From: Bdellovibrionales bacterium
GTDB lineage: Bacteria > Bdellovibrionota > Bdellovibrionia > Bdellovibrionales > UBA1609
Direction: 5' to 3'
Assembly (NCBI GenBank): GCA_007121385.1
Contig: SKLV01000116.1
Span: 1 to 62,429, forward strand
DNA length: 62,429 bases
The position numbers and the translations under genes were made by a program. Each line of letters begins with the position of its first letter. The stretch's first letter is position 1. The notes under the pieces were generated by a model. That model was not told where the DNA came from. It worked only from the letters and a program-made list of their open reading frames with translations, and ran no database searches. This document shows, in pieces, positions 1 through 62,429 of the stretch.

Positions 1-301
1 CAAAGTCAAAGTCATCATCAGCTCCAAAGTCGTCGAAGCCAAAGTCGTCAAACCCAATATCCTCCTCTGGAGCTCCCTCAAAAGCCAGGTCATCGAAACC
101 CAAAGGCTCCGCATCCAGAAAGCCCTCGCCTCCTGCGAAGTCCTGGTCCAGGTCTGCAAAGATCTCCTCCTCCAGTGAAACCTCACCGGCATCAAAGTCA
201 AAATAGAGCAGATCATCTTCATCACGGGTGTCTACAGAGGCACAGGAAATCAGCATCACAAGAGGGCTGACTAGAAGGAGCTTTAATAGTTTTTTCGTCA
301 T
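1..301 (-). CDS. Partial CDS (first 100 codons, continues past the window start). Lipoprotein with acidic F/D-rich repeats, sitting where pilQ is expected after pilP.
   Basis: Manual minus-strand translation from ATG 301..299 gives MTKKLLKLLLVSPLVMLISCASVDTRDEDDLLYFDFDAGE...IGFDDFGFDDFGADDDFDF and stays open to base 1. It has a signal peptide plus lipobox LISC, and an AAGGA Shine-Dalgarno about 8 nt upstream. It is absent from the ORF track because it has no stop in the window. Confidence 0.5.
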   Translation of the reverse strand, partial: MTKKLLKLLLVSPLVMLISCASVDTRDEDDLLYFDFDAGEVSLEEEIFADLDQDFAGGEGFLDAEPLGFDDLAFEGAPEEDIGFDDFGFDDFGADDDFDF

Positions 302-334
302 GGCATCATCCTTGATCCACTGGTTATTTAATTT

Positions 335-1024
335 TTAGCGGCCGAGACGAAGCACTCGACTGGAGTAGAGTATATCGTCTGTCCCCTGAGTCGCCTCAAT
401 CACAACCACCTCACCCTCTCGAATCACCGCAATATATCCATTGTTGCGGCCGATTCGATCATCCTTACCCACTAGGTGCACATTGGCACCGGGGTCCAAA
501 AACATGGCCTTTGGATCGGCCACATCCCAAATGATACCCACTAACTTCAATTGATCCAAATCAAAACGCTGCAAAGGCAAAAGAGGGCCCAGAACCTCGC
601 CACTGACGCTCAATTGAAGTTCCTCATAGGGCTGAAATGGATCTCTTCGCCCCTCCGACGAATAGTTGAACCTCTGTAAAAAAACCTCCACATCCAGGGG
701 CTGAGCTGAGCCAGAGGGCCGAGAGCCTGGGGCCGCTGAAGGAGCAGCTCCTTCAGGAGAGGGAGGAGGCGGCGGCGGTGGTGGTGGTGGAGGCGGCATG
801 GGCGGGGGAGGAGGCTCCCAGAAATCATAATCCTCCTCAGGATAATCTTCATCCTCACCTCCGCCCCATTCAACCTCCTGAGCCTGCTCCTCTCCGCGCC
901 TATCCTCACCAAAGTCCTCAGAGAGAGAAGCGGGACCAAAGGCCAGAGTGAGAACAAGGCTAAGGGCAATGGCAGTCAGACCCACGCCCAAATAAGCTAA
1001 GCTGGAGAGCCACCCTCTCATCAC
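335..1024 (-). CDS. pilP: Type IV pilus assembly protein PilP-like, with an acidic region and a long poly-proline linker
   Basis: 229 aa with an N-terminal membrane anchor (LAYLGVGLTAIALSLVLTLAF). The C-terminal PilP-type domain reads DPFQPY...LQRFDLDQLKLVGIIWDV...VHLVGKDDRIGRNNGYIAVIREGEVVVIE. There is a 4-nt overlap with the pilO stop, and the gene completes the order pilM-N-O-P. Confidence 0.7.
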   Translation of the reverse strand: MMRGWLSSLAYLGVGLTAIALSLVLTLAFGPASLSEDFGEDRRGEEQAQEVEWGGGEDEDYPEEDYDFWEPPPPPMPPPPPPPPPPPPSPEGAAPSAAPGSRPSGSAQPLDVEVFLQRFNYSSEGRRDPFQPYEELQLSVSGEVLGPLLPLQRFDLDQLKLVGIIWDVADPKAMFLDPGANVHLVGKDDRIGRNNGYIAVIREGEVVVIEATQGTDDILYSSRVLRLGR

Positions 1025-1629
1025 CAGCCCTCCCTGTGCTCTGCTACAGTTTCCCGTTTCGGTCGAGGCAAGATTCTATAGCCCATAATCACTGCCCTAA
1101 GGCTCACTTGCACTGGCTCTCCGGGAGTTAGGCTGGAGCCCGCCAAACTCACATCACCCACCGAGGTCACCAAATTCAAGTGAGTCAAATTGGCTAAAAA
1201 AGTGAGTATCTGGGCAAAGCTCCCCCTTAAATCCACAGTGATGGGGATGGCTTCGTGAGTCTCGGCCGCTTCCACCCGAGTCCCCTCGGAGATGCGAGAG
1301 ATACTTAAACCGGCAGCGGTGGCCTCGTTGGAGATGAAACGCATAAGCTCTGCCGCCGTTAAGCTTTCAGGCAGGGCCTCGGTGAGCGCCTCATACTGAC
1401 GGCCCAATTCTTCCACCGTCTGCTGATAGGCCAAGCCCTCTCTGAGGCGCTCCTCCTCAGCCAAAAGGTCTTGCCTTAGCTGCTCCAGCTGACTCCTCTG
1501 CCCTTGGACAGCAATCTTCTGCCGGCTCCCTCCATCAAACATTATAAAATAATAGAGCACTGCAGCAATCGCCCCTAACCCCAAGGCCTGGGCCTGGGTC
1601 ATATTGTTGAGGCGCTCCTGAGCACTCAT
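1021..1629 (-). CDS. pilO: Type IV pilus assembly protein PilO
   Basis: 202 aa with a single N-terminal TM (LGLGAIAAVLYYFIMF), then a coiled coil and a C-terminal alpha/beta domain. Overlaps pilN and pilP by 4 nt each. Position is consistent with the pilMNOP operon. Confidence 0.75.
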   Translation of the reverse strand: MSAQERLNNMTQAQALGLGAIAAVLYYFIMFDGGSRQKIAVQGQRSQLEQLRQDLLAEEERLREGLAYQQTVEELGRQYEALTEALPESLTAAELMRFISNEATAAGLSISRISEGTRVEAAETHEAIPITVDLRGSFAQILTFLANLTHLNLVTSVGDVSLAGSSLTPGEPVQVSLRAVIMGYRILPRPKRETVAEHREGW

Positions 1630-2228
1630 GGCGCCTCTCCAATTTCAGCTGAAACCTCAAAGGCTTTAAAAGCCCCCTGGGGGCCCGTGGAGTCCTCGGC
1701 CTTGAGAAGAACCACCGAGCGAAACTGGACACTGCCTTCCATGCGATTCATCAGCTGATTGAGGTCAGTATCGCCCACTGCGGCCCCCTCCAACTCTACC
1801 TTGGCATCCTTAATTTGAAGTCGAGTCAGCCAAACCCGGCGTGGAATGATGGACTGGATAAAGTCCAGGGCCCGCAACTCTCGCATTCTCAGCTTGGACA
1901 GATCGGCAAGGGCATCCAGCCGGGACTGGAGAAAGACCACTTCTTCATCCATTCCTGCCAACTGCTCCACCTCAGTCCGCTTTTGATTCAGTTCAGTCTG
2001 CAGCTGAGAAACCTGCCTGGAGACCGCCGCCAACTCACTCTTAGCTTTATTGGTCTCATGTCGATCATAAAAGTAAAAGAGGACGGGGAAGGCCAAAATC
2101 AGAGCCATTTTTATCGCCAATTCCTTTTGATCGATATCTCCAGAATCAGCTTCAAAGGTTTTAATATCCCCTTCTTCAGAAGCTCCTTCGACTTTGATTT
2201 TACTCTTGACCAAATTAATTTTGATCAT
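1626..2228 (-). CDS. pilN: Type IV pilus assembly protein PilN
   Basis: 200 aa. The N-terminus MIKINLV resembles the conserved PilN start that binds PilM. It has one TM (MALILAFPVLFYFY) followed by a coiled coil, and a 4-nt overlap with pilM. Confidence 0.75.
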   Translation of the reverse strand: MIKINLVKSKIKVEGASEEGDIKTFEADSGDIDQKELAIKMALILAFPVLFYFYDRHETNKAKSELAAVSRQVSQLQTELNQKRTEVEQLAGMDEEVVFLQSRLDALADLSKLRMRELRALDFIQSIIPRRVWLTRLQIKDAKVELEGAAVGDTDLNQLMNRMEGSVQFRSVVLLKAEDSTGPQGAFKAFEVSAEIGEAP

Positions 2229-3286
2229 GAGTCCCCCGCCTGACGCAAACCCAAGCCCACAGCAATAGCTGCAAAATTCTGAATTTCACTCAAGTAGCTT
2301 GAGGAGAGTTTTTTGCCCTTCGACTTGATTCTAAAAAAGGGATTAAGAGGCTCACAGGGGGTTCCTGTCACCCGTGAGATGGCCTGGGCCAAGCCGGGCA
2401 AAGCCATGGATCCACCCGAAAGGTAGAATTGGGCCACCCCCCCACTTTGATTGGTGTTGAGAAAAAAGTCGATACTGGCGTTGATCTCTTCACAAACCCC
2501 TTCATGGGCATTTTGAATCAAGCTGGCGGCCTCGTCCGGCGCTGCTTGACCCATGGAAACGCTCAACTTCATAGCTTCTGCCTCATCGGCATTGACGCCC
2601 ATTCCCCTCTGAATTTCAGCCGTATAAGTCAGGCCTCCTACGGGAATGTCACGGCAAAAGACCACCTCACCACTGTCCACAACTACAAAGGTGGTCACAC
2701 TGGCGCCGATGTTCATCAAGCCGACCACCTGACCCTTCATCACTCCATAGTTTTTTTCAAAGCAGTTGGCCAAGGCAAAACCGGCAACGTCCAAGATGGA
2801 GCACTCAAGACGAGCTTGCCCGATGACTTCCATGTACTTAAAGACATACTCATGCCTTGCCGCCACTAACAAGACGTCCATGATCTCGACCCCAGCGGCC
2901 GAGGGACCCAAAATTTTATAGCTGAGATTCACCTCATTCACGTCAAAGGGTATGTACTGTTCCGCCTCCCAGCTCAACTGCTGTTCTAAAACTGATTTAT
3001 CTGCGGCCTGTACACTGATCTTTTTAACAATGATAGCACTTCCCCAAAGAGCTGCAGCCACGTGCTTACGTTTTGTCCCAAGCTCCCGGACCATATCGGA
3101 CAGGACTTCGGACAAGGAGGCCAAATCAACAATCTCCCCTCCGTTGACAGCCACCTCTGGAGTGGCCATCATACTGAAGCCCAGCAGCGCGGCTCCTCTT
3201 TTGGAGACATCGAGCTCTGCCATTTTTATGCTGCTAGTGCCTATGTCCAGTCCCAGGACTTTTTTTGAACCAAAACCAAATAGCAT
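2225..3286 (-). CDS. pilM: Type IV pilus assembly ATPase-fold protein PilM
   Basis: 353 aa with an actin/FtsA-like fold signature (VLGLDIGTSSIKMAEL ... GLMNIGASVTTFVVV ... YLSGGSMALPGL). First gene of the pilMNOP block. Confidence 0.9.
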   Translation of the reverse strand: MLFGFGSKKVLGLDIGTSSIKMAELDVSKRGAALLGFSMMATPEVAVNGGEIVDLASLSEVLSDMVRELGTKRKHVAAALWGSAIIVKKISVQAADKSVLEQQLSWEAEQYIPFDVNEVNLSYKILGPSAAGVEIMDVLLVAARHEYVFKYMEVIGQARLECSILDVAGFALANCFEKNYGVMKGQVVGLMNIGASVTTFVVVDSGEVVFCRDIPVGGLTYTAEIQRGMGVNADEAEAMKLSVSMGQAAPDEAASLIQNAHEGVCEEINASIDFFLNTNQSGGVAQFYLSGGSMALPGLAQAISRVTGTPCEPLNPFFRIKSKGKKLSSSYLSEIQNFAAIAVGLGLRQAGDS

Positions 3287-3306
3287 CCTCTTGATGCCCT
3301 CATTGT

Positions 3307-3349
3307 TTAGAAGATGTCTTGCGGCGCAGTAACTACTCTCATCTTCTAA
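3307..3349. repeat. Perfect 10-bp inverted repeat (TTAGAAGATG / CATCTTCTAA) with a 23-nt spacer in the pilD-pilM intergenic region
   Basis: Read directly from the sequence: 3307-3316 and 3340-3349 are exact reverse complements. It lies 21 nt upstream of the pilM start and 28 nt downstream of the pilD stop. Confidence 0.4.
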
Positions 3350-3376
3350 AGATTAAATCGAAGGGGATATCAATTG

Positions 3377-4207
3377 TCAATTCACTGGGCTAAGAGAGGG
3401 GACAAATAGATGAAAATACCAGGAGGCCAGCTCCTCACCGACAAAAATATAAATCAGAGCTGCAAGGACTAGGTAGGGCCCAAAAGGAATTGCTGACTTT
3501 AGGCCTGTTTGCGCCTTGAAGGCCACGGCGAGTCCCACCAAGCTGCCCACTAGACTTGAGACCAGGATCACAAAAGGTATAGACATCCAACCCAGGACGG
3601 CCCCAATCCAAGCCAGGAGTTTTATATCTCCCCCTCCCATCCCCTCCTCCTTTTTAAGGAGATAGTATACGGCCGCCACGGCCCACAGAAAGCCTCCACC
3701 CATCAACATCCCCCCAAGGGCATTAAAAAAACTCCGTTCAGGATTGAGCAGAGCCCCGGCCAAACCAATCACAATTCCGGAAAGAGTGAACACATCGGGA
3801 AGAATCATGTGATCAAAGTCAATAAAGGTCACCACCACTAAGGCAAAGGAAAAGATCAAATACTCCAATAATAGCCACTGCCAGCCAATTTTAAGATAAA
3901 GCCCCATAAACAGGAGAGCGGTGATCAGCTCGATCAAGGGATAGCGCCAGGAAATACGGGTTTTACAGTAACGACAGTTCCCCGAAAGTAGAACCCATGA
4001 CAAGATGGGAATATTGTCATACCACCGAATGATCTGCTTACAGGAGGGACAATGGCTCCGGGGTCGAATCACACTGATTCCCTGAGGAATGCGCAAAATT
4101 AGGACATTGGCAAAGCTGCCAAAGAGGGCACCCAGCACAAAAAAAACCATAGCAAAGTACCAGCTGGGCATTAAGGTTAAAGCTTCAAGCAAAGTCTCTT
4201 CTCCCAA
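3377..4207 (-). CDS. pilD: Prepilin peptidase / N-methyltransferase (peptidase A24)
   Basis: Zinc-finger pairs CPSC...CRYC, catalytic Asp motifs IDFDHMILPD and GGGDIKLLA, and multiple TM segments. The track start is TTG at 4207, which overlaps the upstream permease by 23 nt. ATG at 4171 (MPSWYFAMVFF...) is an equally plausible start. Confidence 0.9.
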   Translation of the reverse strand: MGEETLLEALTLMPSWYFAMVFFVLGALFGSFANVLILRIPQGISVIRPRSHCPSCKQIIRWYDNIPILSWVLLSGNCRYCKTRISWRYPLIELITALLFMGLYLKIGWQWLLLEYLIFSFALVVVTFIDFDHMILPDVFTLSGIVIGLAGALLNPERSFFNALGGMLMGGGFLWAVAAVYYLLKKEEGMGGGDIKLLAWIGAVLGWMSIPFVILVSSLVGSLVGLAVAFKAQTGLKSAIPFGPYLVLAALIYIFVGEELASWYFHLFVPSLSPVN

Positions 4208-4952
4208 AGATAAAGGCTGTCAAAAGAATCAGCAGGCCAAACCAGGATAGGGCGTTCACTCCAGCCCAAAAAACCTGGCTCAGAGGGATTGGATCCGAAT
4301 AGATCACCGCCTCTCGCCAATTGTAGTTTTCTAAATTAGGGATTATGGAATTGACCATTCGACTGACAACCAAAAACTCTAAAGACTCACTTCTGTCTGC
4401 AAAAAAGCGTAAGCTGTCCAACCAGTGGCCAATGAGAAACACACTTGCCGAAAAAATCACTGTCATCATGGGTGTTGCAAAACTGGAAAAGAACACTGTG
4501 ACTCCAAGGAGGACAAGGGCTTCAAAAAATATTCCCAACAATACGCCGAAAAGAATCCAGTTGATCTCCATCCCCAAAAAGCCCACCACGGAAATAAGGA
4601 CTAGAGCCAAACCAAAAACCAAGGTCAAAGTCACTAAGCTCAAGCCCACAGCCTTCCCCAATATAAACTCAACCCGACTTAAAGGGCGGACGAGGAGAGT
4701 CATAATAGTCTTCTTTTCAATCTCCCGGCTCACCAAAGTCGAACCCAGAAAAATCGACAAAATAACTGCACTCAACTGAATTCCCGACAGACCAAAATTG
4801 GCTGAGATTCTGGTCTGCTCAGCAAAACTAAGCTCCCCCAAGGCCAAACTCACTCCCATCAGGAGAAGAGCAAAAACCAAGAGTCCATAGAGAATACGAT
4901 CGCGAATAATCTCCCTATAGGTGTTTTTGCCTATGACCCAAACTTGCCTCAT
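4185..4952 (-). CDS. ABC-2 type transporter permease (M. xanthus PilI-like by position)
   Basis: 255 aa with about 6 hydrophobic segments and no other motifs. It overlaps the upstream ATPase gene by 4 nt and lies immediately upstream of pilD, as pilH-pilI-pilD does in Myxococcus xanthus. Confidence 0.7.
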   Translation of the reverse strand: MRQVWVIGKNTYREIIRDRILYGLLVFALLLMGVSLALGELSFAEQTRISANFGLSGIQLSAVILSIFLGSTLVSREIEKKTIMTLLVRPLSRVEFILGKAVGLSLVTLTLVFGLALVLISVVGFLGMEINWILFGVLLGIFFEALVLLGVTVFFSSFATPMMTVIFSASVFLIGHWLDSLRFFADRSESLEFLVVSRMVNSIIPNLENYNWREAVIYSDPIPLSQVFWAGVNALSWFGLLILLTAFIFGRRDFA

Positions 4953-5839
4953 GCTCCCCCCGCCTCATCTCTGAGAGCCAAATTCACAAAGGCTTCTTCC
5001 AGGCTGGGCTGCTGACGGCGAACTTCTTGAATCATTAAGCCTTGACTCAGAAGCTCCTTCAGTTGGGTCTGAAGCTCTTTATCGCTGGCCACTTTTTGAC
5101 TCTGGAGCTTGCCCTCTTTTTGAAAAACCACTTCGATTTCAGAATTCACCCGCTGAAGGAGTTTTCGGGTGGGCCCTTCAAAAATCACTAAGCCCGACTT
5201 AATGATCACTAAGTTTTCACAGAGCTTTTCGGCATCGTGAAGCAGGTGACTACTGAAAAAAACGGTGGTTCCTTGAGCAGCCAAATCTTTTATGATCTCA
5301 CTCATATAGTAGCGACCATCTGGATCCAGCCCGGCCTTGGGCTCATCCAATATGACCAGCTCAGGACGGTGAATCAAAGCTTGAGCCAACCCCACCTTCT
5401 GCAACATACCCTTACTGTAATTGCGGAGTTTCACATCCCGAGCTGGAAGCAAATCCACCTTCTTGAGTAGTTCTGAAATTCTGTCATTGAGAGCATTGCG
5501 GCTCATTCCCCCCGAAAGCTCCCCATAAAACCTCAAAAATTCGTATCCCGTGAGATACTCATAAAAGTAGGGTCGCTCAGGCAAAAAACCCACCTTGGAT
5601 TTAATCGCACTGGAGAGGGGCTGCCCATCGAAAAAACGAATCTGGCCTGCATTGGAAAAAGTGAGGCCCAAAATACACTTGATGGTTGTGGTCTTTCCCG
5701 CCCCATTGGCCCCCAAAAAACCGGTGATCGATGCCTTGCCCAGGCTAAAGTCCAGACCTTTAAGGACTTCCCGAGTCTTGGGAATGAAGCCCTTTTTGTA
5801 AGATTTTTTTAACCCAAAGACTTCGAGTGCTTTGCTCAT
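4949..5839 (-). CDS. ABC transporter ATP-binding protein (M. xanthus PilH-like by position)
   Basis: Walker A GANGAGKTT, ABC signature-like YSKGMLQKVGLA, Walker B LVILDEPKAGLD, H-loop SSHLL. Confidence 0.9.
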   Translation of the reverse strand: MSKALEVFGLKKSYKKGFIPKTREVLKGLDFSLGKASITGFLGANGAGKTTTIKCILGLTFSNAGQIRFFDGQPLSSAIKSKVGFLPERPYFYEYLTGYEFLRFYGELSGGMSRNALNDRISELLKKVDLLPARDVKLRNYSKGMLQKVGLAQALIHRPELVILDEPKAGLDPDGRYYMSEIIKDLAAQGTTVFFSSHLLHDAEKLCENLVIIKSGLVIFEGPTRKLLQRVNSEIEVVFQKEGKLQSQKVASDKELQTQLKELLSQGLMIQEVRRQQPSLEEAFVNLALRDEAGGA

Positions 5840-5897
5840 ACAGTTTTTGATTGCACCACAAATGAGATAGAGATGGCAAGTGCCAGCTCAGCCCCCA

Positions 5898-8800
5898 TCA
5901 ATCTGAAGACAGTGGGGGAGATAGGGGGCTCACCACCGCATGGCCACTGCGCTGTCGTTTGAGGGCCACTAAAAAAGCCTGAGCTGCCCCACTTTCAGTG
6001 ATACAAGGGACGGCATAGTCCACACAGCTTCGCCGAATTCCGAAACTGGCCTCAATAGATGTCCTCCCTGAAGTGGTATTGATCACGAAAGCCACCTGAC
6101 CCGAGCGAATGCGATCCACACAATGAGGACGGCCCTCATGGACTTTTTTGACTGTCTCACAAGACAGCCCATGGGACTCCAAGAACTGCGCCGTTCCCAA
6201 GGTCCCCGACAAAGTGTAGCCCATTTCCACCAGTTCAACAGCTAGGGGTAACAGCTCTGCCTTGTCTTTTTCCCGAAGAGACATAAAAACCTCTCCGGAA
6301 GCAGGAAGTGAGAGATGACTGGACAAGAAGGCTTTTTGCAGAGCCTCCGCATAGTCCTCCCCTCGCCCCATGGACTCACCCGTGGACTTCATCTCCGGCC
6401 CCAAAATCGAATCGGCCTCAGCAAACTTCTTAAAGGGAAAAACAACTCCCTTCACGCAGACCTTGTCCATCTCACGCCAATCAAATCTCTCAGGCCGAAC
6501 CTGTTCCCTGTCCCAACCCAGGATGGCCTTGACCCCTAAGTCCACGAGAGGAACTCCCGTGGCTTTGGCAATAAAGGGCACACTTCTTGAGCTGCGGGGA
6601 TTGGCCTCCAAAATAAAGACCTCATCGTCCCTCACGGCCAGTTGCAAGTTTAAAAAGCCAAGAATCCCTAAGCGATCCCCCAACTGCCGAGAGAGAGACT
6701 CTATTTTTCGCCCCACTTCGAGCTTAAGCCTTTGTGGAGGCAAAACTCCCATACTGTCTCCGCTGTGAACTCCTGCCGCCTCAATATGCTCAATCACTCC
6801 CCCCACCACCGACCAATTGGGCCCACGCACCAAATCGACATCCACCTCAAGAGCTCGGTCTAAGAACTGATCCATCAAACAGGGGTTCTTGGTGGATATA
6901 AAGTTTCCATGGCGCCCAAAATAGGACTCCAGCTCCTCCTCACTTTCGACAATCTCCATACGACGCCCCCCCAAAACATAGCTGGGACGACATATCAAAG
7001 GGTAGCCAATGGACTTTGCTATGGAGAGAGCCTGAGTTAAAGAGGTGGCCATATCCGAAAGGGGTATTTGAAATCCCAGTTCCCGGCAGACTTCGCTGAA
7101 CTTGCCTCTGTCTTCAGCCAAGTCCATGGCCTCTAAAGAACTTCCTAGCAAATTAAAACCAGCTTCAATAAGGTCTGAGGCCAAATGAATGGGTGTCTGC
7201 CCCCCCAGCTGAGCCACAAAGCCCATGGGCTTTAGGTAGTGAAGTACCTCTGCCACATGTTCTCTAGTGAGGGGCTCAAAAAACAACTCATCCGAGGTGT
7301 CATAATCCGTGGAGACAGTCTCGGGGTTCGAATTGATCATAGCCACCCGGTAGCCACTCTTTTGAAACTGACGCACACTTCGTACGCAGCTGTAGTCAAA
7401 CTCAATTCCCTGACCGATGCGATTCGGCCCACTCCCTAATAGAGCCACAGTTTTGGGGTCAGCCTCCCGTTTCTGCGCTGAGCCCCAGTAGGTTGAGTAA
7501 AAATAGGGTGTGGAAGAGGCAAACTCACCGGCACAGGTGTCCACTTGAGAAAAGTGGGGCTCGATTCCCCACCGCCGACGGGAGGCCCTGACCTCCAAAA
7601 AGCCCACTCCGCGCAGCTCCGCAATGGCAGAGTCAGAAAAGCCTTTCCGCTTGGCATTCAGCAACAAATCTAGAGTTAACTCTTGGGCCTGCGACAACTC
7701 TTGCTCAAAATCCATCAGGCCCTTGATCTGCTCCAAAAACCAAAAGTCGATTTGTGTTTTCTCCTGAACTTGGTCCACAGACCAGCCCTGCCGAAAGGCC
7801 TCCCCAAGGTGAAAAATTCTCTGACTGTTGGGGAAAGCCAAAAGACTCTCATTAAATTCAACTGGTGAAAACCCCCTCTCATCCACTTCTAAAGAGAGAA
7901 TGGCTTTCTGCAAGGATTCCTGAAAGCTTCGCCCAATGCCCATCACCTCACCGACACTTTTCATCTGGGTGCTCAAAAGATCCTTGGCTCCCGCAAACTT
8001 CTCAAAGGCAAAGCGAGGAATCTTAGTGACAACATAATCCAAGGCCGGCTCGTAGCAGCATGGAGTGGTGCCCGTAATGTCATTGCGAATCTCCTCTAGC
8101 TCGTAGCCAATAGCCAATAGAGCCGCAATTTTTGCGATGGGAAAGCCCGTAGCCTTGCTGGCCAATGCGGATGAGCGAGAGACACGAGGGTTCATTTCAA
8201 TGACCACTCGCTCGCCCGTTTTTGGGTTCACAGCGAACTGAACATTAGCCCCACCCGTTTCAACACCAACGGCTTCAATAATTTTCTTAGCCTCGCTGCG
8301 CATTTCCTGATACTGGAGGTCAGAAAGAGTTTGCTGGGGGGCCACCGTTATACTATCCCCGGTATGGACTCCACAGGGATCAATATTCTCAATCGAGCAG
8401 ATCGTCACAAAAGTTCCAGCTCGATCTCTCATCACTTCAAGCTCAAACTCCTTCCAACCCAAAATACTCTCTTCAACCAGGACCTCATGGGTAGGACTCT
8501 CTCGTAGAGCTTGAACCAATTTGTGTTCAAACTCCTCCCGAGAATAGGCCACTCCTCCTCCCCCTCCCCCAAGAGTGTAATTGGGACGCAGGATCAGGGG
8601 GAGCCCCATTCGCTCAGCCAGTTCGAGCCCCTGCTCAAAGCTACGGACCATCTCACTGTAGGGCGCCCGCGCCCCCACCGAATTGAGGATCTCGCGAAAA
8701 CGCTCACGGTCTTCTGCAGCCCGAATGGTCTCGGGCCGAGCTCCAAGCATCTCAATGTTGAGGCGACTTAAAACCCCCTGTTGGTCTAACTCAAGGGCCA

Positions 8801-9092
8801 AGTTCAAAGCCGTCTGCCCCCCTAAAGTGGGAATAAGGGCATCCGGCCTCTCCATCTCCAAAACTTTTTCCACAAAGGCCACAGTGAGAGGCTCGATATA
8901 AATGCGAGTGGCCAGTTCAGGGTCTGTCATGATGGTCGCCGGATTCGAGTTAATTAAAATAACTTCCAATCCCTCTTTCATGAGAGCTTTACAGGCCTGG
9001 GTTCCGGAATAGTCAAACTCACAGGCCTGACCAATCACAATGGGCCCACTCCCCAAAATCACCACTTTTTGTAAGTTTTTTGCTTTTGGCAA
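5898..9092 (-). CDS. carB: Carbamoyl-phosphate synthase large subunit
   Basis: 1064 aa with duplicated ATP-grasp halves ([21 protein letters not shown] and [20 protein letters not shown]) and a C-terminal MGS-like domain. Length and motifs are typical. Confidence 0.97.
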
Positions 9093-9093
9093 A

Positions 9094-9750
9094 CTAAAGC
9101 CTCAACTTGGAGTTATTAGAATATATTTCCGACACATCCACATGACGATACTGATCATACTTATAGCGCATTTTAAAAAGTCGAGCGATCAGCTTCTGTC
9201 TTCCCTCCGGCTGATCCGCCTCCGCCATTTTCTTTACCCCTTTGACCTCTTTCAGGATGAACTTATTGACCTCGGGGGGATGAAAGCAAAAGGCCCGAGC
9301 AAAAACAAAGTGATCCTCGTGGGGGATGATTCGAGCTTCAAAAAAAGCATATCGATCAAAGCCCTCTGTCACAGAGGACTCGGCCACTATATGCTTATAA
9401 CCAGAAAACAAATCTTTAATATGAATTTCTGAGCCCTTGGACTTTATAAATTCAAATAAACTGTGGCGATGATGACGGAGATTGGTATAAAAGGCGAATT
9501 CTTCATTAGGGATCTCATACTCCCTGCCCTCAGCCACTTTTACAACAGGTGGCTCTTGCCCCTGACTGAGAGGGCGAGTGAAGACATACCAGTCCATGAA
9601 TTGAGCAGCCTTGACTTCAAAATCCTCACTGGACTCATCAAAAACACCAGCTCGCTCAAAAAATTCCTTTTTTGCCTGGATCACTTCAGGAGTATAATCT
9701 CCTGAACTGAAGTGCTGCATGATTTTTTCAACTAAACTGTCATAAATCAT
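9094..9750 (-). CDS. Uncharacterised 218-aa protein inserted between carA and carB
   Basis: Clean ORF whose start overlaps the carA stop by 4 nt. Its stop codon is separated from the carB start by a single nucleotide. I recognise no motif. No TM or signal peptide. Confidence 0.7.
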
Positions 9751-10820
9751 TTTAACTGCTTCACAAAAAAGTCAAAGAGGACATCAGCATCGCGAGGGCC
9801 AGGGTGGCTCTCCGGGTGAAACTGAACCCCTAGGCAGTTCATGTGTTGGGAGTAAATTCCCGCCACACTGTCATCATTTAAATTTCGATGGGTGACCTGC
9901 ACCGAGTCCGGCAAGCTGTCCTCCACCACAGCATACCCATGATTCTGACTGGTCACATAGACTTGGTTGAGAAGAAGATCCTTGATGGGGTGATTGCTGC
10001 CCCGATGGCCAAACTTAAGTTTATAGGTTTTTCCTCCCAAAGCCCGGGCCAAAATCTGATGCCCCATACAAATGCCAAAAATAAACTTTCGGCCAAGAAG
10101 CTCCGCCACCGTCTCGGCCACCGACTCCACTTTCTCTGGGTCTCCGGGGCCATTGGAGAGAAAGACACCATCAGGATTCCAGGCTAGGATGGACTCTGCT
10201 GGAGTTCGACAGGGAAACACTCGGAGGACTGAGCACCGAGCCTTCAGCTCCCGAAGGCTATTTTCTTTACAGCCAAAATCCAACACCGCCACTCTGGGTC
10301 CCTGTGGTAAGTCACCCTCAATGTCTTCTACCTCAGAGCGACTGACCGCATAGACCCAGTCCTTAGCCCCCTGCTGAGCCTGCTCAATCAATTTGTGCCC
10401 TCGGGACAATGCCTCCTTGGGGTCCTCACAGGAGACCATGGCCCCCCAGCAAGTCCCTTTTTCCCGCAGAAGAAGAGTAAGAGCCCGAGTGTCTAGCTGA
10501 CTCATAGTGGCCACGCCGAACTTATTGAGCCTCTCTTGCCAGGCGCACTCTCTCTCTGACTCCTGTAAAATTAAACAGACAAAGCCGGAAATCCACAGCT
10601 GTCGGGACTCCCACACAGAGGGGTCCGCTCCATAATTCCCCTGCATGGGAGCTGTGGCGACCAAAATCTGTTGAAAGTAGGAGGGATCCGTAGCCATTTC
10701 CTCATAGCCACTGTGTGAGGTATTGAAGACCACTTCACCGGCCCTTTCCTGCCCTCCATGCCACAGGCCCGGAAAACATTCTCCCGAGTCCAAGACAAGG
10801 TAGGCTGGCCCTTGATTCAC
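9747..10820 (-). CDS. carA: Carbamoyl-phosphate synthase small (glutaminase) subunit
   Basis: 357 aa. Class-I GATase triad context GICMGHQIL ... VQFHPES, with an N-terminal CPSase small-chain domain. Confidence 0.95.
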   Translation of the reverse strand: MNQGPAYLVLDSGECFPGLWHGGQERAGEVVFNTSHSGYEEMATDPSYFQQILVATAPMQGNYGADPSVWESRQLWISGFVCLILQESERECAWQERLNKFGVATMSQLDTRALTLLLREKGTCWGAMVSCEDPKEALSRGHKLIEQAQQGAKDWVYAVSRSEVEDIEGDLPQGPRVAVLDFGCKENSLRELKARCSVLRVFPCRTPAESILAWNPDGVFLSNGPGDPEKVESVAETVAELLGRKFIFGICMGHQILARALGGKTYKLKFGHRGSNHPIKDLLLNQVYVTSQNHGYAVVEDSLPDSVQVTHRNLNDDSVAGIYSQHMNCLGVQFHPESHPGPRDADVLFDFFVKQLK

Positions 10821-11788
10821 TGTTTATTCACCTCAAGTCCGAGCATGGCCGTCAGTAAGGCCGCTCGAATAAAGACACCGTTGCTCACTTGATCCAGTAT
10901 TTTATTACGAGGATCTCGAAGCACCGCTGATGAAATTTCGATGCCCCGGATCACTGGCCCTGGGTGAAGAAGAAGCCCATCTTTTTGTAAGTGCTCTAAC
11001 TGACTGGTGCCGATTCTGTACCGCTCACGATACTCGGCCATGGAAAGTCCTATCCCCTTAGAGGTGTGTCTTTCCTTTTGAATTCTCAAGCCCATACAGA
11101 CCGTGGCCCACCTAAGAGCCTCCTCCAAGTCATCAAAACGCTGCACCGACTTCCACCGACCATCCTTCGGCGCAAATTCAGGGGGAGCGCAATAGGCCAC
11201 CTCAGCTCCCATCTGCATCAACAAAGTTAAATTAGAGTTGGCCACACGGCTGTGTAAAACATCCCCCACAATCACCACTCGTTGCTGATCTAGGCTGCCT
11301 CTATTCTCCAAAATTGTAAATGCATCCAGAAGAGCCTGAGAGGGGTGCTCCCGAGCCCCACTTCCCGCATTGATCACTGGGCACTCCAGCTCAGAAATAG
11401 CCTCATCCAACTCGTCAGAAGCTCCATAGCGCACACAGAGAACGTCAGGCCCCATAGCCGCGATATTTCTCATTGTATCGGCCAAACTTTCACCCTTACT
11501 CACGCTGGAAATCGCCAAGTTGTCAAAGGTGGTCGCTTTAATCCCTATACGATAGGCTGCCAGCTGGAAGCTCAGTCGAGTTCGTGTGCTGGGCTCAAAA
11601 AAGGCCGCCACAAGCACTTTTTGATCAATTCCATCCCCGGTGACTAAATGATTGAACCGCCCCCTTTTTGTAAACTCCTCTTTAAAGAGACGAGCACGGT
11701 CAAAAATGGACTCGATTTCATCTGGGGAAAGCTGACTGGTTGACAGAAAGTGCTTGGAATTAAGATTCATCGCCAGAACTATACTCAA
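10817..11788 (-). CDS. pyrB: Aspartate carbamoyltransferase catalytic subunit
   Basis: FEPSTRTRLSF carbamoyl-phosphate motif, HPSQALLD, and LHPGP. The TTG start at 11788 has AGGAAGGG 6 nt upstream. An alternative ATG lies at 11770. Confidence 0.95.
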   Translation of the reverse strand: MSIVLAMNLNSKHFLSTSQLSPDEIESIFDRARLFKEEFTKRGRFNHLVTGDGIDQKVLVAAFFEPSTRTRLSFQLAAYRIGIKATTFDNLAISSVSKGESLADTMRNIAAMGPDVLCVRYGASDELDEAISELECPVINAGSGAREHPSQALLDAFTILENRGSLDQQRVVIVGDVLHSRVANSNLTLLMQMGAEVAYCAPPEFAPKDGRWKSVQRFDDLEEALRWATVCMGLRIQKERHTSKGIGLSMAEYRERYRIGTSQLEHLQKDGLLLHPGPVIRGIEISSAVLRDPRNKILDQVSNGVFIRAALLTAMLGLEVNKQ

Positions 11789-11803
11789 ATCCCTTCCTGG
11801 CAG

Positions 11804-12412
11804 TCAATTGATCCACTGAAAAAGACGATTTCTGCGCAGGGCCGGCCATTTTTCCGACTCCGAGACCTCCCAATCCAAGGACAACCAAATTAAAAAAACT
11901 CTCCCCTCAAGCTCATTCACGGCCACAGCCCCCCAGCGGCGAGAGTCCTCTTTAGCCATCAGGTCGTCTGAGAGGGCAAAGAAATGGCCTGGAGGGACCA
12001 CCACGGGACCATAGTTCGCCACAGAGGTCCCTGGTCCAGCCCCCTCCTTCTCCGCAGGTCTCTCGTTGACCCATAGCTCTCCATCACGCAGCTCCACCCG
12101 ATCCCCCTCCAAGGCTACAACCCGCTTGAGACAGGTGGACCTAAGCCTCCCTGGACAGCGAAAAACCACCACTTCCCCTCGATAGGGAGCTCTTCCTGCC
12201 CATTTTTGGTCTAAAAAAGGGATCCTCACCCCATAAGGCAACTTATAGGCCAAAACAAAGTCCCCTTTTAAAAGAGTCGGAGACATGGAGTCGCTGGGAA
12301 TTCTGTAGGCACTGACTACAAAAAAGCGCAAAAATAGGGCCAACAGGAGAGCGAGAATCAGGCTCTCTGCATACTCTCGAAGCACCAACTTTACGGAGTC
12401 ATTCAATCCCAT
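11804..12412 (-). CDS. lepB: Signal peptidase I paralogue 3 (short, divergent)
   Basis: 202 aa. Ser box PSDSMSPTL and Lys box LKRVVALEGD are present. The usual GDNRxxSxDSR box is degenerate (SDDLMAKEDSRRWG). Overlaps paralogue 2 by 14 nt. Confidence 0.8.
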   Translation of the reverse strand: MGLNDSVKLVLREYAESLILALLLALFLRFFVVSAYRIPSDSMSPTLLKGDFVLAYKLPYGVRIPFLDQKWAGRAPYRGEVVVFRCPGRLRSTCLKRVVALEGDRVELRDGELWVNERPAEKEGAGPGTSVANYGPVVVPPGHFFALSDDLMAKEDSRRWGAVAVNELEGRVFLIWLSLDWEVSESEKWPALRRNRLFQWIN

Positions 12413-13148
12413 GAAAAAAGCGGTTCCAACGCAGCTTCGCAGGATTGCAGAGAAAGGGCAAAAAGGGCAGGGTCTCTTCGCAGCTCAGCCACACAAACAA
12501 TGCCCTTCCCAGCAGCTTATCTTCGGGCCAACTTCCCCAAGAACGGCTATCCTTAGAATTGTCTCGACTATCCCCCATCAAAAAAATATGCCCCTCGGGC
12601 ACTTTATAGGGCTGATCTCCCCAGCGAAAACTCTGTTCTATATACATAACCCTGTAGGGGCCTAATCCAAGGTCTTCTTCATAGAGACGAAAGGCAGAAA
12701 AAGGCCCGCCAAGGTCATGGGGAGTCGCTGGATAGTAGGGCTCCTGCCCCTCCCCTGGAGAGGGAAGAGGTTTGCGAGAGAGGGCCTCCCCATTGATAAG
12801 AATCTCCCCTTCCGAGGTGTACTCAACCTCATCTCCACCAATCGCCACCACTCTCTTAATCATAAAGTACTCTGACCGACTAAAGCCTTCCGATTCATGA
12901 AAGCGAAAGACCACCACCTCTCCCCGCTGTGGTCCACTCCGCTTCCAAATCCACCGATCCGTGAAGGGCACTCGAACCCCATAGGCCATCTTATTCACCA
13001 AAATATGATCGTGAATCAAAAGGGTGGGAATCATGCTTCCGGAAGGAATGACATAGGGCTCTATGAGAAGCCAGCGCAGAGTGAGAATGGCTAAAATAGC
13101 CAAACCGAAGGAGAGAAAACTCGAACCCAAACCTGGCTTTTCTTGCAT
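12399..13148 (-). CDS. lepB: Signal peptidase I paralogue 2
   Basis: 249 aa with PSGSMIPTL, IKRVVAIGGD and GDSRDNSKDSRSWG boxes. Confidence 0.9.
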   Translation of the reverse strand: MQEKPGLGSSFLSFGLAILAILTLRWLLIEPYVIPSGSMIPTLLIHDHILVNKMAYGVRVPFTDRWIWKRSGPQRGEVVVFRFHESEGFSRSEYFMIKRVVAIGGDEVEYTSEGEILINGEALSRKPLPSPGEGQEPYYPATPHDLGGPFSAFRLYEEDLGLGPYRVMYIEQSFRWGDQPYKVPEGHIFLMGDSRDNSKDSRSWGSWPEDKLLGRALFVWLSCEETLPFLPFLCNPAKLRWNRFFHGIE

Positions 13149-13171
13149 CTCAAACGCCCCTTCTCTGACCC

Positions 13172-13924
13172 TTAGTGTATGCTATGGAAAAATCGCCGCC
13201 AGCGCAAATGCAGAGGATGGCACAAAAAGGTCACCACAGGGAGAGTTTTTTCACAACTTAACCACACGAACATAGCCCGACCCACCAAATAGTCTCTGGG
13301 AACAAAGCGCTTGTCCTCATCCCAAGCCCGACTGTCTTGGGAGTTGTCCCGATTGTCTCCCAATACAAAAAAGTGGCCAGGAGGCACTGTAAAGGGACCA
13401 AAAGCTAAGTTCACCGGATCCCCTCGGCGCAGTAAGGTGCTGTAAGAGTGATCTCCCAAATTTTCTTGCCAATGAACATAGTTGGCCAGCCCCCCCAAGC
13501 TCTCCTCTCCCGGAAAATCCTCGTTGCGCAGCCATGCAAAGTCATCAACCACTTCTTGAGGCACTCTCCTTTCAATCAGCTGATCATTGACATAGAGATT
13601 GCCATTTTCATAAAAGACCCTATCCCCTCCGAGGGCCACAACCCTCTTGATGTAAAACTGACTGAGGTCCTGAGGATATTTAAAGACCACGACCTCCCCG
13701 TGCTGAGGCTCCCCCCAGCGAAACATCCACCTCTCAGTAAAAGGCACTCGAACACCATAAACCACCTTATTGACGAAAATGTGGTCACGAATCAGCAGAG
13801 AGGGGAGCATACTGCCCGAGGGAATCACATAGGCCTCCATAAAAGCCCAGCGGATAAAGAGAGCAATGGCAATGGCGATGATAAAAGAGCCGAGTCCCTC
13901 AGTCCAAAACCTCTTACTCCCCAC
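13172..13924 (-). CDS. lepB: Signal peptidase I paralogue 1
   Basis: 250 aa with PSGSMLPSL, IKRVVALGGD and GDNRDNSQDSRAWD boxes. Lies directly downstream of lepA, the classic lepA-lepB arrangement. Confidence 0.9.
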   Translation of the reverse strand: MGSKRFWTEGLGSFIIAIAIALFIRWAFMEAYVIPSGSMLPSLLIRDHIFVNKVVYGVRVPFTERWMFRWGEPQHGEVVVFKYPQDLSQFYIKRVVALGGDRVFYENGNLYVNDQLIERRVPQEVVDDFAWLRNEDFPGEESLGGLANYVHWQENLGDHSYSTLLRRGDPVNLAFGPFTVPPGHFFVLGDNRDNSQDSRAWDEDKRFVPRDYLVGRAMFVWLSCEKTLPVVTFLCHPLHLRWRRFFHSIH

Positions 13925-13929
13925 CAGGC

Positions 13930-15729
13930 TCAGTCCTCCACCTTGAGAATGGCCAGGAAAGCCTCCTGAGGCACCTCCACCCGACCAATTTGCTTCATTC
14001 TCTTTTTTCCCTCTTTTTGCTTTTCCAGCAGCTTCCGCTTTCTACTAATATCCCCTCCATAACATTTCGCTGTCACATCTTTTCGCAGAGCCCCAATGGT
14101 CTCACGGGCGATGATCTTTGCCCCAACGGCGGCCTGAATCGCCACCTGAAACTGCTGCCGAGGAATCACCTCTTTCAGCTTGGCCACAAGGGCTCGCCCT
14201 CGCGCATAGGCCTTTGAGCGGTGGACAATCACCGATAAGGCATCAACGGGCTCGCCATTGAGCAGAATATCCATCTTGACCAAGTCCGCTGCCTCATAGC
14301 CTACCAATTCATATTCCATAGAGGCATAGCCTTTTGAAATGGACTTGAGACGATCATAAAAGTCCATCACCATTTCGTTGAGTGGCAGTTTGTACTCAAT
14401 CACCACCTTCACCGAGGTGATATACTCCATCTTCTGCTGAATTCCCCGCTTGTCCTCACACAGCTTAAGAATGCCCCCGATGTACTCCGAAGGAGTGTGT
14501 AAGCTCAGTTTGACGTAGGGCTCTTCTAAGCGTTCAATCAGGGTGACCTGGGGTAATTGTGCCGGATTTTCCAGCTCCATCATTTCTCCAGAGTGAGTAA
14601 ACACTCTGTACACCACAGAGGGAGCCGTGGTGATCAAGTCCAGGTTGAACTCTCGCTCCAGCCGCTCCTGGACAATTTCCATATGCAGAAGCCCTAAAAA
14701 GCCGCAGCGAAAACCAAAGCCCAAGGCCGCCGATTTTTCCGTTTCAAAACTCAAGCTGGAGTCATTGAGAGAAAGCTTTTCCAAGGCCTCTTTGAGAGCC
14801 TCAAAGTCTGAGGATTCCACGGGAAAGATACCTGAAAACACCATGGGCTTCATGGGCTGAAAGCCAGGCAAAGGCTCCCGAGCTCCCTGCTTGGCATGAG
14901 TGACTGTGTCGCCCACCTTGACGTCACGAATGTCCTTTATGCCACAAATAAAAAAGCCCACCTCTCCCGCTTCCAGAACTTCCATGGGCCGGGAAAAGGG
15001 GGCAAAAACCCCCATCTTTAAAATTTCATAGGTGCGATCGGTTTGCATGAAGCGAATTTGATCACCCACCCTCACTCGACCATCCACAATCCGACACAGG
15101 ACAATAACCCCTTGATAGACATCAAACCAAGAGTCAAAGATAAGAGCTCGTAAGGGCTTCTCCCGATCCGCTTGGGGCGGGGGAATTTTTTTTACAATGG
15201 CCTCTAGGATTTCATGAATGCCTTTCATCTCTTTGGCACTCGCCAATATCGCCTCTGAGGCATCTAAGCCAATGGCATCCTCAATTTGCGCCCTAACGCC
15301 CTCTGGATCGGCTGCTGGCAAATCAATTTTGTTAATTACCGGAATGATTTCCAAATTGTTTTCCAAAGCCAAGTAAACATTGGCCAGAGTTTGAGCCTCC
15401 ACTCCCTGGGCCGCATCCACCACCAAAAGAGCCCCTTCACAGGCCGCCAATGAGCGGGACACCTCATAGGAAAAGTCCACATGTCCAGGGGTGTCGATTA
15501 AGTTGATCTGGTATTCCTGGCCATCTTCCGCTTTATAGTTCAGCCTCACCGTTTGGGCTTTGATGGTAATGCCCCTTTCCCTCTCCAAATCCATATTGTC
15601 GAGAAATTGGCTCTTTTTCTCTCGATCGGAGAGGGTCCCTGTCTCTTGCAAAAGACAATCTGCCAAGGTGGATTTACCATGGTCGATATGGGCAATAATT
15701 GAAAAGTTCCTGATCTGCTCAGGTTTCAT
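13930..15729 (-). CDS. lepA: Elongation factor 4 (LepA)
   Basis: 599 aa. G motifs [19 protein letters not shown]-terminal LepA-specific region present. Confidence 0.97.
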
Positions 15730-15740
15730 AGCCGCCGAGG

Positions 15741-16895
15741 TTAAAGCCCCTTCACGGCTTCACGCAGGGCCTCCACTTTGTCCACTCTTTCCCAGGTGAA
15801 CTCCGCCTCCTCGCGGCCAAAATGCCCGTAAGCCGCCGTGGGTCGAAAACGGGGTTTTAGGAGATCTAATTCGCGAATGATATCCGCCGGTTTCAAAGTC
15901 CAAACCCGACGGACGGCCTTCTCCAAAGTCTCCGGCCCCAGGGAGCTAGTTCCAAAGTCGTTGACCATCACACTCACCGGCTCAGCCACACCAATGGCGT
16001 AGGCCACCTGGACCAAACACTTCTCAGCTAAGCCTGCCGCCACCACATTTTTAGCAATATGCCGACAGGCATAGGTGGCCGATCGATCCACTTTGGAGGG
16101 GTCCTTCCCCGAAAAAGCTCCTCCACCATGAGCCCCGTGACCTCCATAGGTGTCCACAATGATTTTGCGACCTGTCAGACCGCAGTCACCTTGCGGTCCA
16201 CCAATCACAAAGCGCCCTGTGGGATTGATATGGAAACGAGTTTGTGAGTCCATCAGCTCCCTAGGCACCACTCGATTGATCAGCTCTTCCAAAATAAAGG
16301 ACTTTAACTGGTCCTGGCTCACATCAGGTGAATGCTGGGTGGAGATGACAATAGAGTCAATTCGCTTGACCTGCCCATCTTCATATTGAACCGTCACCTG
16401 GCTCTTGCTGTCCGGACGCAAAAATTGAACCCGCCCCGACTTTCTTAGGCCTGCTAACTCCCTCACCAGCTTGTGAGAGAGAGAAATGCTCAAAGGCATC
16501 AGCTCAGGAGTCTCATTGACCGCGTAGCCAAACATAATGCCTTGGTCCCCAGCCCCTTGATCCTGGCCATTGTCCACTCCCATGGCTATATCAGGACTCT
16601 GCTGGTCAATGGTGGCAAAAACAGCGCAAGAGTTGTAATCAAATCCCTTATCACTACTGTCGTAGCCAATGTCTTTGATGACATCTCGAACTGTTTTTTG
16701 CAGGTCCACATGGGCCTGGGTGCTGATTTCCCCGGCCAAAGTCACGAATCCAGTGGAGATCATTGTCTCACAGGCCACTCGGCTCTTGGGGTCTTGAGCC
16801 AAAAGAGCATCCAGGACAGCATCACTAATCTGATCGGCCATCTTATCCGGATGGCCCTCAGAGACAGACTCACTGGTGAAGAGAAAATTGCGCAT
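15741..16895 (-). CDS. metK: S-adenosylmethionine synthase
   Basis: 384 aa with [17 protein letters not shown] and GGGAFSGKD motifs. GAGGA Shine-Dalgarno 5 nt upstream of the ATG. Confidence 0.97.
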
Positions 16896-16903
16896 AGATC
16901 CTC

Positions 16904-16953
16904 AGTTCCCCAAAAAAATTAATAATAAAGATCAATCAGAGAACTGGGGAACT
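16904..16953 (-). promoter_or_regulatory. 9-bp stem / 32-nt AT-rich loop hairpin in the metK leader, with its 3' arm abutting the metK Shine-Dalgarno
   Basis: AGTTCCCCA (16904-16912) and TGGGGAACT (16945-16953) are exact reverse complements. On the mRNA strand the 3' arm is immediately followed by GAGGATCT-ATG. Confidence 0.3.
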
Positions 16954-17016
16954 TAACAATAGGTCGCCATAGGGGTCAACTGGGAAAGTCCCCCCAAGGC
17001 CACCCAAAAGTTGGAT

Positions 17017-17361
17017 CTAGGCGGCGGTCTTCCTCCATCTCTCCACCTTCTCCCAATGGGTGTTGGGATAACACTTGTGATCTTGAATACGGCTCTTTTT
17101 CCTGGCCATTTGCCGAGCCATTCTCTCTAGGGCCACATCGATGGCCTCGTAAAAGCTCTCCCCAAAGGCTCGGGCTCTCAGCCTCATGTCTCCACTGCGC
17201 AAATGAAGGTCCGCTTGATGTTCATTGTGCCCCGCAACAAATGTCACTGAGATCTCTACGGGCTTCGTCTGAAACTTTCTCAGACGGAAAACCCTCTCCT
17301 CAAAGTAATCCACCAAGTCATCGGACCAAGACATTTTACGGAATTGATAGTCGAGCCTCAT
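17017..17361 (-). CDS. hpf: Ribosome hibernation promoting factor (short HPF/YhbH, sigma-54 modulation protein family)
   Basis: S30EA-type sequence (VEISVTFVAGHNEHQADLHLRSGDMRLRARA...FYEAIDVALERMARQMARKK) in the canonical position after rpoN. I use the ATG at 17361, which has an AAAGGGGA Shine-Dalgarno, rather than the TTG-extended track start at 17412. Confidence 0.85.
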   Translation of the reverse strand: MRLDYQFRKMSWSDDLVDYFEERVFRLRKFQTKPVEISVTFVAGHNEHQADLHLRSGDMRLRARAFGESFYEAIDVALERMARQMARKKSRIQDHKCYPNTHWEKVERWRKTAA

Positions 17362-17541
17362 GGAATCCCCTTTCTGATCATGTTCTACATACCTGAGAAC
17401 AGTATCCGCCAAATCCGCGACTAGAGCGAGACCTGGGGCTGTCGATTCTCAGTCTGAGACAGAAAAAAGCTTTAGACCTCTGCGGTATGTTGACAAAAAG
17501 CAGTAGGGCTAAGAGCGGGGAAGTCCCAAGGCTCTCTCTTT

Positions 17542-18984
17542 TTAAAAGAATTTTTTTCGCTTTGAGGAAGGCAAAATCTTAAGCATATCTCGATATTTAG
17601 CTACAGTTCTGCGAGCGATCTTGATGCCGTCGACTTTTAGCTTTTCCACCAAATCCTGATCGGAAAGTGGACTTTTAGGATCCTCCTGAGTCACCAGCTG
17701 CTTGATTTTGAGTTTGACCGACTCGCTGGCTAAGGAGTCCCCATCCGTCTTACTGATTCCCGAGTTAAAAAAGTACTTCAGCTCAAAAATCCCCTGGGGG
17801 GTGTGAACATACTTATTGGTGGTCACTCGACTCACTGTGGACTCGTGCATTCCGATATCCGCAGCGATGTCTTTTAAAATCATGGGCTTGATAAAAGCAG
17901 ATCCCTTATCAAAGAAATCTTTTTGATGCTTCACTATACTCTCAGTCACCTTATAAATAGTACGCTGTCGCTGATGAATGGACTTAATCAGCCAAACCGC
18001 CGACCGCAATTTATCCTGGATGTACTCCTGGGCATTGCCATCACTGGCCTTTCCCTCTGACTTGAGGATATTTTTATAGAGATTCGAGATTCTCAATCGT
18101 GGCAAGCCATCTTCATTGAGAGACACAACATATTCGTCTCCCACTTTGTAAACGTAAACATCAGGAGTGACAAACTGAACATCAGGAGTGACATAGGCCC
18201 GTCCTGGCTTGGGGTCCATGCTGTAAATGATCTTGCACATCTCCACCACATCGTTCAGCTCAAGACCCATCGCTTTGGCGATTCCACCATAGTTCTTTTT
18301 TTCCAAGTCACGGAGGTGGTCCTGGATCAGGCGAACTAAATCATGAGTGTCCTCTTCCAGATGCTTGGCTTGGATCAGCAGACACTCTTTGAGATCCCGA
18401 GCCCCCACACCCGGCGGATCAAACTCCTGCACAAAAGGTAAAATTTCCTCCAACTCCTGAGCATCAACCCCCTCATCCTCTGCGATCTTCTCAAGAGGAA
18501 CTTTAATGTAGCCATCGTCATCAATATAGCTGATCAAAACAGCGGCTAAGGTCTCCTCTTCATCATTGAACCCCCCCAAACTCAATTGCCACATGAGGTG
18601 ATCGTGGAGAGTCTGGCTTGCCGAAATGATGTTTTCATAATTCATGATCTCATCGCTGCCCCCAGCCAGGGACTGAGGAGCACGAGGGCTGTTGTCAATA
18701 TAACTTTCCCACTCAAACTCTTCTTGCTTGCGAGGGTCAGAATGATCCGAAAGCTCTGGGGCTGCGGTCACATCTTCCGCTGTCTGAGAGTCCATTTTAG
18801 AGGAAGGCTCATCCTCCATGGACTCCTGAAACTCCTCAAGAACCGGGTTCTCAACCAACTCCTTGCGAACCGCATTTTCCAGCTCCATACGTGAGAGCTG
18901 CAATAACTTGATGGCCTGTTGCAGCTGAGGTGTCATGCGCAGCTGCTGCGAGAGTTTGAGACTGGTTTTTAGTTGCATCGCCAT
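17542..18984 (-). CDS. rpoN: RNA polymerase sigma-54 factor
   Basis: 480 aa. Region I LKLSQQLRMTPQLQQAIKLLQLS, an acidic region II, a C-terminal HTH, and RpoN box ARRTVAKYR. Confidence 0.95.
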   Translation of the reverse strand: MAMQLKTSLKLSQQLRMTPQLQQAIKLLQLSRMELENAVRKELVENPVLEEFQESMEDEPSSKMDSQTAEDVTAAPELSDHSDPRKQEEFEWESYIDNSPRAPQSLAGGSDEIMNYENIISASQTLHDHLMWQLSLGGFNDEEETLAAVLISYIDDDGYIKVPLEKIAEDEGVDAQELEEILPFVQEFDPPGVGARDLKECLLIQAKHLEEDTHDLVRLIQDHLRDLEKKNYGGIAKAMGLELNDVVEMCKIIYSMDPKPGRAYVTPDVQFVTPDVYVYKVGDEYVVSLNEDGLPRLRISNLYKNILKSEGKASDGNAQEYIQDKLRSAVWLIKSIHQRQRTIYKVTESIVKHQKDFFDKGSAFIKPMILKDIAADIGMHESTVSRVTTNKYVHTPQGIFELKYFFNSGISKTDGDSLASESVKLKIKQLVTQEDPKSPLSDQDLVEKLKVDGIKIARRTVAKYRDMLKILPSSKRKKFF

Positions 18985-18996
18985 TCGATTACCCTT

Positions 18997-19719
18997 TTAG
19001 AGTCTAAAATTCTCACCCAAATAAAATTGACGCGCCACAGGAGAGTTGGCCACATCTTCTGCAGAGCCTTCTACTTCTATTTTACCTTCTTTTAAAATAT
19101 AAGCCCAGTCACAAATGCCCAAGGTTTCTCGAACATTGTGGTCTGTAATCAAAACTCCTATCCCCCGATTCTTGAGCTCCCGAATAATCCCCTGAATGTC
19201 CCCAACAGCAATGGGATCAATCCCCGCAAAGGGCTCATCAAGAAGTAGAAACTTGGGCTCTCCCGCCAGGGCTCGGGCAATCTCTACCCGGCGCCTCTCA
19301 CCTCCCGACAAAGCATAACCATAGCTGGACCGCACATGCTGCACACGAAAGTCATCCAGCAAAAGGTCCAGCTTCTCCTTGCGCTCAGCTGCCGAATGAC
19401 CATGGGCCTCCAAGGCCACAATGATATTCTCAGCCACCGTCAGGCGGCGAAAAATACTGGCCTCCTGAGGTAGATAGCTCAGGCCCATTCTGGCTCTTTG
19501 ATACATAGGTCTCTGGCCTATGGAAACTCCATCCAGAACAACATCTCCTTGATCAGGAGTGACCAGTCCTACCACCATATAAAAACTAGTGGTTTTTCCC
19601 GCACCATTGGGTCCCAAAAGACCAACAACTTGTCCACTCTCTATGGAGAAAGAGACCGACTTGACCACCTGTCTCTGTTTGAAACTCTTACTAATCCCGT
19701 TCACCTGAAGCTGGCTCAA
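18997..19719 (-). CDS. lptB: LPS export ABC transporter ATP-binding protein LptB
   Basis: [46 protein letters not shown]. Lies upstream of rpoN as in the conserved lptCAB-rpoN-hpf cluster. Confidence 0.95.
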
Positions 19720-20711
19720 TTGACATTCTCCAGACTCTTTTTCTCAACTCGGGCTCGAGCTCTCTCCACTCTCACCTGTCGACCTCCGTCCAAAAAAACA
19801 ATTTTATCTCCACGCAGCTCATCCCGGTCCTGCACCACTCTTGGCTCCCCAGAGAAGACAAACCGCCTCTCTCTCAGATAAGCCCGAGCTTCCTGGGAAG
19901 TCACCCACTTTTCACTGTCACTGGCGCGAACCCCTCCCCGCACGGCAACAACCTGCACCTCTTGGGTGGCCCCATCATACTCAAACTCCGCTCTGTCTCC
20001 AGTCACACGAACCTCATCTAAATTCATTTGCACTCGGCCACGGAAGACTCCTATTCGCTGAAGGCCACTAAAGTCAGCCTCCTCACTGCGAATGTTAAAA
20101 AGCTGCCCCTTTTCCAGTCTTTTAGAGCCTCTGACATCGCCTGTTATTTTGACCAAAGAGGTCTCCAAGTCCGCCACCAGAGACTGCCCAGAAAGAGTTA
20201 GGGCTTCACCAAGGGCGTTGGGGGGTTCACGCATACTCACTGGGGTTGGACTGAACAGACGCCGCTCTGCTGAAGAGTAGCTCACCCTATCAGTGCGATA
20301 TTCATAGCCATTGGCAGAGCGAATCAAAACATCACCCTCCACCCAAATATCCCTGTCTACCACCTCGACAACTCCCACCGCTCCAGTCACGGTGAATTGA
20401 ATTCCTTGGTCAGATACAAATACCGCTTTCACCTGAGCAAGATCCCAACGCTCCTGACTCCTTGTGCTGCGGGCCTCTTCGGCCCAGAGCTCCCACTCCC
20501 TTTGGCCCCCTCGAGCCTCGACCAAATGAATTGAGCGCATCACCTGCTCCACGCCCTCGACAAAGGATTGGCGCAATTCATCCATCGAAGAAGACTCCAA
20601 GGGGCCTTCATGCACATCTCGAGGTCGCAAGACCAAGATCTGTAGGACCAGCAGTACAAACAATAAAGCGACCAAAAAACGGCTCCAAGAGCCCCAAAAA
20701 ACTCGGATCAT
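19716..20711 (-). CDS. Membrane-anchored LptC-like plus LptA/OstA-like two-domain protein (apparent LptC-LptA fusion)
   Basis: 331 aa with an N-terminal TM ([17 protein letters not shown]). Two successive OstA/LptC-style beta-jellyroll segments follow, at roughly residues 55-185 and 190-320. It is the only gene between the divergent promoter region and lptB, with a 4-nt overlap with lptB. Confidence 0.6.
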
Positions 20712-20794
20712 GGAAAGGATTGTAGCACAAAACCAGTAGAGATTTCTGCAAATAGCGACTTTAGAGTTGCCTCTAAACGACCGATAGGTTTCCC

Positions 20795-21505
20795 ATGGAA
20801 AAATGGTTTGTCTGCCAAGGAGAGAATGTTTCAGGTCCCTTTTCCACAGAGGAGGTCAAAGTCCAACTGAAAAATGGGCTGGTCTCCAAGAAGAGCTTAA
20901 TTTGGGGCCGTCTTCACCCCCATTGGCTGCCTGCAAGCCGCTGGGTCAGCCACCTGCAGCAGATCCTTAACCAGGCTCCCCTCTCACAAAATTCTGAAAA
21001 ACAGTGGCACTACGCTCTCAGCGGAGAATCTCACGGCCCATTTGAAAAAGACAAGTTGGTACAGATTCTGAGCTCCCTAGGGCGCGCCCATGAAATTTTG
21101 ATCTGGACCAAGGGCATGAAGAACTGGGCCCCTCTTTTTGAGTTTCCCGAACTCCTTGACGCTATGGGCGTAAATAAAAGAGAATTTCCTCGGGCCTCCC
21201 TCCAGGGCCAGGCTCTGATCGCTGGTGAGCCTCCTCAGACAGGAAAACTGCGCTCCATCAGTGAAGGGGGGTTCTCAGCTTCAGGAGTTTTTCTTATCCC
21301 CGGAGAAGTTTATTCGGTAGAGATTCAAAGCGACCAGCTTAAGACCCCTTTACATGTCAAAGCTCAGGCTCGCTACCGCAGCGAAAGCGGCCATACGGGC
21401 TTTAAGTTCACCAGCCTTCCCCAAGAGGCCAAAACTATTTTAGTTCAGTATTTACGCCAAGTTTTGGCCCAGGAAGAAGAAGACGAAATCACTCAGGCGG
21501 CGTAA
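20795..21505 (+). CDS. GYF_2-GYF_2-PilZ domain protein (putative c-di-GMP receptor)
   Basis: Two GYF_2-like repeats (WFVCQGENVSGPFSTEEV...IWGRLHPHWLPA and WHYALSGESHGPFEKDKL...IWTKGMKNWAPLFEF). The C-terminal PilZ-like segment has KREFPR (RxxxR) and SISEGG, a (D/N)xSxxG variant. Confidence 0.7.
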   Translation: MEKWFVCQGENVSGPFSTEEVKVQLKNGLVSKKSLIWGRLHPHWLPASRWVSHLQQILNQAPLSQNSEKQWHYALSGESHGPFEKDKLVQILSSLGRAHEILIWTKGMKNWAPLFEFPELLDAMGVNKREFPRASLQGQALIAGEPPQTGKLRSISEGGFSASGVFLIPGEVYSVEIQSDQLKTPLHVKAQARYRSESGHTGFKFTSLPQEAKTILVQYLRQVLAQEEEDEITQAA

Positions 21506-22088
21506 AGTCCGGCCGCATGATCACGGCAAAGTTAATCTCCTCAATTCCAGCCTCGGTGGCAGTATACATCACTTTCTTAAGGTTAAGGAAATCCATTTCT
21601 TTGTCAGCCTGAATGGTGATCTTACGGAACTCATCCACCACCCGGCGCGCCGGTTCTCCGTCGCCCCCTCGAGCCTCAGAGAGAGCTTGACGAATCCTCT
21701 CTGGCATAGAGGCCCTCTCCCGCTCTCCCTCCGCAATCAATTCCACAAGACCTTGGCGCAGGGGCTCTATCAGCCAGTCCTCCTGAGCCTTAACCTGGTC
21801 AAAGGAGGCCACAGTGACGTTGTTGAGCATTAAGTTGAGAGGAGAAAGGACAATCACATTGGAGGGCATGAGCTCCTTCACCTCGCGCGCATCAGGCAGT
21901 GCAACTTCCTTAGGAATCACTATAATGTCTCCAGTGGTGGCGTAATTCTGCAACAGGAAAACTACCAACACGGTAAATAAATCCACCATGGCTGTGAGCT
22001 GAAGGACAGCCACAACTTTACGCTTGCTACCATTACCTTTTGAGCGCCCTCTTTTATCGCGTCCCCCGCCGGGAATAAAAATTGGCAT
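21489..22088 (-). CDS. ExbD/TolR-family proton-channel subunit (AglQ/AglS-like), long form
   Basis: 199 aa. Single TM carrying the conserved Asp (LTAMVDLFTVLVVFLL) and a periplasmic ExbD domain. Shares 1 nt (TAATG) with the upstream ExbD gene. Confidence 0.8.
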   Translation of the reverse strand: MPIFIPGGGRDKRGRSKGNGSKRKVVAVLQLTAMVDLFTVLVVFLLQNYATTGDIIVIPKEVALPDAREVKELMPSNVIVLSPLNLMLNNVTVASFDQVKAQEDWLIEPLRQGLVELIAEGERERASMPERIRQALSEARGGDGEPARRVVDEFRKITIQADKEMDFLNLKKVMYTATEAGIEEINFAVIMRPDFTPPE

Positions 22089-22558
22089 TACTCAACTCCT
22101 CCGGTCGCCACAGCAATTTGTGGAAACCCCGCGGCTAAAAGAGCGTCCATTCCCCAAATCAGAGTTTTGTAGGGCAGGGGGTCCTCCACTGTAATCACCG
22201 CATCCACTTTTTCAGGATAAAGCTCCTTCACTCTATTAAGTTCCACCATCAGATTGGGAATATCATACTCTCCATCCACTTTTAAAATACGCTCCACTTG
22301 GCGTCCAATCACCACGCGAAAACCATCAGACCGTACGTCCAAGCGAAAGGAGATGTCCGCCTGTGGGGGTATTTCCACAGGGTCATCATGAGTCCTTTTA
22401 CCGTACATGGAACTACCAATCTGAATCATGGACACTTGAGTCCACACCGCTGTAATGAGGAGAAAGATCACTAGAACGCTCATCAAATCGATGAACGGAA
22501 CAATATTGAGATCCACATTGGTCTGTCGCCCTGAATCCTTCTCCTGAATTTCCGCCAT
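22088..22558 (-). CDS. ExbD/TolR-family proton-channel subunit (AglQ/AglS-like)
   Basis: 156 aa. TM with the conserved Asp (IVPFIDLMSVLVIFLL) and a C-terminal ExbD fold. Confidence 0.85.
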   Translation of the reverse strand: MAEIQEKDSGRQTNVDLNIVPFIDLMSVLVIFLLITAVWTQVSMIQIGSSMYGKRTHDDPVEIPPQADISFRLDVRSDGFRVVIGRQVERILKVDGEYDIPNLMVELNRVKELYPEKVDAVITVEDPLPYKTLIWGMDALLAAGFPQIAVATGGVE

Positions 22559-22587
22559 AACACATCAACCCTTTACCAGCTTTAAAT

Positions 22588-23286
22588 TTAGTCTCTCATC
22601 TTGTCTCGATTGGCCACCACGATATTCATCAAGCTCATACTGCTCTCAAGCATGTCATTGATGGCTCGGCCAATGCGAATTTGAAAAAATCCGTAGGCAA
22701 CAATGGAAATGATCGCCACCAGCAGACCAAAGGCCGTACAGTTCAGGGCTGCCGAAATCCCTCGTGACAGCATGGCGGCTTTGGTGGCGGCGTCTGCCTC
22801 GGCCACACCCGAGAAAGAGACGATCAGACCCATAATTGTACCGAGCAGCCCCACCAGAACCCCTAAGTTACCAAAAATGGCCAGAAAAGAAGTCCATCCC
22901 TCTAGGCGGGGGGACTCTCTCAGAACCGAGGCATCCATCGCCACCTGAACCTCTTCGTCAGGTCTTCGGTTAAGCACTTGGATCAAGCCGGCCTTAAGAG
23001 TGTTGGTCAGTGGAGTCGGGCGACTGTCGCAGAAGGCGATGGCCTGCTTTAAGTCTCCCCGCAAGAGCATCCCGAAGAGGTTCTCACTCACACTGGTCTT
23101 ATCCACTGTCAGCCGCTGCAATGTGAGCAAGCGCTCGACGATCAGAAATAAAGCCATTAATCCTACGGCGGCAATCAGGAACATCACCGGGCCACCATCG
23201 CAAAAGGCTTTGGCTATCCAATTATTATAGCCTGCGCATCTATTCATTATGTCTACTGCTGGACTTATATCTACTGCTGGATCCAA
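22588..23286 (-). CDS. MotA/TolQ/ExbB-family proton channel (AglR-like)
   Basis: 232 aa with 3 TM segments and a conserved C-terminal channel region (GLLGTIMGLI...ALNCTAFGLLVAI). The TTG start at 23286 has GGGAGGG 7 nt upstream. The N-terminus contains an 18-nt tandem duplication encoding PAVDIS/PAVDIM. Confidence 0.85.
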   Translation of the reverse strand: MDPAVDISPAVDIMNRCAGYNNWIAKAFCDGGPVMFLIAAVGLMALFLIVERLLTLQRLTVDKTSVSENLFGMLLRGDLKQAIAFCDSRPTPLTNTLKAGLIQVLNRRPDEEVQVAMDASVLRESPRLEGWTSFLAIFGNLGVLVGLLGTIMGLIVSFSGVAEADAATKAAMLSRGISAALNCTAFGLLVAIISIVAYGFFQIRIGRAINDMLESSMSLMNIVVANRDKMRD

Positions 23287-23300
23287 GGTAATACCCTCCC

Positions 23301-25370
23301 CTAATTATTATTAAAAACAAACGGAAATAAAACTCGGCCAATTTGATCTGGTGGCATTTCTGGGAACCTCCAGGTTCGCAGGAGCCTTAAAACACAATCC
23401 GCCACACTGTTGTTGGCCATAGAGTTACTATTAATGACTGCTCGAATCACTCGACCTCTTTCATCAATATCCCACTCCAAAACCACTCGCCCATAAAGGT
23501 TGGGGTTTCGGTTGAGTTGAGTCTCATAGCAGGACCGAATGGCCGTCCTGTTGGCAATAATCACCCGACGGATGGCCTCACGATCAATGGTGGGAGAAAA
23601 CTCAGCCCCCTGACCCTCAATATTGATATTGACGGAGCCTCGCTCGCCTAGACTCCCTCCTGTCCCAAAGCCAAAGTTGCCAGTCCCACGGCCCTTAGTG
23701 CCCACACCGGCAATACCTTCAGTGGCGGCACCAGTCCCCCCACCAGTCTGGCGAAGTCGTCCACCAATACCTTCTCCTGGGCGACTCTCCGCCTGCCCCG
23801 ATCGCCCGGTGGCCCTATCAGCCAGACCCGTGATCTCTCCACTTCCTGTGGCGGCTCGATCCAGCTTCTGTCGGGTTCCTCCGCCTCCTAAGGCACCAAG
23901 GAGTCCCACCTTTGTCGGATCCGGCCGCTGGGTCTTAGCACTGGCCCCCGCTGTGTCTCCCATCTTTACAGCCCCCCCCTGACGGTGCACACTAGCCGGG
24001 GTGTCTTTAGGAGCTGGTTTAGGAGTGGGCCTCACATCTGAAGCAGTTCCGGGATCTTTGGGCTGAGTGCTCACCTGTTTTCTCTGCTGCTGCTTGGGCT
24101 TTGCCTCCTTAATTTCCACAACCTTTTTCTCCCGTGGAGGCTGCCTCTGCTCTTCGATCTGAACCACTTTGGGCTTTGGCTTAGGCCTAGGAGGCTGGAA
24201 GGTCACAGTGGCCATGCGCAAGGGCTCTTCAATCAGTGATCCATCATCCAGGGGCACAGGCTCATAGATCTTTATGTAGAGTCCTAGAATCAAAGCCACC
24301 AGTACCGCCAATGCCACCCCTGTCAACTCAGAGCTGGTGAGATCAAAGAGGGGTGCCACTAAAGCTTTGGGTGTCTCCGCCGAATAACGGATGTAAAGAG
24401 AAATTTGACCCCCAGACAGATCCACTCTCACCATCTCTCCCTGCGCAAGGTCCAACTCCTGGAAAGTGCCTGCTGATCGCAACCGCCCCGCTTTGGCGGC
24501 CTCGGTCAAGGGAAAGCTTTTGTTAGGTTCGAGCCAGAGCTGTCCACCCATATCGGGAGACAGTCGAATAGTGGCATTGGACTGCAAATCAATAAGAGGG
24601 TGCCCCGCCTTACCGAAACTCATGCCTGGAACAACGATATCCACGTTAGGTCCTGATCCGATAACCAATTGGCCCTTTTCTTTAAAGTGCTGAGTCGATA
24701 GGACTCGATCTTTCCAGGCCACCACCACTTCCAGGAGGGGCCCCTTTTGCGGCTTCAGCACTTCAGAGAGGTCCTTCACCTGGCTGGGCGGAGCGAAAGT
24801 CTTTTCATCCTTTTTCTTAGTACTCCAGGTTTTTGCCGCTAAAGCCACTCCTCCTGTAGTGGAGGCCGTCACTGATGCGGGACTCTCCTTGGCCATGGGG
24901 CTAATGGACACAGGTGGCACTTGAACTTGAGGGACCACCTTCCTTTTTGGCGCAGCCGCAGCCGGAGGCAGAGGTGGAGTTTCAGCCGCGGGTGGTGGGG
25001 CGGCTACGGCAGGAGGGGCCTCCACTTTAGGTGGAGGCGGAGCCTCTGGTCGCGGAGGAGCTGCCGGCTTAGGCACCCCGATAAAAAACTCAATACGATA
25101 AACGCCCAGGCGCAACTCGTCACCTGATTGCAGGGGCTCATCCAAAACTCTTTGTCCCCTCAAAAAAGTCCCACTCTGTGAGCCGAGGTCCGAGACATAG
25201 TAACCGGATTGACGATCCTCGATCACAGCATGAAGAGGCGACACACTCTCATCTTTAAGGTCCAACTGGACCTCGGCGTCCCGTCCGATCACAATTTGCT
25301 CACGGTCAAACTGCTGCACGGACTCAAGCTGATCATTCTTGTAGATACGCAATAAAACTGGTGGTTTCAA
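23301..25370 (-). CDS. FHA-domain, TM, Pro/Lys- and Gly-rich protein with an AgmX/PglI-type TonB-like C-terminal domain (GltG/AgmX-like)
   Basis: 689 aa. N-terminal FHA (IVIGRDAEVQLDLKDESVSPLHAVIE...YYVSDLGSQSGTFLRGQRV), Pro/Ala linker, one TM (LTGVALAVLVALILGLYIKIY), and a PKPKPK linker. The C-terminus reads IRSCYETQLNRNPNLYGRVVLEWDIDERGRV...CVLRLLRTWRFP. Confidence 0.8.
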   Translation of the reverse strand: MKPPVLLRIYKNDQLESVQQFDREQIVIGRDAEVQLDLKDESVSPLHAVIEDRQSGYYVSDLGSQSGTFLRGQRVLDEPLQSGDELRLGVYRIEFFIGVPKPAAPPRPEAPPPPKVEAPPAVAAPPPAAETPPLPPAAAAPKRKVVPQVQVPPVSISPMAKESPASVTASTTGGVALAAKTWSTKKKDEKTFAPPSQVKDLSEVLKPQKGPLLEVVVAWKDRVLSTQHFKEKGQLVIGSGPNVDIVVPGMSFGKAGHPLIDLQSNATIRLSPDMGGQLWLEPNKSFPLTEAAKAGRLRSAGTFQELDLAQGEMVRVDLSGGQISLYIRYSAETPKALVAPLFDLTSSELTGVALAVLVALILGLYIKIYEPVPLDDGSLIEEPLRMATVTFQPPRPKPKPKVVQIEEQRQPPREKKVVEIKEAKPKQQQRKQVSTQPKDPGTASDVRPTPKPAPKDTPASVHRQGGAVKMGDTAGASAKTQRPDPTKVGLLGALGGGGTRQKLDRAATGSGEITGLADRATGRSGQAESRPGEGIGGRLRQTGGGTGAATEGIAGVGTKGRGTGNFGFGTGGSLGERGSVNINIEGQGAEFSPTIDREAIRRVIIANRTAIRSCYETQLNRNPNLYGRVVLEWDIDERGRVIRAVINSNSMANNSVADCVLRLLRTWRFPEMPPDQIGRVLFPFVFNNN

Positions 25371-25639
25371 TCGCCGCTCCTACCTCTTGGAATTTCCTCT
25401 GCAGTCCTTCTCATCTCTGGAACAAAATTCTCTCTTAACTTAATCAACCGCTTGTAATTAAACTGTCTTTGCTGCAGCAAATACATTAACTCCGGCTTGC
25501 TGGCTTCCCCGGTGATCAACTCATCTTCAAAGTCGATGGTCGTTCTTCTTCGACCATCATCTTCCTGGGCTTGAGCTTGCTGAGCTGTCATCAATAAAAC
25601 TCCCGCAACAATTATTATTTTAAACCATTTTCTGGCCAC
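25367..25639 (-). CDS. Small secreted protein of the gliding cluster (GltF position)
   Basis: 90 aa. GTG start with GGAGG 6 nt upstream. Signal peptide (IIIVAGVLLMTAQQAQA). 4-nt overlap with the downstream FHA/TonB-C gene. Confidence 0.6.
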   Translation of the reverse strand: MARKWFKIIIVAGVLLMTAQQAQAQEDDGRRRTTIDFEDELITGEASKPELMYLLQQRQFNYKRLIKLRENFVPEMRRTAEEIPRGRSGD

Positions 25640-25653
25640 CGCAAGCCTCCATT

Positions 25654-28600
25654 TTATCTCAAAGCTCTTTCAAGCTGATCCATACGTCTAAGAATTTGGG
25701 GATCATCAGCAACGAATTTAACTCGACTAATCACACCCCTGGCCTCGTCAAACTCCTGCAACCTCTCCACAAGCAGGATGGCATAGTTGTAGAGAACCGC
25801 AATGTTACGCGCATCGTTGTCTAAAATATCTTTATAGATATCCCTGGCTCGTCGGAACTCTCCCACACCCGTCAGAGCTACGGCAAAGTTGTTGGCAATC
25901 TCAAGAGCCGTCGCTTCTCCCCGTCGCACATTGGCTCTCTGGGAGCGAAAACTTTGCTCTAAAGGAGCGATAGCTCGACTATAGTCCTTATGCTCCAGGT
26001 AAATAGAAGCCAAATTGGTTGCACCAAACAAATAGTCTCGCCCCACATCCAGGCTTCTCCTGAAAGCCGTAATCGCAGCCCTCAAGTTTTTCTCACTCAA
26101 TTCAATGACGCCGAGATTATTATACAGGCCCGGTTGGTTGGGGTGTTTCTCAAGGGCTCGATTCAAAATAATCCGAGCTAACCCTGGTCTTCCCTGCTGA
26201 AAACTAAACATGGCCAGAGAGTTCAGCGCTAAAAGGTGGTCGGGATCTTTAGCCAAAATTCGCGAAGCCGCCTCGACCATCACCTCTTCACTGCGACCCA
26301 TTCGAGCCGAGGCTAAAGCCTCCAATTCGGCTCGAGTGATCTCCTCGCTGATTGCCGAACGAGTGAGGCTGTCCATCCAGTCGATGATCTTGGTGAGAAT
26401 AACCCTTTCCCCCCCATCTCGACTCTCCCCTGGTCGGAGGGTCCTCAGCTCAGAAGAGGCAATAATAGTCCACTGATTGTAAGCCTCCATCCGCGAGGAG
26501 CTTTCCAGGGCGGCGCGAAAATTGGTGACCGCCTCCTCTTGAAAGGGCCTGGCAATCTCTTCGACACCAGCCCGATACTGCTGCAACTCCTCTTCATTTA
26601 GACCTGAGGGAATAGGCGCATTGACGAGGGCTGCTGCCTTGTGCTGAAGAGCCTGACCCAGGACAGTCAAAGCGGCCACCACCATCGGGCCATCATCATA
26701 GGCAATGACAGACCTAAGTTCTTCCTTGAGCTTTTCCAAAAGAGCCAGCTTGCGATTGACCGCCTGAGCTTGCCGGTTGGGATCCCTGGGGATTTCAATT
26801 TTCCGTAGCTCCTCGTAGGTGCCATAGACTTGCTTAAAACGAGCCTCCGCAGCATAAGCTGTTCCCACATTTTCCCCTCGGGAGGCAAGATTTCTCTGAA
26901 TGCGAATGGTTCGAGCGTAGGCATCACTGGCGGCCTTATTGCGACGAAGACGCTCATTGAGTTGGGCAATTTTAAATGAGGACCTCACCATGGCCTCCCC
27001 GTTGGGGGAGTTGCTCTCCATAAACTGATTGTAATGACCCAAGGCCTGGGTGATCCGGCCCTGTCTTTCTTGCAGGGCCCCCATCAGCAAAAGGGCTTCC
27101 CAGCGGTTGGCATCGCGGCTGAGCTCCAGATACCTCTCATAATTTCGCTGGGCTGCTTGAAAGAAGTTCATCCCGTCACGAATAACTGCGGCATTATAGT
27201 AGAAAGCGGGGGCCTCTTGATCTCGGGGATTTCCATTGGCATAGCTCTCAAAGGCATCGGCGGCGCGAGAGTACTGGCCTGTTTTTTCATAGAGGGCTGC
27301 AACAAAGCGACTGGAGTTTCGCCGAAGCCCGGCATGGGCCTCACCAGAAGTCCCCAAAACCGCTGTGTACATGGCGATGGCTTTAACGAGGTTACCCCCT
27401 TTTTCATAATTGAGGGCCGCATTGTAAGCGGCTCTCACACCCAGATCACTATTTGGATTTTTCCTGGCGAACTCTTCAAAGGACTCGGCACTCTTAAGGT
27501 AATCACCCGCTTTTTCTTGTTCCTGCGCCATGGAGAAAGAGGCTTCTTGCATAATTTTTGTAACTTGGGCTCCCACCGGGGAGGCTGCCAATTCAGGAAC
27601 AGCCAGTATTTGTTGGGCCGCCTTTTCAAGTCCGGAAAAATCCTGACGCAGGTTGAAACTGTCCAAAATGAGGTTGGCCGAGAACTCCGCCTGCTCCGAC
27701 TTGGGACTGTCGGCGATCACTTGCTGGAACATGGGGATGGCCTTATCAAATTGATTGTAATAGTAGTAAAGTGTGGCTAGACGATAGCGAATGGGAATAG
27801 TGCTCTCTTTATCTTTGGTGATCTGAAAATAGCGCAAGGAGGCCGCTTCAAAAGCGCGAATGGTGCGATCAAACTCTAAAGGCTGGGTAGTGTCGCCCAC
27901 AATCCTGCGGATCTCCTCCGGAGTGGGTAGTCGCTTTTCCAAAGCCAATATGGCATTGAGAGTGGCTTTCTCCAGATACTCACTGTCTGGGGCATTCTCA
28001 GTGACCCACAAATAACTGGCCGCAGCGGCCTCAAACTCCTCCATTTCAAACATGAGTTCACCAAAGAAGAAGCGCATTTCATGAGTCTTGGGCGTTAACT
28101 TAAAGGTGTCGAAGTACATCCTGTAGCCGCCAGCCGCTCGCCTCTGGACCTCGGGGTTTCGGGTGTTTTGAGCCACCTGATGCTGCTGCAAAATCCAGTT
28201 GCGCAAAGTGGTCTCCATCAGGGCTGCGGACTTGACAATGAGCTCCCGATTGGAAGCATTGGCCCTGGCCCAGACTCCCTCTGGTCCAAAGCGATCCACC
28301 CAATGCCCAAGCTCTTGACGAAAGGCGGGGGTTTCTCCCTGTCCCGCTAAAAGAGTTATAATTTGGTATTGATAATCGAAGGCCTTAGGCGCCGTGGGGC
28401 GCTCTGCAATAAGATCTTTGAAGAGGAAAGTGGCGGCCTCTCTTTGGCCCCGATCGGCGTAGTGATAAGCCAGACGCTCCACCATACCAGAAACTCCCCT
28501 CTGCCCCACGACCGAGGCAAAGTACTGGCGAGCACGACGAAAATCTCCTGTCTCAGCATAAAAGGTGACGAGATCCTTTAAAGCCTCATTGGCCAAACGA

Positions 28601-29589
28601 ATTCGACTGGCCCCCGCCTCCCGATCTCCTGTGCCCTGAGCCGCACGACCAGCTCGGATCACTTGTTCAAGAGAGGAGACAGCATTACGCAACTGACCCA
28701 GTTTAAACTGACACCAAGCTAACTTATACAGAGCAAATGAATAGAGCCGAGACTCTCTTTTAGCGGCGACTTTTTGATAGTGAGTCGCTGCCTCCTGCCA
28801 GCGATTGTTCTCAAAGTAGTACTCCCCAAGGGCAAAATTACTTTCATCAACAAAAGGTGAGCGGGGGAACTCTCGTGACAGACGATTGTAATACTCGAGG
28901 CCCCTATTGATGTTGCCCATCTCAAAATGATTGTAGCCTAAAAAGAAGAGGGCCTGATCCACCTTAGGATCCTGAGGAAAATCTCTTAAAAACCACTCAT
29001 AGAGCTGGACAGCTCGACGGTTATACTCCTGAGCAGGCCGCAGATCCAGTTGGGGCATTCTGCGACTCCCTCTTTCCTGAGCTTCAGCCAGTTGTTTCTG
29101 GTGCTCGTTAAAAAGTCGGGACTGGATCAATCGCGCCTTGTCCACATACATCTCCGCCAGGCGCAGCCAGAGCTCTCCTCGCCGCGGGCTATTGCGAAAT
29201 TGCTGAGTGAGCTGGAAGAGCTGCTGAATTCCCTGATCGGTGATTTTTTCGAGCTCCGCCTCGTCAGTTCCCGGCTCAAAATAGAGAGCCTGCCGAGCGG
29301 GCGGCTGCACTTGACGCAGGTCCCGACGCTCCTGGCGAGCTGGCAGCTGTTGGGCTTGAGGCAATTCACTGCGCCCCCTTTTAAGCTGAGTGTCTTGGGC
29401 TTTTCTCTCAATCTCTCTGAGTAAGTCACTGACCGTTCTTTGCTGGCCGGCACTGCGATTGGGGGCAGCTCCCCGGCCCTGCTGACCCCAGAGGGTCTCA
29501 CTTAAAACAAAAGAGGCCCCAACAGCCACAGACAGGGCTATTGAGTGTATAGCTAAATTTTTAATTCGCTTCCTATTCCCTTCAGTCAC
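25654..29589 (-). CDS. Very large periplasmic TPR-repeat protein (GltD/AgmU-like)
   Basis: 1311 aa with an N-terminal signal/anchor, then TPR-like helical repeats throughout (many A/Y/L-spaced 34-residue units, e.g. ALFFLGYNHFEMGNINRGLEYYNRLSREFP). Confidence 0.85.
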   Translation of the reverse strand: MTEGNRKRIKNLAIHSIALSVAVGASFVLSETLWGQQGRGAAPNRSAGQQRTVSDLLREIERKAQDTQLKRGRSELPQAQQLPARQERRDLRQVQPPARQALYFEPGTDEAELEKITDQGIQQLFQLTQQFRNSPRRGELWLRLAEMYVDKARLIQSRLFNEHQKQLAEAQERGSRRMPQLDLRPAQEYNRRAVQLYEWFLRDFPQDPKVDQALFFLGYNHFEMGNINRGLEYYNRLSREFPRSPFVDESNFALGEYYFENNRWQEAATHYQKVAAKRESRLYSFALYKLAWCQFKLGQLRNAVSSLEQVIRAGRAAQGTGDREAGASRIRLANEALKDLVTFYAETGDFRRARQYFASVVGQRGVSGMVERLAYHYADRGQREAATFLFKDLIAERPTAPKAFDYQYQIITLLAGQGETPAFRQELGHWVDRFGPEGVWARANASNRELIVKSAALMETTLRNWILQQHQVAQNTRNPEVQRRAAGGYRMYFDTFKLTPKTHEMRFFFGELMFEMEEFEAAAASYLWVTENAPDSEYLEKATLNAILALEKRLPTPEEIRRIVGDTTQPLEFDRTIRAFEAASLRYFQITKDKESTIPIRYRLATLYYYYNQFDKAIPMFQQVIADSPKSEQAEFSANLILDSFNLRQDFSGLEKAAQQILAVPELAASPVGAQVTKIMQEASFSMAQEQEKAGDYLKSAESFEEFARKNPNSDLGVRAAYNAALNYEKGGNLVKAIAMYTAVLGTSGEAHAGLRRNSSRFVAALYEKTGQYSRAADAFESYANGNPRDQEAPAFYYNAAVIRDGMNFFQAAQRNYERYLELSRDANRWEALLLMGALQERQGRITQALGHYNQFMESNSPNGEAMVRSSFKIAQLNERLRRNKAASDAYARTIRIQRNLASRGENVGTAYAAEARFKQVYGTYEELRKIEIPRDPNRQAQAVNRKLALLEKLKEELRSVIAYDDGPMVVAALTVLGQALQHKAAALVNAPIPSGLNEEELQQYRAGVEEIARPFQEEAVTNFRAALESSSRMEAYNQWTIIASSELRTLRPGESRDGGERVILTKIIDWMDSLTRSAISEEITRAELEALASARMGRSEEVMVEAASRILAKDPDHLLALNSLAMFSFQQGRPGLARIILNRALEKHPNQPGLYNNLGVIELSEKNLRAAITAFRRSLDVGRDYLFGATNLASIYLEHKDYSRAIAPLEQSFRSQRANVRRGEATALEIANNFAVALTGVGEFRRARDIYKDILDNDARNIAVLYNYAILLVERLQEFDEARGVISRVKFVADDPQILRRMDQLERALR

Positions 29590-31195
29590 AGCTCTGGGTT
29601 CCTACATAGTGATAGTTGCCAATTTCATCCAACCAGTACTCACCACGGAAAGGCCAGTACTCAAATCCATTTTGAATATAGTAGTCCCGGCGGGTTCCCT
29701 CATCGACTTGAGTCTGCGGTAGATCCCGGCCAGCAATTCGTTTTTGTAGGGCCTGCTTTTTGCCATTGATCATTTCAAAGCGAATAAAACCCTCTTGCTC
29801 GAACAGATCAAAAAGCTCAAGGCGAATGCTCTCCAAATGGGCTCGAATCTGACGGCCAGCCCTCTCCCGGGCTCTAGCAATACGGGTCTGTAAAACTCTC
29901 TGAGCATACTGACCCACTGCGGATTGGCGCCACTCGGCAGGCATCTCCACCACTCGTCTAGTTTCCTCCAAAAGGCGAGAGATATAGTTGTAAGAGGTCT
30001 GGAAGTCGCCCTCTTTCATGATCCTTCGTCCGACCAAAAAGGGAATGAGATAGCGGGTCTCCTCAGTGGATCCATCATTGAGCTTTTGATCCCGAATCAT
30101 TCTCACCATCTCATTAAAATAGACCACGGGATCGTTGGTGGAATTCAAGGCCTGATCAATTTGTCGATAGACCGGTCGATAAATTTGATTAAACAGGTTT
30201 AAAACTTTTTCCATTTCATCGTATTTACAAATGTAGAGATAGACGATAGAGCGCAACAGTAGTGACTCAGGAATAAAAAAGTCTTCGTAATAAGAGGAGT
30301 GCAGCGAATGAAAGTTACTTAGAGCACTTCGGAATCGCCCAGACCTGAGCATGGCCCAACTGGACTCAAAGAGGGTGTCGTGCCAAGCCTCGGTGTCCCT
30401 GGGCACCTGGCGATAGACATCGAGAGCCCGATCCCAATTGCGCTGCTGATAGTAGACCCGGGCCATGCCCATCAATGCGGAAACTCTTGCGGAGTCTGTT
30501 GGCCCAAAGGCCCTGCGGCTGTCGAAGAGATCCTCAAAGGCACGCAGAGCCCGGGGAAGCTGGTTGGCCTGAGTCAATGCCAGCCCCTCCATGTACTTGG
30601 CTTTGGGAAAAAGTCCACTGGCCCTCTGGACTCGAGAAAAACTTCTGGCGGCCTCAGGAAATTGATTATTTCTCAACTGAAACTCACCAATTCGATAATT
30701 GAGCATATCTCGATGAATACGCGGAAAATCATCCACTCTCACGCGTCCCAAAGCGTAGTTAAGAAGAGTGTCATCACCGAGGTTGTCCGCCGCCAGAGAC
30801 AGCTTCTCCAAAGCCTGACGGAGGTACTGGGACTCACCTTGCCGAACCACACTGATAAACTGAAAGGCGGCCACCTGATTGAGATTCATTTCAAAAAGAG
30901 TCAAGCCTAAGATATAGCGAATTTGAGTGCGACGATTGCGAAAGCGAGGACTGTAGCTCAGCTGAAAGAGACTCATGGAGGCCTCAACATAATTTCCACT
31001 TCGCGCCATTTGAAGGGCTTGAACAAGAGGATTGTTGCCATCTGGGGCTGCAGCCCCTGCTCTGGCTGGAGCCCCAGGCCGACTGGGAGCCTGGGCGACC
31101 AAGAGCTCTTCAGCCCCACTGGAATTAGGGGCCGCCAGCCCTCCTATGAGAAGAACTGAGAGTAAAGTTGTCATTCTGAGCTTTCTTCTGATCAT
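29582..31195 (-). CDS. Periplasmic TPR-repeat protein (GltC/GltE-like)
   Basis: 537 aa with a signal peptide (LLSVLLIGGLAAPNSSGA) and TPR-like repeats in the N-terminal two thirds. Overlaps both neighbours, by 4 nt and 8 nt. Confidence 0.8.
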   Translation of the reverse strand: MIRRKLRMTTLLSVLLIGGLAAPNSSGAEELLVAQAPSRPGAPARAGAAAPDGNNPLVQALQMARSGNYVEASMSLFQLSYSPRFRNRRTQIRYILGLTLFEMNLNQVAAFQFISVVRQGESQYLRQALEKLSLAADNLGDDTLLNYALGRVRVDDFPRIHRDMLNYRIGEFQLRNNQFPEAARSFSRVQRASGLFPKAKYMEGLALTQANQLPRALRAFEDLFDSRRAFGPTDSARVSALMGMARVYYQQRNWDRALDVYRQVPRDTEAWHDTLFESSWAMLRSGRFRSALSNFHSLHSSYYEDFFIPESLLLRSIVYLYICKYDEMEKVLNLFNQIYRPVYRQIDQALNSTNDPVVYFNEMVRMIRDQKLNDGSTEETRYLIPFLVGRRIMKEGDFQTSYNYISRLLEETRRVVEMPAEWRQSAVGQYAQRVLQTRIARARERAGRQIRAHLESIRLELFDLFEQEGFIRFEMINGKKQALQKRIAGRDLPQTQVDEGTRRDYYIQNGFEYWPFRGEYWLDEIGNYHYVGTQSCD

Positions 31196-32028
31196 CGGTA
31201 AGTGGCCTCCGGAAAAAAGAAACTCAGGCCAAAGGCCAAGAGCAGATCATCCTGATTCACTCGACGCTGTTCACTCCCCACATCACTTGTGGATTGATAA
31301 AAGTTCCAATTGAGATCCCAGCGCAGCGCTAGAAATTTAGTGAGGGCAAAGACTTGGCCTGTGGACAGATGAACAGTGGGTTCAGAGCTGCCCGCCTCGG
31401 TCTTAGTGAGCCCCAGTCCAAAAGCGAAGTTAAAGTCAAAGGGTACAATGCGCTGATTGAGCCAGGTGATTTTCCCATAAATGGGGTTCCAGCGAAAAGC
31501 CGCCCCAGTGAAATTCTTAGCCGTCACCAGAGAGGCCGTGCTGATGTTAAGGGGATCTGAAGCCAGGTCTTTGGTAACAGCTCGCTGAGTGTTGGCCAGA
31601 AGCATATGAATGAATTCCACCCCATAGCGCTCCTGAAAGTAGTAGGAGGCCCGGGCGGCAAAACCGATACTATTGAAAAAGGGGTTGTTCAGTCCGGTGG
31701 CGCCAGAGGCGGTGAGTTCAAAGCGCTGAGTTTTGGGCAAAAATCGGCGCTGAATCACAGCGATATCCTCAAAGGGAGCCAAATCAGACAGCTCAGCCAA
31801 GCCAGGAACCTGGGTGCTTAGCCTCTGCCGGTCCTGGCGCAGACGCCTTTCCACTTGCTGCTGCTCGCGACGATCAAAATCCTCATAGAGGCCCTCGATT
31901 TCAGATTCTAAAGGCGAGGGCTGTGCCCCTCGGCGCTGGGGCTCCACATCGTCAAACTGGGCTTGAGCTCCTAGAGCTGCCAGAAGCATGGATATCAATA
32001 CTAAATGTCTTCCCGCTGTCCAATTCAT
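31192..32028 (-). CDS. Outer-membrane beta-barrel protein (GltA/GltB family-like), paralogue 2
   Basis: 278 aa. Signal peptide ending AQAQ, a charged linker, then alternating beta-strand pattern. Shares the motif PIYGKITW with the upstream paralogue (LFYGKISL). Confidence 0.7.
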   Translation of the reverse strand: MNWTAGRHLVLISMLLAALGAQAQFDDVEPQRRGAQPSPLESEIEGLYEDFDRREQQQVERRLRQDRQRLSTQVPGLAELSDLAPFEDIAVIQRRFLPKTQRFELTASGATGLNNPFFNSIGFAARASYYFQERYGVEFIHMLLANTQRAVTKDLASDPLNISTASLVTAKNFTGAAFRWNPIYGKITWLNQRIVPFDFNFAFGLGLTKTEAGSSEPTVHLSTGQVFALTKFLALRWDLNWNFYQSTSDVGSEQRRVNQDDLLLAFGLSFFFPEATYR

Positions 32029-32129
32029 TGCTGACTCATCGTTGGCTGAAGTTTATTTAAACTTTATCCTACTGCAAAGTTTCCCTAATTCCATTTTGTT
32101 AAGTCCCACCACCTCAGAAACTGGACCGT

Positions 32130-32903
32130 CTAGAGTAGATAAACCAGACCAAAGTTAATGAGAGTGTTAAAGTAAAGGTCCTCGCCAAAAGTAGAGGGGT
32201 CTGGAGCTGGACCACTGGGATTGAGAACCTGGGTGGTGGGATCAGGACCTCGATAGCTGAACAGACGAATATCAAACTTGAAGGCCAAGTCCGGAGTGAT
32301 AAAGATATTTTGCCCCACAGCTGCATGGGCCGCCAACTTGCTTCCAGCTCCCCGGCTAAGTCCCACAGCCCCAAAACCCGCCAGTCCGTAAATAGACAAA
32401 TTCATCACCAGCTGTTTGCTCAAGCTGATCTTACCGTAAAAGAGAGAGGCCTGATAGTTCAGGGTGGTCAACCCTTCAACCTGAGGGGCCAGAGAGGGAT
32501 CAAAGGGAGCGGGACTGCCACCCGGACCTCCAATGCTCAGTTGCTCACCATAAGTGGAAAGCCCGCCCAGCCACTGAGTGTGAGACAGCTGAAGCCCATG
32601 CACTTCCGAAAGATGATAGGCCCCATGGAGGGCAAAGTGACTGGGACCATAAAAGGGCTCATTTAAAGATAGGCCTCCACTGAGGCCCACTTCAAAGCGG
32701 CCCGTCTTTGTGACGAGGCGATTGCGAACACTCACTGAGTTGTCAAAAACCGGCAGCACTGTCTCCGCCGCCAGCTCATCGACAGAGAACTCAATCACAC
32801 TGGCCTGGAGGACACTTGAACTCAGCAAGAGTCCTGCCAGCAGGGCCGGGAATGTGATTTTAAAAATTAAACTTGAATAGAAAAATTGAAAAACAGCCGC
32901 CAC
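32130..32903 (-). CDS. Outer-membrane beta-barrel protein (GltA/GltB family-like), paralogue 1
   Basis: 257 aa. GTG start preceded by GGGAGGGGAG. Signal peptide (LLAGLLLSSSVLQA) and amphipathic beta-strand pattern. First gene of the cluster. Confidence 0.7.
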   Translation of the reverse strand: MAAVFQFFYSSLIFKITFPALLAGLLLSSSVLQASVIEFSVDELAAETVLPVFDNSVSVRNRLVTKTGRFEVGLSGGLSLNEPFYGPSHFALHGAYHLSEVHGLQLSHTQWLGGLSTYGEQLSIGGPGGSPAPFDPSLAPQVEGLTTLNYQASLFYGKISLSKQLVMNLSIYGLAGFGAVGLSRGAGSKLAAHAAVGQNIFITPDLAFKFDIRLFSYRGPDPTTQVLNPSGPAPDPSTFGEDLYFNTLINFGLVYLL

Positions 32904-32987
32904 AGCTCCCCTCCCTAGTTGCTGGACCTCTAAGAACTTAATTCAAAGGATAATGGAAGCTTATGGGCTTGACTAGGGAAAGGACAA

Positions 32988-33008
32988 AGCCCGACCTAAG
33001 GTCGGGCT
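32988..33008 (-). terminator. Rho-independent-type terminator hairpin after pyrG
   Basis: AGCCCGACC-TAA-GGTCGGGCT is a perfect 9-bp GC-rich stem 23 nt downstream of the pyrG stop. On the minus strand it is followed by TTGTCCTTTCCC, which is T-rich but not a clean U-run. Confidence 0.6.
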
Positions 33009-33030
33009 CTCTATGAATCAAGGTGGAATT

Positions 33031-34776
33031 TTACTTAAGCCCTCTTAAACCTTGAGTCTTCCCCTCTCTGCCCATGGAAGCACGTGCGGCCAAACTGGCA
33101 GCGACAAAAGTTTGAAAGAGAGGGTGAGGGGACATGGGCTTTGATTTGAATTCAGGGTGAAATTGCACCCCCACAAACCAAGGGTGCTCAGTGATCTCCA
33201 GAATTTCCACCAGATCTCTCTCCTCGCATACTCCAGACAAAGTCATGCCATGTTTTTCAAAAATGGGTTTAAACTTGTTGTTGAACTCGTAGCGGTGACG
33301 ATGTCGCTCTAGAATCATGGGTTTAGCGTAGATCTCTCGGGCCCGGCTGCCCTTGAGCAGATGGCAGGGGTAGGCTCCCAGCCGCATGGTCCCCCCCTTG
33401 TCCTTGATGCCTCTTTGCTCTTCCATAAAATCAATGACCAGGTTTCTGGCCCCCGGCCTGGGCTCAGAAAACTCCCGACTAGTGGCATCCTTAATTCCAC
33501 AGACATTGCGGGCGAATTCAATGGCTGCCAGCTGCATACCAAAACAGATGCCAAAGTAAGGGACTAAGTTCTCGCGGGCATAGCGAATAGCCAGCATCTT
33601 GCCCTCAGCCCCACGCACCCCAAAGCCTCCCGGCACAAGAATTCCATCTACAGCCCCCAACTGGGACTCCAAATTCTCGGAATTGAGCTTCTCTGAATCA
33701 ATGTAGACAATATTGACCTTAGTCCGGTTGGCAATGCCCCCATGAATTAGGGCCTCATTGAGAGATTTGTAACTCTCTTTAAGGTCCACATACTTGCCAA
33801 CAAGGCCAATTGAGACTTCACTCTCAGGATTTTTCAAAGTGTGCACCATTTGGGACCAGCCCTCAGTGGCCGGCTCAAGTGTCTGTAGTCCCAATCGATC
33901 CACCACTTTTTGATCCAAGCCCTCGCGGTGCAGAACCAAGGGGACCTCATAAATGCTCTGAGAGTCCGTGGCCGCAATCACATACTCCGGGCGAACACTG
34001 CAAAACAAACCAATTTTGGATTTCAAGTCTCGGGTGATTTCCTTTTCACTGCGACAAATCAGAAAGTCAGGCTGGATTCCCACCTCTCTCAACTCTTTGA
34101 CCGAGTGCTGAGTGGGTTTACTCTTCAGCTCACCGGCTGCGGCGATGTAGGGCACATAGGTGACATGGATAAAGATAGAGTTCTCTAGCCCCACATCCAC
34201 TCGCATCTGTCGAATGGCTTCAATAAAGGGCAGCCCCTCAATATCTCCCACGGTGCCGCCAATCTCCACAATGGTGACTTCAGCCCCCTGAGCGGCTTCA
34301 TAGATGCTGGATTTGATCTGATCTGTGATATGGGGGATGACCTGAACAGTTCCCCCTAAGTAATCTCCCCGCCGCTCTTTGGCGATCACTGTTTCATAGA
34401 TCTGTCCTGCAGTGATGCTGTTGGACCGGTTCACACTGACTTGAGTGAAGCGCTCGTAGTGACCTAAGTCCAAATCGGTTTCCGCTCCATCCTCGGTCAC
34501 ATAGACCTCTCCATGCTGAAGAGGGGACATGGTTCCTGGATCCACATTGATATAGGGGTCACACTTCATCAAGCTGACTTTAAGTCCTCGTGACTCTAAA
34601 AGAGTCCCTAAGCTGGCGGCCGAAAGCCCCTTGCCGATAGAGGAAACCACTCCTCCAGTGACAAAAATATATTTCGGGATAAGCGCTTTGTTAGTGGAAC
34701 GGATAGGGGAAGATTTTTTTTTGGTCCCCCGCTTTGGCCCAGTGGTCTTGGTTTTGGCTTTAGATTTGGCTTTCAT
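33031..34776 (-). CDS. pyrG: CTP synthase, with an unusual Lys-rich ~35-aa N-terminal extension
   Basis: 581 aa. [17 protein letters not shown]-loop region and GATase domain GICFGMQL...VQFHPEF. There is no in-frame ATG/GTG/TTG between the annotated ATG and the conserved KYIFVTGG. Confidence 0.97.
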
Positions 34777-34786
34777 CTTGTCTTTT

Positions 34787-35521
34787 TTACCTCTGTTTTT
34801 GCATCAACCGCTCAACTTTTTCCACATCTTCAGGCCTGTCAACACCCAAGGAATCAAGCTCTGTCAAAACCACCCGGATTCGCCCCCCCAACCAAAGGGC
34901 CCTGAGCTGCTCTAAGCTCTCCCCCCTCTCAATAGGGACAGGAGGCTGGGCACAAAATGTCTTAAGAAAGTCTTTGCGAAAGGCGTAGACCCCAATGTGC
35001 TTAAAACAAGCCTCTGGCCAATCGGCAAAACTCTGCCGAGAATAGGGAATGGGATAACGGCTAAAATAAATGGCCTCAGACTTTTGGTTCACCAGCACTT
35101 TAACCACATCCCGGCTCTCCAATTCGTCGGCCTGAAGAGGCCTCGCCAAGGTGGCCATAGGGAGGTCTCTGTCCGACAAAAAGGGCTCCACCAACTGATC
35201 CAAAGCCCAGCCCTGAAACAGGGGCTCATCCCCCTGGACATTGACCACCACATCAAAGTCCCTCTGGGCCACAGCCGCCCACACCCGATCACTGCCACTG
35301 GCCAAGTTGGAGTCCGTCATCACTGCCTCCACGGCAAGACTCTCGGCCAGCGCAAAAATCTCTGGATGATCTGTGGCCACGATCAGGGAGCTCATTGATT
35401 GACTCCCCTTAAGGCCTTCAACCACCCACTGCAGAAGAGGGCGACCTAAAATGGGAGCCAGAGGCTTGCCGGGAAAGCGAGTGGAAGCATAGCGGCTGGG
35501 TATAACGGCCACCACCTTCAT
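34787..35521 (-). CDS. kdsB: 3-deoxy-manno-octulosonate cytidylyltransferase (CMP-KDO synthetase)
   Basis: [22 protein letters not shown]-terminus, typical of KdsB. I use the ATG at 35521, which forms an ATGA overlap with the engB stop. The track start at 35548 would overlap engB by 31 nt. Confidence 0.93.
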
Positions 35522-36111
35522 AAGAGCTCCTTTGGTGAGCGTATCCACTCTTTAAACACAAAGTCCTCCACTTCCTTCACTCCCAACTTTTTTTGCGCCG
35601 AGACCACAAAGACCTTTTGCACTCCCACAGCCCGATCTCGCAAAGCCTTTAAGGCCTTGGCCTTGTCATTTTGCCCTACCTTATCACTCTTATTGAGGAC
35701 CACAACCACTGGCAAGGAGCGCTGAGAAACCCAGTCCACAAGATCCTGTTCCTGAGATGTCCAAGAGCGGCGAATGTCCATGATCAGGAGCAGTCCCTGG
35801 AGGTTCTCCCGCACGGCCAAATAGGACTCCACCATGGAACGCCACTCCTGAACCTCATCCCCCGACCGAGAGGCATAGCCATAGCCGGGCATATCCACCA
35901 ATCGATAGTGCTCCCCAATGGAATAAAAGTTGAGAAGACGGGTTTTCCCTGGCTGCTGACTCACCTTGGCGATCTGGCCCTTGGTCAGAGCATTAATAAA
36001 GGAGGACTTTCCCGCATTGGAGCGCCCCACCAAAGCCACTTCTGGCTTTTCAGGAGGAGGGCAGCCTCTCAGCTCTTTGGCACTTTTTATAAATTGAATT
36101 GGCTGTGGCAC
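35518..36111 (-). CDS. engB: Ribosome biogenesis GTPase EngB/YihA/YsxC
   Basis: 197 aa with G1 GRSNAGKSS, G3 DMPGYG and G4 NKSDK. Confidence 0.9.
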   Translation of the reverse strand: MPQPIQFIKSAKELRGCPPPEKPEVALVGRSNAGKSSFINALTKGQIAKVSQQPGKTRLLNFYSIGEHYRLVDMPGYGYASRSGDEVQEWRSMVESYLAVRENLQGLLLIMDIRRSWTSQEQDLVDWVSQRSLPVVVVLNKSDKVGQNDKAKALKALRDRAVGVQKVFVVSAQKKLGVKEVEDFVFKEWIRSPKELL

Positions 36112-36243
36112 CCCTAGCCTCTATCACGGCGGGTCAAAATGGGCAAGCCAAGGGATTGTCCGAGACTGGAGACAATCTGTCCGAAAGCCTGCTCTCAAGC
36201 CTCTAAAAGCCACCCTAAAGCCCTTTTGACCTTGGCATAGACC

Positions 36244-37629
36244 TTGAAGATTCCATTTTTCAAGATGAACACAATCTCTCACAAAAGGAGTCTTCTCACT
36301 GTGTCTGCGCAAAAATTGAACTCAAGCCCGCTTTTTAGCCCTATTTCTGCCCCGGGCGCTCAATTGAGGCCCTGGGATTTCTCTTCCCTTGACTCTGCTC
36401 GGACCATTCTCTTTAAAAAGTCCCTCAGCCTGGGCAAGTCTCAGGACTGTGAGCTCAGCCTGACCGACCCTCTTGTCTGTCGCCACCACGCCCGCATTGA
36501 CTGGCGAGGCTCAGGATACTGTATACGTGATTTGGGGAGCTTGAATGGCACCTATGTCAATGGGACTCAGGTGATTGAAGCGCTGTTGACAGAAAACGAT
36601 CGAATTCGCCTAGGCAATACAGAGTTTCTCTTTCTCCAAAAAAACTCTCCTGTCGAACTCCATGACCCCCTTCTCTTTTCTCGCAATCCCAGCTGGAGAA
36701 GCCAGCTGATCAGCTTGCCCAACTTGGCTCAAACCGAACTCCCCCTTCTCATTCTGGGCGACTCAGGGACGGGAAAGGAGTTGTTGGCGAGAAGGGTCCA
36801 CCAGCTCTCCCGTCGGGCCAGCGGCCCATTTGTCAGCGTCAACTGCTCGGCCCTGAGTGAATCCCTTGTGGAAAGTGAGCTCTTTGGCCATCGCAAGGGC
36901 AGCTTCACAGGAGCTGAGAGGGATCGTCGAGGAGCCTTTGAAAGCGCTAAAGGGGGCACTCTCTTTCTGGACGAAGTGGGGGATTTGAGCTCGGGACTGC
37001 AGCCCAAACTGCTCCGCGCCCTGGAGAATCAGGAGGTCCGACCGGTGGGCTCAGATCGAACACTCACCACCGATGTCCGAATTCTGGCAGCCACTCACAA
37101 AAACCTGGCCGAACAGGTGGAAGCTGGAACTTTTCGCTTAGATCTCTACTATAGACTGAACGTCCTTTCTCTGTCTCCCCCGCCTTTACGAGAGAGGGCC
37201 GAGGACTTTGAAGACTTACTCTACCGCTTTGGAAGAGAGTACAGAGTGAGTTTCTCGATTCAGGCCATTCGCAGCTTAAAGTCCTATGCTTGGCCGGGGA
37301 ATATCCGTGAACTGAAAAATTTTGTAGCCCGCTGTGCAGCCTATTTAGGCCCTAAAAGTCGAGTTGAGGATTCTGATTTAAAGAGGTTCTTACAGCCACA
37401 GCCCTTTCCAACTCCAAGCCCAGCTTCGGAGGCTCAGAAGCCCTTTAGCAGGAGCGGCTCGGTGATTCGCGAAATAGAGAAAGACCTGATTCTCAGTCGC
37501 CTTAAGGCCAACCAGGGAAATCAAAGAAAGACGGCCTATGACCTGGGAATCCCCAAAAGCACCTTGAGCGATCGCATTAAAAGTTATGGGCTTAAGACCT
37601 CTGAAGACTTCAAGGCTTCATCACCATAG
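36244..37629 (+). CDS. Sigma-54-dependent transcriptional activator with an N-terminal FHA domain
   Basis: FHA ([26 protein letters not shown]...[14 protein letters not shown]). AAA+ with Walker [15 protein letters not shown]-type loop GSFTGA and [10 protein letters not shown]-terminal Fis-type HTH ([20 protein letters not shown]). The first ATG is at 36265; 36244 is a TTG. Confidence 0.9.
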
Positions 37630-38551
37630 TGTTCACATGAACTTCCCTCACCTGCCCCAGAGCCAGAGCTTGGTTGAGCTCTCTCCTCACAACTTCTCTC
37701 AGCCTCTGCGGCCCCTCAGCCCCCTGAAGCTCTGGGTAGGTCAGATCCTCCAGTCCTCTTTGCACTCGGTCCAGAAGCTCCCCCTCTCTCTGCTGCAATT
37801 CAGCCACTCCCTCCTTGGTATCTAGACTGACAAAGAATTCAAAGGCCCCCATAGGGTTCTCCGAATGACCGGACCGACGCTTGAGGTTGACAATCACCTT
37901 AGAAAACAAAACGGTGTAGCGAGCCTCTGGAAAGAACAAAAACAGGGGAACAGAATCTCGATGAGGGTCTATAAAAACCAAAGGTTGCCCCTCCGCAGAG
38001 AGATTGACTGGCCCATGAGAGCTTAGTCCCGGAAGCCAAATTCCCTGAAGGTTGAGTCGCGCTAAAAACAAAATTGAAAAAGACAGGATTACGCCCCCTA
38101 CCAAGCCCGACTTTTGTCTCATCGTGAGCGCCCCTAGGCGGGATATCTGGGCCTTGGTCCTGACTCTCAACACTGAGGCCATCACTTTAAGATAGGCTAA
38201 AAACTCTCGTGGACCTGTCTTGAAAGTCAGGCGCAAATACCTCAAGCTCTTCTGTAGGCGAAGCCAGCGCTCCCACAGCAAGCTGAGACCCCTATCGAAT
38301 TTGAGACCCCACTGATACAGCCTGGGCCATTTTTCAGCCCAGGGGCTCAATTGAGTGGGATCGACTTCACCACTCAGGGCGTCTGGCCCCACCAAAGAAC
38401 TTCCGATTTCCAGGCTTGAGAAGTCCTCACCCTCTTGGGGCTCAATTTCAGCCAAAGAGTCAAGAAAGTCGGGGTCACTCTCGCTGAGAAGGTTGTCTAT
38501 ATCCTCTGAAGTGGGTGGTTCCACCTTTTCGTTTTCCGTCATCTCCCACAT
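37610..38551 (-). CDS. FliL-like membrane protein with a long acidic N-terminal extension
   Basis: 313 aa. Acidic N-terminus, then a TM ([17 protein letters not shown]). The C-terminal segment resembles FliL ([10 protein letters not shown]...[16 protein letters not shown]...[51 protein letters not shown]). It overlaps the convergent activator gene by 20 nt. Confidence 0.55.
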
Positions 38552-38646
38552 TATGGCAAAGAATAGTCATAACTTGGACTTAATTTTTCTTTTCTCAAAC
38601 CGATACAAAGCTCAGTGGATGACACAAAAGATGGAGGAGTTCAGGG

Positions 38647-39219
38647 ATGAAAAAACTCAATTTAATTCAAAACTGGCTCTTGTGGCCTCTTTTATCTTTA
38701 AGTTTTTCGGCTTGTGTTCATTTGGAGAGACACCCCGCTTCAGGTTTCGCCTCGAACTCGGAAAGAGGCCAGGCTTTGGGCCAGCTCTCCCAACTCGCCC
38801 AATTGGAACAGGCAGAAAAGCGTCTCAACAGAGAGGGGACCCTGGCTGAACGCCGCCAGTACTATCGCTATCGGGGACTGATCCAAAGCCCTGCCGAAAG
38901 ACTGAGATTCCTCAGCCTCCCCACTCTTGAGGCTCGAGAGCGCTGGGCTCTGCAGAAAAATCTGGTGGAGAGCGAAAGCCTTCACTCCGAGGAAGTTGCC
39001 AGCCTCATTGAGAATAAGGACATCCAATTGGGAATGGCCAAGTCGGCAGTTCAGCAGGCTTGGGGAGAGCCAGACGCTATTGAGTACTCTGGAGATCCGA
39101 TTTATGGAAATGAGCGCTGGAGTTACTCTCGCCTAGTCGGGTCTCGTGGAGGATATAGCCGTCAAGTGCGTTTCGTCTATTTTGAGTCCGGACGAGTGAT
39201 TGGCTGGGAAAGTCTTTAA
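38647..39219 (+). CDS. Probable lipoprotein with a weak BamE/SmpA-OmlA-like C-terminal domain
   Basis: 190 aa. Signal peptide plus Cys (LLSLSFSAC). C-terminus IQLGMAKSAVQQAWGEPDAIEY...ERWSY...VYFESGRVIGWES. Confidence 0.55.
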   Translation: MKKLNLIQNWLLWPLLSLSFSACVHLERHPASGFASNSERGQALGQLSQLAQLEQAEKRLNREGTLAERRQYYRYRGLIQSPAERLRFLSLPTLEARERWALQKNLVESESLHSEEVASLIENKDIQLGMAKSAVQQAWGEPDAIEYSGDPIYGNERWSYSRLVGSRGGYSRQVRFVYFESGRVIGWESL

Positions 39220-39230
39220 CTCAACTTTTA

Positions 39231-41756
39231 TTAATGGAGCCAAGTCTTCCCGGAGTGAATATTCACCTTCAGGGGAACCTTCAGCTCGGTGATCTGCTCC
39301 ATACAGCTGACAATCTCAGGAGTGCGAGAGGCCACTTCCCTATCCTCCACCTCAAACAAGATTTCATCATGAACCTGAAGTAACATGGGAGCAGAGACTT
39401 TTTGCTGAAGCTCGATCATCACCAATTTCATAATATCACTGGCCGTTCCCTGGATAGGAGCATTGATGGCCGCTCTCTCCCCAAAACGTCTCAGATTGCC
39501 ATTTTTAGATTTAAGCTCCTCAATATAACGACGTCGGCCAAAAAGAGTTTCCACATAGCCATGACGAGCGGCGTGATCTACGCTGTCCTCCATATACTCC
39601 TTCACCCGCGGGAAGCGACGAAAGTACCGGTCGATAATGTCCTGAGCCTCAGGTCGACTGATTCGCAGAGACTCTGAGAGTCCATAGGCCCCTTGACCAT
39701 AGGCAATTCCAAAGTTGACAGCCTTGGCCGCTCGGCGCAAGTCGGAGGTCACCTCTTCAAGAGGAAGTAAAAAAATCTCGCTGGCCGTGGCCTGATGAAT
39801 ATCTAGATCTTGGCGAAAGGCCTGACAAAGAGCCTCATCCCCAGAGATATGAGCCAAAATTCTCAACTCCACCTGACTGTAATCGGCAGAGATAAAGCTC
39901 ATACCCTGCGCTGAAACAAAAGCCTTGCGCACCAGCCTCCCTCTTTCCGTCCGAATAGGAATATTCTGAAGGTTGGGGTTATAGCTGGAAAGACGACCTG
40001 TGGAGGTGGCCGCTTGACGAAAATGAGTATGAATTCTCTTTGTTTTAGAGTTTACCAGCTCAGGCAAAGTGTCCACATAAGTGGACTTGAGCTTACTCAA
40101 CTCCCTGTACTCGATAATCTTTTCAGCAATGGGATAGTCCGCCGACAACTTTTCCAAAACATCACTGCTCGTGGAGTATCCAGTTTTTGTTTTCTTGCCC
40201 TTCGGCAACTGCATTTTTTCAAACAAAATATGAGCCAGCTGCTTAGGGCTGGCCACATTAAATTCCGTCCCAGCCAACTTTTGAATTTGTTGTTCCAGCT
40301 CAGCAATGTCCCTTTTCAATTCCTCACTCTGGCGCCGAAGCTCACCCACATCCACAGAGATTCCCCGCTCCTCCATCTGCGCTAAAACGGGCACTAAGGG
40401 CAGCTCCATCTCATTCAAGATAGATACTCCTTGAACAGCCTGAAGCTGTTTGAGAAGCTCCTGTTCCAGCTCCAAATGACAGGAGTATATCTGTTCTGGA
40501 GAGGCTAAGTCGGGCAGGGGTCGACCGAGAGTCTCTTTATAAACCTGCGCGAAGCTTTCCACGCTCCGAGCCCGAACCACATAACTGGCCAACATCTGGT
40601 CCCACTGAGCTTGAGAGGAGGATATCCCAAGCCCTCGAAAGGCCTCTTTCAAATCAAAGCCCTTCCAACGGAGACGCTTGCCGGACAAAACCTGACCCCA
40701 TTTTTCCGGATTCTCTTCCTCTAGCCGAAGTAATTTATTCTGATACCCAAAGTAAATCCCTGTGTCCAAGACCAGAACCCACACTTCACTCTCTTCAGGC
40801 AAAGATTCCAATTGAGCCAAAGACCATGTTTCTGAGGTCACCTGAGCCGATGAAGGACCAAGGCCAGAGGAAGGCAGAGCCCCAGTCTGATCTTCGCCCA
40901 AAAGATTTCGCTCAAAGCTCTTAAAAGACAACTCAGTCAATAGATCACGGAGCTGAGGTCGGTCCACCTCCTTCAACTTTAAATCCCCTAAGCCCACTGA
41001 CCAACCGATGTCTTTGGGAATCTCCACCAGTTTTTTTGACAAGTAGGCCATCTCTCTGTTCTCTTTGAGCTTGTTTTTAAGGGAGGCTGAAGAGATCTCG
41101 TCGAGATGCTCATAGACACTATCTAGACTTCCATACTTCTGCAGAAGGCTGACCGCTGTTTTAGGCCCCACTCCCTTGACGCCAGGGATATTGTCACTGC
41201 TATCTCCCACCAGAGCCAAGTAGTCGACCATCTGGCCCGGCAAAACGCCCCATTTGGCAAGAACCCCCTGTTCGTCGTAGCGAACTTCTTTCATAGTGTC
41301 ATAGAGAGTCACTAGGGGGCTCACCAGTTGGGCGAAATCTTTGTCTCCACTGACAATGACAACCTCCAAGCCCTGCTTACGACCAAAGTTCACCAAAGTA
41401 CCAATTATGTCGTCAGCTTCAAAACCAGACTTCTCAAAGCGAGCAATGCCCAGAGCATCCGTGAGTTTTTTAACATAGGGGACTTGAGGTACAAGATCTG
41501 CCGGCATCTCTTCGCGATGAGCCTTGTACTCCGGGTAGATCTCTAAGCGAAAAGAAGGCTCTTTGACGTCAAAACAAAAAGCCAAGTAGTCAGGCTGGAT
41601 GCTGCGTAAAAGCTTTACAGTCATGGACAGAAAGCCATAGAGGGCGTTGGTTGGCATCCCTTGATCATTGCTCAAGCGGGGAATGGCAAAAAAGGCCCGA
41701 AAGAACATTGAGCTGACGTCCACAACGTAGAGTTTTTTCAAGGCCATTGAATCCAC
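39231..41756 (-). CDS. polA: DNA polymerase I (5'-3' exonuclease plus a degenerate 3'-5' exonuclease-like region plus the polymerase domain)
   Basis: 841 aa. N-terminal FEN-like domain (LYVVDVSSMFFRAFFA...GDSSDNIPGVKGVGPKTA). Pol A motifs DYSQVELRILAH, RRAAKAVNFGIAYG and QVHDEILFE. Confidence 0.95.
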   Translation of the reverse strand: MDSMALKKLYVVDVSSMFFRAFFAIPRLSNDQGMPTNALYGFLSMTVKLLRSIQPDYLAFCFDVKEPSFRLEIYPEYKAHREEMPADLVPQVPYVKKLTDALGIARFEKSGFEADDIIGTLVNFGRKQGLEVVIVSGDKDFAQLVSPLVTLYDTMKEVRYDEQGVLAKWGVLPGQMVDYLALVGDSSDNIPGVKGVGPKTAVSLLQKYGSLDSVYEHLDEISSASLKNKLKENREMAYLSKKLVEIPKDIGWSVGLGDLKLKEVDRPQLRDLLTELSFKSFERNLLGEDQTGALPSSGLGPSSAQVTSETWSLAQLESLPEESEVWVLVLDTGIYFGYQNKLLRLEEENPEKWGQVLSGKRLRWKGFDLKEAFRGLGISSSQAQWDQMLASYVVRARSVESFAQVYKETLGRPLPDLASPEQIYSCHLELEQELLKQLQAVQGVSILNEMELPLVPVLAQMEERGISVDVGELRRQSEELKRDIAELEQQIQKLAGTEFNVASPKQLAHILFEKMQLPKGKKTKTGYSTSSDVLEKLSADYPIAEKIIEYRELSKLKSTYVDTLPELVNSKTKRIHTHFRQAATSTGRLSSYNPNLQNIPIRTERGRLVRKAFVSAQGMSFISADYSQVELRILAHISGDEALCQAFRQDLDIHQATASEIFLLPLEEVTSDLRRAAKAVNFGIAYGQGAYGLSESLRISRPEAQDIIDRYFRRFPRVKEYMEDSVDHAARHGYVETLFGRRRYIEELKSKNGNLRRFGERAAINAPIQGTASDIMKLVMIELQQKVSAPMLLQVHDEILFEVEDREVASRTPEIVSCMEQITELKVPLKVNIHSGKTWLH

Positions 41757-42025
41757 TCATCCACGAACTCACGAGTGACCTGATCCCACTCCCTATCCTG
41801 CAAGAGCTGATCGGCCATGGGTTGTTTCCTTAAACCCTCAATATGCCGTTCCAGAAGACCCTCTAGGCGAAGCATCTGGTGACTCACTTCGGTCCCAGGC
41901 ACTTCCAGCCCCTTTTCCCAGTTCGAGACCTGCACTGAGGAGCAACCCAGCCACCTCGCCAGCTCGGAAACTGTCCAACCCATTCTCTGCCGCAAAAGCC
42001 GAACTCGCGATTCGGAAAAAACCAT
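41738..42025 (-). CDS. Small XRE/Cro-type HTH protein
   Basis: 95 aa. HTH MGWTVSELARWLGCSSVQVSNWEKG. AAGGGG Shine-Dalgarno upstream. 19-nt overlap with the polA start. Confidence 0.6.
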   Translation of the reverse strand: MVFSESRVRLLRQRMGWTVSELARWLGCSSVQVSNWEKGLEVPGTEVSHQMLRLEGLLERHIEGLRKQPMADQLLQDREWDQVTREFVDEWIQWP

Positions 42026-42126
42026 AAATCACCCCTTCAACGCCGAGATGCTATTCGATTTCCTGATAAAGCTCAATCTCTAAGGGGAAGAGCCCAAATC
42101 TGCAGGGTCATTTTTTCATTCCACTT

Positions 42127-42438
42127 TTACTGATCCGGGGAGAAGACAAACACCAGCTCTCCTTCACTGACCAAATCAAATCGGTCTCGGGCCTGCTGCT
42201 CTATAAAATTGGGATCAAAGGACTGATCAATTTTAATTTGAAGCTTTTCTGACTCTAAGAGCAAATCTGATATCTTATTCTGGATGAGTCCCTGATCACG
42301 ATGAAGAGCCCACAGTCTCAACAGAGTTCCGTCTAAAACTAAATGGACAAAAGCGAAGGCCATGCAAAAGATCATGACCTTGAGAGGTTGGTGCAACCAA
42401 ATATTGACCGAAGAAAAGAGGGAGTTCAACCAGCGCAT
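42127..42438 (-). CDS. ftsB: Cell division protein FtsB/DivIC (septum formation initiator)
   Basis: 103 aa. One TM, a coiled coil, and conserved FIEQQARDRFDLVSEGELVF. In the canonical position after eno. Confidence 0.75.
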   Translation of the reverse strand: MRWLNSLFSSVNIWLHQPLKVMIFCMAFAFVHLVLDGTLLRLWALHRDQGLIQNKISDLLLESEKLQIKIDQSFDPNFIEQQARDRFDLVSEGELVFVFSPDQ

Positions 42439-42493
42439 TGACCCTTATTTTGTCTTCGGGTCTATTTTCTGCCAAGGCCAGTTCAGAACCAAC

Positions 42494-43765
42494 CTAGACG
42501 CTAAAAGCTCTTCTCCCCCAAAACTCGGCTTTGGCCCCAAGACTTTCCTCTATGCGCAACAATTGGTTGTATTTAGCTGTACGCTCCGAACGACACAAGC
42601 TGCCCGTCTTGATCTGCTGACAGGAATAGGCCACGGCCAAATCGGCGATCATTGTATCTTCGGTCTCGCCGCTCCGATGAGAGATCACTTTAGCATACTG
42701 ATGGGCCTGAGCCAGGTCCATTGTATCCACCGTCTCAGAAAGAGTGCCAATTTGATTGACCTTCAAAAGAATGGCATTGGCCACCTGCTGTTTTACCCCT
42801 TGCTGAAGACGCTGGACATTCGTCACAAAGAGATCATCTCCCACCAATTGCAATCGAGCTCCCAAGGCCTCTGTTAACTGGCGCCAACCAGTCCAATCAT
42901 CTTCACCCAGGCCATCTTCAATGCTGATCAATGGGTAAGATGAGGCCCAGGACCGGTAAACTGAAACCATCTCGTCTGCAGACAAAAGCTGGCCTTGCCA
43001 ACGATAGCTATTGTTCTTCTGCAACTCTGTGGCAGCCACATCGAGAGCCAGAAAAATATCTTCTCCCGCTCGATATCCAGCTTTTTCAATAGCGGTCATT
43101 AAAAGGTCCAAAGCCTCCTGATTGCTTTTAAGTGATGGGGCAAAGCCCCCTTCATCACCAACAGCCGTGGAGAGCCCCTTCTCGCTGAGGATTTTTTTGA
43201 GACTGTGAAAAACTTCGCTCCCTGCTCTGAGAGCCTCTTTAAATTGACCACCACACACTGGAACAATCATAAACTCCTGGACATCCAAGCCGTTGTCGGC
43301 ATGGGCTCCACCATTGATGATGTTCATCAAGGGAACGGGCAATCGAGTCGCATGGTCCTGGCCCAGATACTGAAAAACCTCTTGGTGCTGAGAGGCAGCT
43401 GCTGCTCTCACACAAGCTAGGGAAACGGCTAAAATCGCATTGGCCCCCAATCGGGTTTTGTTGGCCGTGCCATCCAAGTCCAGCATCTTGCGATCAATTT
43501 GCTCCCAGTCCATAACAGGTAAGCCTTTGAGCGCAGTGGAGAGAGTCTCGCGAACCTGGTGACAGGCTTGCTCAACTCCTTTCCCATGATAGCGTCGGAC
43601 ATCACCATCCCTTAACTCATGGGCCTCGTGAAGCCCCGTGGAGGCTCCTGAAGGCACCGCCGCTCGACTGCGCAGTCCCGAGTCCAAGCAGAGCTCGACC
43701 TCAATGGTCGGCCAACCCCGACTGTCCAGAATCTCCCTAGCAAGTAGACTTTGAATTTTTCCCAA
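42494..43765 (-). CDS. eno: Enolase
   Basis: 423 aa. [16 protein letters not shown] and [10 protein letters not shown] motifs. Confidence 0.97.
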
Positions 43766-43813
43766 TTTGGCCTCCCCCTGCTCAATGAACTTAAAAATGA
43801 ATGATCTAAAGAT

Positions 43814-44854
43814 TCAACTCTGTCTTGGAGACTGAGCCTGGGCAAAGAGATCTGCCGTCACTGCAGAGCGCTCTGCAGTCTCAACTTCGGACACCGGCCC
43901 CTGGCTCACCACTTCTTTCACTTTTTCAATATGACCAATCGCCTGCTTAGTGACTTGAGGAAATTGGCTGCGCACAAAGTCCCAATCCACTCTGCGCATA
44001 GCCTCCTGAACTTGACGATCCATCCGGCCTTGCCCCACCAAAAGAGTCACCAATTGTTGGGAGCGACTCAGGTAATCTGCCAAACGCATCACCTGAGACC
44101 GTAGCTGGTTGAGATTGTCGCGAAGAGGACCTTTTTGTTCAGAGGTCAGTGCGCCCTCTTGGACCTTTTTGCGCTTGAGCTCAACCAACTCCTGATCTTT
44201 CAAGAGAAGGTCCTTTTTTCTCGCCTCCAACTCCCGCTGAGCCGACTCCAGGGAGTCCACCAAAGACTGAACAAACTCGGGACGAAAGTGCAAGCCCATC
44301 TCTTCCTGGCCCAGAAAGCTCTTTTGGTTTTCAGACCATGACACCCGAATTTTATTTTGCGTCCAACGGGCCGAGGCCATCCCCTTTCCCACATAGAGAG
44401 GAAGAGCCTCTAGGGCGGCTCGCAAATATTCGGTCACAAGAGGGAACTCCTGATTGGAGATGGGTAAGTCAAAAGAAATGCCATCCTCCTCCTTTTGCAA
44501 ATTGCCAATGGGAGGAGCTGGAGACACAAAGTAAGAAATAAACCGCTGGGGCTGAGCGTAGATGTCCTGGGGCTTTTGCATCATTCTTAAAACACTATCC
44601 AAAACTCCCCAGGCCTTGAGGTCGACACATTGATGGCCCACCCAGGTGACAAGAGGGCCCTCCGGTGAGCGGGCTCCATACTCCTGCTCCACCACTTCTA
44701 AAAAGTTCTCCACATCTTGAGCTTTGAGCCAGCAGCTGGAGTCGCGCAAAAACTCGGTGGGCAGATGAGTCAACTCAAAGAGCCTCTCCTGGTCGGGGAG
44801 CTGGCGATCTAAAAAGCTGACAAAAGAATTGGTGATTTTGCCACTAAAGTACAC
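43814..44854 (-). CDS. Uncharacterised protein: unknown ~175-aa N-terminal domain plus a C-terminal coiled coil
   Basis: 346 aa. GTG start with AAGGG 5 nt upstream. No TM or signal peptide. Heptad-rich region ELEARKKDLLLKDQELVELKRKK...LNQLRSQVMRLADYL. Confidence 0.6.
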   Translation of the reverse strand: MYFSGKITNSFVSFLDRQLPDQERLFELTHLPTEFLRDSSCWLKAQDVENFLEVVEQEYGARSPEGPLVTWVGHQCVDLKAWGVLDSVLRMMQKPQDIYAQPQRFISYFVSPAPPIGNLQKEEDGISFDLPISNQEFPLVTEYLRAALEALPLYVGKGMASARWTQNKIRVSWSENQKSFLGQEEMGLHFRPEFVQSLVDSLESAQRELEARKKDLLLKDQELVELKRKKVQEGALTSEQKGPLRDNLNQLRSQVMRLADYLSRSQQLVTLLVGQGRMDRQVQEAMRRVDWDFVRSQFPQVTKQAIGHIEKVKEVVSQGPVSEVETAERSAVTADLFAQAQSPRQS

Positions 44855-44996
44855 CAGGCCCTTTTACATAGAGCCTGGTCGCAAAACAATGGAAAACTCC
44901 GGCCATGGCTCGCAAAAACCTGTACTAGAGAGGCCCAATTCCAAAGCCTGAAGCTACGCAGCAAGAACTCCTTCAAAGCCAGAGCGAAGGGCCTGA

Positions 44997-46118
44997 TTAG
45001 GCCGCAGAGTTGAATTTATCACGGGGAAATGGAATTTGGTGGTCTTCGATCTCTTCCATAAAGGAGGGAACTGTACCCGTGGCCTCAACCTGACCCTTGA
45101 GCCGACCATCGGCCCCTTTGACAAGGCGTCCCATCCGGTAAATAGGCTGGCTGTGATAGGTCCCATCAGCCTGGAAGCCCAAAACCTCCTCAATGGCCGT
45201 CAGGCGCCTGGAACCATCCCCATAACGGGAAATTTGCACCACCAAATCAATGGCCGATGCAATCTGCTGGCGCAGAGCCCTTTCACTCAATTGACCATCT
45301 CCCCCTTGAGCCAAGGCCTCCAGGCGCACCAGAGCATCTGAGGCCGAGTTGGCATGAATGGTGCCTAAGCAGCCCTTATGCCCCGTGTTCATGGCTTGGA
45401 TCAGCTCAAGGGCCTCTGCCCCTCTGACCTCCCCCACAATGATCCTATCCGGCCGCAGTCGCAAAGAGCTCTTCAGCAAATCGCGAATGCTCACTTCACC
45501 TCGTCCTTGCTCATCCGGCATTCGAGTTTCAAAGAAAACCACATGCTCATAGTCCATCTGCAACTCACTGGAGTCTTCGATCACGATCACTCTTTGCCCC
45601 GACGGGATCCGATTGGAGAGAACGCTGAGCAAGGTGGTTTTACCTGAGCCCGTCCCCCCACTGACCAAAATATTTTTTCCCAGACGCATACAAATATCCA
45701 GAAACTGAGCGGCATCGGGAGTCATCGCCCCAAGACGAATATAGTCCTTAAAAGTCATTTGCACCTTAGAGAACTTGCGAATGGCCACGGTGGTGCCATT
45801 GCGGGCACAGGGAGGAATCACCGCATGAATACGATAGCCATTGGGCAAACGAGCATCCAAGCGCGGCTCTTCATCATTGATTCTTCGTCCCACACTCTGT
45901 GCGATATTGTTGACTGCAGCTCGCAGAGAATCCTCATCGGCAAAATGAGCCGAAGCCCTCTGGATTTTTCCTGCCACCTCCACCCAAATTTCACCCGGTC
46001 CATTGATCATCACCTCTGTGACTTTTTCATCATCCAAAAAGGAGGCAATGGGAGCCAAAAAGTTCCTAATGGCGTTTTGAAAAACCGTTTCTTGTTGATC
46101 TTCAAACTCAGGGCTCAA
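44997..46118 (-). CDS. CpaF/TadA-family (T2SSE/VirB11-like) secretion ATPase, short form
   Basis: 373 aa with VTEVMINGPGEIWVE, DARLPNGYRIHAVIPPCARNGTTVAIRKF, Walker A VSGGTGSGKTTLL, Walker B RVIVIEDSSEL, and RPDRIIVGEVRGAEALELIQAMNTGHKGCLGTIHANS. TTG start with GGAGAG 7-8 nt upstream. Confidence 0.9.
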   Translation of the reverse strand: MSPEFEDQQETVFQNAIRNFLAPIASFLDDEKVTEVMINGPGEIWVEVAGKIQRASAHFADEDSLRAAVNNIAQSVGRRINDEEPRLDARLPNGYRIHAVIPPCARNGTTVAIRKFSKVQMTFKDYIRLGAMTPDAAQFLDICMRLGKNILVSGGTGSGKTTLLSVLSNRIPSGQRVIVIEDSSELQMDYEHVVFFETRMPDEQGRGEVSIRDLLKSSLRLRPDRIIVGEVRGAEALELIQAMNTGHKGCLGTIHANSASDALVRLEALAQGGDGQLSERALRQQIASAIDLVVQISRYGDGSRRLTAIEEVLGFQADGTYHSQPIYRMGRLVKGADGRLKGQVEATGTVPSFMEEIEDHQIPFPRDKFNSAA

Positions 46119-46136
46119 AGTTTATCTCTCCTCTCC

Positions 46137-46670
46137 CTATCGAGAAGCTGGAAGGCGCAAGTCTACAGGAGTCTCCCCCTCGGAAGACCGAATCACCACT
46201 CGGCCTTGAGCCGAGGTCTCAGGGCTTTGAAAAGTGACGATTCCGGATTGAGTGGGCCGAATCACAAAACTGCGAATCTGTCCATAATATGTTCCATGGT
46301 GCTGGGAAAAGGCATCCATAATAAAACTCACATTTTTGTTTTTCTCATTCACATTGACCACATGAATTTTATAACTCTGATCCACATGCAAAAAAAGAGT
46401 CCCGGGAACAAAGCCCTTTTCAGTGTTGAGAATGACAATGTCTTGAATGGGGTCGGCAGCTCCTCGCAAAGAAGCCAGAAAGCCACTCGAGCTGGAGGGA
46501 GTGCGCCCTTGAGGCTCACTGTGAACTTGGGTGGCCTGAGCCGGTGTGCGCCGAGAAAAGTCCACCTTCCAGCCTTGAGCCCAAGCTCCTCCCGCCATCA
46601 AGGTGAAGCCCAAAACCCATACCCCGCGACTAATGAAGGTCTTCACGGGCGTGAAAATCGGCAAATTCAC
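46137..46670 (-). CDS. Secreted beta-rich protein of unknown function (possibly a cupredoxin-like fold without copper ligands)
   Basis: 177 aa from the track's GTG start. A GTG at 46643 gives MKTFISRGVWVLGFTLMAGGAWA-QG, a cleaner signal peptide. The stop lies 18 nt before the ATPase start. The beta-sandwich-like pattern IVILNTEKGFVPGTLFLHVDQSYKIHVVNVNEKN...IRSFVIRPTQSGIVTF has no Cys. Confidence 0.6.
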   Translation of the reverse strand: MNLPIFTPVKTFISRGVWVLGFTLMAGGAWAQGWKVDFSRRTPAQATQVHSEPQGRTPSSSSGFLASLRGAADPIQDIVILNTEKGFVPGTLFLHVDQSYKIHVVNVNEKNKNVSFIMDAFSQHHGTYYGQIRSFVIRPTQSGIVTFQSPETSAQGRVVIRSSEGETPVDLRLPASR

Positions 46671-46908
46671 GGGCCACCTCCATGGCTAAATACCCCAAAG
46701 CCTGGGCATCAAACTTTTCCAACTCAAATATCAGTTTTTGCACATCGTGCTGAAAGGAATTGGCCACAGCCACCACCCGATCCACCTTTTCATGATGACG
46801 ATGGATCTGTGACAGAGCTTCGCTCCAGTCCATTTCTAGAACTGGATCAATGACGCCCAAGTGATAGAGAGCATCAAAAATGGTCTGTAAATTCCCTTGA
46901 AGGTACAT
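46630..46908 (-). CDS. Small helical protein of unknown function (92 aa)
   Basis: ATG with GGAGGA 7 nt upstream. No TM. Its 3' end overlaps the downstream secreted-protein gene by 14 or 41 nt, depending on which start is used. Confidence 0.5.
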   Translation of the reverse strand: MYLQGNLQTIFDALYHLGVIDPVLEMDWSEALSQIHRHHEKVDRVVAVANSFQHDVQKLIFELEKFDAQALGYLAMEVAREFADFHAREDLH

Positions 46909-46992
46909 AGTCGGTCCTCCGTCTAAGGAGTTTATCGGAGACCTTTGGCCTTCACTTTAGGAACCTGAGAAGAGACCGACCTGGACCCCGAC

Positions 46993-47661
46993 CTAAGGCC
47001 GGTAAATCCAGTGAAGGTTACGACCGGCTTCACTCCCCTGTCGCCGATAGGAGTGCCACAGAGGGCTGGTCAGGGTGTCCACTTCGGAGACCCAAATATT
47101 CTCGGCTGAAAGATGGAGTCCTCGCAGCTGCCATGAAGCCAAATAAGACATATTTAAATAACGCTTTTCTGGATCTTGATGGGTAGCGAGTAGCTGGCCC
47201 TCGTCATAAGCCCTTGACCATTGGTTCATGGACCAAAGAACCTCATTGACCACCTCCAAACCCACCTCAAAACTCGAAAATTGGATATGGGGTCCAATCA
47301 CAGCTTGAGTTTGGCCATCAAAACCAGCCCATTGGGCTGTGGAGAAAAGCAGGCCTTTCACCAAACCTCGCCAGCCCGCATGCAAGGCAAAAATGCGCTC
47401 CCCACTGGACAACATAATGGGCAAGCAATCGGCCGTTTTGACCATCAGCGCCTGCTGACGATGGACTGTCGTCAGGCCATCACAAGAGGGCATCCGCCCT
47501 TCCACTTCTCGAATTTCAGAGCCATGAACCTGATTCATTTCTGCCAGCCGTAGCCCGCCCAAATGACTGGCCAGAGCCAAGCGATCCATCTGAATGTGGC
47601 CAAAACCCACAAAAAAATCTGGGCCGACAAACTCCTCTCCCCAATCGGTCGTCCGAATCAA
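46993..47661 (-). CDS. pgeF: YfiH/PgeF-family (DUF152) purine nucleoside phosphorylase / peptidoglycan editing factor
   Basis: 222 aa with MNQVHGSEI, TADCLPIML and HAGWRGLVKG motifs typical of the family. Confidence 0.85.
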   Translation of the reverse strand: MIRTTDWGEEFVGPDFFVGFGHIQMDRLALASHLGGLRLAEMNQVHGSEIREVEGRMPSCDGLTTVHRQQALMVKTADCLPIMLSSGERIFALHAGWRGLVKGLLFSTAQWAGFDGQTQAVIGPHIQFSSFEVGLEVVNEVLWSMNQWSRAYDEGQLLATHQDPEKRYLNMSYLASWQLRGLHLSAENIWVSEVDTLTSPLWHSYRRQGSEAGRNLHWIYRP

Positions 47662-47677
47662 AACCCTCTGACCTCCA

Positions 47678-49006
47678 CTACAAAATATTGGCCGCCAACT
47701 CAGCCAGCTCCGAGCGCTCCCCTTTTGACAAGGTCACATGTGCTGAAATACTTTGACCTTTAAAGCGCTCCACTGAGTAGGTCAACCCACTACTGGCCGA
47801 ATCCACATAGGGATTATCGATTTGATAACAGTCTCCAGTCAAAACCACTTTGGTGTTTTGCCCGGCTCGAGTGACAATGGTTTTAATTTCGTGAGGGGTG
47901 AGGTTTTGGGCCTCATCCACAATTAAAAACTGGTTGGGAATACTGCGCCCGCGAATGTAAGTCAGTGGCTCAATATTGAGCATTCCCTGGTTGATCAGCT
48001 CCTGAGCCCGTCCCGCTGCCTTTTTGTCGGCCCCCATCAAGAATTCCACATTATCAAAAATTGGCTGCATCCAAGGATTGAGTTTCTGCTCCACATCTCC
48101 AGGCAAGTATCCAATATCCCTCCCCATGGGAAAAATGGGCCGACTTACGAGAAGCCGCTTAAAGGTTCCCTCATCCAGAGTCTTATACAATCCCGCCGCC
48201 AAAGCCATCAAAGTCTTACCTGTCCCCGCCTTTCCAACCAAAGACACAAACAGAATCTCATCATTCAAAAGGCAGTCCAAAGCAAAACTCTGCTCCACAT
48301 TGCGGGGATGAATTCCCCAAATACTCTCGGTCGGACAAATGAGGGGGAGCACTTTTCCATCTCTCTCACTGTAACGGCCTATAGCGCTATGATTGGGGTT
48401 GGTGCGATCCTTCATGATAATGTACTGATTGGCCAGTAGCTTCACTCCCTCTTCCATGGCCAAAGATTTTTCTCTATAAAAACGATCAATGGCTTGAGGG
48501 TCCACCTCCACCTCCTTGAGACCTGTGTACATATCCTCAAAGTGAGTGTCCTCAGGATCGTAATCGTTGGCATCAATACCAAAAACATCGGCCTTAATGC
48601 GAAGATTAATGTCCTTGGTGATCAACTCCACCTGGGCTTTGGGGTACTCCTGCTTGAGGGCGAGGGCTGTGGCCAAAATGCGATTGTCGGCCTTTTGCAA
48701 GTCCAGCTCTTGGGGAAGACCTGTGAAGTGCATATCCGTATTCACATAAAAATAGCTTTGGGTTTTTTCCAATAGAACCCCTTGAGCGAGGGCTCCCTGC
48801 TCTCTGAGGACATCAATAAAGCGACTGAAGTGCCTGGCATTGCGCCCATTCTCCCCCAAGTCTCTCTTAAAGCGATCCACCTCCTCAATCACCGAGAAGG
48901 GGACAAAGATGTCGGCGTCACGAAATTTAGTGATGGCCAGAGCATCAAAGAGAATCACATTGGTGTCGAGGATTATTTTTCGGTCGCAGTGGCTCATAAA
49001 AGTCAT
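47678..49006 (-). CDS. PIN-domain plus PhoH-like ATPase (PhoH2/YlaK family)
   Basis: 442 aa. N-terminal PIN (ILDTNVILFDA...). PhoH domain with Walker A GKAGTGKT and LIVDEAQNLTP. Confidence 0.9.
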   Translation of the reverse strand: MTFMSHCDRKIILDTNVILFDALAITKFRDADIFVPFSVIEEVDRFKRDLGENGRNARHFSRFIDVLREQGALAQGVLLEKTQSYFYVNTDMHFTGLPQELDLQKADNRILATALALKQEYPKAQVELITKDINLRIKADVFGIDANDYDPEDTHFEDMYTGLKEVEVDPQAIDRFYREKSLAMEEGVKLLANQYIIMKDRTNPNHSAIGRYSERDGKVLPLICPTESIWGIHPRNVEQSFALDCLLNDEILFVSLVGKAGTGKTLMALAAGLYKTLDEGTFKRLLVSRPIFPMGRDIGYLPGDVEQKLNPWMQPIFDNVEFLMGADKKAAGRAQELINQGMLNIEPLTYIRGRSIPNQFLIVDEAQNLTPHEIKTIVTRAGQNTKVVLTGDCYQIDNPYVDSASSGLTYSVERFKGQSISAHVTLSKGERSELAELAANIL

Positions 49007-49066
49007 TATAGGCCCTCCTATTGATGACTTTATTCGAGCGCATTCTGCGAAATATGTACATTAAAA

Positions 49067-49642
49067 TCAACGATTCAAGTTGGAGACCATGACATCTCCT
49101 TCATCTGTCTCCAGCGAGGCACTCACTGTCTCAATGAACTTGACAAAGTGGCTCAAAGCCTCCTCATTCACTGTGTCCTTTAGAAAATTCGCCCCGTGCC
49201 TCTGAACCTGTTCAATTTCGTCCCAACGCATATTTTGAATTTTCACCACAAAGGGGAAATAGGTCTTGTGATTGAGGTAGACTCGCATCGCGACTTCCTC
49301 CCCAACAACAAAGTGCCCCATTCCCTCTTCCAAATCAAAGGCCACCCCCTGATCAGAGATGTCGTAGAGGGTGACTCGAATGAGACCCCTTTGAGGAATC
49401 ACCGCAAAAGCACCAATAAACTCTGTGAGTATGGTCCGCTTCACCTGACGGCGTTCATCGGAGAGCATCTCTTGTCGACGCTCACTCATATCGACTACGG
49501 GGGCGGCTTGAGAAGAAAGCGACTTTTTGCTAGAAGGGCGGCCCGGTCCCGCGGAGCCCGAGGTCTTTGCCTTGGTCGACCGAGAGGGGTGAATGCGCTC
49601 CCGAGAGAATAGGTCAATCACATTACTTTTGGATTTACTCAT
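49067..49642 (-). CDS. PilZ-domain protein (canonical c-di-GMP binding motifs)
   Basis: 191 aa. Basic/Ser-rich N-terminus, RRQVKR (RRxxxR) followed about 25 residues later by DISDQG (DxSxxG). Confidence 0.75.
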   Translation of the reverse strand: MSKSKSNVIDLFSRERIHPSRSTKAKTSGSAGPGRPSSKKSLSSQAAPVVDMSERRQEMLSDERRQVKRTILTEFIGAFAVIPQRGLIRVTLYDISDQGVAFDLEEGMGHFVVGEEVAMRVYLNHKTYFPFVVKIQNMRWDEIEQVQRHGANFLKDTVNEEALSHFVKFIETVSASLETDEGDVMVSNLNR

Positions 49643-49801
49643 CCTTTTACCTCCCCCTGAAAGACATCTTCTCTATCGGCAGCTTTTGTCTCAGCTTTAG
49701 CCATTTTTTTATGCACTACATTAAGTATTTGTTTTTTATACTTTTTTAAAAATATGAATTCTTGTGGCCGAGGATTCCTAGGAGGACTATAGTGGCGGTC
49801 T

Positions 49802-50623
49802 ATGAGGTGGGATCATCGCCAAGACCTGCGTTTTGGGGCTCTTATTTTAAGTCTGAGTTTTCACGGACTCTTTATCCTGGGGCTCCTTCAGGCTCCCTTT
49901 AAGCTGACCGCTCCGAAGGGAGAGGTGGTCCCCCTAGAGGTCCAGTGGGTGGAGACTCCGCGCCCTGAAGAATCTCGCCGCCTGGTGGTGGACACCCCCG
50001 AGGTCCAAGAGCCCCCTCTCCCCCCTGAAGACCTCGCCAGGGCCATGCTAAAAGAAGCTCGACACCTCTCTCGTCTCAGTCAAAGAGTGAGAGAGGAGCT
50101 CAGTGCGCCCCTGCACCCCCCTCCCTCTCGCCCACGCCCCCGGGCTGAGGATTCAAGTCCGAGCGGAGATCAACGCCTCCGCTTTGCCGGAGAAGCCCGC
50201 TTCTCCACTTCAGTTGGAGAGTTTGTTCCTGGCCTTCAAGAGGGACACTTTACAGCCTTGAACACCGATCAATTTTTATATTACAGCTTTTTCAAGCGGA
50301 TCAATGAGCAGATCCGCAACCGCTGGGTGCCTCGGCTGCGCCAAGCCACCCAAACACTTCCCGCAGACTTGGCTGGGTCCCCAAGGGCTCAGCGCCTGGT
50401 TTCCGAAATTGAAGTCCTCCTGAGCCCCGAGGGTGAGTTAGAAGAGATCACTCTCTTGCGTAGCTCTGGCTTGCGCCAAGTGGACTTGGCCGCCGTCCAT
50501 GCCATTCACAATAGCGCCCCTTTTAAAAACCCTCCTGAAGAAATGGTCAAGGAAGATGGCTATATTCGCTTAAGTTATCAGTTTGTCCTCATCTTTAGCC
50601 CGGTCTTAGCTATAGGGCCTTGA
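49802..50623 (+). CDS. TonB-family protein (TM anchor, Pro-rich linker, TonB_C-like domain)
   Basis: 273 aa. TM LILSLSFHGLFILGLL, a proline-rich stretch (PEVQEPPLPPEDL...PLHPPPSRPRPR), and C-terminus GELEEITLLRSSGLRQVDLAAVHAIHNSAPFKNPP. Confidence 0.7.
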   Translation: MRWDHRQDLRFGALILSLSFHGLFILGLLQAPFKLTAPKGEVVPLEVQWVETPRPEESRRLVVDTPEVQEPPLPPEDLARAMLKEARHLSRLSQRVREELSAPLHPPPSRPRPRAEDSSPSGDQRLRFAGEARFSTSVGEFVPGLQEGHFTALNTDQFLYYSFFKRINEQIRNRWVPRLRQATQTLPADLAGSPRAQRLVSEIEVLLSPEGELEEITLLRSSGLRQVDLAAVHAIHNSAPFKNPPEEMVKEDGYIRLSYQFVLIFSPVLAIGP

Positions 50624-50687
50624 CCAAAATCCGGCTCCTGATCAAGTCTCCTGCCCAGCCTCGATCAAACCTGTTAGTCTATTTCTT

Positions 50688-51287
50688 ATGAGAAAGCTTC
50701 CATACCTGAGCCAGTACTTGGGCCGAGCCATCCTCCTTATTCTTTTACCCCTGAGTTTAAGCCCCCTCCCCCTACTGGCTCAGTCCTATTTTGAAGTGGG
50801 ACTGACTGCCAATTATCGACGCTCCTCCATTGACACAGAAAACTGGCAGGAAACCCTCTCTTACACAGGCTCAGTGTCCTACTATTTTTGGCAAATGTCC
50901 GCTCTTGAGCTGAGCTACACCCAGGGTCTCTCCGAGTTGAGCGTGAAAGCCACAGATAGTCTTAAAATGATCACCACTAACTTCTTTTCCATGACCGGCT
51001 TAGATTTAGTGATCAGCTTTGCAGATCGGCGAGCCCCTTTTCAGCCCTACGTCAAATTGGGGGCCGCCTACATGAGCAAAACCATTCGCCGCCAGACAGA
51101 GGGCTTCAACTCCACCTTGATTGCAGAGACTTCTGGTCTTGTTCCCAGTGCAGGGCTTGGCTTTCGTATTTTGATCACAGAGACCCTATCCCTCCGAGTT
51201 GGCCTGGACAGTTGGACCAATCCCCTCAACGAAAGCCCCCTTATTTTTGACTATGCGGGACGAGCAGGGATTTCATGGATGTTCTAA
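50688..51287 (+). CDS. Small outer-membrane beta-barrel protein
   Basis: 199 aa. Signal peptide ending LLAQS, alternating beta-strand pattern, and a C-terminal aromatic residue (GISWMF). Confidence 0.65.
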   Translation: MRKLPYLSQYLGRAILLILLPLSLSPLPLLAQSYFEVGLTANYRRSSIDTENWQETLSYTGSVSYYFWQMSALELSYTQGLSELSVKATDSLKMITTNFFSMTGLDLVISFADRRAPFQPYVKLGAAYMSKTIRRQTEGFNSTLIAETSGLVPSAGLGFRILITETLSLRVGLDSWTNPLNESPLIFDYAGRAGISWMF

Positions 51288-52354
51288 AACGATTGACCTT
51301 GGCCACTTTGGCCTTGGGACTTCTGACGGGCTGTCAGATCAGTTATTATCTCAATAGCGCCTACCACCAGGGACAGCTGCTTCGCGCCCGAGTTCCCCTC
51401 GAAAAGGCCCTGGCTCAACCGGACCTCTCTCCAGAGACCCGTCACAAACTCCTGCTGGCCCAATCGGCTCGAGTTTTTGCAGAAGAGGAACTGGGGCTTG
51501 TCCATAGCCAAAACTACACCAGTTTTGTCCAGCTGGATCGCCCTTATGTTTCCTATATTGTACACGCCGCGCCCAAACACAAACTGGAGCATCATCTTTG
51601 GCGCTTTCCCATTGTAGGATCCCTGCCTTACAAAGGCTATTTTCGTAAACCCCAGGCTTTAGCCGAAGCTGCAAGAATGGAAAGAAGAAACTTTGACACC
51701 TTTGTCCGGGGAGTGAGTGCCTACAGCACCTTGGGGTGGTTCAATGATCCCATTTTGAGCAGTATGCTTCATAGCTCTGATCACAGACTCGTCAACCTTA
51801 TTATCCATGAGACAGTTCACGCCACTATTTTTATTAAAAGTCAGGCCGATTTTAATGAAAGGTTGGCTACATTTTTGGGGGACCTGGGCACGGAAATGTA
51901 CTATCGCCAGCTTGAAGGAGAGGATTCCCCCACGCTGAAACAGATTGCCGCTGAAAATCGAGATCAAATGCTCTTTTCAGATTTCATTTCCCAAGAAATT
52001 CGCGCTCTCCGTCAATGGTACAGTGATGTAGATGAAAAAACGGCCTTGGCAAATAGAGAAACAAAGTTGAGCGCAATTCAAAAGCGCTTTCGCCAAGACA
52101 TTCAACCTCAACTGGAAACAAGATCTTACGCCCAGCTGGCCACGACACCCCTCAACAACGCACTTCTTCTTAGCTATCAGACCTACTATGAAAACTTAGA
52201 TGATTTTCAGACCCTTTTTGATCTGATGGACCGGAATTTAAAACAATTTATCGATTTTTTTAAGAGCATTGAATCCGACCCTCAACCCCAAGCTCGATTG
52301 GAGGAGAAGATTTTACTGCTGAGCTCGACTCCTGCTGATCCAGAGCCATCATGA
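51275..52354 (+). CDS. Lipoprotein, putative zinc aminopeptidase (HExxH)
   Basis: 359 aa. Lipobox LLTGC and zinc motif IIHETVHATIF. Overlaps the upstream barrel gene by 13 nt. Confidence 0.7.
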   Translation: MDVLKRLTLATLALGLLTGCQISYYLNSAYHQGQLLRARVPLEKALAQPDLSPETRHKLLLAQSARVFAEEELGLVHSQNYTSFVQLDRPYVSYIVHAAPKHKLEHHLWRFPIVGSLPYKGYFRKPQALAEAARMERRNFDTFVRGVSAYSTLGWFNDPILSSMLHSSDHRLVNLIIHETVHATIFIKSQADFNERLATFLGDLGTEMYYRQLEGEDSPTLKQIAAENRDQMLFSDFISQEIRALRQWYSDVDEKTALANRETKLSAIQKRFRQDIQPQLETRSYAQLATTPLNNALLLSYQTYYENLDDFQTLFDLMDRNLKQFIDFFKSIESDPQPQARLEEKILLLSSTPADPEPS

Positions 52355-52583
52355 TCTTTTCTTGAAGAGTACACCAATCGCTAGCCTGCCAAGTCACTTG
52401 CCCCCAATCACTTTCAGCTACAGCTTTTTTAAGCTCCACATACTCTCTCAGCTTCTCTTGATCTGCTGGCGAGTGCTTCAAAAGCCACTCCACATCGCTC
52501 ATGATGGACGGGTCCAACTCCCCCTCCATAAAGTCAATCCACCAGCCATCTCCATCTCTTTCACTTTCATTTTGCTCTTTCAT
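52260..52583 (-). CDS. Putative soluble anti-sigma factor (no TM, no zinc motif)
   Basis: 107 aa. ATG 1 nt after the sigma-factor stop. N-terminal helix pattern FMEGELDPSIMSDVEWLLKHSPADQEKLREYVELKKAV resembles anti-sigma domains, but the HxxxCxxC ligands are absent. Confidence 0.5.
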   Translation of the reverse strand: MKEQNESERDGDGWWIDFMEGELDPSIMSDVEWLLKHSPADQEKLREYVELKKAVAESDWGQVTWQASDWCTLQEKIMMALDQQESSSAVKSSPPIELGVEGRIQCS

Positions 52584-52584
52584 T

Positions 52585-53163
52585 TCAGTCTGCCTCCATT
52601 AAATATGTTTCCCAGCCTGTTTGGGGCTGGGCTGCGTCCTCTTTTAAAATTCTGTCCTTCAGCTTCATCAATCCATGCCGATAGTTGGCTTTGGCCGTAT
52701 CGTAAGGACAACCCATGATTTCAGCAATTTCACGAAAACTCAGGTCGTCAAAGATTCTCATGGTCAAAGCCATTTTCTGTCGCTCTGGGAGCAACTCCAC
52801 CTGAGCTCCAATGAACTTACGCAGGTCGCTCTGCATAAGTCCTGACTCAGCCTGATCTGGTACGGCCAATTCATGATGCTCCAACCCCAGACTTTCCCTG
52901 CCTGCGCTGCGAAGACGATTTCTGGCTGAATTGAGAGTGATTTGGTAAAGCCAACTGCGAAAGGAGGACCGACCTTCAAAAAGATCCAGTTTTTGGTATG
53001 CTTTTAAAAAACTTTCTTGCACCACATCCTCCGCCTGAGGCAGGTCCCGAGTGACTCGGAGAGCTAGCCTCAGCATGGTCTTTTGGTGGCGACAAACCAG
53101 CTCTGAGAAAGCCGCCCTGTGCCCCTCTTTGACCTCACTGATCAGTTCCTGATCTGTTTTCAT
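52585..53163 (-). CDS. ECF (RpoE-like) sigma-70 family sigma factor
   Basis: 192 aa. Region 2 (AEDVVQESFLKAYQKLDLFEGRSSFRSWLYQITLN) and region 4 (LSFREIAEIMGCPYDTAKANYRHGLMKL). Confidence 0.9.
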   Translation of the reverse strand: MKTDQELISEVKEGHRAAFSELVCRHQKTMLRLALRVTRDLPQAEDVVQESFLKAYQKLDLFEGRSSFRSWLYQITLNSARNRLRSAGRESLGLEHHELAVPDQAESGLMQSDLRKFIGAQVELLPERQKMALTMRIFDDLSFREIAEIMGCPYDTAKANYRHGLMKLKDRILKEDAAQPQTGWETYLMEAD

Positions 53164-53310
53164 CCCCTATTCAGCTCCTTGTTGAGACTGGCCAAAAGGC
53201 CAAGCCGGTTAAAAAAATTTGGGAATGTTGAGGTCTCGAGAAGAACAGCATCCCTGGGGTTGGACCAAAGCAATGAACAAGCCAACTTTTATGGTGTCGA
53301 TTTGTCTCCA

Positions 53311-53331
53311 AAAGCCCACGAACAGGGCTTT
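53311..53331 (-). terminator. Weak candidate terminator hairpin downstream of the FHA-GGDEF gene
   Basis: The minus strand reads AAAGCCC-TGTTCGT-GGGCTTT followed by TGG: a 7-bp stem with only a 4-U run including the stem. It lies 112 nt after the stop. Confidence 0.3.
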
Positions 53332-53442
53332 AAGGTCCTTATTGTGATTTTTTCTAGAAAATCTGGTGCCAAATTGCCCCTAGCGGGACCATCAGTCCCC
53401 TCCTCAGCTCATGGCCTGGAAGGCACTCTTTTCCTGGGCACC

Positions 53443-54375
53443 TTAGGGCGAGTCTACAGTCACCTTGTTTCGACCGGAGTTTTTAGACTGATAGAGAGCT
53501 TTATCGGCTCTTTCATAGACTTCCACCCAGCTTTGATCCTGATCTGTCTTCAAGGAAACTCCAATGGAAATAGTGATGGGAATCTCCTTTCCTTCAAAGA
53601 CAAAGCTATGATTTTGAATGGTTTGCCGAATCCGCTCGGCCACATCAGCGGCCGTTTGAATATTGGAGCCTAAGAGCAAGAGCGTGAACTCCTCCCCCCC
53701 CGTTCGGGCAAAAAAGTCATTTTCTCGAATAAGCTTATCCCTCACCACAGAGGCAATCTCTTTGAGAATATGGTCGCCGGCCAAATGCCCATAGGTGTCG
53801 TTAACTGGCTTGAAGTGGTCAATATCAAAAGTAATTAAACTCAAAGGAATTCCCAAAAGATCGGAGCGTTTAAAAAGTTCAGGCGCTCGACTTTCCAAGG
53901 CTCCTCGATTGGCAATTCCCGTAAGAGCATCCGTCTGACTGCGATCAAAGGTCTGCGCAGTGGAGACAGTCTCAATATTTCCCCTCTCTAAAAACTTAAA
54001 AATGACATTTCCCGTTTTAATCTGGTCATTGTTAGTGAGCTTGATGGGATTGAGAGGTTCCGCCATTCTTCCATTCACCACCGTCCGATTGGTGGACTCG
54101 AGATCAATGATGGACACATCTCCTCCGCTCAAAACAATTTTTGCATGGGATTTGCTCACACTGCGGTCATCCACAAAAATGTGGCTACTGGGAGCTCTTC
54201 CAAGAACTCGGTCTGTGTCCTCTATAGGCCACTGTCGGCCCACCAACTGAGCCGGGCCCACGAGTAAGATAAAACAAGGCGGAGCCTGTCCTGCCTCTGC
54301 CAGGCGCAGCTTAAAGGTCTCACTTTGGACAATACTGGTCTTTTCAGAAAAATCTTCGTCTTGTTCGTCAGCCAT
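53443..54375 (-). CDS. FHA-GGDEF diguanylate cyclase (Bdellovibrio DgcB-like architecture)
   Basis: 310 aa. FHA (GRAPSSHIFVDDRSVSKSHAKIVL...IIDLESTNRTVVNG). Active-site GGEEF preceded by I-site REND (RxxD) 5 residues upstream. Confidence 0.9.
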   Translation of the reverse strand: MADEQDEDFSEKTSIVQSETFKLRLAEAGQAPPCFILLVGPAQLVGRQWPIEDTDRVLGRAPSSHIFVDDRSVSKSHAKIVLSGGDVSIIDLESTNRTVVNGRMAEPLNPIKLTNNDQIKTGNVIFKFLERGNIETVSTAQTFDRSQTDALTGIANRGALESRAPELFKRSDLLGIPLSLITFDIDHFKPVNDTYGHLAGDHILKEIASVVRDKLIRENDFFARTGGEEFTLLLLGSNIQTAADVAERIRQTIQNHSFVFEGKEIPITISIGVSLKTDQDQSWVEVYERADKALYQSKNSGRNKVTVDSP

Positions 54376-54405
54376 TAGAATTAAATTGTATAATTGTCCC
54401 CAACT

Positions 54406-55644
54406 TCACACAACCGACTTTGATAAAATTTGTCGAACAATCTTTTTCCCCGCCTCCACCCCAGGCTGGTCAAAAGCATTGATATCCAGAGCCTCCCCCA
54501 AAGCCCCCACCACCAACTCCATCACTGAAACATAGGCCCCAAAACTTCTCTCCGACCTCTCCTCCAAACTCAGGTGTAGACTCTCCACCCCCGCCTCCTC
54601 CAAGGCTCTCTGGGTCGCTTGCCTTTCCGCCGCCAAAATCTGGCCCAAAGACTGGCCCCCCAAAGGCCAACCCCAGTCAAAGCTTGATTCCTCAATGTGG
54701 GGTCCTGCCCCACCCTCCTCCATAAGCTTTGAACTTAAAAACCAGACAAACTTATCTCTTTCTCCCTCCATCAACTGCTGCAAAAGAGAGTGCTGGTCTT
54801 GAGCCCCCTTTAAAACAAAGGGACTGCTCACTCGCGGAGCTTTCCCTTGATGGCGCCCCTGGCTCTTGGCCAAGGACTCTGACCAAAGCTGTTGCCACCA
54901 GCCAGACGCTTCCAACAAAGCCTGATCATAGCACCACATCAAAGTGATCCACTCGCCCCGCAGAAAGCTGTCCAAACTGAGGGCCACCAAACGATGAACA
55001 AGGTCCTCTTGCTGATGAGCCCAGAGAGCCCCTTCTCTTAAGGCCCCCAGATCCCACCCCAAAAGCGCCGCTGGCAGCAAGCCCACCGGAGACAACACTG
55101 AAAAACGCCCTCCCACATCGCTGGGGATGGGCAGTTGATAAATCTGTTTTTCTTGCGCCCACAGCCCCAAGGGACTCTCCTGTTGATCCAAAATCACTGT
55201 GCTGTGGGAAGCCAAATCCAGGCCCTGCTGCCGATAAAGCTGAGACACCACCTGCAGAAGACTGATCGTCTCTAAGGTAGTTCCACTTTTAGAAATCCAC
55301 AGCCAGTGAGTTTGCCTTAGGTCTTTGATTCGCCCCATTTCAAGAGCAAAGGAGCTGGGATCTGGAGAATCAAAAAAGAGCAATTCTGAGGAGCTCTCCT
55401 TCCAAGAGGCCATGGCTCGAGACCCCAAACTTGAGCCCCCAATTCCACACACACAAAACTGTCGAGCCCTTGCAAGAATTTGATCTCGATGCTGCAGAGA
55501 TTTGTCCCACAGTTTACTGCGGTGGGGCAAATGCAAGAAGCCCAGGTCATCCCTCTGTCGCAGAGCCTTCAGGCCCATCTCGGCTTTAACCATTGCCTCT
55601 GGGCTGGGGGCCAAAGAGCTGAACTCCAATTTCAGCATACTCAC
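54406..55644 (-). CDS. pgi: Glucose-6-phosphate isomerase (short type)
   Basis: 412 aa with CGIGGSSLG and the PGI signature SDVGGRFSVLSPVG. Confidence 0.85.
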   Translation of the reverse strand: MSMLKLEFSSLAPSPEAMVKAEMGLKALRQRDDLGFLHLPHRSKLWDKSLQHRDQILARARQFCVCGIGGSSLGSRAMASWKESSSELLFFDSPDPSSFALEMGRIKDLRQTHWLWISKSGTTLETISLLQVVSQLYRQQGLDLASHSTVILDQQESPLGLWAQEKQIYQLPIPSDVGGRFSVLSPVGLLPAALLGWDLGALREGALWAHQQEDLVHRLVALSLDSFLRGEWITLMWCYDQALLEASGWWQQLWSESLAKSQGRHQGKAPRVSSPFVLKGAQDQHSLLQQLMEGERDKFVWFLSSKLMEEGGAGPHIEESSFDWGWPLGGQSLGQILAAERQATQRALEEAGVESLHLSLEERSERSFGAYVSVMELVVGALGEALDINAFDQPGVEAGKKIVRQILSKSVV

Positions 55645-55651
55645 CTCACTC

Positions 55652-56740
55652 TTAAGAAATCACAACATCTTCTTCGATTCGATGGTAGCCATACCACTCT
55701 TTCAACCGACCCACAGGGCGATCCATCTCTTCTGGATAGTCCAGGAGGACATAAGTGAGTTTGGTGATCTTTCCCAAGGAAGAGATATCCAGAGAAGTGA
55801 TATCTGTCCAAGTTCCTGTATTGAAGTACTCCATCCCCTCCCCCCACTGACGATACTGATAGACATGAGAATGGCCAAAAATCACTGTGTGCACTCGTTC
55901 ATCTCGCAACACTCGCCGTGCCGCCTCGCCCAAGTCAGGAAACACAGCACTCTCCGCAATCACCTGCAAAATTCGCTTAAAGGAAACCCCCCGACGGGGG
56001 TCCTTCACAAAGGCGGAACGCAGAAAATAAAAAGCCAGGGCAAAAAATCCCTTGATGGTAAACCAAGTTTCGTTCACCAAGGCCCATCGTAACATTCGGT
56101 CAAAAGGTCTAATTTTGTCCACATGAGGGTAGCGGTGCTTAATCTGCAAAACAAAATCGACAAAAAAATGAGATCCAAAAGGCAAATTGAGAATGGGCTC
56201 CGGCAAATCTTTCTTTAAAAAAAATTTTTTTGGATCCAAACGATTAGCCGCTTCATGCATATGACCGTGTTCAATATGAACTCCATCAAAAAAATAAATA
56301 AGGTTTTTAAAATAGATATCCGCCCCTACAACCTCATTGAGATAAGCTCGACACGAAGGCCACATCATCCCCTGATCGTGATTTCCAACTATATAAGTGA
56401 TTCGACAGCCCTCTCGAGCCGCGAAATCCTTCAGAGCCTTAAAGAACAGGGGATGACCTTGAATGATTCTCTTCATGACCTCTAAGTTCATAGACTCAGT
56501 AATGGCCGTCACATAGTGACCTCTGAAGTCCACTTGGAGAAAGTTAAAAATATCCCCATTGAGAATCAGCTCAACCTCGGCTTCAGCATACTTTCCGGTG
56601 GAATAATAGTGCAAAAACTCGACAAACTTTTCGTCAAAGTAAAACTCTTCCAGTGAATTGAGACGGCCCGACTCAAGAGTTCTTCCCAAGCCCAAATGCA
56701 AATCACTGACCACCAATTTAATCTTCTTCTTTTTGGTCAT
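55652..56740 (-). CDS. Calcineurin-like metallophosphoesterase
   Basis: 362 aa. Motifs VSDLHLG (DxH), NGDIFNF (GD), VGNHD (GNHD), EHGH and FGHSH (GHxH). Confidence 0.8.
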   Translation of the reverse strand: MTKKKKIKLVVSDLHLGLGRTLESGRLNSLEEFYFDEKFVEFLHYYSTGKYAEAEVELILNGDIFNFLQVDFRGHYVTAITESMNLEVMKRIIQGHPLFFKALKDFAAREGCRITYIVGNHDQGMMWPSCRAYLNEVVGADIYFKNLIYFFDGVHIEHGHMHEAANRLDPKKFFLKKDLPEPILNLPFGSHFFVDFVLQIKHRYPHVDKIRPFDRMLRWALVNETWFTIKGFFALAFYFLRSAFVKDPRRGVSFKRILQVIAESAVFPDLGEAARRVLRDERVHTVIFGHSHVYQYRQWGEGMEYFNTGTWTDITSLDISSLGKITKLTYVLLDYPEEMDRPVGRLKEWYGYHRIEEDVVIS

Positions 56741-56760
56741 GACAATTCGTCTAAAATCCC

Positions 56761-58083
56761 TCAGCTGGCCACATAGACAATATTTCGACTTTTATTCTTA
56801 CCGTAATACATGGCTTCATCAGCCAACTTGATCAGCTGCTCCTTACTTTGAGCGTGATCTGGAAAAGTCGCAAGCCCGATACTCATAGTGACCTGAATTC
56901 CCTTCTCATCAATTAAAAAGCGAGTTTTCTCTATTCCCCCGCGAATTCTCTCCGCGACACACTCCGCCGCAGCCGAGTCTGCATTGACCAGTACCACAAG
57001 GAACTCATCTCCGCCATAGCGAAAGGCATAGTCACAGCTCCTCAGAGCCAACTTAATAGAACGCCCAATTTCCCCCTGTAAGCGAGACCCCGCCCAGTGG
57101 CCCTGAGTGTCGTTCACCAATTTAAAGAAATCCACATCCATAAAGAGGATGGAAAAGGGTTGATTCTGACGCTGCGCTCTTGCAATTTCCTGATCTAACA
57201 CCATGGGCAAATAACGATGATTGTGAAGTTGAGTCAAATCATCAATGAAGGACCTGGACTGAGCTTCCCGATGCTCAAAGGCAAAGCCCAGATAGGGGGA
57301 GTAGAGATCCAGACCAAGAAGGATCTGCCTCAAGATAAGATCCCTATCGTAGGTAGAGGCCACCTCCTCAAAGATAAACCATCCCAGGGCTTCCCCCTCA
57401 GACCTCTTGAAAACGGGTACAATGAGAGAGTTTTCAACCCAGAGCCCATTTCTTATCCCCTTGAGCTCCTGATCAGCCACCCCCTGAAAGAGAGTCTTTA
57501 AAGAGCTAAGGGTAGTATAGACGTCTCGGTCCCGAGCCGCCCTCCAGCAGCCATCCCGCTGGAAAAAAGACTGAGACAAAAGGCTTAGCTCCTGGCTATC
57601 TGCGGCCTTTAGGACCTCCTCCCGACCTCGCTGCAACCAATGAACATTAAAGCAGTTCATTTTTTGTCCAAAATGTAAAAGAATTTGATCCAAGACCTGC
57701 CCCAAATCCAAGCTCTGAACAAGGGGGCGATGCAAATGGAGTTGACGAGCCATTTTTCCCAGAGCAATCAATTTATGGGCGCAAGCTCCCAAATCTTTTT
57801 GCCCCTGAGTGGGGTGAAGCCACCAGCTCAGCTCAGTTTGAGGAACTAAGGGATAAACCCAATGGCTTTTCTTGACTAAATAGATCTGAGGGAGCCAGCT
57901 GGCCTTGGCCCAAAGCTCCTGCAAAGCCTGCCAAGAGGTCTGACTTTGAGACTCCACATAGACCAATAGATCCACGGGACCCTCCTCGGGAGAGGTCACC
58001 TCTAAGCCAGCCGACCTGAGTTGGGTCGCCACACTTTGTAAAAGCTGAGTTGGATCTCCTATCAAAGCCACTTTCGCCGACAT
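56761..58083 (-). CDS. GGDEF diguanylate cyclase with an N-terminal receiver-like and GAF-like sensory region
   Basis: 440 aa. C-terminal GGDEF (RYGGDEFLVV) with I-site RSCD 5 residues upstream. Its ATG directly abuts the TAG stop of the upstream coiled-coil gene. Confidence 0.85.
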   Translation of the reverse strand: MSAKVALIGDPTQLLQSVATQLRSAGLEVTSPEEGPVDLLVYVESQSQTSWQALQELWAKASWLPQIYLVKKSHWVYPLVPQTELSWWLHPTQGQKDLGACAHKLIALGKMARQLHLHRPLVQSLDLGQVLDQILLHFGQKMNCFNVHWLQRGREEVLKAADSQELSLLSQSFFQRDGCWRAARDRDVYTTLSSLKTLFQGVADQELKGIRNGLWVENSLIVPVFKRSEGEALGWFIFEEVASTYDRDLILRQILLGLDLYSPYLGFAFEHREAQSRSFIDDLTQLHNHRYLPMVLDQEIARAQRQNQPFSILFMDVDFFKLVNDTQGHWAGSRLQGEIGRSIKLALRSCDYAFRYGGDEFLVVLVNADSAAAECVAERIRGGIEKTRFLIDEKGIQVTMSIGLATFPDHAQSKEQLIKLADEAMYYGKNKSRNIVYVAS

Positions 58084-59172
58084 CTATTTTGCCTTCTTCA
58101 TAATTTCCTGGATCTGATCACTCTCTTCAAGAAGTGCCAGAGCCAGTCTTAAGGTTTTGACCGTTCTCTTTAAAGTTTCCTGTTTGTCCGTGATTTGCTG
58201 GTGCAGTTCCTGACTTTTCACCCTATAGTTTTCAATCTCCAAGCTCAGTTGGTCCATCTGTCTTTTAAGATCTAAGATGATTTCATCTTTATTGCGCACT
58301 AAGGCCGAACTCTCCATGCGCACCAGCTCCAAGCGATTCTCTAGCTCTCTTTCTCGCACCCGGATTTTCTGAATATTAGTCGAAAGCCGCGCTTCCATCT
58401 CTGAAACCTTGTCCTTGAGCACCACGAGTTGCCGATCTTTTTGCTCCATGGAATTCAATAGAATTTGCTTCTCTTCCTGAAACTGATGAGTTTGATCTTC
58501 CAGCTTCTGATTCAATTTCTGCTCACGAGTGGCCACCTCATCCGCTCTTCGTCGAAATGTCTCACCGGCTGCAGCCAGCTGCTCATTTTCCATTCTCAGC
58601 CTTTCCACCTCTTGCTCCAGTTCCAGTATTCTCTGCTGAGCCAAGCGCAGGTTTTCAGATTGGGCCAAGGTGGCATCCATAGGGGAAATTCGGCCGCCCC
58701 CTCCCAAACCGGCAAAGCGCCCCACCGAGGCTCTCACCTTGTCGTCAATATCACCACTGTGAGAGTCAGGACGGGAGTGAACAATAGCCGTTTTTTCCGA
58801 GGGCCCTTGAGATGTTTTTTCCTTTGGTAAAGACGGGGGAGCACTCCCCTCATCTGGCTTTGAGGACAATCGAAGGGTTCGCGAGCCTTCGTCTAAGGTC
58901 TCTTCCGAGTTCTCCACTGCACTGAAGTCAAATTCAGCAGAGGGGTCCTCGTCCTCCGAGACAGAGATCTCCCCAGACCCGGAATCCTTCCGAGAGCTTG
59001 GACTTTTCAAATGTTCTGAACCCTCTAAACTCTCGAGATCGGACTCAATATCTAACTCTTGATCCTCATCATCAAGCAGGTCATCCATCAACTCGAGAGC
59101 TAAGGCTCTGCCTTTTTTTCCAGTCATCCACTTAAACCATCGGAAAATCAGGAAAAACGATAAAGCCTTCAC
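58084..59172 (-). CDS. Acidic/Ser-rich N-terminus plus a long coiled-coil protein
   Basis: 362 aa. GTG start with GGAG upstream, a hydrophobic/amphipathic N-terminus (FFLIFRWFKW), and about 190 residues of heptad-type sequence (RILELEQEVERLRMENEQL...). Confidence 0.6.
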   Translation of the reverse strand: MKALSFFLIFRWFKWMTGKKGRALALELMDDLLDDEDQELDIESDLESLEGSEHLKSPSSRKDSGSGEISVSEDEDPSAEFDFSAVENSEETLDEGSRTLRLSSKPDEGSAPPSLPKEKTSQGPSEKTAIVHSRPDSHSGDIDDKVRASVGRFAGLGGGGRISPMDATLAQSENLRLAQQRILELEQEVERLRMENEQLAAAGETFRRRADEVATREQKLNQKLEDQTHQFQEEKQILLNSMEQKDRQLVVLKDKVSEMEARLSTNIQKIRVRERELENRLELVRMESSALVRNKDEIILDLKRQMDQLSLEIENYRVKSQELHQQITDKQETLKRTVKTLRLALALLEESDQIQEIMKKAK

Positions 59173-59254
59173 AACTCCAAAGCTGTTTTTCAGCCTTAGG
59201 TCCAGGCCAGACCCAGACCTAAGCCCCGCATGAAAGTCTAGGATCTAAGGGAAT

Positions 59255-60157
59255 TTACCGGATCACTTCCTCATATTGAGCTCGCCGCCCCTCAATTTCT
59301 GGCCACTGGAGTTGGCGCAACGAGCCAACTCCAAAGTCCTCGACGGTGAAAGAGGCCATAAGACAACCATGGATACAGGCCTGCTTTAAATCAGGCCAAC
59401 TCAGCCCCTTATCCACCCGGGAGAGGTAGCCAAAAAAGCCCCCAGCAAAAGTGTCTCCGGCTCCAGTGGGATCCTTCACTTCAGCTACAGGAAAAGCAGG
59501 TAAGATAAAGTGGCGTCCCTCGCTGAACAGGACAAAGCCATACTCTCCTCGCTTCACCACAACGGCTTTGGGCCCCCAATCAGTAAGAGTCTTTACGGAT
59601 TGCACGATGTTCCACTGCCCTGTCAGCTGACGCGCCTCCGCCTCATTGATCAAGAGAACATCAATCCGCCTGAGCAGCTCAAGAAGCTGTGGGCGCTTGG
59701 ATTCAATCCAAAAGTTCATGGTGTCGGCACCCACAAGCTGGGGACCCTTCACCTGATCTAGGACCCTCATCTGTAAATCTGGGTCAATATTGGCGAGAAA
59801 AACATAGCGCGAGCCTGCATAGGTGGGGGGTAAACTGGGGTTGAAGTTTTCAAAAACATTCAACTCTGTTTTTAATGTGATGGCCTCGTTCATATCGGCT
59901 TCATAACGACCTTGCCAGTGAAAGGTCTTACCAGGGACTTTTTTTAGCCCCTCCAAATCTACAGACCGAGAACGCAAAAGCTCCAAGTCAGAGTCCGCAT
60001 AGTCTTCTCCCACCACGCCGACCACCCTCACGGGAGAAAACATGGAGGCCACGAGAGAGAAATAGTTGGCTGAGCCCCCCAAAGTTCTTTCCACTTGGCC
60101 AAGAGGAGTCTTAATGCTGTCGTAGGCCACACTTCCCACTACTAAAATGTCTGACAT
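59255..60157 (-). CDS. PfkB/ribokinase-family sugar or nucleoside kinase
   Basis: 300 aa. N-terminal ILVVGSVAYDSI and C-terminal DPTGAGDTFAGGF (the PfkB signature region). Confidence 0.85.
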   Translation of the reverse strand: MSDILVVGSVAYDSIKTPLGQVERTLGGSANYFSLVASMFSPVRVVGVVGEDYADSDLELLRSRSVDLEGLKKVPGKTFHWQGRYEADMNEAITLKTELNVFENFNPSLPPTYAGSRYVFLANIDPDLQMRVLDQVKGPQLVGADTMNFWIESKRPQLLELLRRIDVLLINEAEARQLTGQWNIVQSVKTLTDWGPKAVVVKRGEYGFVLFSEGRHFILPAFPVAEVKDPTGAGDTFAGGFFGYLSRVDKGLSWPDLKQACIHGCLMASFTVEDFGVGSLRQLQWPEIEGRRAQYEEVIR

Positions 60158-60191
60158 AAGAGCTTTCCCTTCTAAAATTTTGGCTTTTGGG

Positions 60192-61238
60192 TCAAAGAGC
60201 TATTGGCGTTTGAATGGGGGCCGTTGTCAACTGCCCACAGGCTGCGTAAATATCTCGCCCCATAGTTTTTCGCCGCAAGACATGAGCACCCAAACGCATC
60301 AGCTCTTCCTGAAAGCGGGCAATGCGGGCCTCACTGGGCCGTAAAAAACCCGAATTGGGGTGTTCATTAAAAGGTATGATATTGATTTTACAGGGAAGGC
60401 TGCGAGTCAGTCGATGCAGAGCTCGAGCATCCTCTATGGAGTCCGTCACGTCCTTCAGCAAAACATACTCCAAAGTCACTCGATCTCCAGACTCGTCGGC
60501 GTGCTGACGACAGGCTTGAAGAAGCTCAGCAATAGGCCAGCGCTTGTTGATGGGCATAATCCGGCTACGGACCTCATCGTTCACCCCATTCAAGCTCACC
60601 GCCAACCTCACTCCAGCTTGAGTCACCCGGGGAATCAGTGGCACAATTCCCGAAGTGGACACTGTCACCTTGCGCTTGGAGAAGCCCACGCCCCAGGGGC
60701 TGTGGAGGATCTCAATGGACTTAAAAACTGCATCAGGGTTGTCCAGGGGCTCACCCATTCCCATAAAGACAATATTGGTGATTCGCTGCTCTGGAGGCAG
60801 ACGGTCGGCCACAGCCAAAAACTGACCGACAATTTCACCGGCAGAAAGTCGACGCTTGAGTTTTTGCTTGGCCGTGTAACAAAATTTGCAAGCCATATTA
60901 CAGCCCACTTCAGAGGAAACACAGAGAGTGAGACGATCTTTGGAGGGAATTAAAACAGACTCCACGCTCTGCCCATCGCCCACGTCAAATAAAAACTTTC
61001 TGGTCCCATCCGAACTCACCGCCTCGGTGAGCACCCGTGGCAAGCTCAGGTCCAACAGCTGAGGCAATTCCTGGCGAAAGGCCTTAGACAAATTGGTCAT
61101 CTGCTCAAAGTCATCCACTCTCATCTGATAGACCCAGCGAAACAGTTGCTGGGAGCGAAAAGCCTCTTTGCCAAGGCTCTGCAGATGATCCCTGAGCTCA
61201 GGCAGAGTGAATTCAAAAAAACTTTGCGGTGCTGACAT
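60192..61238 (-). CDS. rlmN: 23S rRNA/tRNA adenine-C2 methyltransferase RlmN (radical SAM)
   Basis: CNMACKFC radical-SAM cluster motif, FRSQQLFRWVY N-terminal motif, and GMGEPLDN. I use the ATG at 61238 (AGAGG 9 nt upstream). The track's TTG at 61268 would form a TTGA overlap with the upstream gene and is also possible. Confidence 0.93.
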   Translation of the reverse strand: MSAPQSFFEFTLPELRDHLQSLGKEAFRSQQLFRWVYQMRVDDFEQMTNLSKAFRQELPQLLDLSLPRVLTEAVSSDGTRKFLFDVGDGQSVESVLIPSKDRLTLCVSSEVGCNMACKFCYTAKQKLKRRLSAGEIVGQFLAVADRLPPEQRITNIVFMGMGEPLDNPDAVFKSIEILHSPWGVGFSKRKVTVSTSGIVPLIPRVTQAGVRLAVSLNGVNDEVRSRIMPINKRWPIAELLQACRQHADESGDRVTLEYVLLKDVTDSIEDARALHRLTRSLPCKINIIPFNEHPNSGFLRPSEARIARFQEELMRLGAHVLRRKTMGRDIYAACGQLTTAPIQTPIAL

Positions 61239-61264
61239 AGAACAAGCCTCTAACACGGCGTCCC

Positions 61265-62107
61265 TCAACGGGACAAGGGAAAGCTGACTTCAAGAATTTT
61301 ATCTAGCAAATAGCGCTTGCTCTGGTCCTGGCCAGACTCCACAGCCACGACAAAGTCTCCCCGGGGATTGCGCACCAAACCCAAGGGTCTGACTCGCCGG
61401 GCCTGCCCGGGCCTTGACCCTCCGGAGTAGACCAAATCGACCTCTCGCCCCTGGCGGATGGCCTGAACAAGAAGATCCATTTCCGGCCTGAGGCCCAGAA
61501 CCTTAAGGGAGTAATTGGACCAGTGCAGAGGCCCTCCCTGAGCCCGAAAGACCTGTGCCAGGCTGGCCTCCTCTCCTAAACGCCCCAAACATTGAAGAGC
61601 CACCCCCCAACAGGTTTCAGCGTCATAGAGAGCCCGGTGGCCCTGCCCTTGGGGCAGCCCCAGAAACCGGCTCAATGTGGACAACCGGTGATTTCCACTC
61701 TCAGGAATCAATTGACGGGAGAGTAAGCTGGTGCAGAGAACAGGCCCCGGAGGGTGCGTTAGATTGAATCGCTCGATATCGGCCATCAAAAAGCCCATAT
61801 CAAAGGGGGCGTGATGGGCCACCCCTATCGCCTCCCCCAGAAAATCCAAAAATTCCGGCAGCTTTTCTTTCAGGCTGGGAGCCTGAGCCACCATTTCATT
61901 GGTGATCTTGTGGATAGCGATCACCTCCGGGGACATGGGACGAGAGGGACGAATCAGGCTGGACCAGCGCCCCACCTCTTGACCCTGGGACCATTTGACA
62001 GCAGCCATTTCACAGATTTCTGCCTCCAAGGGATACTTGCCCGAAGTCTCCAAATCAAAGGCCACAAAAGTCCCCTGAGCCCAGGGGGTATCTAAGTTGA
62101 GCATCAC
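61265..62107 (-). CDS. DEDDh (DnaQ-like) 3'-5' exonuclease fused to a C-terminal WYL-like domain
   Basis: 280 aa. Exo I VAFDLETSG, Exo II VAHHAPFDMGFL, Exo III HRALYDAE. The C-terminal ~75 aa (VDLVYSGGSRPGQARRVRPLGLVRNPRGDFVVAVESGQDQSKRYLLDKILEV) follow the WYL-domain pattern. Confidence 0.8.
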   Translation of the reverse strand: MMLNLDTPWAQGTFVAFDLETSGKYPLEAEICEMAAVKWSQGQEVGRWSSLIRPSRPMSPEVIAIHKITNEMVAQAPSLKEKLPEFLDFLGEAIGVAHHAPFDMGFLMADIERFNLTHPPGPVLCTSLLSRQLIPESGNHRLSTLSRFLGLPQGQGHRALYDAETCWGVALQCLGRLGEEASLAQVFRAQGGPLHWSNYSLKVLGLRPEMDLLVQAIRQGREVDLVYSGGSRPGQARRVRPLGLVRNPRGDFVVAVESGQDQSKRYLLDKILEVSFPLSR

Positions 62108-62127
62108 TGCAAATTGGCCGAAGGGCG

Positions 62128-62429
62128 CTACTGTGTCAATTGGCGAACAAAGTTTTCATAGGCATTCAGCCCTTCGGCTGGACGCCCAAACATCTGCCTC
62201 ATCTGGCGAGGTCTGGAGCCATCAGCTCTCTGTTCTTTTTGCTTCACCCGGATTCGAATAGACCCTTGAGTGGGGCGGCCCTCAGCATCTCTGTCTCGTC
62301 CTTCCACCACAGGACGGCCAAAAATATCCACAGTGTCATGCTCCAAGGAGGAGCGTATCTTCTGTGTCACCAAATCCATCCTCTCATCAGCCACATTTTG
62401 CGCCCGCCTTGAGTCTCCATCCACACTGG
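62128..62429 (-). CDS. Possible C-terminal part of an Arg-rich protein of unknown function (frame stays open to the window end)
   Basis: Frame is open from 62429 down to the stop at 62128, and the track starts it at GTG 62424. No motif recognised, and an antisense ORF of similar length exists, so coding status is uncertain. Confidence 0.35.
   Translation of the reverse strand, partial: SVDGDSRRAQNVADERMDLVTQKIRSSLEHDTVDIFGRPVVEGRDRDAEGRPTQGSIRIRVKQKEQRADGSRPRQMRQMFGRPAEGLNAYENFVRQLTQ

Follow-up and report, generated by a model that had tools for sequence, protein, structure and literature searches.

The window analysed here, a 62,429-nt stretch of DNA from a Bdellovibrionales bacterium, an uncultured relative of Bdellovibrio (contig SKLV01000116.1, GCA_007121385.1), contains a cluster of nine minus-strand ORFs at 21489-32903 (g1-g9; Table 1). 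An earlier note on this DNA had described the cluster as a ten-gene gliding motility operon of the Agl/Glt type. Every ORF named there is present on the minus strand at the place given to it, but the count has to be corrected to nine, as GltD and GltE lie in one frame; it is only because these two share a reading frame that the parts list equals that of the ten Bdellovibrio genes discussed below. Four junctions overlap, all of them as previously described: ATGA at 31192-31195 (g2/g3), the 8-nt GTGACTGA at 29582-29589 (g3/g4), the 4-nt TTGA at 25367-25370 (g5/g6) and TAATG at 22088 (g8/g9). The remaining gaps are 14, 14, 29 and 101 nt long, and the last of these, between g1 and g2 (32029-32129), is the sole sizeable one. 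Upstream lies pyrG, whose product scores 838 bits with the CTP synthase equivalog. The proposed intrinsic terminator of this gene proved to be real, with an 11-bp stem followed by UUUGUCCUUU and a hairpin energy of -19.6 kcal/mol (z = -2.9 versus shuffles).

Table 1. Features of the Agl/Glt cluster and its borders (window coordinates).
Feature	Position	Strand	Assignment	Remarks
GYF-GYF-PilZ gene	20795-21505	+	236-aa cytoplasmic protein, two GYF_2 and PilZ	convergent with g9, 17-bp 3' overlap
g9	21489-22088	-	199 aa, AglS-type TolR/ExbD-family subunit	counterpart of Bd0838
g8	22088-22558	-	156 aa, AglQ-type TolR/ExbD-family subunit	counterpart of Bd0837
g7	22588-23286	-	232 aa, AglR-type TolQ/ExbB/MotA-family proton-channel subunit	counterpart of Bd0836
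g6	23301-25370	-	689 aa, GltG-type force transducer	counterpart of Bd0834
g6, tail	23304-23588	-	TonB-C-like AgmX/PglI tail	NF033768 myxo_SS_tail
g6, TM	about 24261-24323	-	single TM helix	topology
g6, FHA	25080-25370	-	FHA domain	FHA 63.5 bits
g5	25367-25639	-	90 aa, GltF/CglF-type small secreted protein	NF033764 gliding_CglF
g4	25654-29589	-	1311-aa TPR ORF, GltD-GltE fusion	
g4, GltE part	25654-26316	-	GltE	NF033758 gliding_GltE
g4, linker	26317-26373	-	residues 1073-1091, fusion linker	junction alignment
g4, GltD part	26374-29589	-	residues 1-1072, GltD (AgmU)-type long TPR 'pillar'	counterpart of Bd0832
g3	29582-31195	-	537 aa, GltC-type periplasmic TPR connector, signal peptide	counterpart of Bd0831
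g2	31192-32028	-	278 aa, GltB-type outer-membrane beta-barrel	counterpart of Bd0829, paralogue of g1
g1	32130-32903	-	257 aa, GltA-type outer-membrane beta-barrel, signal peptide	counterpart of Bd0828
pyrG terminator	32986-33010	-	intrinsic terminator hairpin	cluster's upstream boundary

The proteins were classified by searches against Pfam and NCBIfam with family cut-offs, and the family call of the earlier note was upheld, as gliding-specific profiles gave the best matches. Both g1 and g2 exceed the cut-off of 60 bits for TIGR04565 (OMP_myx_plus), with 68.7 and 88.8 bits, respectively, and thus form a GltA/GltB pair of the myxobacterial-type OMP family. g1 is 34-37% identical to the first gene in Bdellovibrio clusters, cross-matches between g1 and g2 show 22-26% identity, and the YGKI motif said to be common to both barrels was found at residue 156 in g1 and residue 184 in g2. 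g3 matches NF033756 (gliding_GltC; E = 3.2e-62, 211 bits, equivalog cut-off 450) over profile positions 122-619 of 622, besides TPR families of Pfam. g5 matches its CglF profile with 44.9 bits (E = 8.9e-12, cut-off 90) and has a signal peptide ending in ...AQQAQA before QE; signal peptides are carried by all periplasmic and outer-membrane parts of the cluster. g6 displays the architecture of GltG, namely FHA, a Pro/Ala-rich cytoplasmic linker, one TM helix, a periplasmic linker that is Pro/Lys-rich and Gly-rich, and the AgmX/PglI tail. It aligns with NF033760 (gliding_GltG) from end to end (protein 1-688, profile 1-647 of 650; E = 2.8e-83), with 280.6 bits against an equivalog cut-off of 650. 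Its tail scores 97.6 bits, above the cut-off of 40, and 24.2 bits with tonB_Cterm, below the cut-off of 27.1. In sum, OMP_myx_plus (twice) and the AgmX/PglI tail were above their cut-offs, and all M. xanthus equivalog profiles that were matched (GltC, GltE, CglF and GltG) scored below theirs; these are therefore probably distant homologues rather than equivalogs.

The motor genes encode one channel protein and two different TolR-like subunits. g7 has three TM helices and scores 91.2 bits with PF01618 (MotA_ExbB), and its T150 and T184 align with T148 and T181 of ExbB. PF02472 is matched by g8 (55.8 bits) and g9 (44.7 bits). The TM Asp, which the earlier note had reported for both, is D24 in g8, where 'PFIDLM' aligns with the 'PFIDVM' of ExbD that contains D25, and D36 in g9, within the segment LTAMVDLFTVLVVFLL. 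Through their orthologues Bd0836-0838, g7-g9 can be assigned to the MXAN_6862, MXAN_6861 and MXAN_6860 types by Table S3 of Luciano et al. 2011 (PMC3169522), in which Bd0837 (158 aa) and Bd0838 (196 aa) correspond to the latter two. The position of ExbB E176 is Ala in g7, which we count against the interpretation preferred below.

g4 combines two proteins that are separate in Bdellovibrio. Its residues 41-1072 are 38-41% identical to a separate gene of ~1085 aa in Bdellovibrio spp., and this part matches many TPR families. No match to a GltD profile was returned for g4 in the NCBIfam search, and its identity as GltD is suggested by orthology to Bd0832 (1066 aa), which has been assigned to MXAN_4870 (Luciano et al. 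2011, PMC3169522). Residues 1100-1277 match NF033758 with 52 bits (E = 4.5e-14, cut-off 225), and the GltE part is 29-35% identical to a ~291-aa lipoprotein of Bdellovibrio spp., whose gene sits in a different frame from GltD. At the junction, ...IDWM of g4 is followed by DSLTRSAISEEITRAELEAL, whereas the Bdellovibrio GltD ends in ...VNWMGQ and a stop, and GltE begins with MKKILLITVLFIAAC; the linker thus takes the place of the stop/start overlap, the signal peptide, the lipobox Cys and the acidic tether of a separate GltE. In an AlphaFold model, the junction region at about residues 1052-1085, which overlaps the linker, is non-helical, with block pLDDT values of at least 79. The two proteins are also fused in L001 (a 1303-aa ORF), while L002-L007 have two ORFs in different frames with the GltE lipobox ...FIAAC. 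Among uncultured Bdellovibrionales the fusion is frequent, being present in 94 of the 120 best homologue clusters.

Judged from gene order, protein sizes and chromosomal position, the locus is the positional orthologue of Bd0828-0838 of B. bacteriovorus HD100. Comparisons by tblastn in L001 and L003-L007, together with an ORF map of L003, revealed that the order A-B-C-D-E-F-G-R-Q-S on one strand, directly upstream of lptC/A-lptB-rpoN, is shared with five Bdellovibrio genomes and with Bd0828-0838, in which AglS is Bd0838 and rpoN is Bd0843. A Bdellovibrionales MAG has the same order, with 62-90% amino acid identity across the cluster and flanking genes, so that the cluster is conserved as a unit. 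In HD100 the series GltA-like, GltB-like, GltC, GltD, GltE, (GltF), GltG, AglR, AglQ and AglS has sizes of 240/266/529/1066+281/-/707/221/158/196 aa, near-identical to the 257/278/537/1311/90/689/232/156/199 aa found here (the 266-aa Bd0829 has been assigned to MXAN_2539; PMC3169522). A 90-aa orthologue of g5 matching the same CglF profile occupies the same place in Bdellovibrio sp. L003. The two loci differ in that a single polypeptide comprises both GltD and GltE in our window, GltE having lost its signal peptide and lipobox, and in that aglS is separated from lptC/A by a convergent GYF-GYF-PilZ gene. In addition, the cluster adjoins pyrG on its upstream side, where L003 has kdsC, and sequence identity is only about 34-66%.

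Luciano et al. 2011 (PLoS Genet, PMC3169522) described Bd0828-0838 as an 'expanded core complex' linked to aglRQS, without gltH, I, J and K, which are absent here as well. The compact layout and missing parts, singled out in the earlier note as the interesting aspect, had thus been published. As this all-in-one layout without GltH-K is known from Bdellovibrio, what is new in this locus is confined to two minor local features, the GltD-GltE fusion and the positionally conserved GYF-GYF-PilZ gene adjoining aglS in several lineages.

The cluster shares ten homologous core component types with the Agl-Glt machinery of M. xanthus, as well as the predicted force path from AglR5QS through GltG and GltD/E/F/C to GltA/B. 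The AglR-GltG interaction has been shown in M. xanthus (Luciano et al. 2011, PMC3169522), and in a published AlphaFold model the M. xanthus proteins form the chain GltG-GltD-GltE/F/C-GltAB. The fusion of GltD and GltE is consistent with a contact that AlphaFold has been published to predict. The genes are distributed over three loci in M. xanthus (G1 gltD-J, G2 gltK-B-A-C and M1 aglRQS) and over one here, and GltD, reported there as a lipoprotein ('Cys1'), has a non-lipoprotein signal peptide here with GltE fused on. A scan of all ORFs of at least 150 aa and of small ORFs in gaps against Pfam and/or NCBIfam found none of GltH, GltI, GltJ, GltK, CglB, AglZ and MglA/MglB in the 62-kb window, although these are essential or central in M. 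xanthus, which speaks against the interpretation preferred below. The earlier statement that GltH-K, MglA/B and AglZ are missing accordingly holds for the 62 kb of this window.

We consider, with a probability of roughly 0.8, that the region encodes one complete Agl/Glt machine that spans the envelope and belongs to the 'expanded core complex' type of the Bdellovibrionales. By analogy to the M. xanthus system and the solved TolQR/ExbBD 5:2 motors, AglR (g7) would form a proton-conducting stator ring around the TolR-like g8 and g9, whose TM Asp residues would take up protons, and this motor would act on the single TM helix of GltG (g6). The Pro/Gly-rich periplasmic linker and TonB-C-like tail of GltG may dock on the GltD TPR pillar, to which GltE is covalently joined here (g4), and GltF (g5) and GltC (g3) would bridge the pillar to the outer-membrane GltA/B barrel pair (g1 and g2). 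Proton-motive force could thereby drive movement of, or exert force on, the cell surface, and the machine probably serves slow surface gliding and/or surface-contact steps of predation. Of the 'gliding machine' proposed in the earlier note, membership of the Agl/Glt family stands, while the gliding role itself we can only infer.

The cluster might be taken for an ordinary Tol-Pal or TonB/ExbBD system for envelope maintenance or uptake with extra TPR proteins, given that g7-g9 are members of the MotA/TolQ/ExbB and ExbD/TolR superfamilies, that the tail of GltG resembles TonB-C and that the YbgF/CpoB TPR profile is matched by g4. TolQRA and ExbBD-TonB (PDB 5sv0, 6tyi, 8odt) are indeed of the same stator family, with the channel Thr pair, the TolR/ExbD TM Asp and a TonB-like C-terminal transducer domain. 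Nevertheless, the equivalog cut-offs are far from reached (g7: TolQ 73 bits versus 221, ExbB 52 versus 206; TolR 35 versus 127; ExbD at most 24 versus 123-216), and the best profiles are the gliding-specific GltG, GltC, CglF, OMP_myx_plus and AgmX/PglI tail. Unlike those systems, the cluster has two distinct TolR-like subunits, as in AglQ/AglS, a transducer with a cytoplasmic FHA domain, and TPR proteins and Glt barrels as partners instead of TolB/Pal or TonB-dependent receptors; in the profile search, the cluster yielded neither TolA, TolB or Pal nor a TonB-dependent receptor. The classification that the earlier note had named as fatal to its proposal is thus not returned by the profiles, and we reject this extremely improbable reading. 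As to transcription, the gene packing is most simply explained by one unit of nine genes starting past the pyrG terminator. The 101-nt gap, and the spread of the M. xanthus counterparts over separate loci, could instead mean that the two barrels, or g1 alone, are transcribed apart via this gap or internal promoters. We regard this as unlikely, since every other junction overlaps or spans at most 29 nt, scans for promoter-like and terminator-like sites gave no more than shuffled sequence would, and in Bdellovibrio sp. L003 only 13 nt separate g1 from g2, which implies no conserved intergenic element. The case for one unit in turn comes from the packing, as these scans were at chance level.

A more serious alternative retains the machine but regards it as a paralogue specialised beyond locomotion, for prey attachment or invasion or for transporting or arranging a polymer or adhesin on the cell surface, like Agl-Nfs acting on the M. 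xanthus spore coat, while another Agl/Glt set of the organism drives gliding. Bdellovibrio has four paralogous sets. Duplicated sets are described as non-redundant and able to serve purposes other than motility, and in M. xanthus paralogous sets do so, Nfs being an example (Luciano et al. 2011, PMC3169522). The only direct phenotype of the orthologous HD100 cluster, a transposon mutant of Bd0838 (AglS), concerns predation and attachment only, with prey attachment, killing and rounding lost (PMC6561027). Bd0828-0838 is up-regulated in host-independent growth and not at 30 min of predation, and the gliding genes reported as surface-induced in HD100 are bd1480 and bd3099, the former falling inside Bd1473-1483, a range named as another cluster. 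According to a 2026 review, the Bdellovibrio gliding machinery 'remains unidentified' (PMC13104615). On the other hand, the Bd0828-0838 motor is closest to the motility aglRQS and its Glt complement is the fullest, and it was proposed as the best gliding-apparatus candidate (PMC3169522), and the attachment defects may follow from lost gliding or surface scouting. As our data comprise one window, any other Agl/Glt sets of the organism lie outside its view, and we hold the specialised paralogue to be possible, albeit clearly less probable than a machine for surface gliding and/or surface contact.

The GYF-GYF-PilZ gene may be an accessory gene of the cluster, although this is uncertain. Its product scores 69.8 bits with GYF_2 (two stretches) and 27.4 bits with PilZ, and the motifs RxxxR and [S/T]xSEGG are invariant among 10 homologues. 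The gene holds the same spot adjoining aglS in L001, L009, L010, L011 and L012, and in L008 it keeps its lptC neighbour with no glt cluster adjoining. Its weak match to the GYF region of GltJ (26.6 bits) is the only trace of GltH-K, CglB, AglZ and MglA/B in the window.

The minus-strand gene cluster at 21489-32903 belongs to the Agl/Glt family, as an earlier note had proposed from the sequence alone and as the Pfam and NCBIfam profiles confirmed (see the table). All ORFs claimed for this interval were recovered with exactly the same coordinates; they amount to nine (g1 to g9), not ten, as gltD and gltE form one fused reading frame. The four overlaps between neighbouring genes were borne out by the junction sequences, and the other gaps in the cluster measure 14, 14, 29 and 101 nt. 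Both barrels carry the shared YGKI motif (residues 156 in g1 and 184 in g2), and both ExbD-like proteins place the conserved aspartate inside the transmembrane helix (D24 in g8, D36 in g9). Two plus-strand ORFs, 27034-27780 within g4 and 30380-30910 within g3, were treated as antisense artefacts of the long minus-strand genes.

Features of the Agl/Glt-type cluster and of its convergent neighbour
Feature	Position	Strand	Remarks
g1, g2 (GltA, GltB types)		-	OMP_myx_plus barrels; 68.7 and 88.8 bits (cut-off 60)
g3	 	-	GltC; E = 3.2e-62, profile positions 122-619 of 622
g4 (GltD-GltE type)		-	Very long TPR protein; GltE match (E = 4.5e-14) in the last 200 residues
g5		-	CglF/GltF; E = 8.9e-12
g6		-	GltG, matched end to end, E = 2.8e-83; N-terminal FHA domain; AgmX/PglI tail 97.6 (cut-off 40)
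g6, segment 1	residues 1-97		FHA domain, then Pro/Ala-rich cytoplasmic linker
g6, segment 2	residues ~350-370		Single TM helix
g6, segment 3			Periplasmic linker, Pro/Lys-rich then Gly-rich
g6, segment 4	residues 595-689		TonB-C-like tail
g7 (AglR type)		-	MotA_ExbB; 91 bits
g8, g9 (AglQ, AglS types)		-	ExbD; 56 and 45 bits
Overlap g2/g3	31192-31195	-	ATGA
Overlap g3/g4	29582-29589	-	GTGACTGA, 8 nt
Overlap g5/g6	25367-25370	-	TTGA, 4 nt
Overlap g8/g9	22088	-	TAATG
GYF-GYF-PilZ protein (GYF_2 x2 + PilZ)	20795-21505	+	Convergent with aglS, 17-bp 3' overlap

The Glt proteins are clear but distant homologues of their M. xanthus counterparts, because none of them reaches the M. xanthus equivalog cut-offs; the equation with M. 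xanthus AglR/Q/S and GltD is based on the NCBIfam profiles and on Table S3 of Luciano et al. (2011; PMC3169522). The predicted topology of g6 is as expected for GltG. An ordinary Tol-Pal or TonB system, which the earlier note had named as the outcome that would overturn its reading, fails on profile scores: the TolQ, TolR, ExbB and ExbD equivalogs lie far below their cut-offs, ruling this identity out, and profile searches of the cluster yielded no match to TolA, TolB, Pal or a TonB-dependent receptor. When compared with solved ExbB/TolQ structures, g7 keeps both channel threonines (T150 and T184, aligned with ExbB T148 and T181) and has an alanine at the position of ExbB E176, while the 'PFIDLM' of g8 aligns with the 'PFIDVM' of ExbD.

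A scan with GltG, taking one genome per species, retrieved a Bdellovibrionales MAG (L001, 70% identity) and genomes of Bdellovibrio spp. L001 and five Bdellovibrio loci share an identical gene order, followed by lptC/A, lptB and rpoN; the cluster has therefore been kept together as a unit, a point on which the earlier note had made its reading depend. In B. bacteriovorus HD100, AglS is Bd0838 (PMC6561027) and rpoN is Bd0843. The proteins of the HD100 cluster Bd0828-0838, which Table S3 assigns to GltA/B/C/D/E/G and AglR/Q/S, are 240, 266, 529, 1066, 281, 707, 221, 158 and 196 aa long (PMC3169522), and those of the window, in the same order, 257, 278, 537, 1311, (90), 689, 232, 156 and 199 aa. 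On these comparative grounds the window cluster is the positional orthologue of Bd0828-0838.

The all-in-one architecture and the missing parts, in which the earlier note saw the interest of the locus, turned out to be published knowledge. Luciano et al. (2011; PMC3169522) described four 'expanded core complex' sets in B. bacteriovorus, with glt genes linked to aglRQS, and reported that Bd0828-0838 is devoid of gltH, I, J and K; the same four operons had already been listed by Lambert et al. (2010). Consistent with the earlier note, no gltH/I/J/K, mglA/B or aglZ, and likewise no cglB, was found anywhere within the 62 kb of this one window. The cluster is thus a Bd0828-0838-type Agl/Glt set in a new Bdellovibrionales lineage and, as annotation, routine. 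What differs locally are two modest variations, the GltD-GltE fusion and the convergent GYF-GYF-PilZ gene.

The gene upstream of the cluster is pyrG (838 bits in the profile search), and the pyrG terminator postulated by the earlier note was recovered: a hairpin with an 11-bp stem (32986-33010; -19.6 kcal/mol, z = -2.9) precedes a U-rich tract. Since the genes are tightly packed, the sequence argues for a single transcription unit that would begin after this terminator. The 101-nt gap between g1 and g2 is not conserved, being 13 nt in the Bdellovibrio sp. locus L003. A consensus scan of 20500-33500 for sigma-70 promoters and terminators gave counts equal to the shuffled expectation. We also sought a sigma-54 promoter, as rpoN and an enhancer-binding protein gene lie nearby. 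The only match with one mismatch near the operon, TGGCAGGACTCTTGCT (TGGCAG-N5-TTGCT, 32839-32824, minus strand), falls inside the signal-peptide codons of g1 (LAGLLL) and was dismissed as a chance match, because such motifs number 27 window-wide against a shuffled expectation of 34. No Rfam match at gathering score, whether to a cyclic-dinucleotide riboswitch or to another leader RNA, and no tRNA was found in the window.

The cluster in L003 begins 3 nt past kdsC (L003 1233-1790) and ends just before lptC/A, and therefore sits between kdsC and lptC. The conserved order in E. coli is kdsC-lptC-lptA-lptB-rpoN-hpf, so that the gliding cluster looks like an insertion into a conserved locus at the kdsC/lptC junction. 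The window instead has kdsB and pyrG upstream of the cluster (33031-35548), and hpf after rpoN. The 331-aa protein encoded at 19716-20711 (minus strand), ahead of lptB, rpoN and hpf, is an apparent LptC-LptA fusion, with an LptC domain (residues 13-196) and an LptA/LptD_N domain (residues 201-319); the fused architecture is likewise annotated in the related contigs L008, L010 and L011.

In the Bdellovibrio spp. loci (L002-L007), GltD (~1085 aa, ending in ...NWMGQ) and GltE (~291 aa) are encoded separately by overlapping genes in different frames, and GltE starts with a classical lipoprotein signal (MKK..LFIAAC). In the window and L001, a single ORF covers both (1311 and 1303 aa, respectively). 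The window fusion runs from ...IDWM through a linker of ~20 residues, DSLTRSAISEEITRAELEAL, directly into the GltE TPR module, and thereby has neither the GltE signal peptide, nor the lipobox cysteine, nor the acidic tether. We reject a sequencing artefact as the source of the fusion, as two independently assembled sequences with only 77% identity share the arrangement. Of the 120 best homologue clusters, 94 have the fused form (1195-1340 aa) and 26 the unfused one. Both forms occur at the rpoN-linked position (unfused in L010 and L011), and they are interleaved in a neighbour-joining tree of the GltD portion, a rough tree with paralogous clusters mixed in.

Residues 760-1311 were modelled with AlphaFold from 47 homologues, and the model was confident throughout (mean pLDDT 94.8, pTM 0.90); the junction region is non-helical, and its lowest 10-residue block has a pLDDT of 79. 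[quoted passage not shown] For M. xanthus, a contact of GltE with the GltD C-terminus has been predicted by AlphaFold. At the sequence level, the fusion supports this single contact of the structural model now current for the M. xanthus focal-adhesion complex. Read more speculatively, it would represent a natural 'Rosetta-stone' fusion and independent support for the predicted GltE-GltD contact, and membrane tethering of GltE would be dispensable.

The second variation, the GYF-GYF-PilZ protein, matches the GYF region of GltJ weakly (26.6 bits). Only 25 homologues were found, mostly metagenome proteins, and the sole taxon name on any of them is Bdellovibrionales (one MAG entry). Binding of a cyclic dinucleotide is plausible, because RxxxR (R129, R133) and [S/T]xSEGG are invariant in all ten aligned homologues. 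In the window and in L001, L009, L010, L011 and L012, the gene is flanked by lptC/A on one side and the agl genes on the other; in L008 it stands beside lptC with no adjoining glt cluster, and it is not at this position in the Bdellovibrio spp. loci examined. The linkage would thus fit an involvement in the machine without proving it. A co-occurrence test gave no signal, the Pro-rich cytoplasmic linker ('GVPKP...') in GltG being present with or without an adjacent GYF-PilZ gene.

Gliding of B. bacteriovorus is under cyclic-dinucleotide control via Bd0367 (PMC9140294), and Bd0836 is among the candidate c-di-GMP binders needed for predation in a Tn-seq screen (PMC6561027). The GYF-PilZ protein is a candidate route by which cyclic dinucleotides may reach the machine in lineages without GltI, GltJ and AglZ. 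[quoted passage not shown] Both the fusion and the GYF-PilZ neighbour are modest, testable leads, not surprises.

With a probability of about 0.8, the cluster encodes an Agl/Glt-type proton-driven trans-envelope machine orthologous to Bd0828-0838. The sequence itself shows a TolQ-like subunit, two TolR-like subunits with the catalytic-type aspartate, GltG as a transducer that ends in a TonB-like tail, secreted TPR proteins and two outer-membrane barrels. By analogy with the M. xanthus system and the 5:2 structures of TolQR/ExbBD, proton flow through an AglR5-QS motor would act on the TM helix of GltG, whose long linker would cross the peptidoglycan and dock on the GltD(-E) pillar, and GltF and GltC would link this pillar with the outer-membrane barrels GltA/B.

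As for the output, we lean slightly towards gliding proper as the main one; Bd0828-0838 is the set nearest to the motility aglRQS and was named the best candidate for a gliding apparatus (PMC3169522). The main competing explanation is a specialisation for predation contact, favoured by the need for the orthologous aglS in prey attachment, killing and rounding (PMC6561027), and by the surface-induced gliding genes reported being bd1480 and bd3099, the former in the range of another cluster. According to a 2026 review, the gliding machinery of Bdellovibrio is unidentified (PMC13104615). The locus has some value because this gliding and prey-contact motor still awaits experimental assignment.

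Other genes of the window touch on signalling, the cell envelope and motility. At 52585-54375 (minus strand), an ECF sigma factor (192 aa) adjoins an FHA-GGDEF diguanylate cyclase (310 aa), a pair that resembles B. bacteriovorus Bd0743 and DgcB (Bd0742), which control prey invasion. Another GGDEF protein is encoded at 56761-58083. A sigma-54 enhancer-binding protein gene (461 aa, plus strand) at 36244-38551 is convergent with that of a 313-aa protein whose FliL domain is C-terminal and preceded by a long N-terminal extension. Unlinked to the Agl/Glt cluster are a separate 273-aa protein with a TonB_2 C-terminal domain and, after it, a small OMP beta-barrel of 199 aa (49802-51287, plus strand). 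Immediately downstream of lepA, a tandem array encodes three signal peptidase I (S26) paralogues (202, 249 and 250 aa; 11804-13924, minus strand). At the left end lie the type IV pilus assembly genes pilM, pilN, pilO and pilP together with a prepilin peptidase gene (335-4207, minus strand), and a T2SSE-family ATPase (PF00437), PilT or PilB, is encoded at 44997-46118 (minus strand); thus, the window holds components of a second system for surface motility and attachment.
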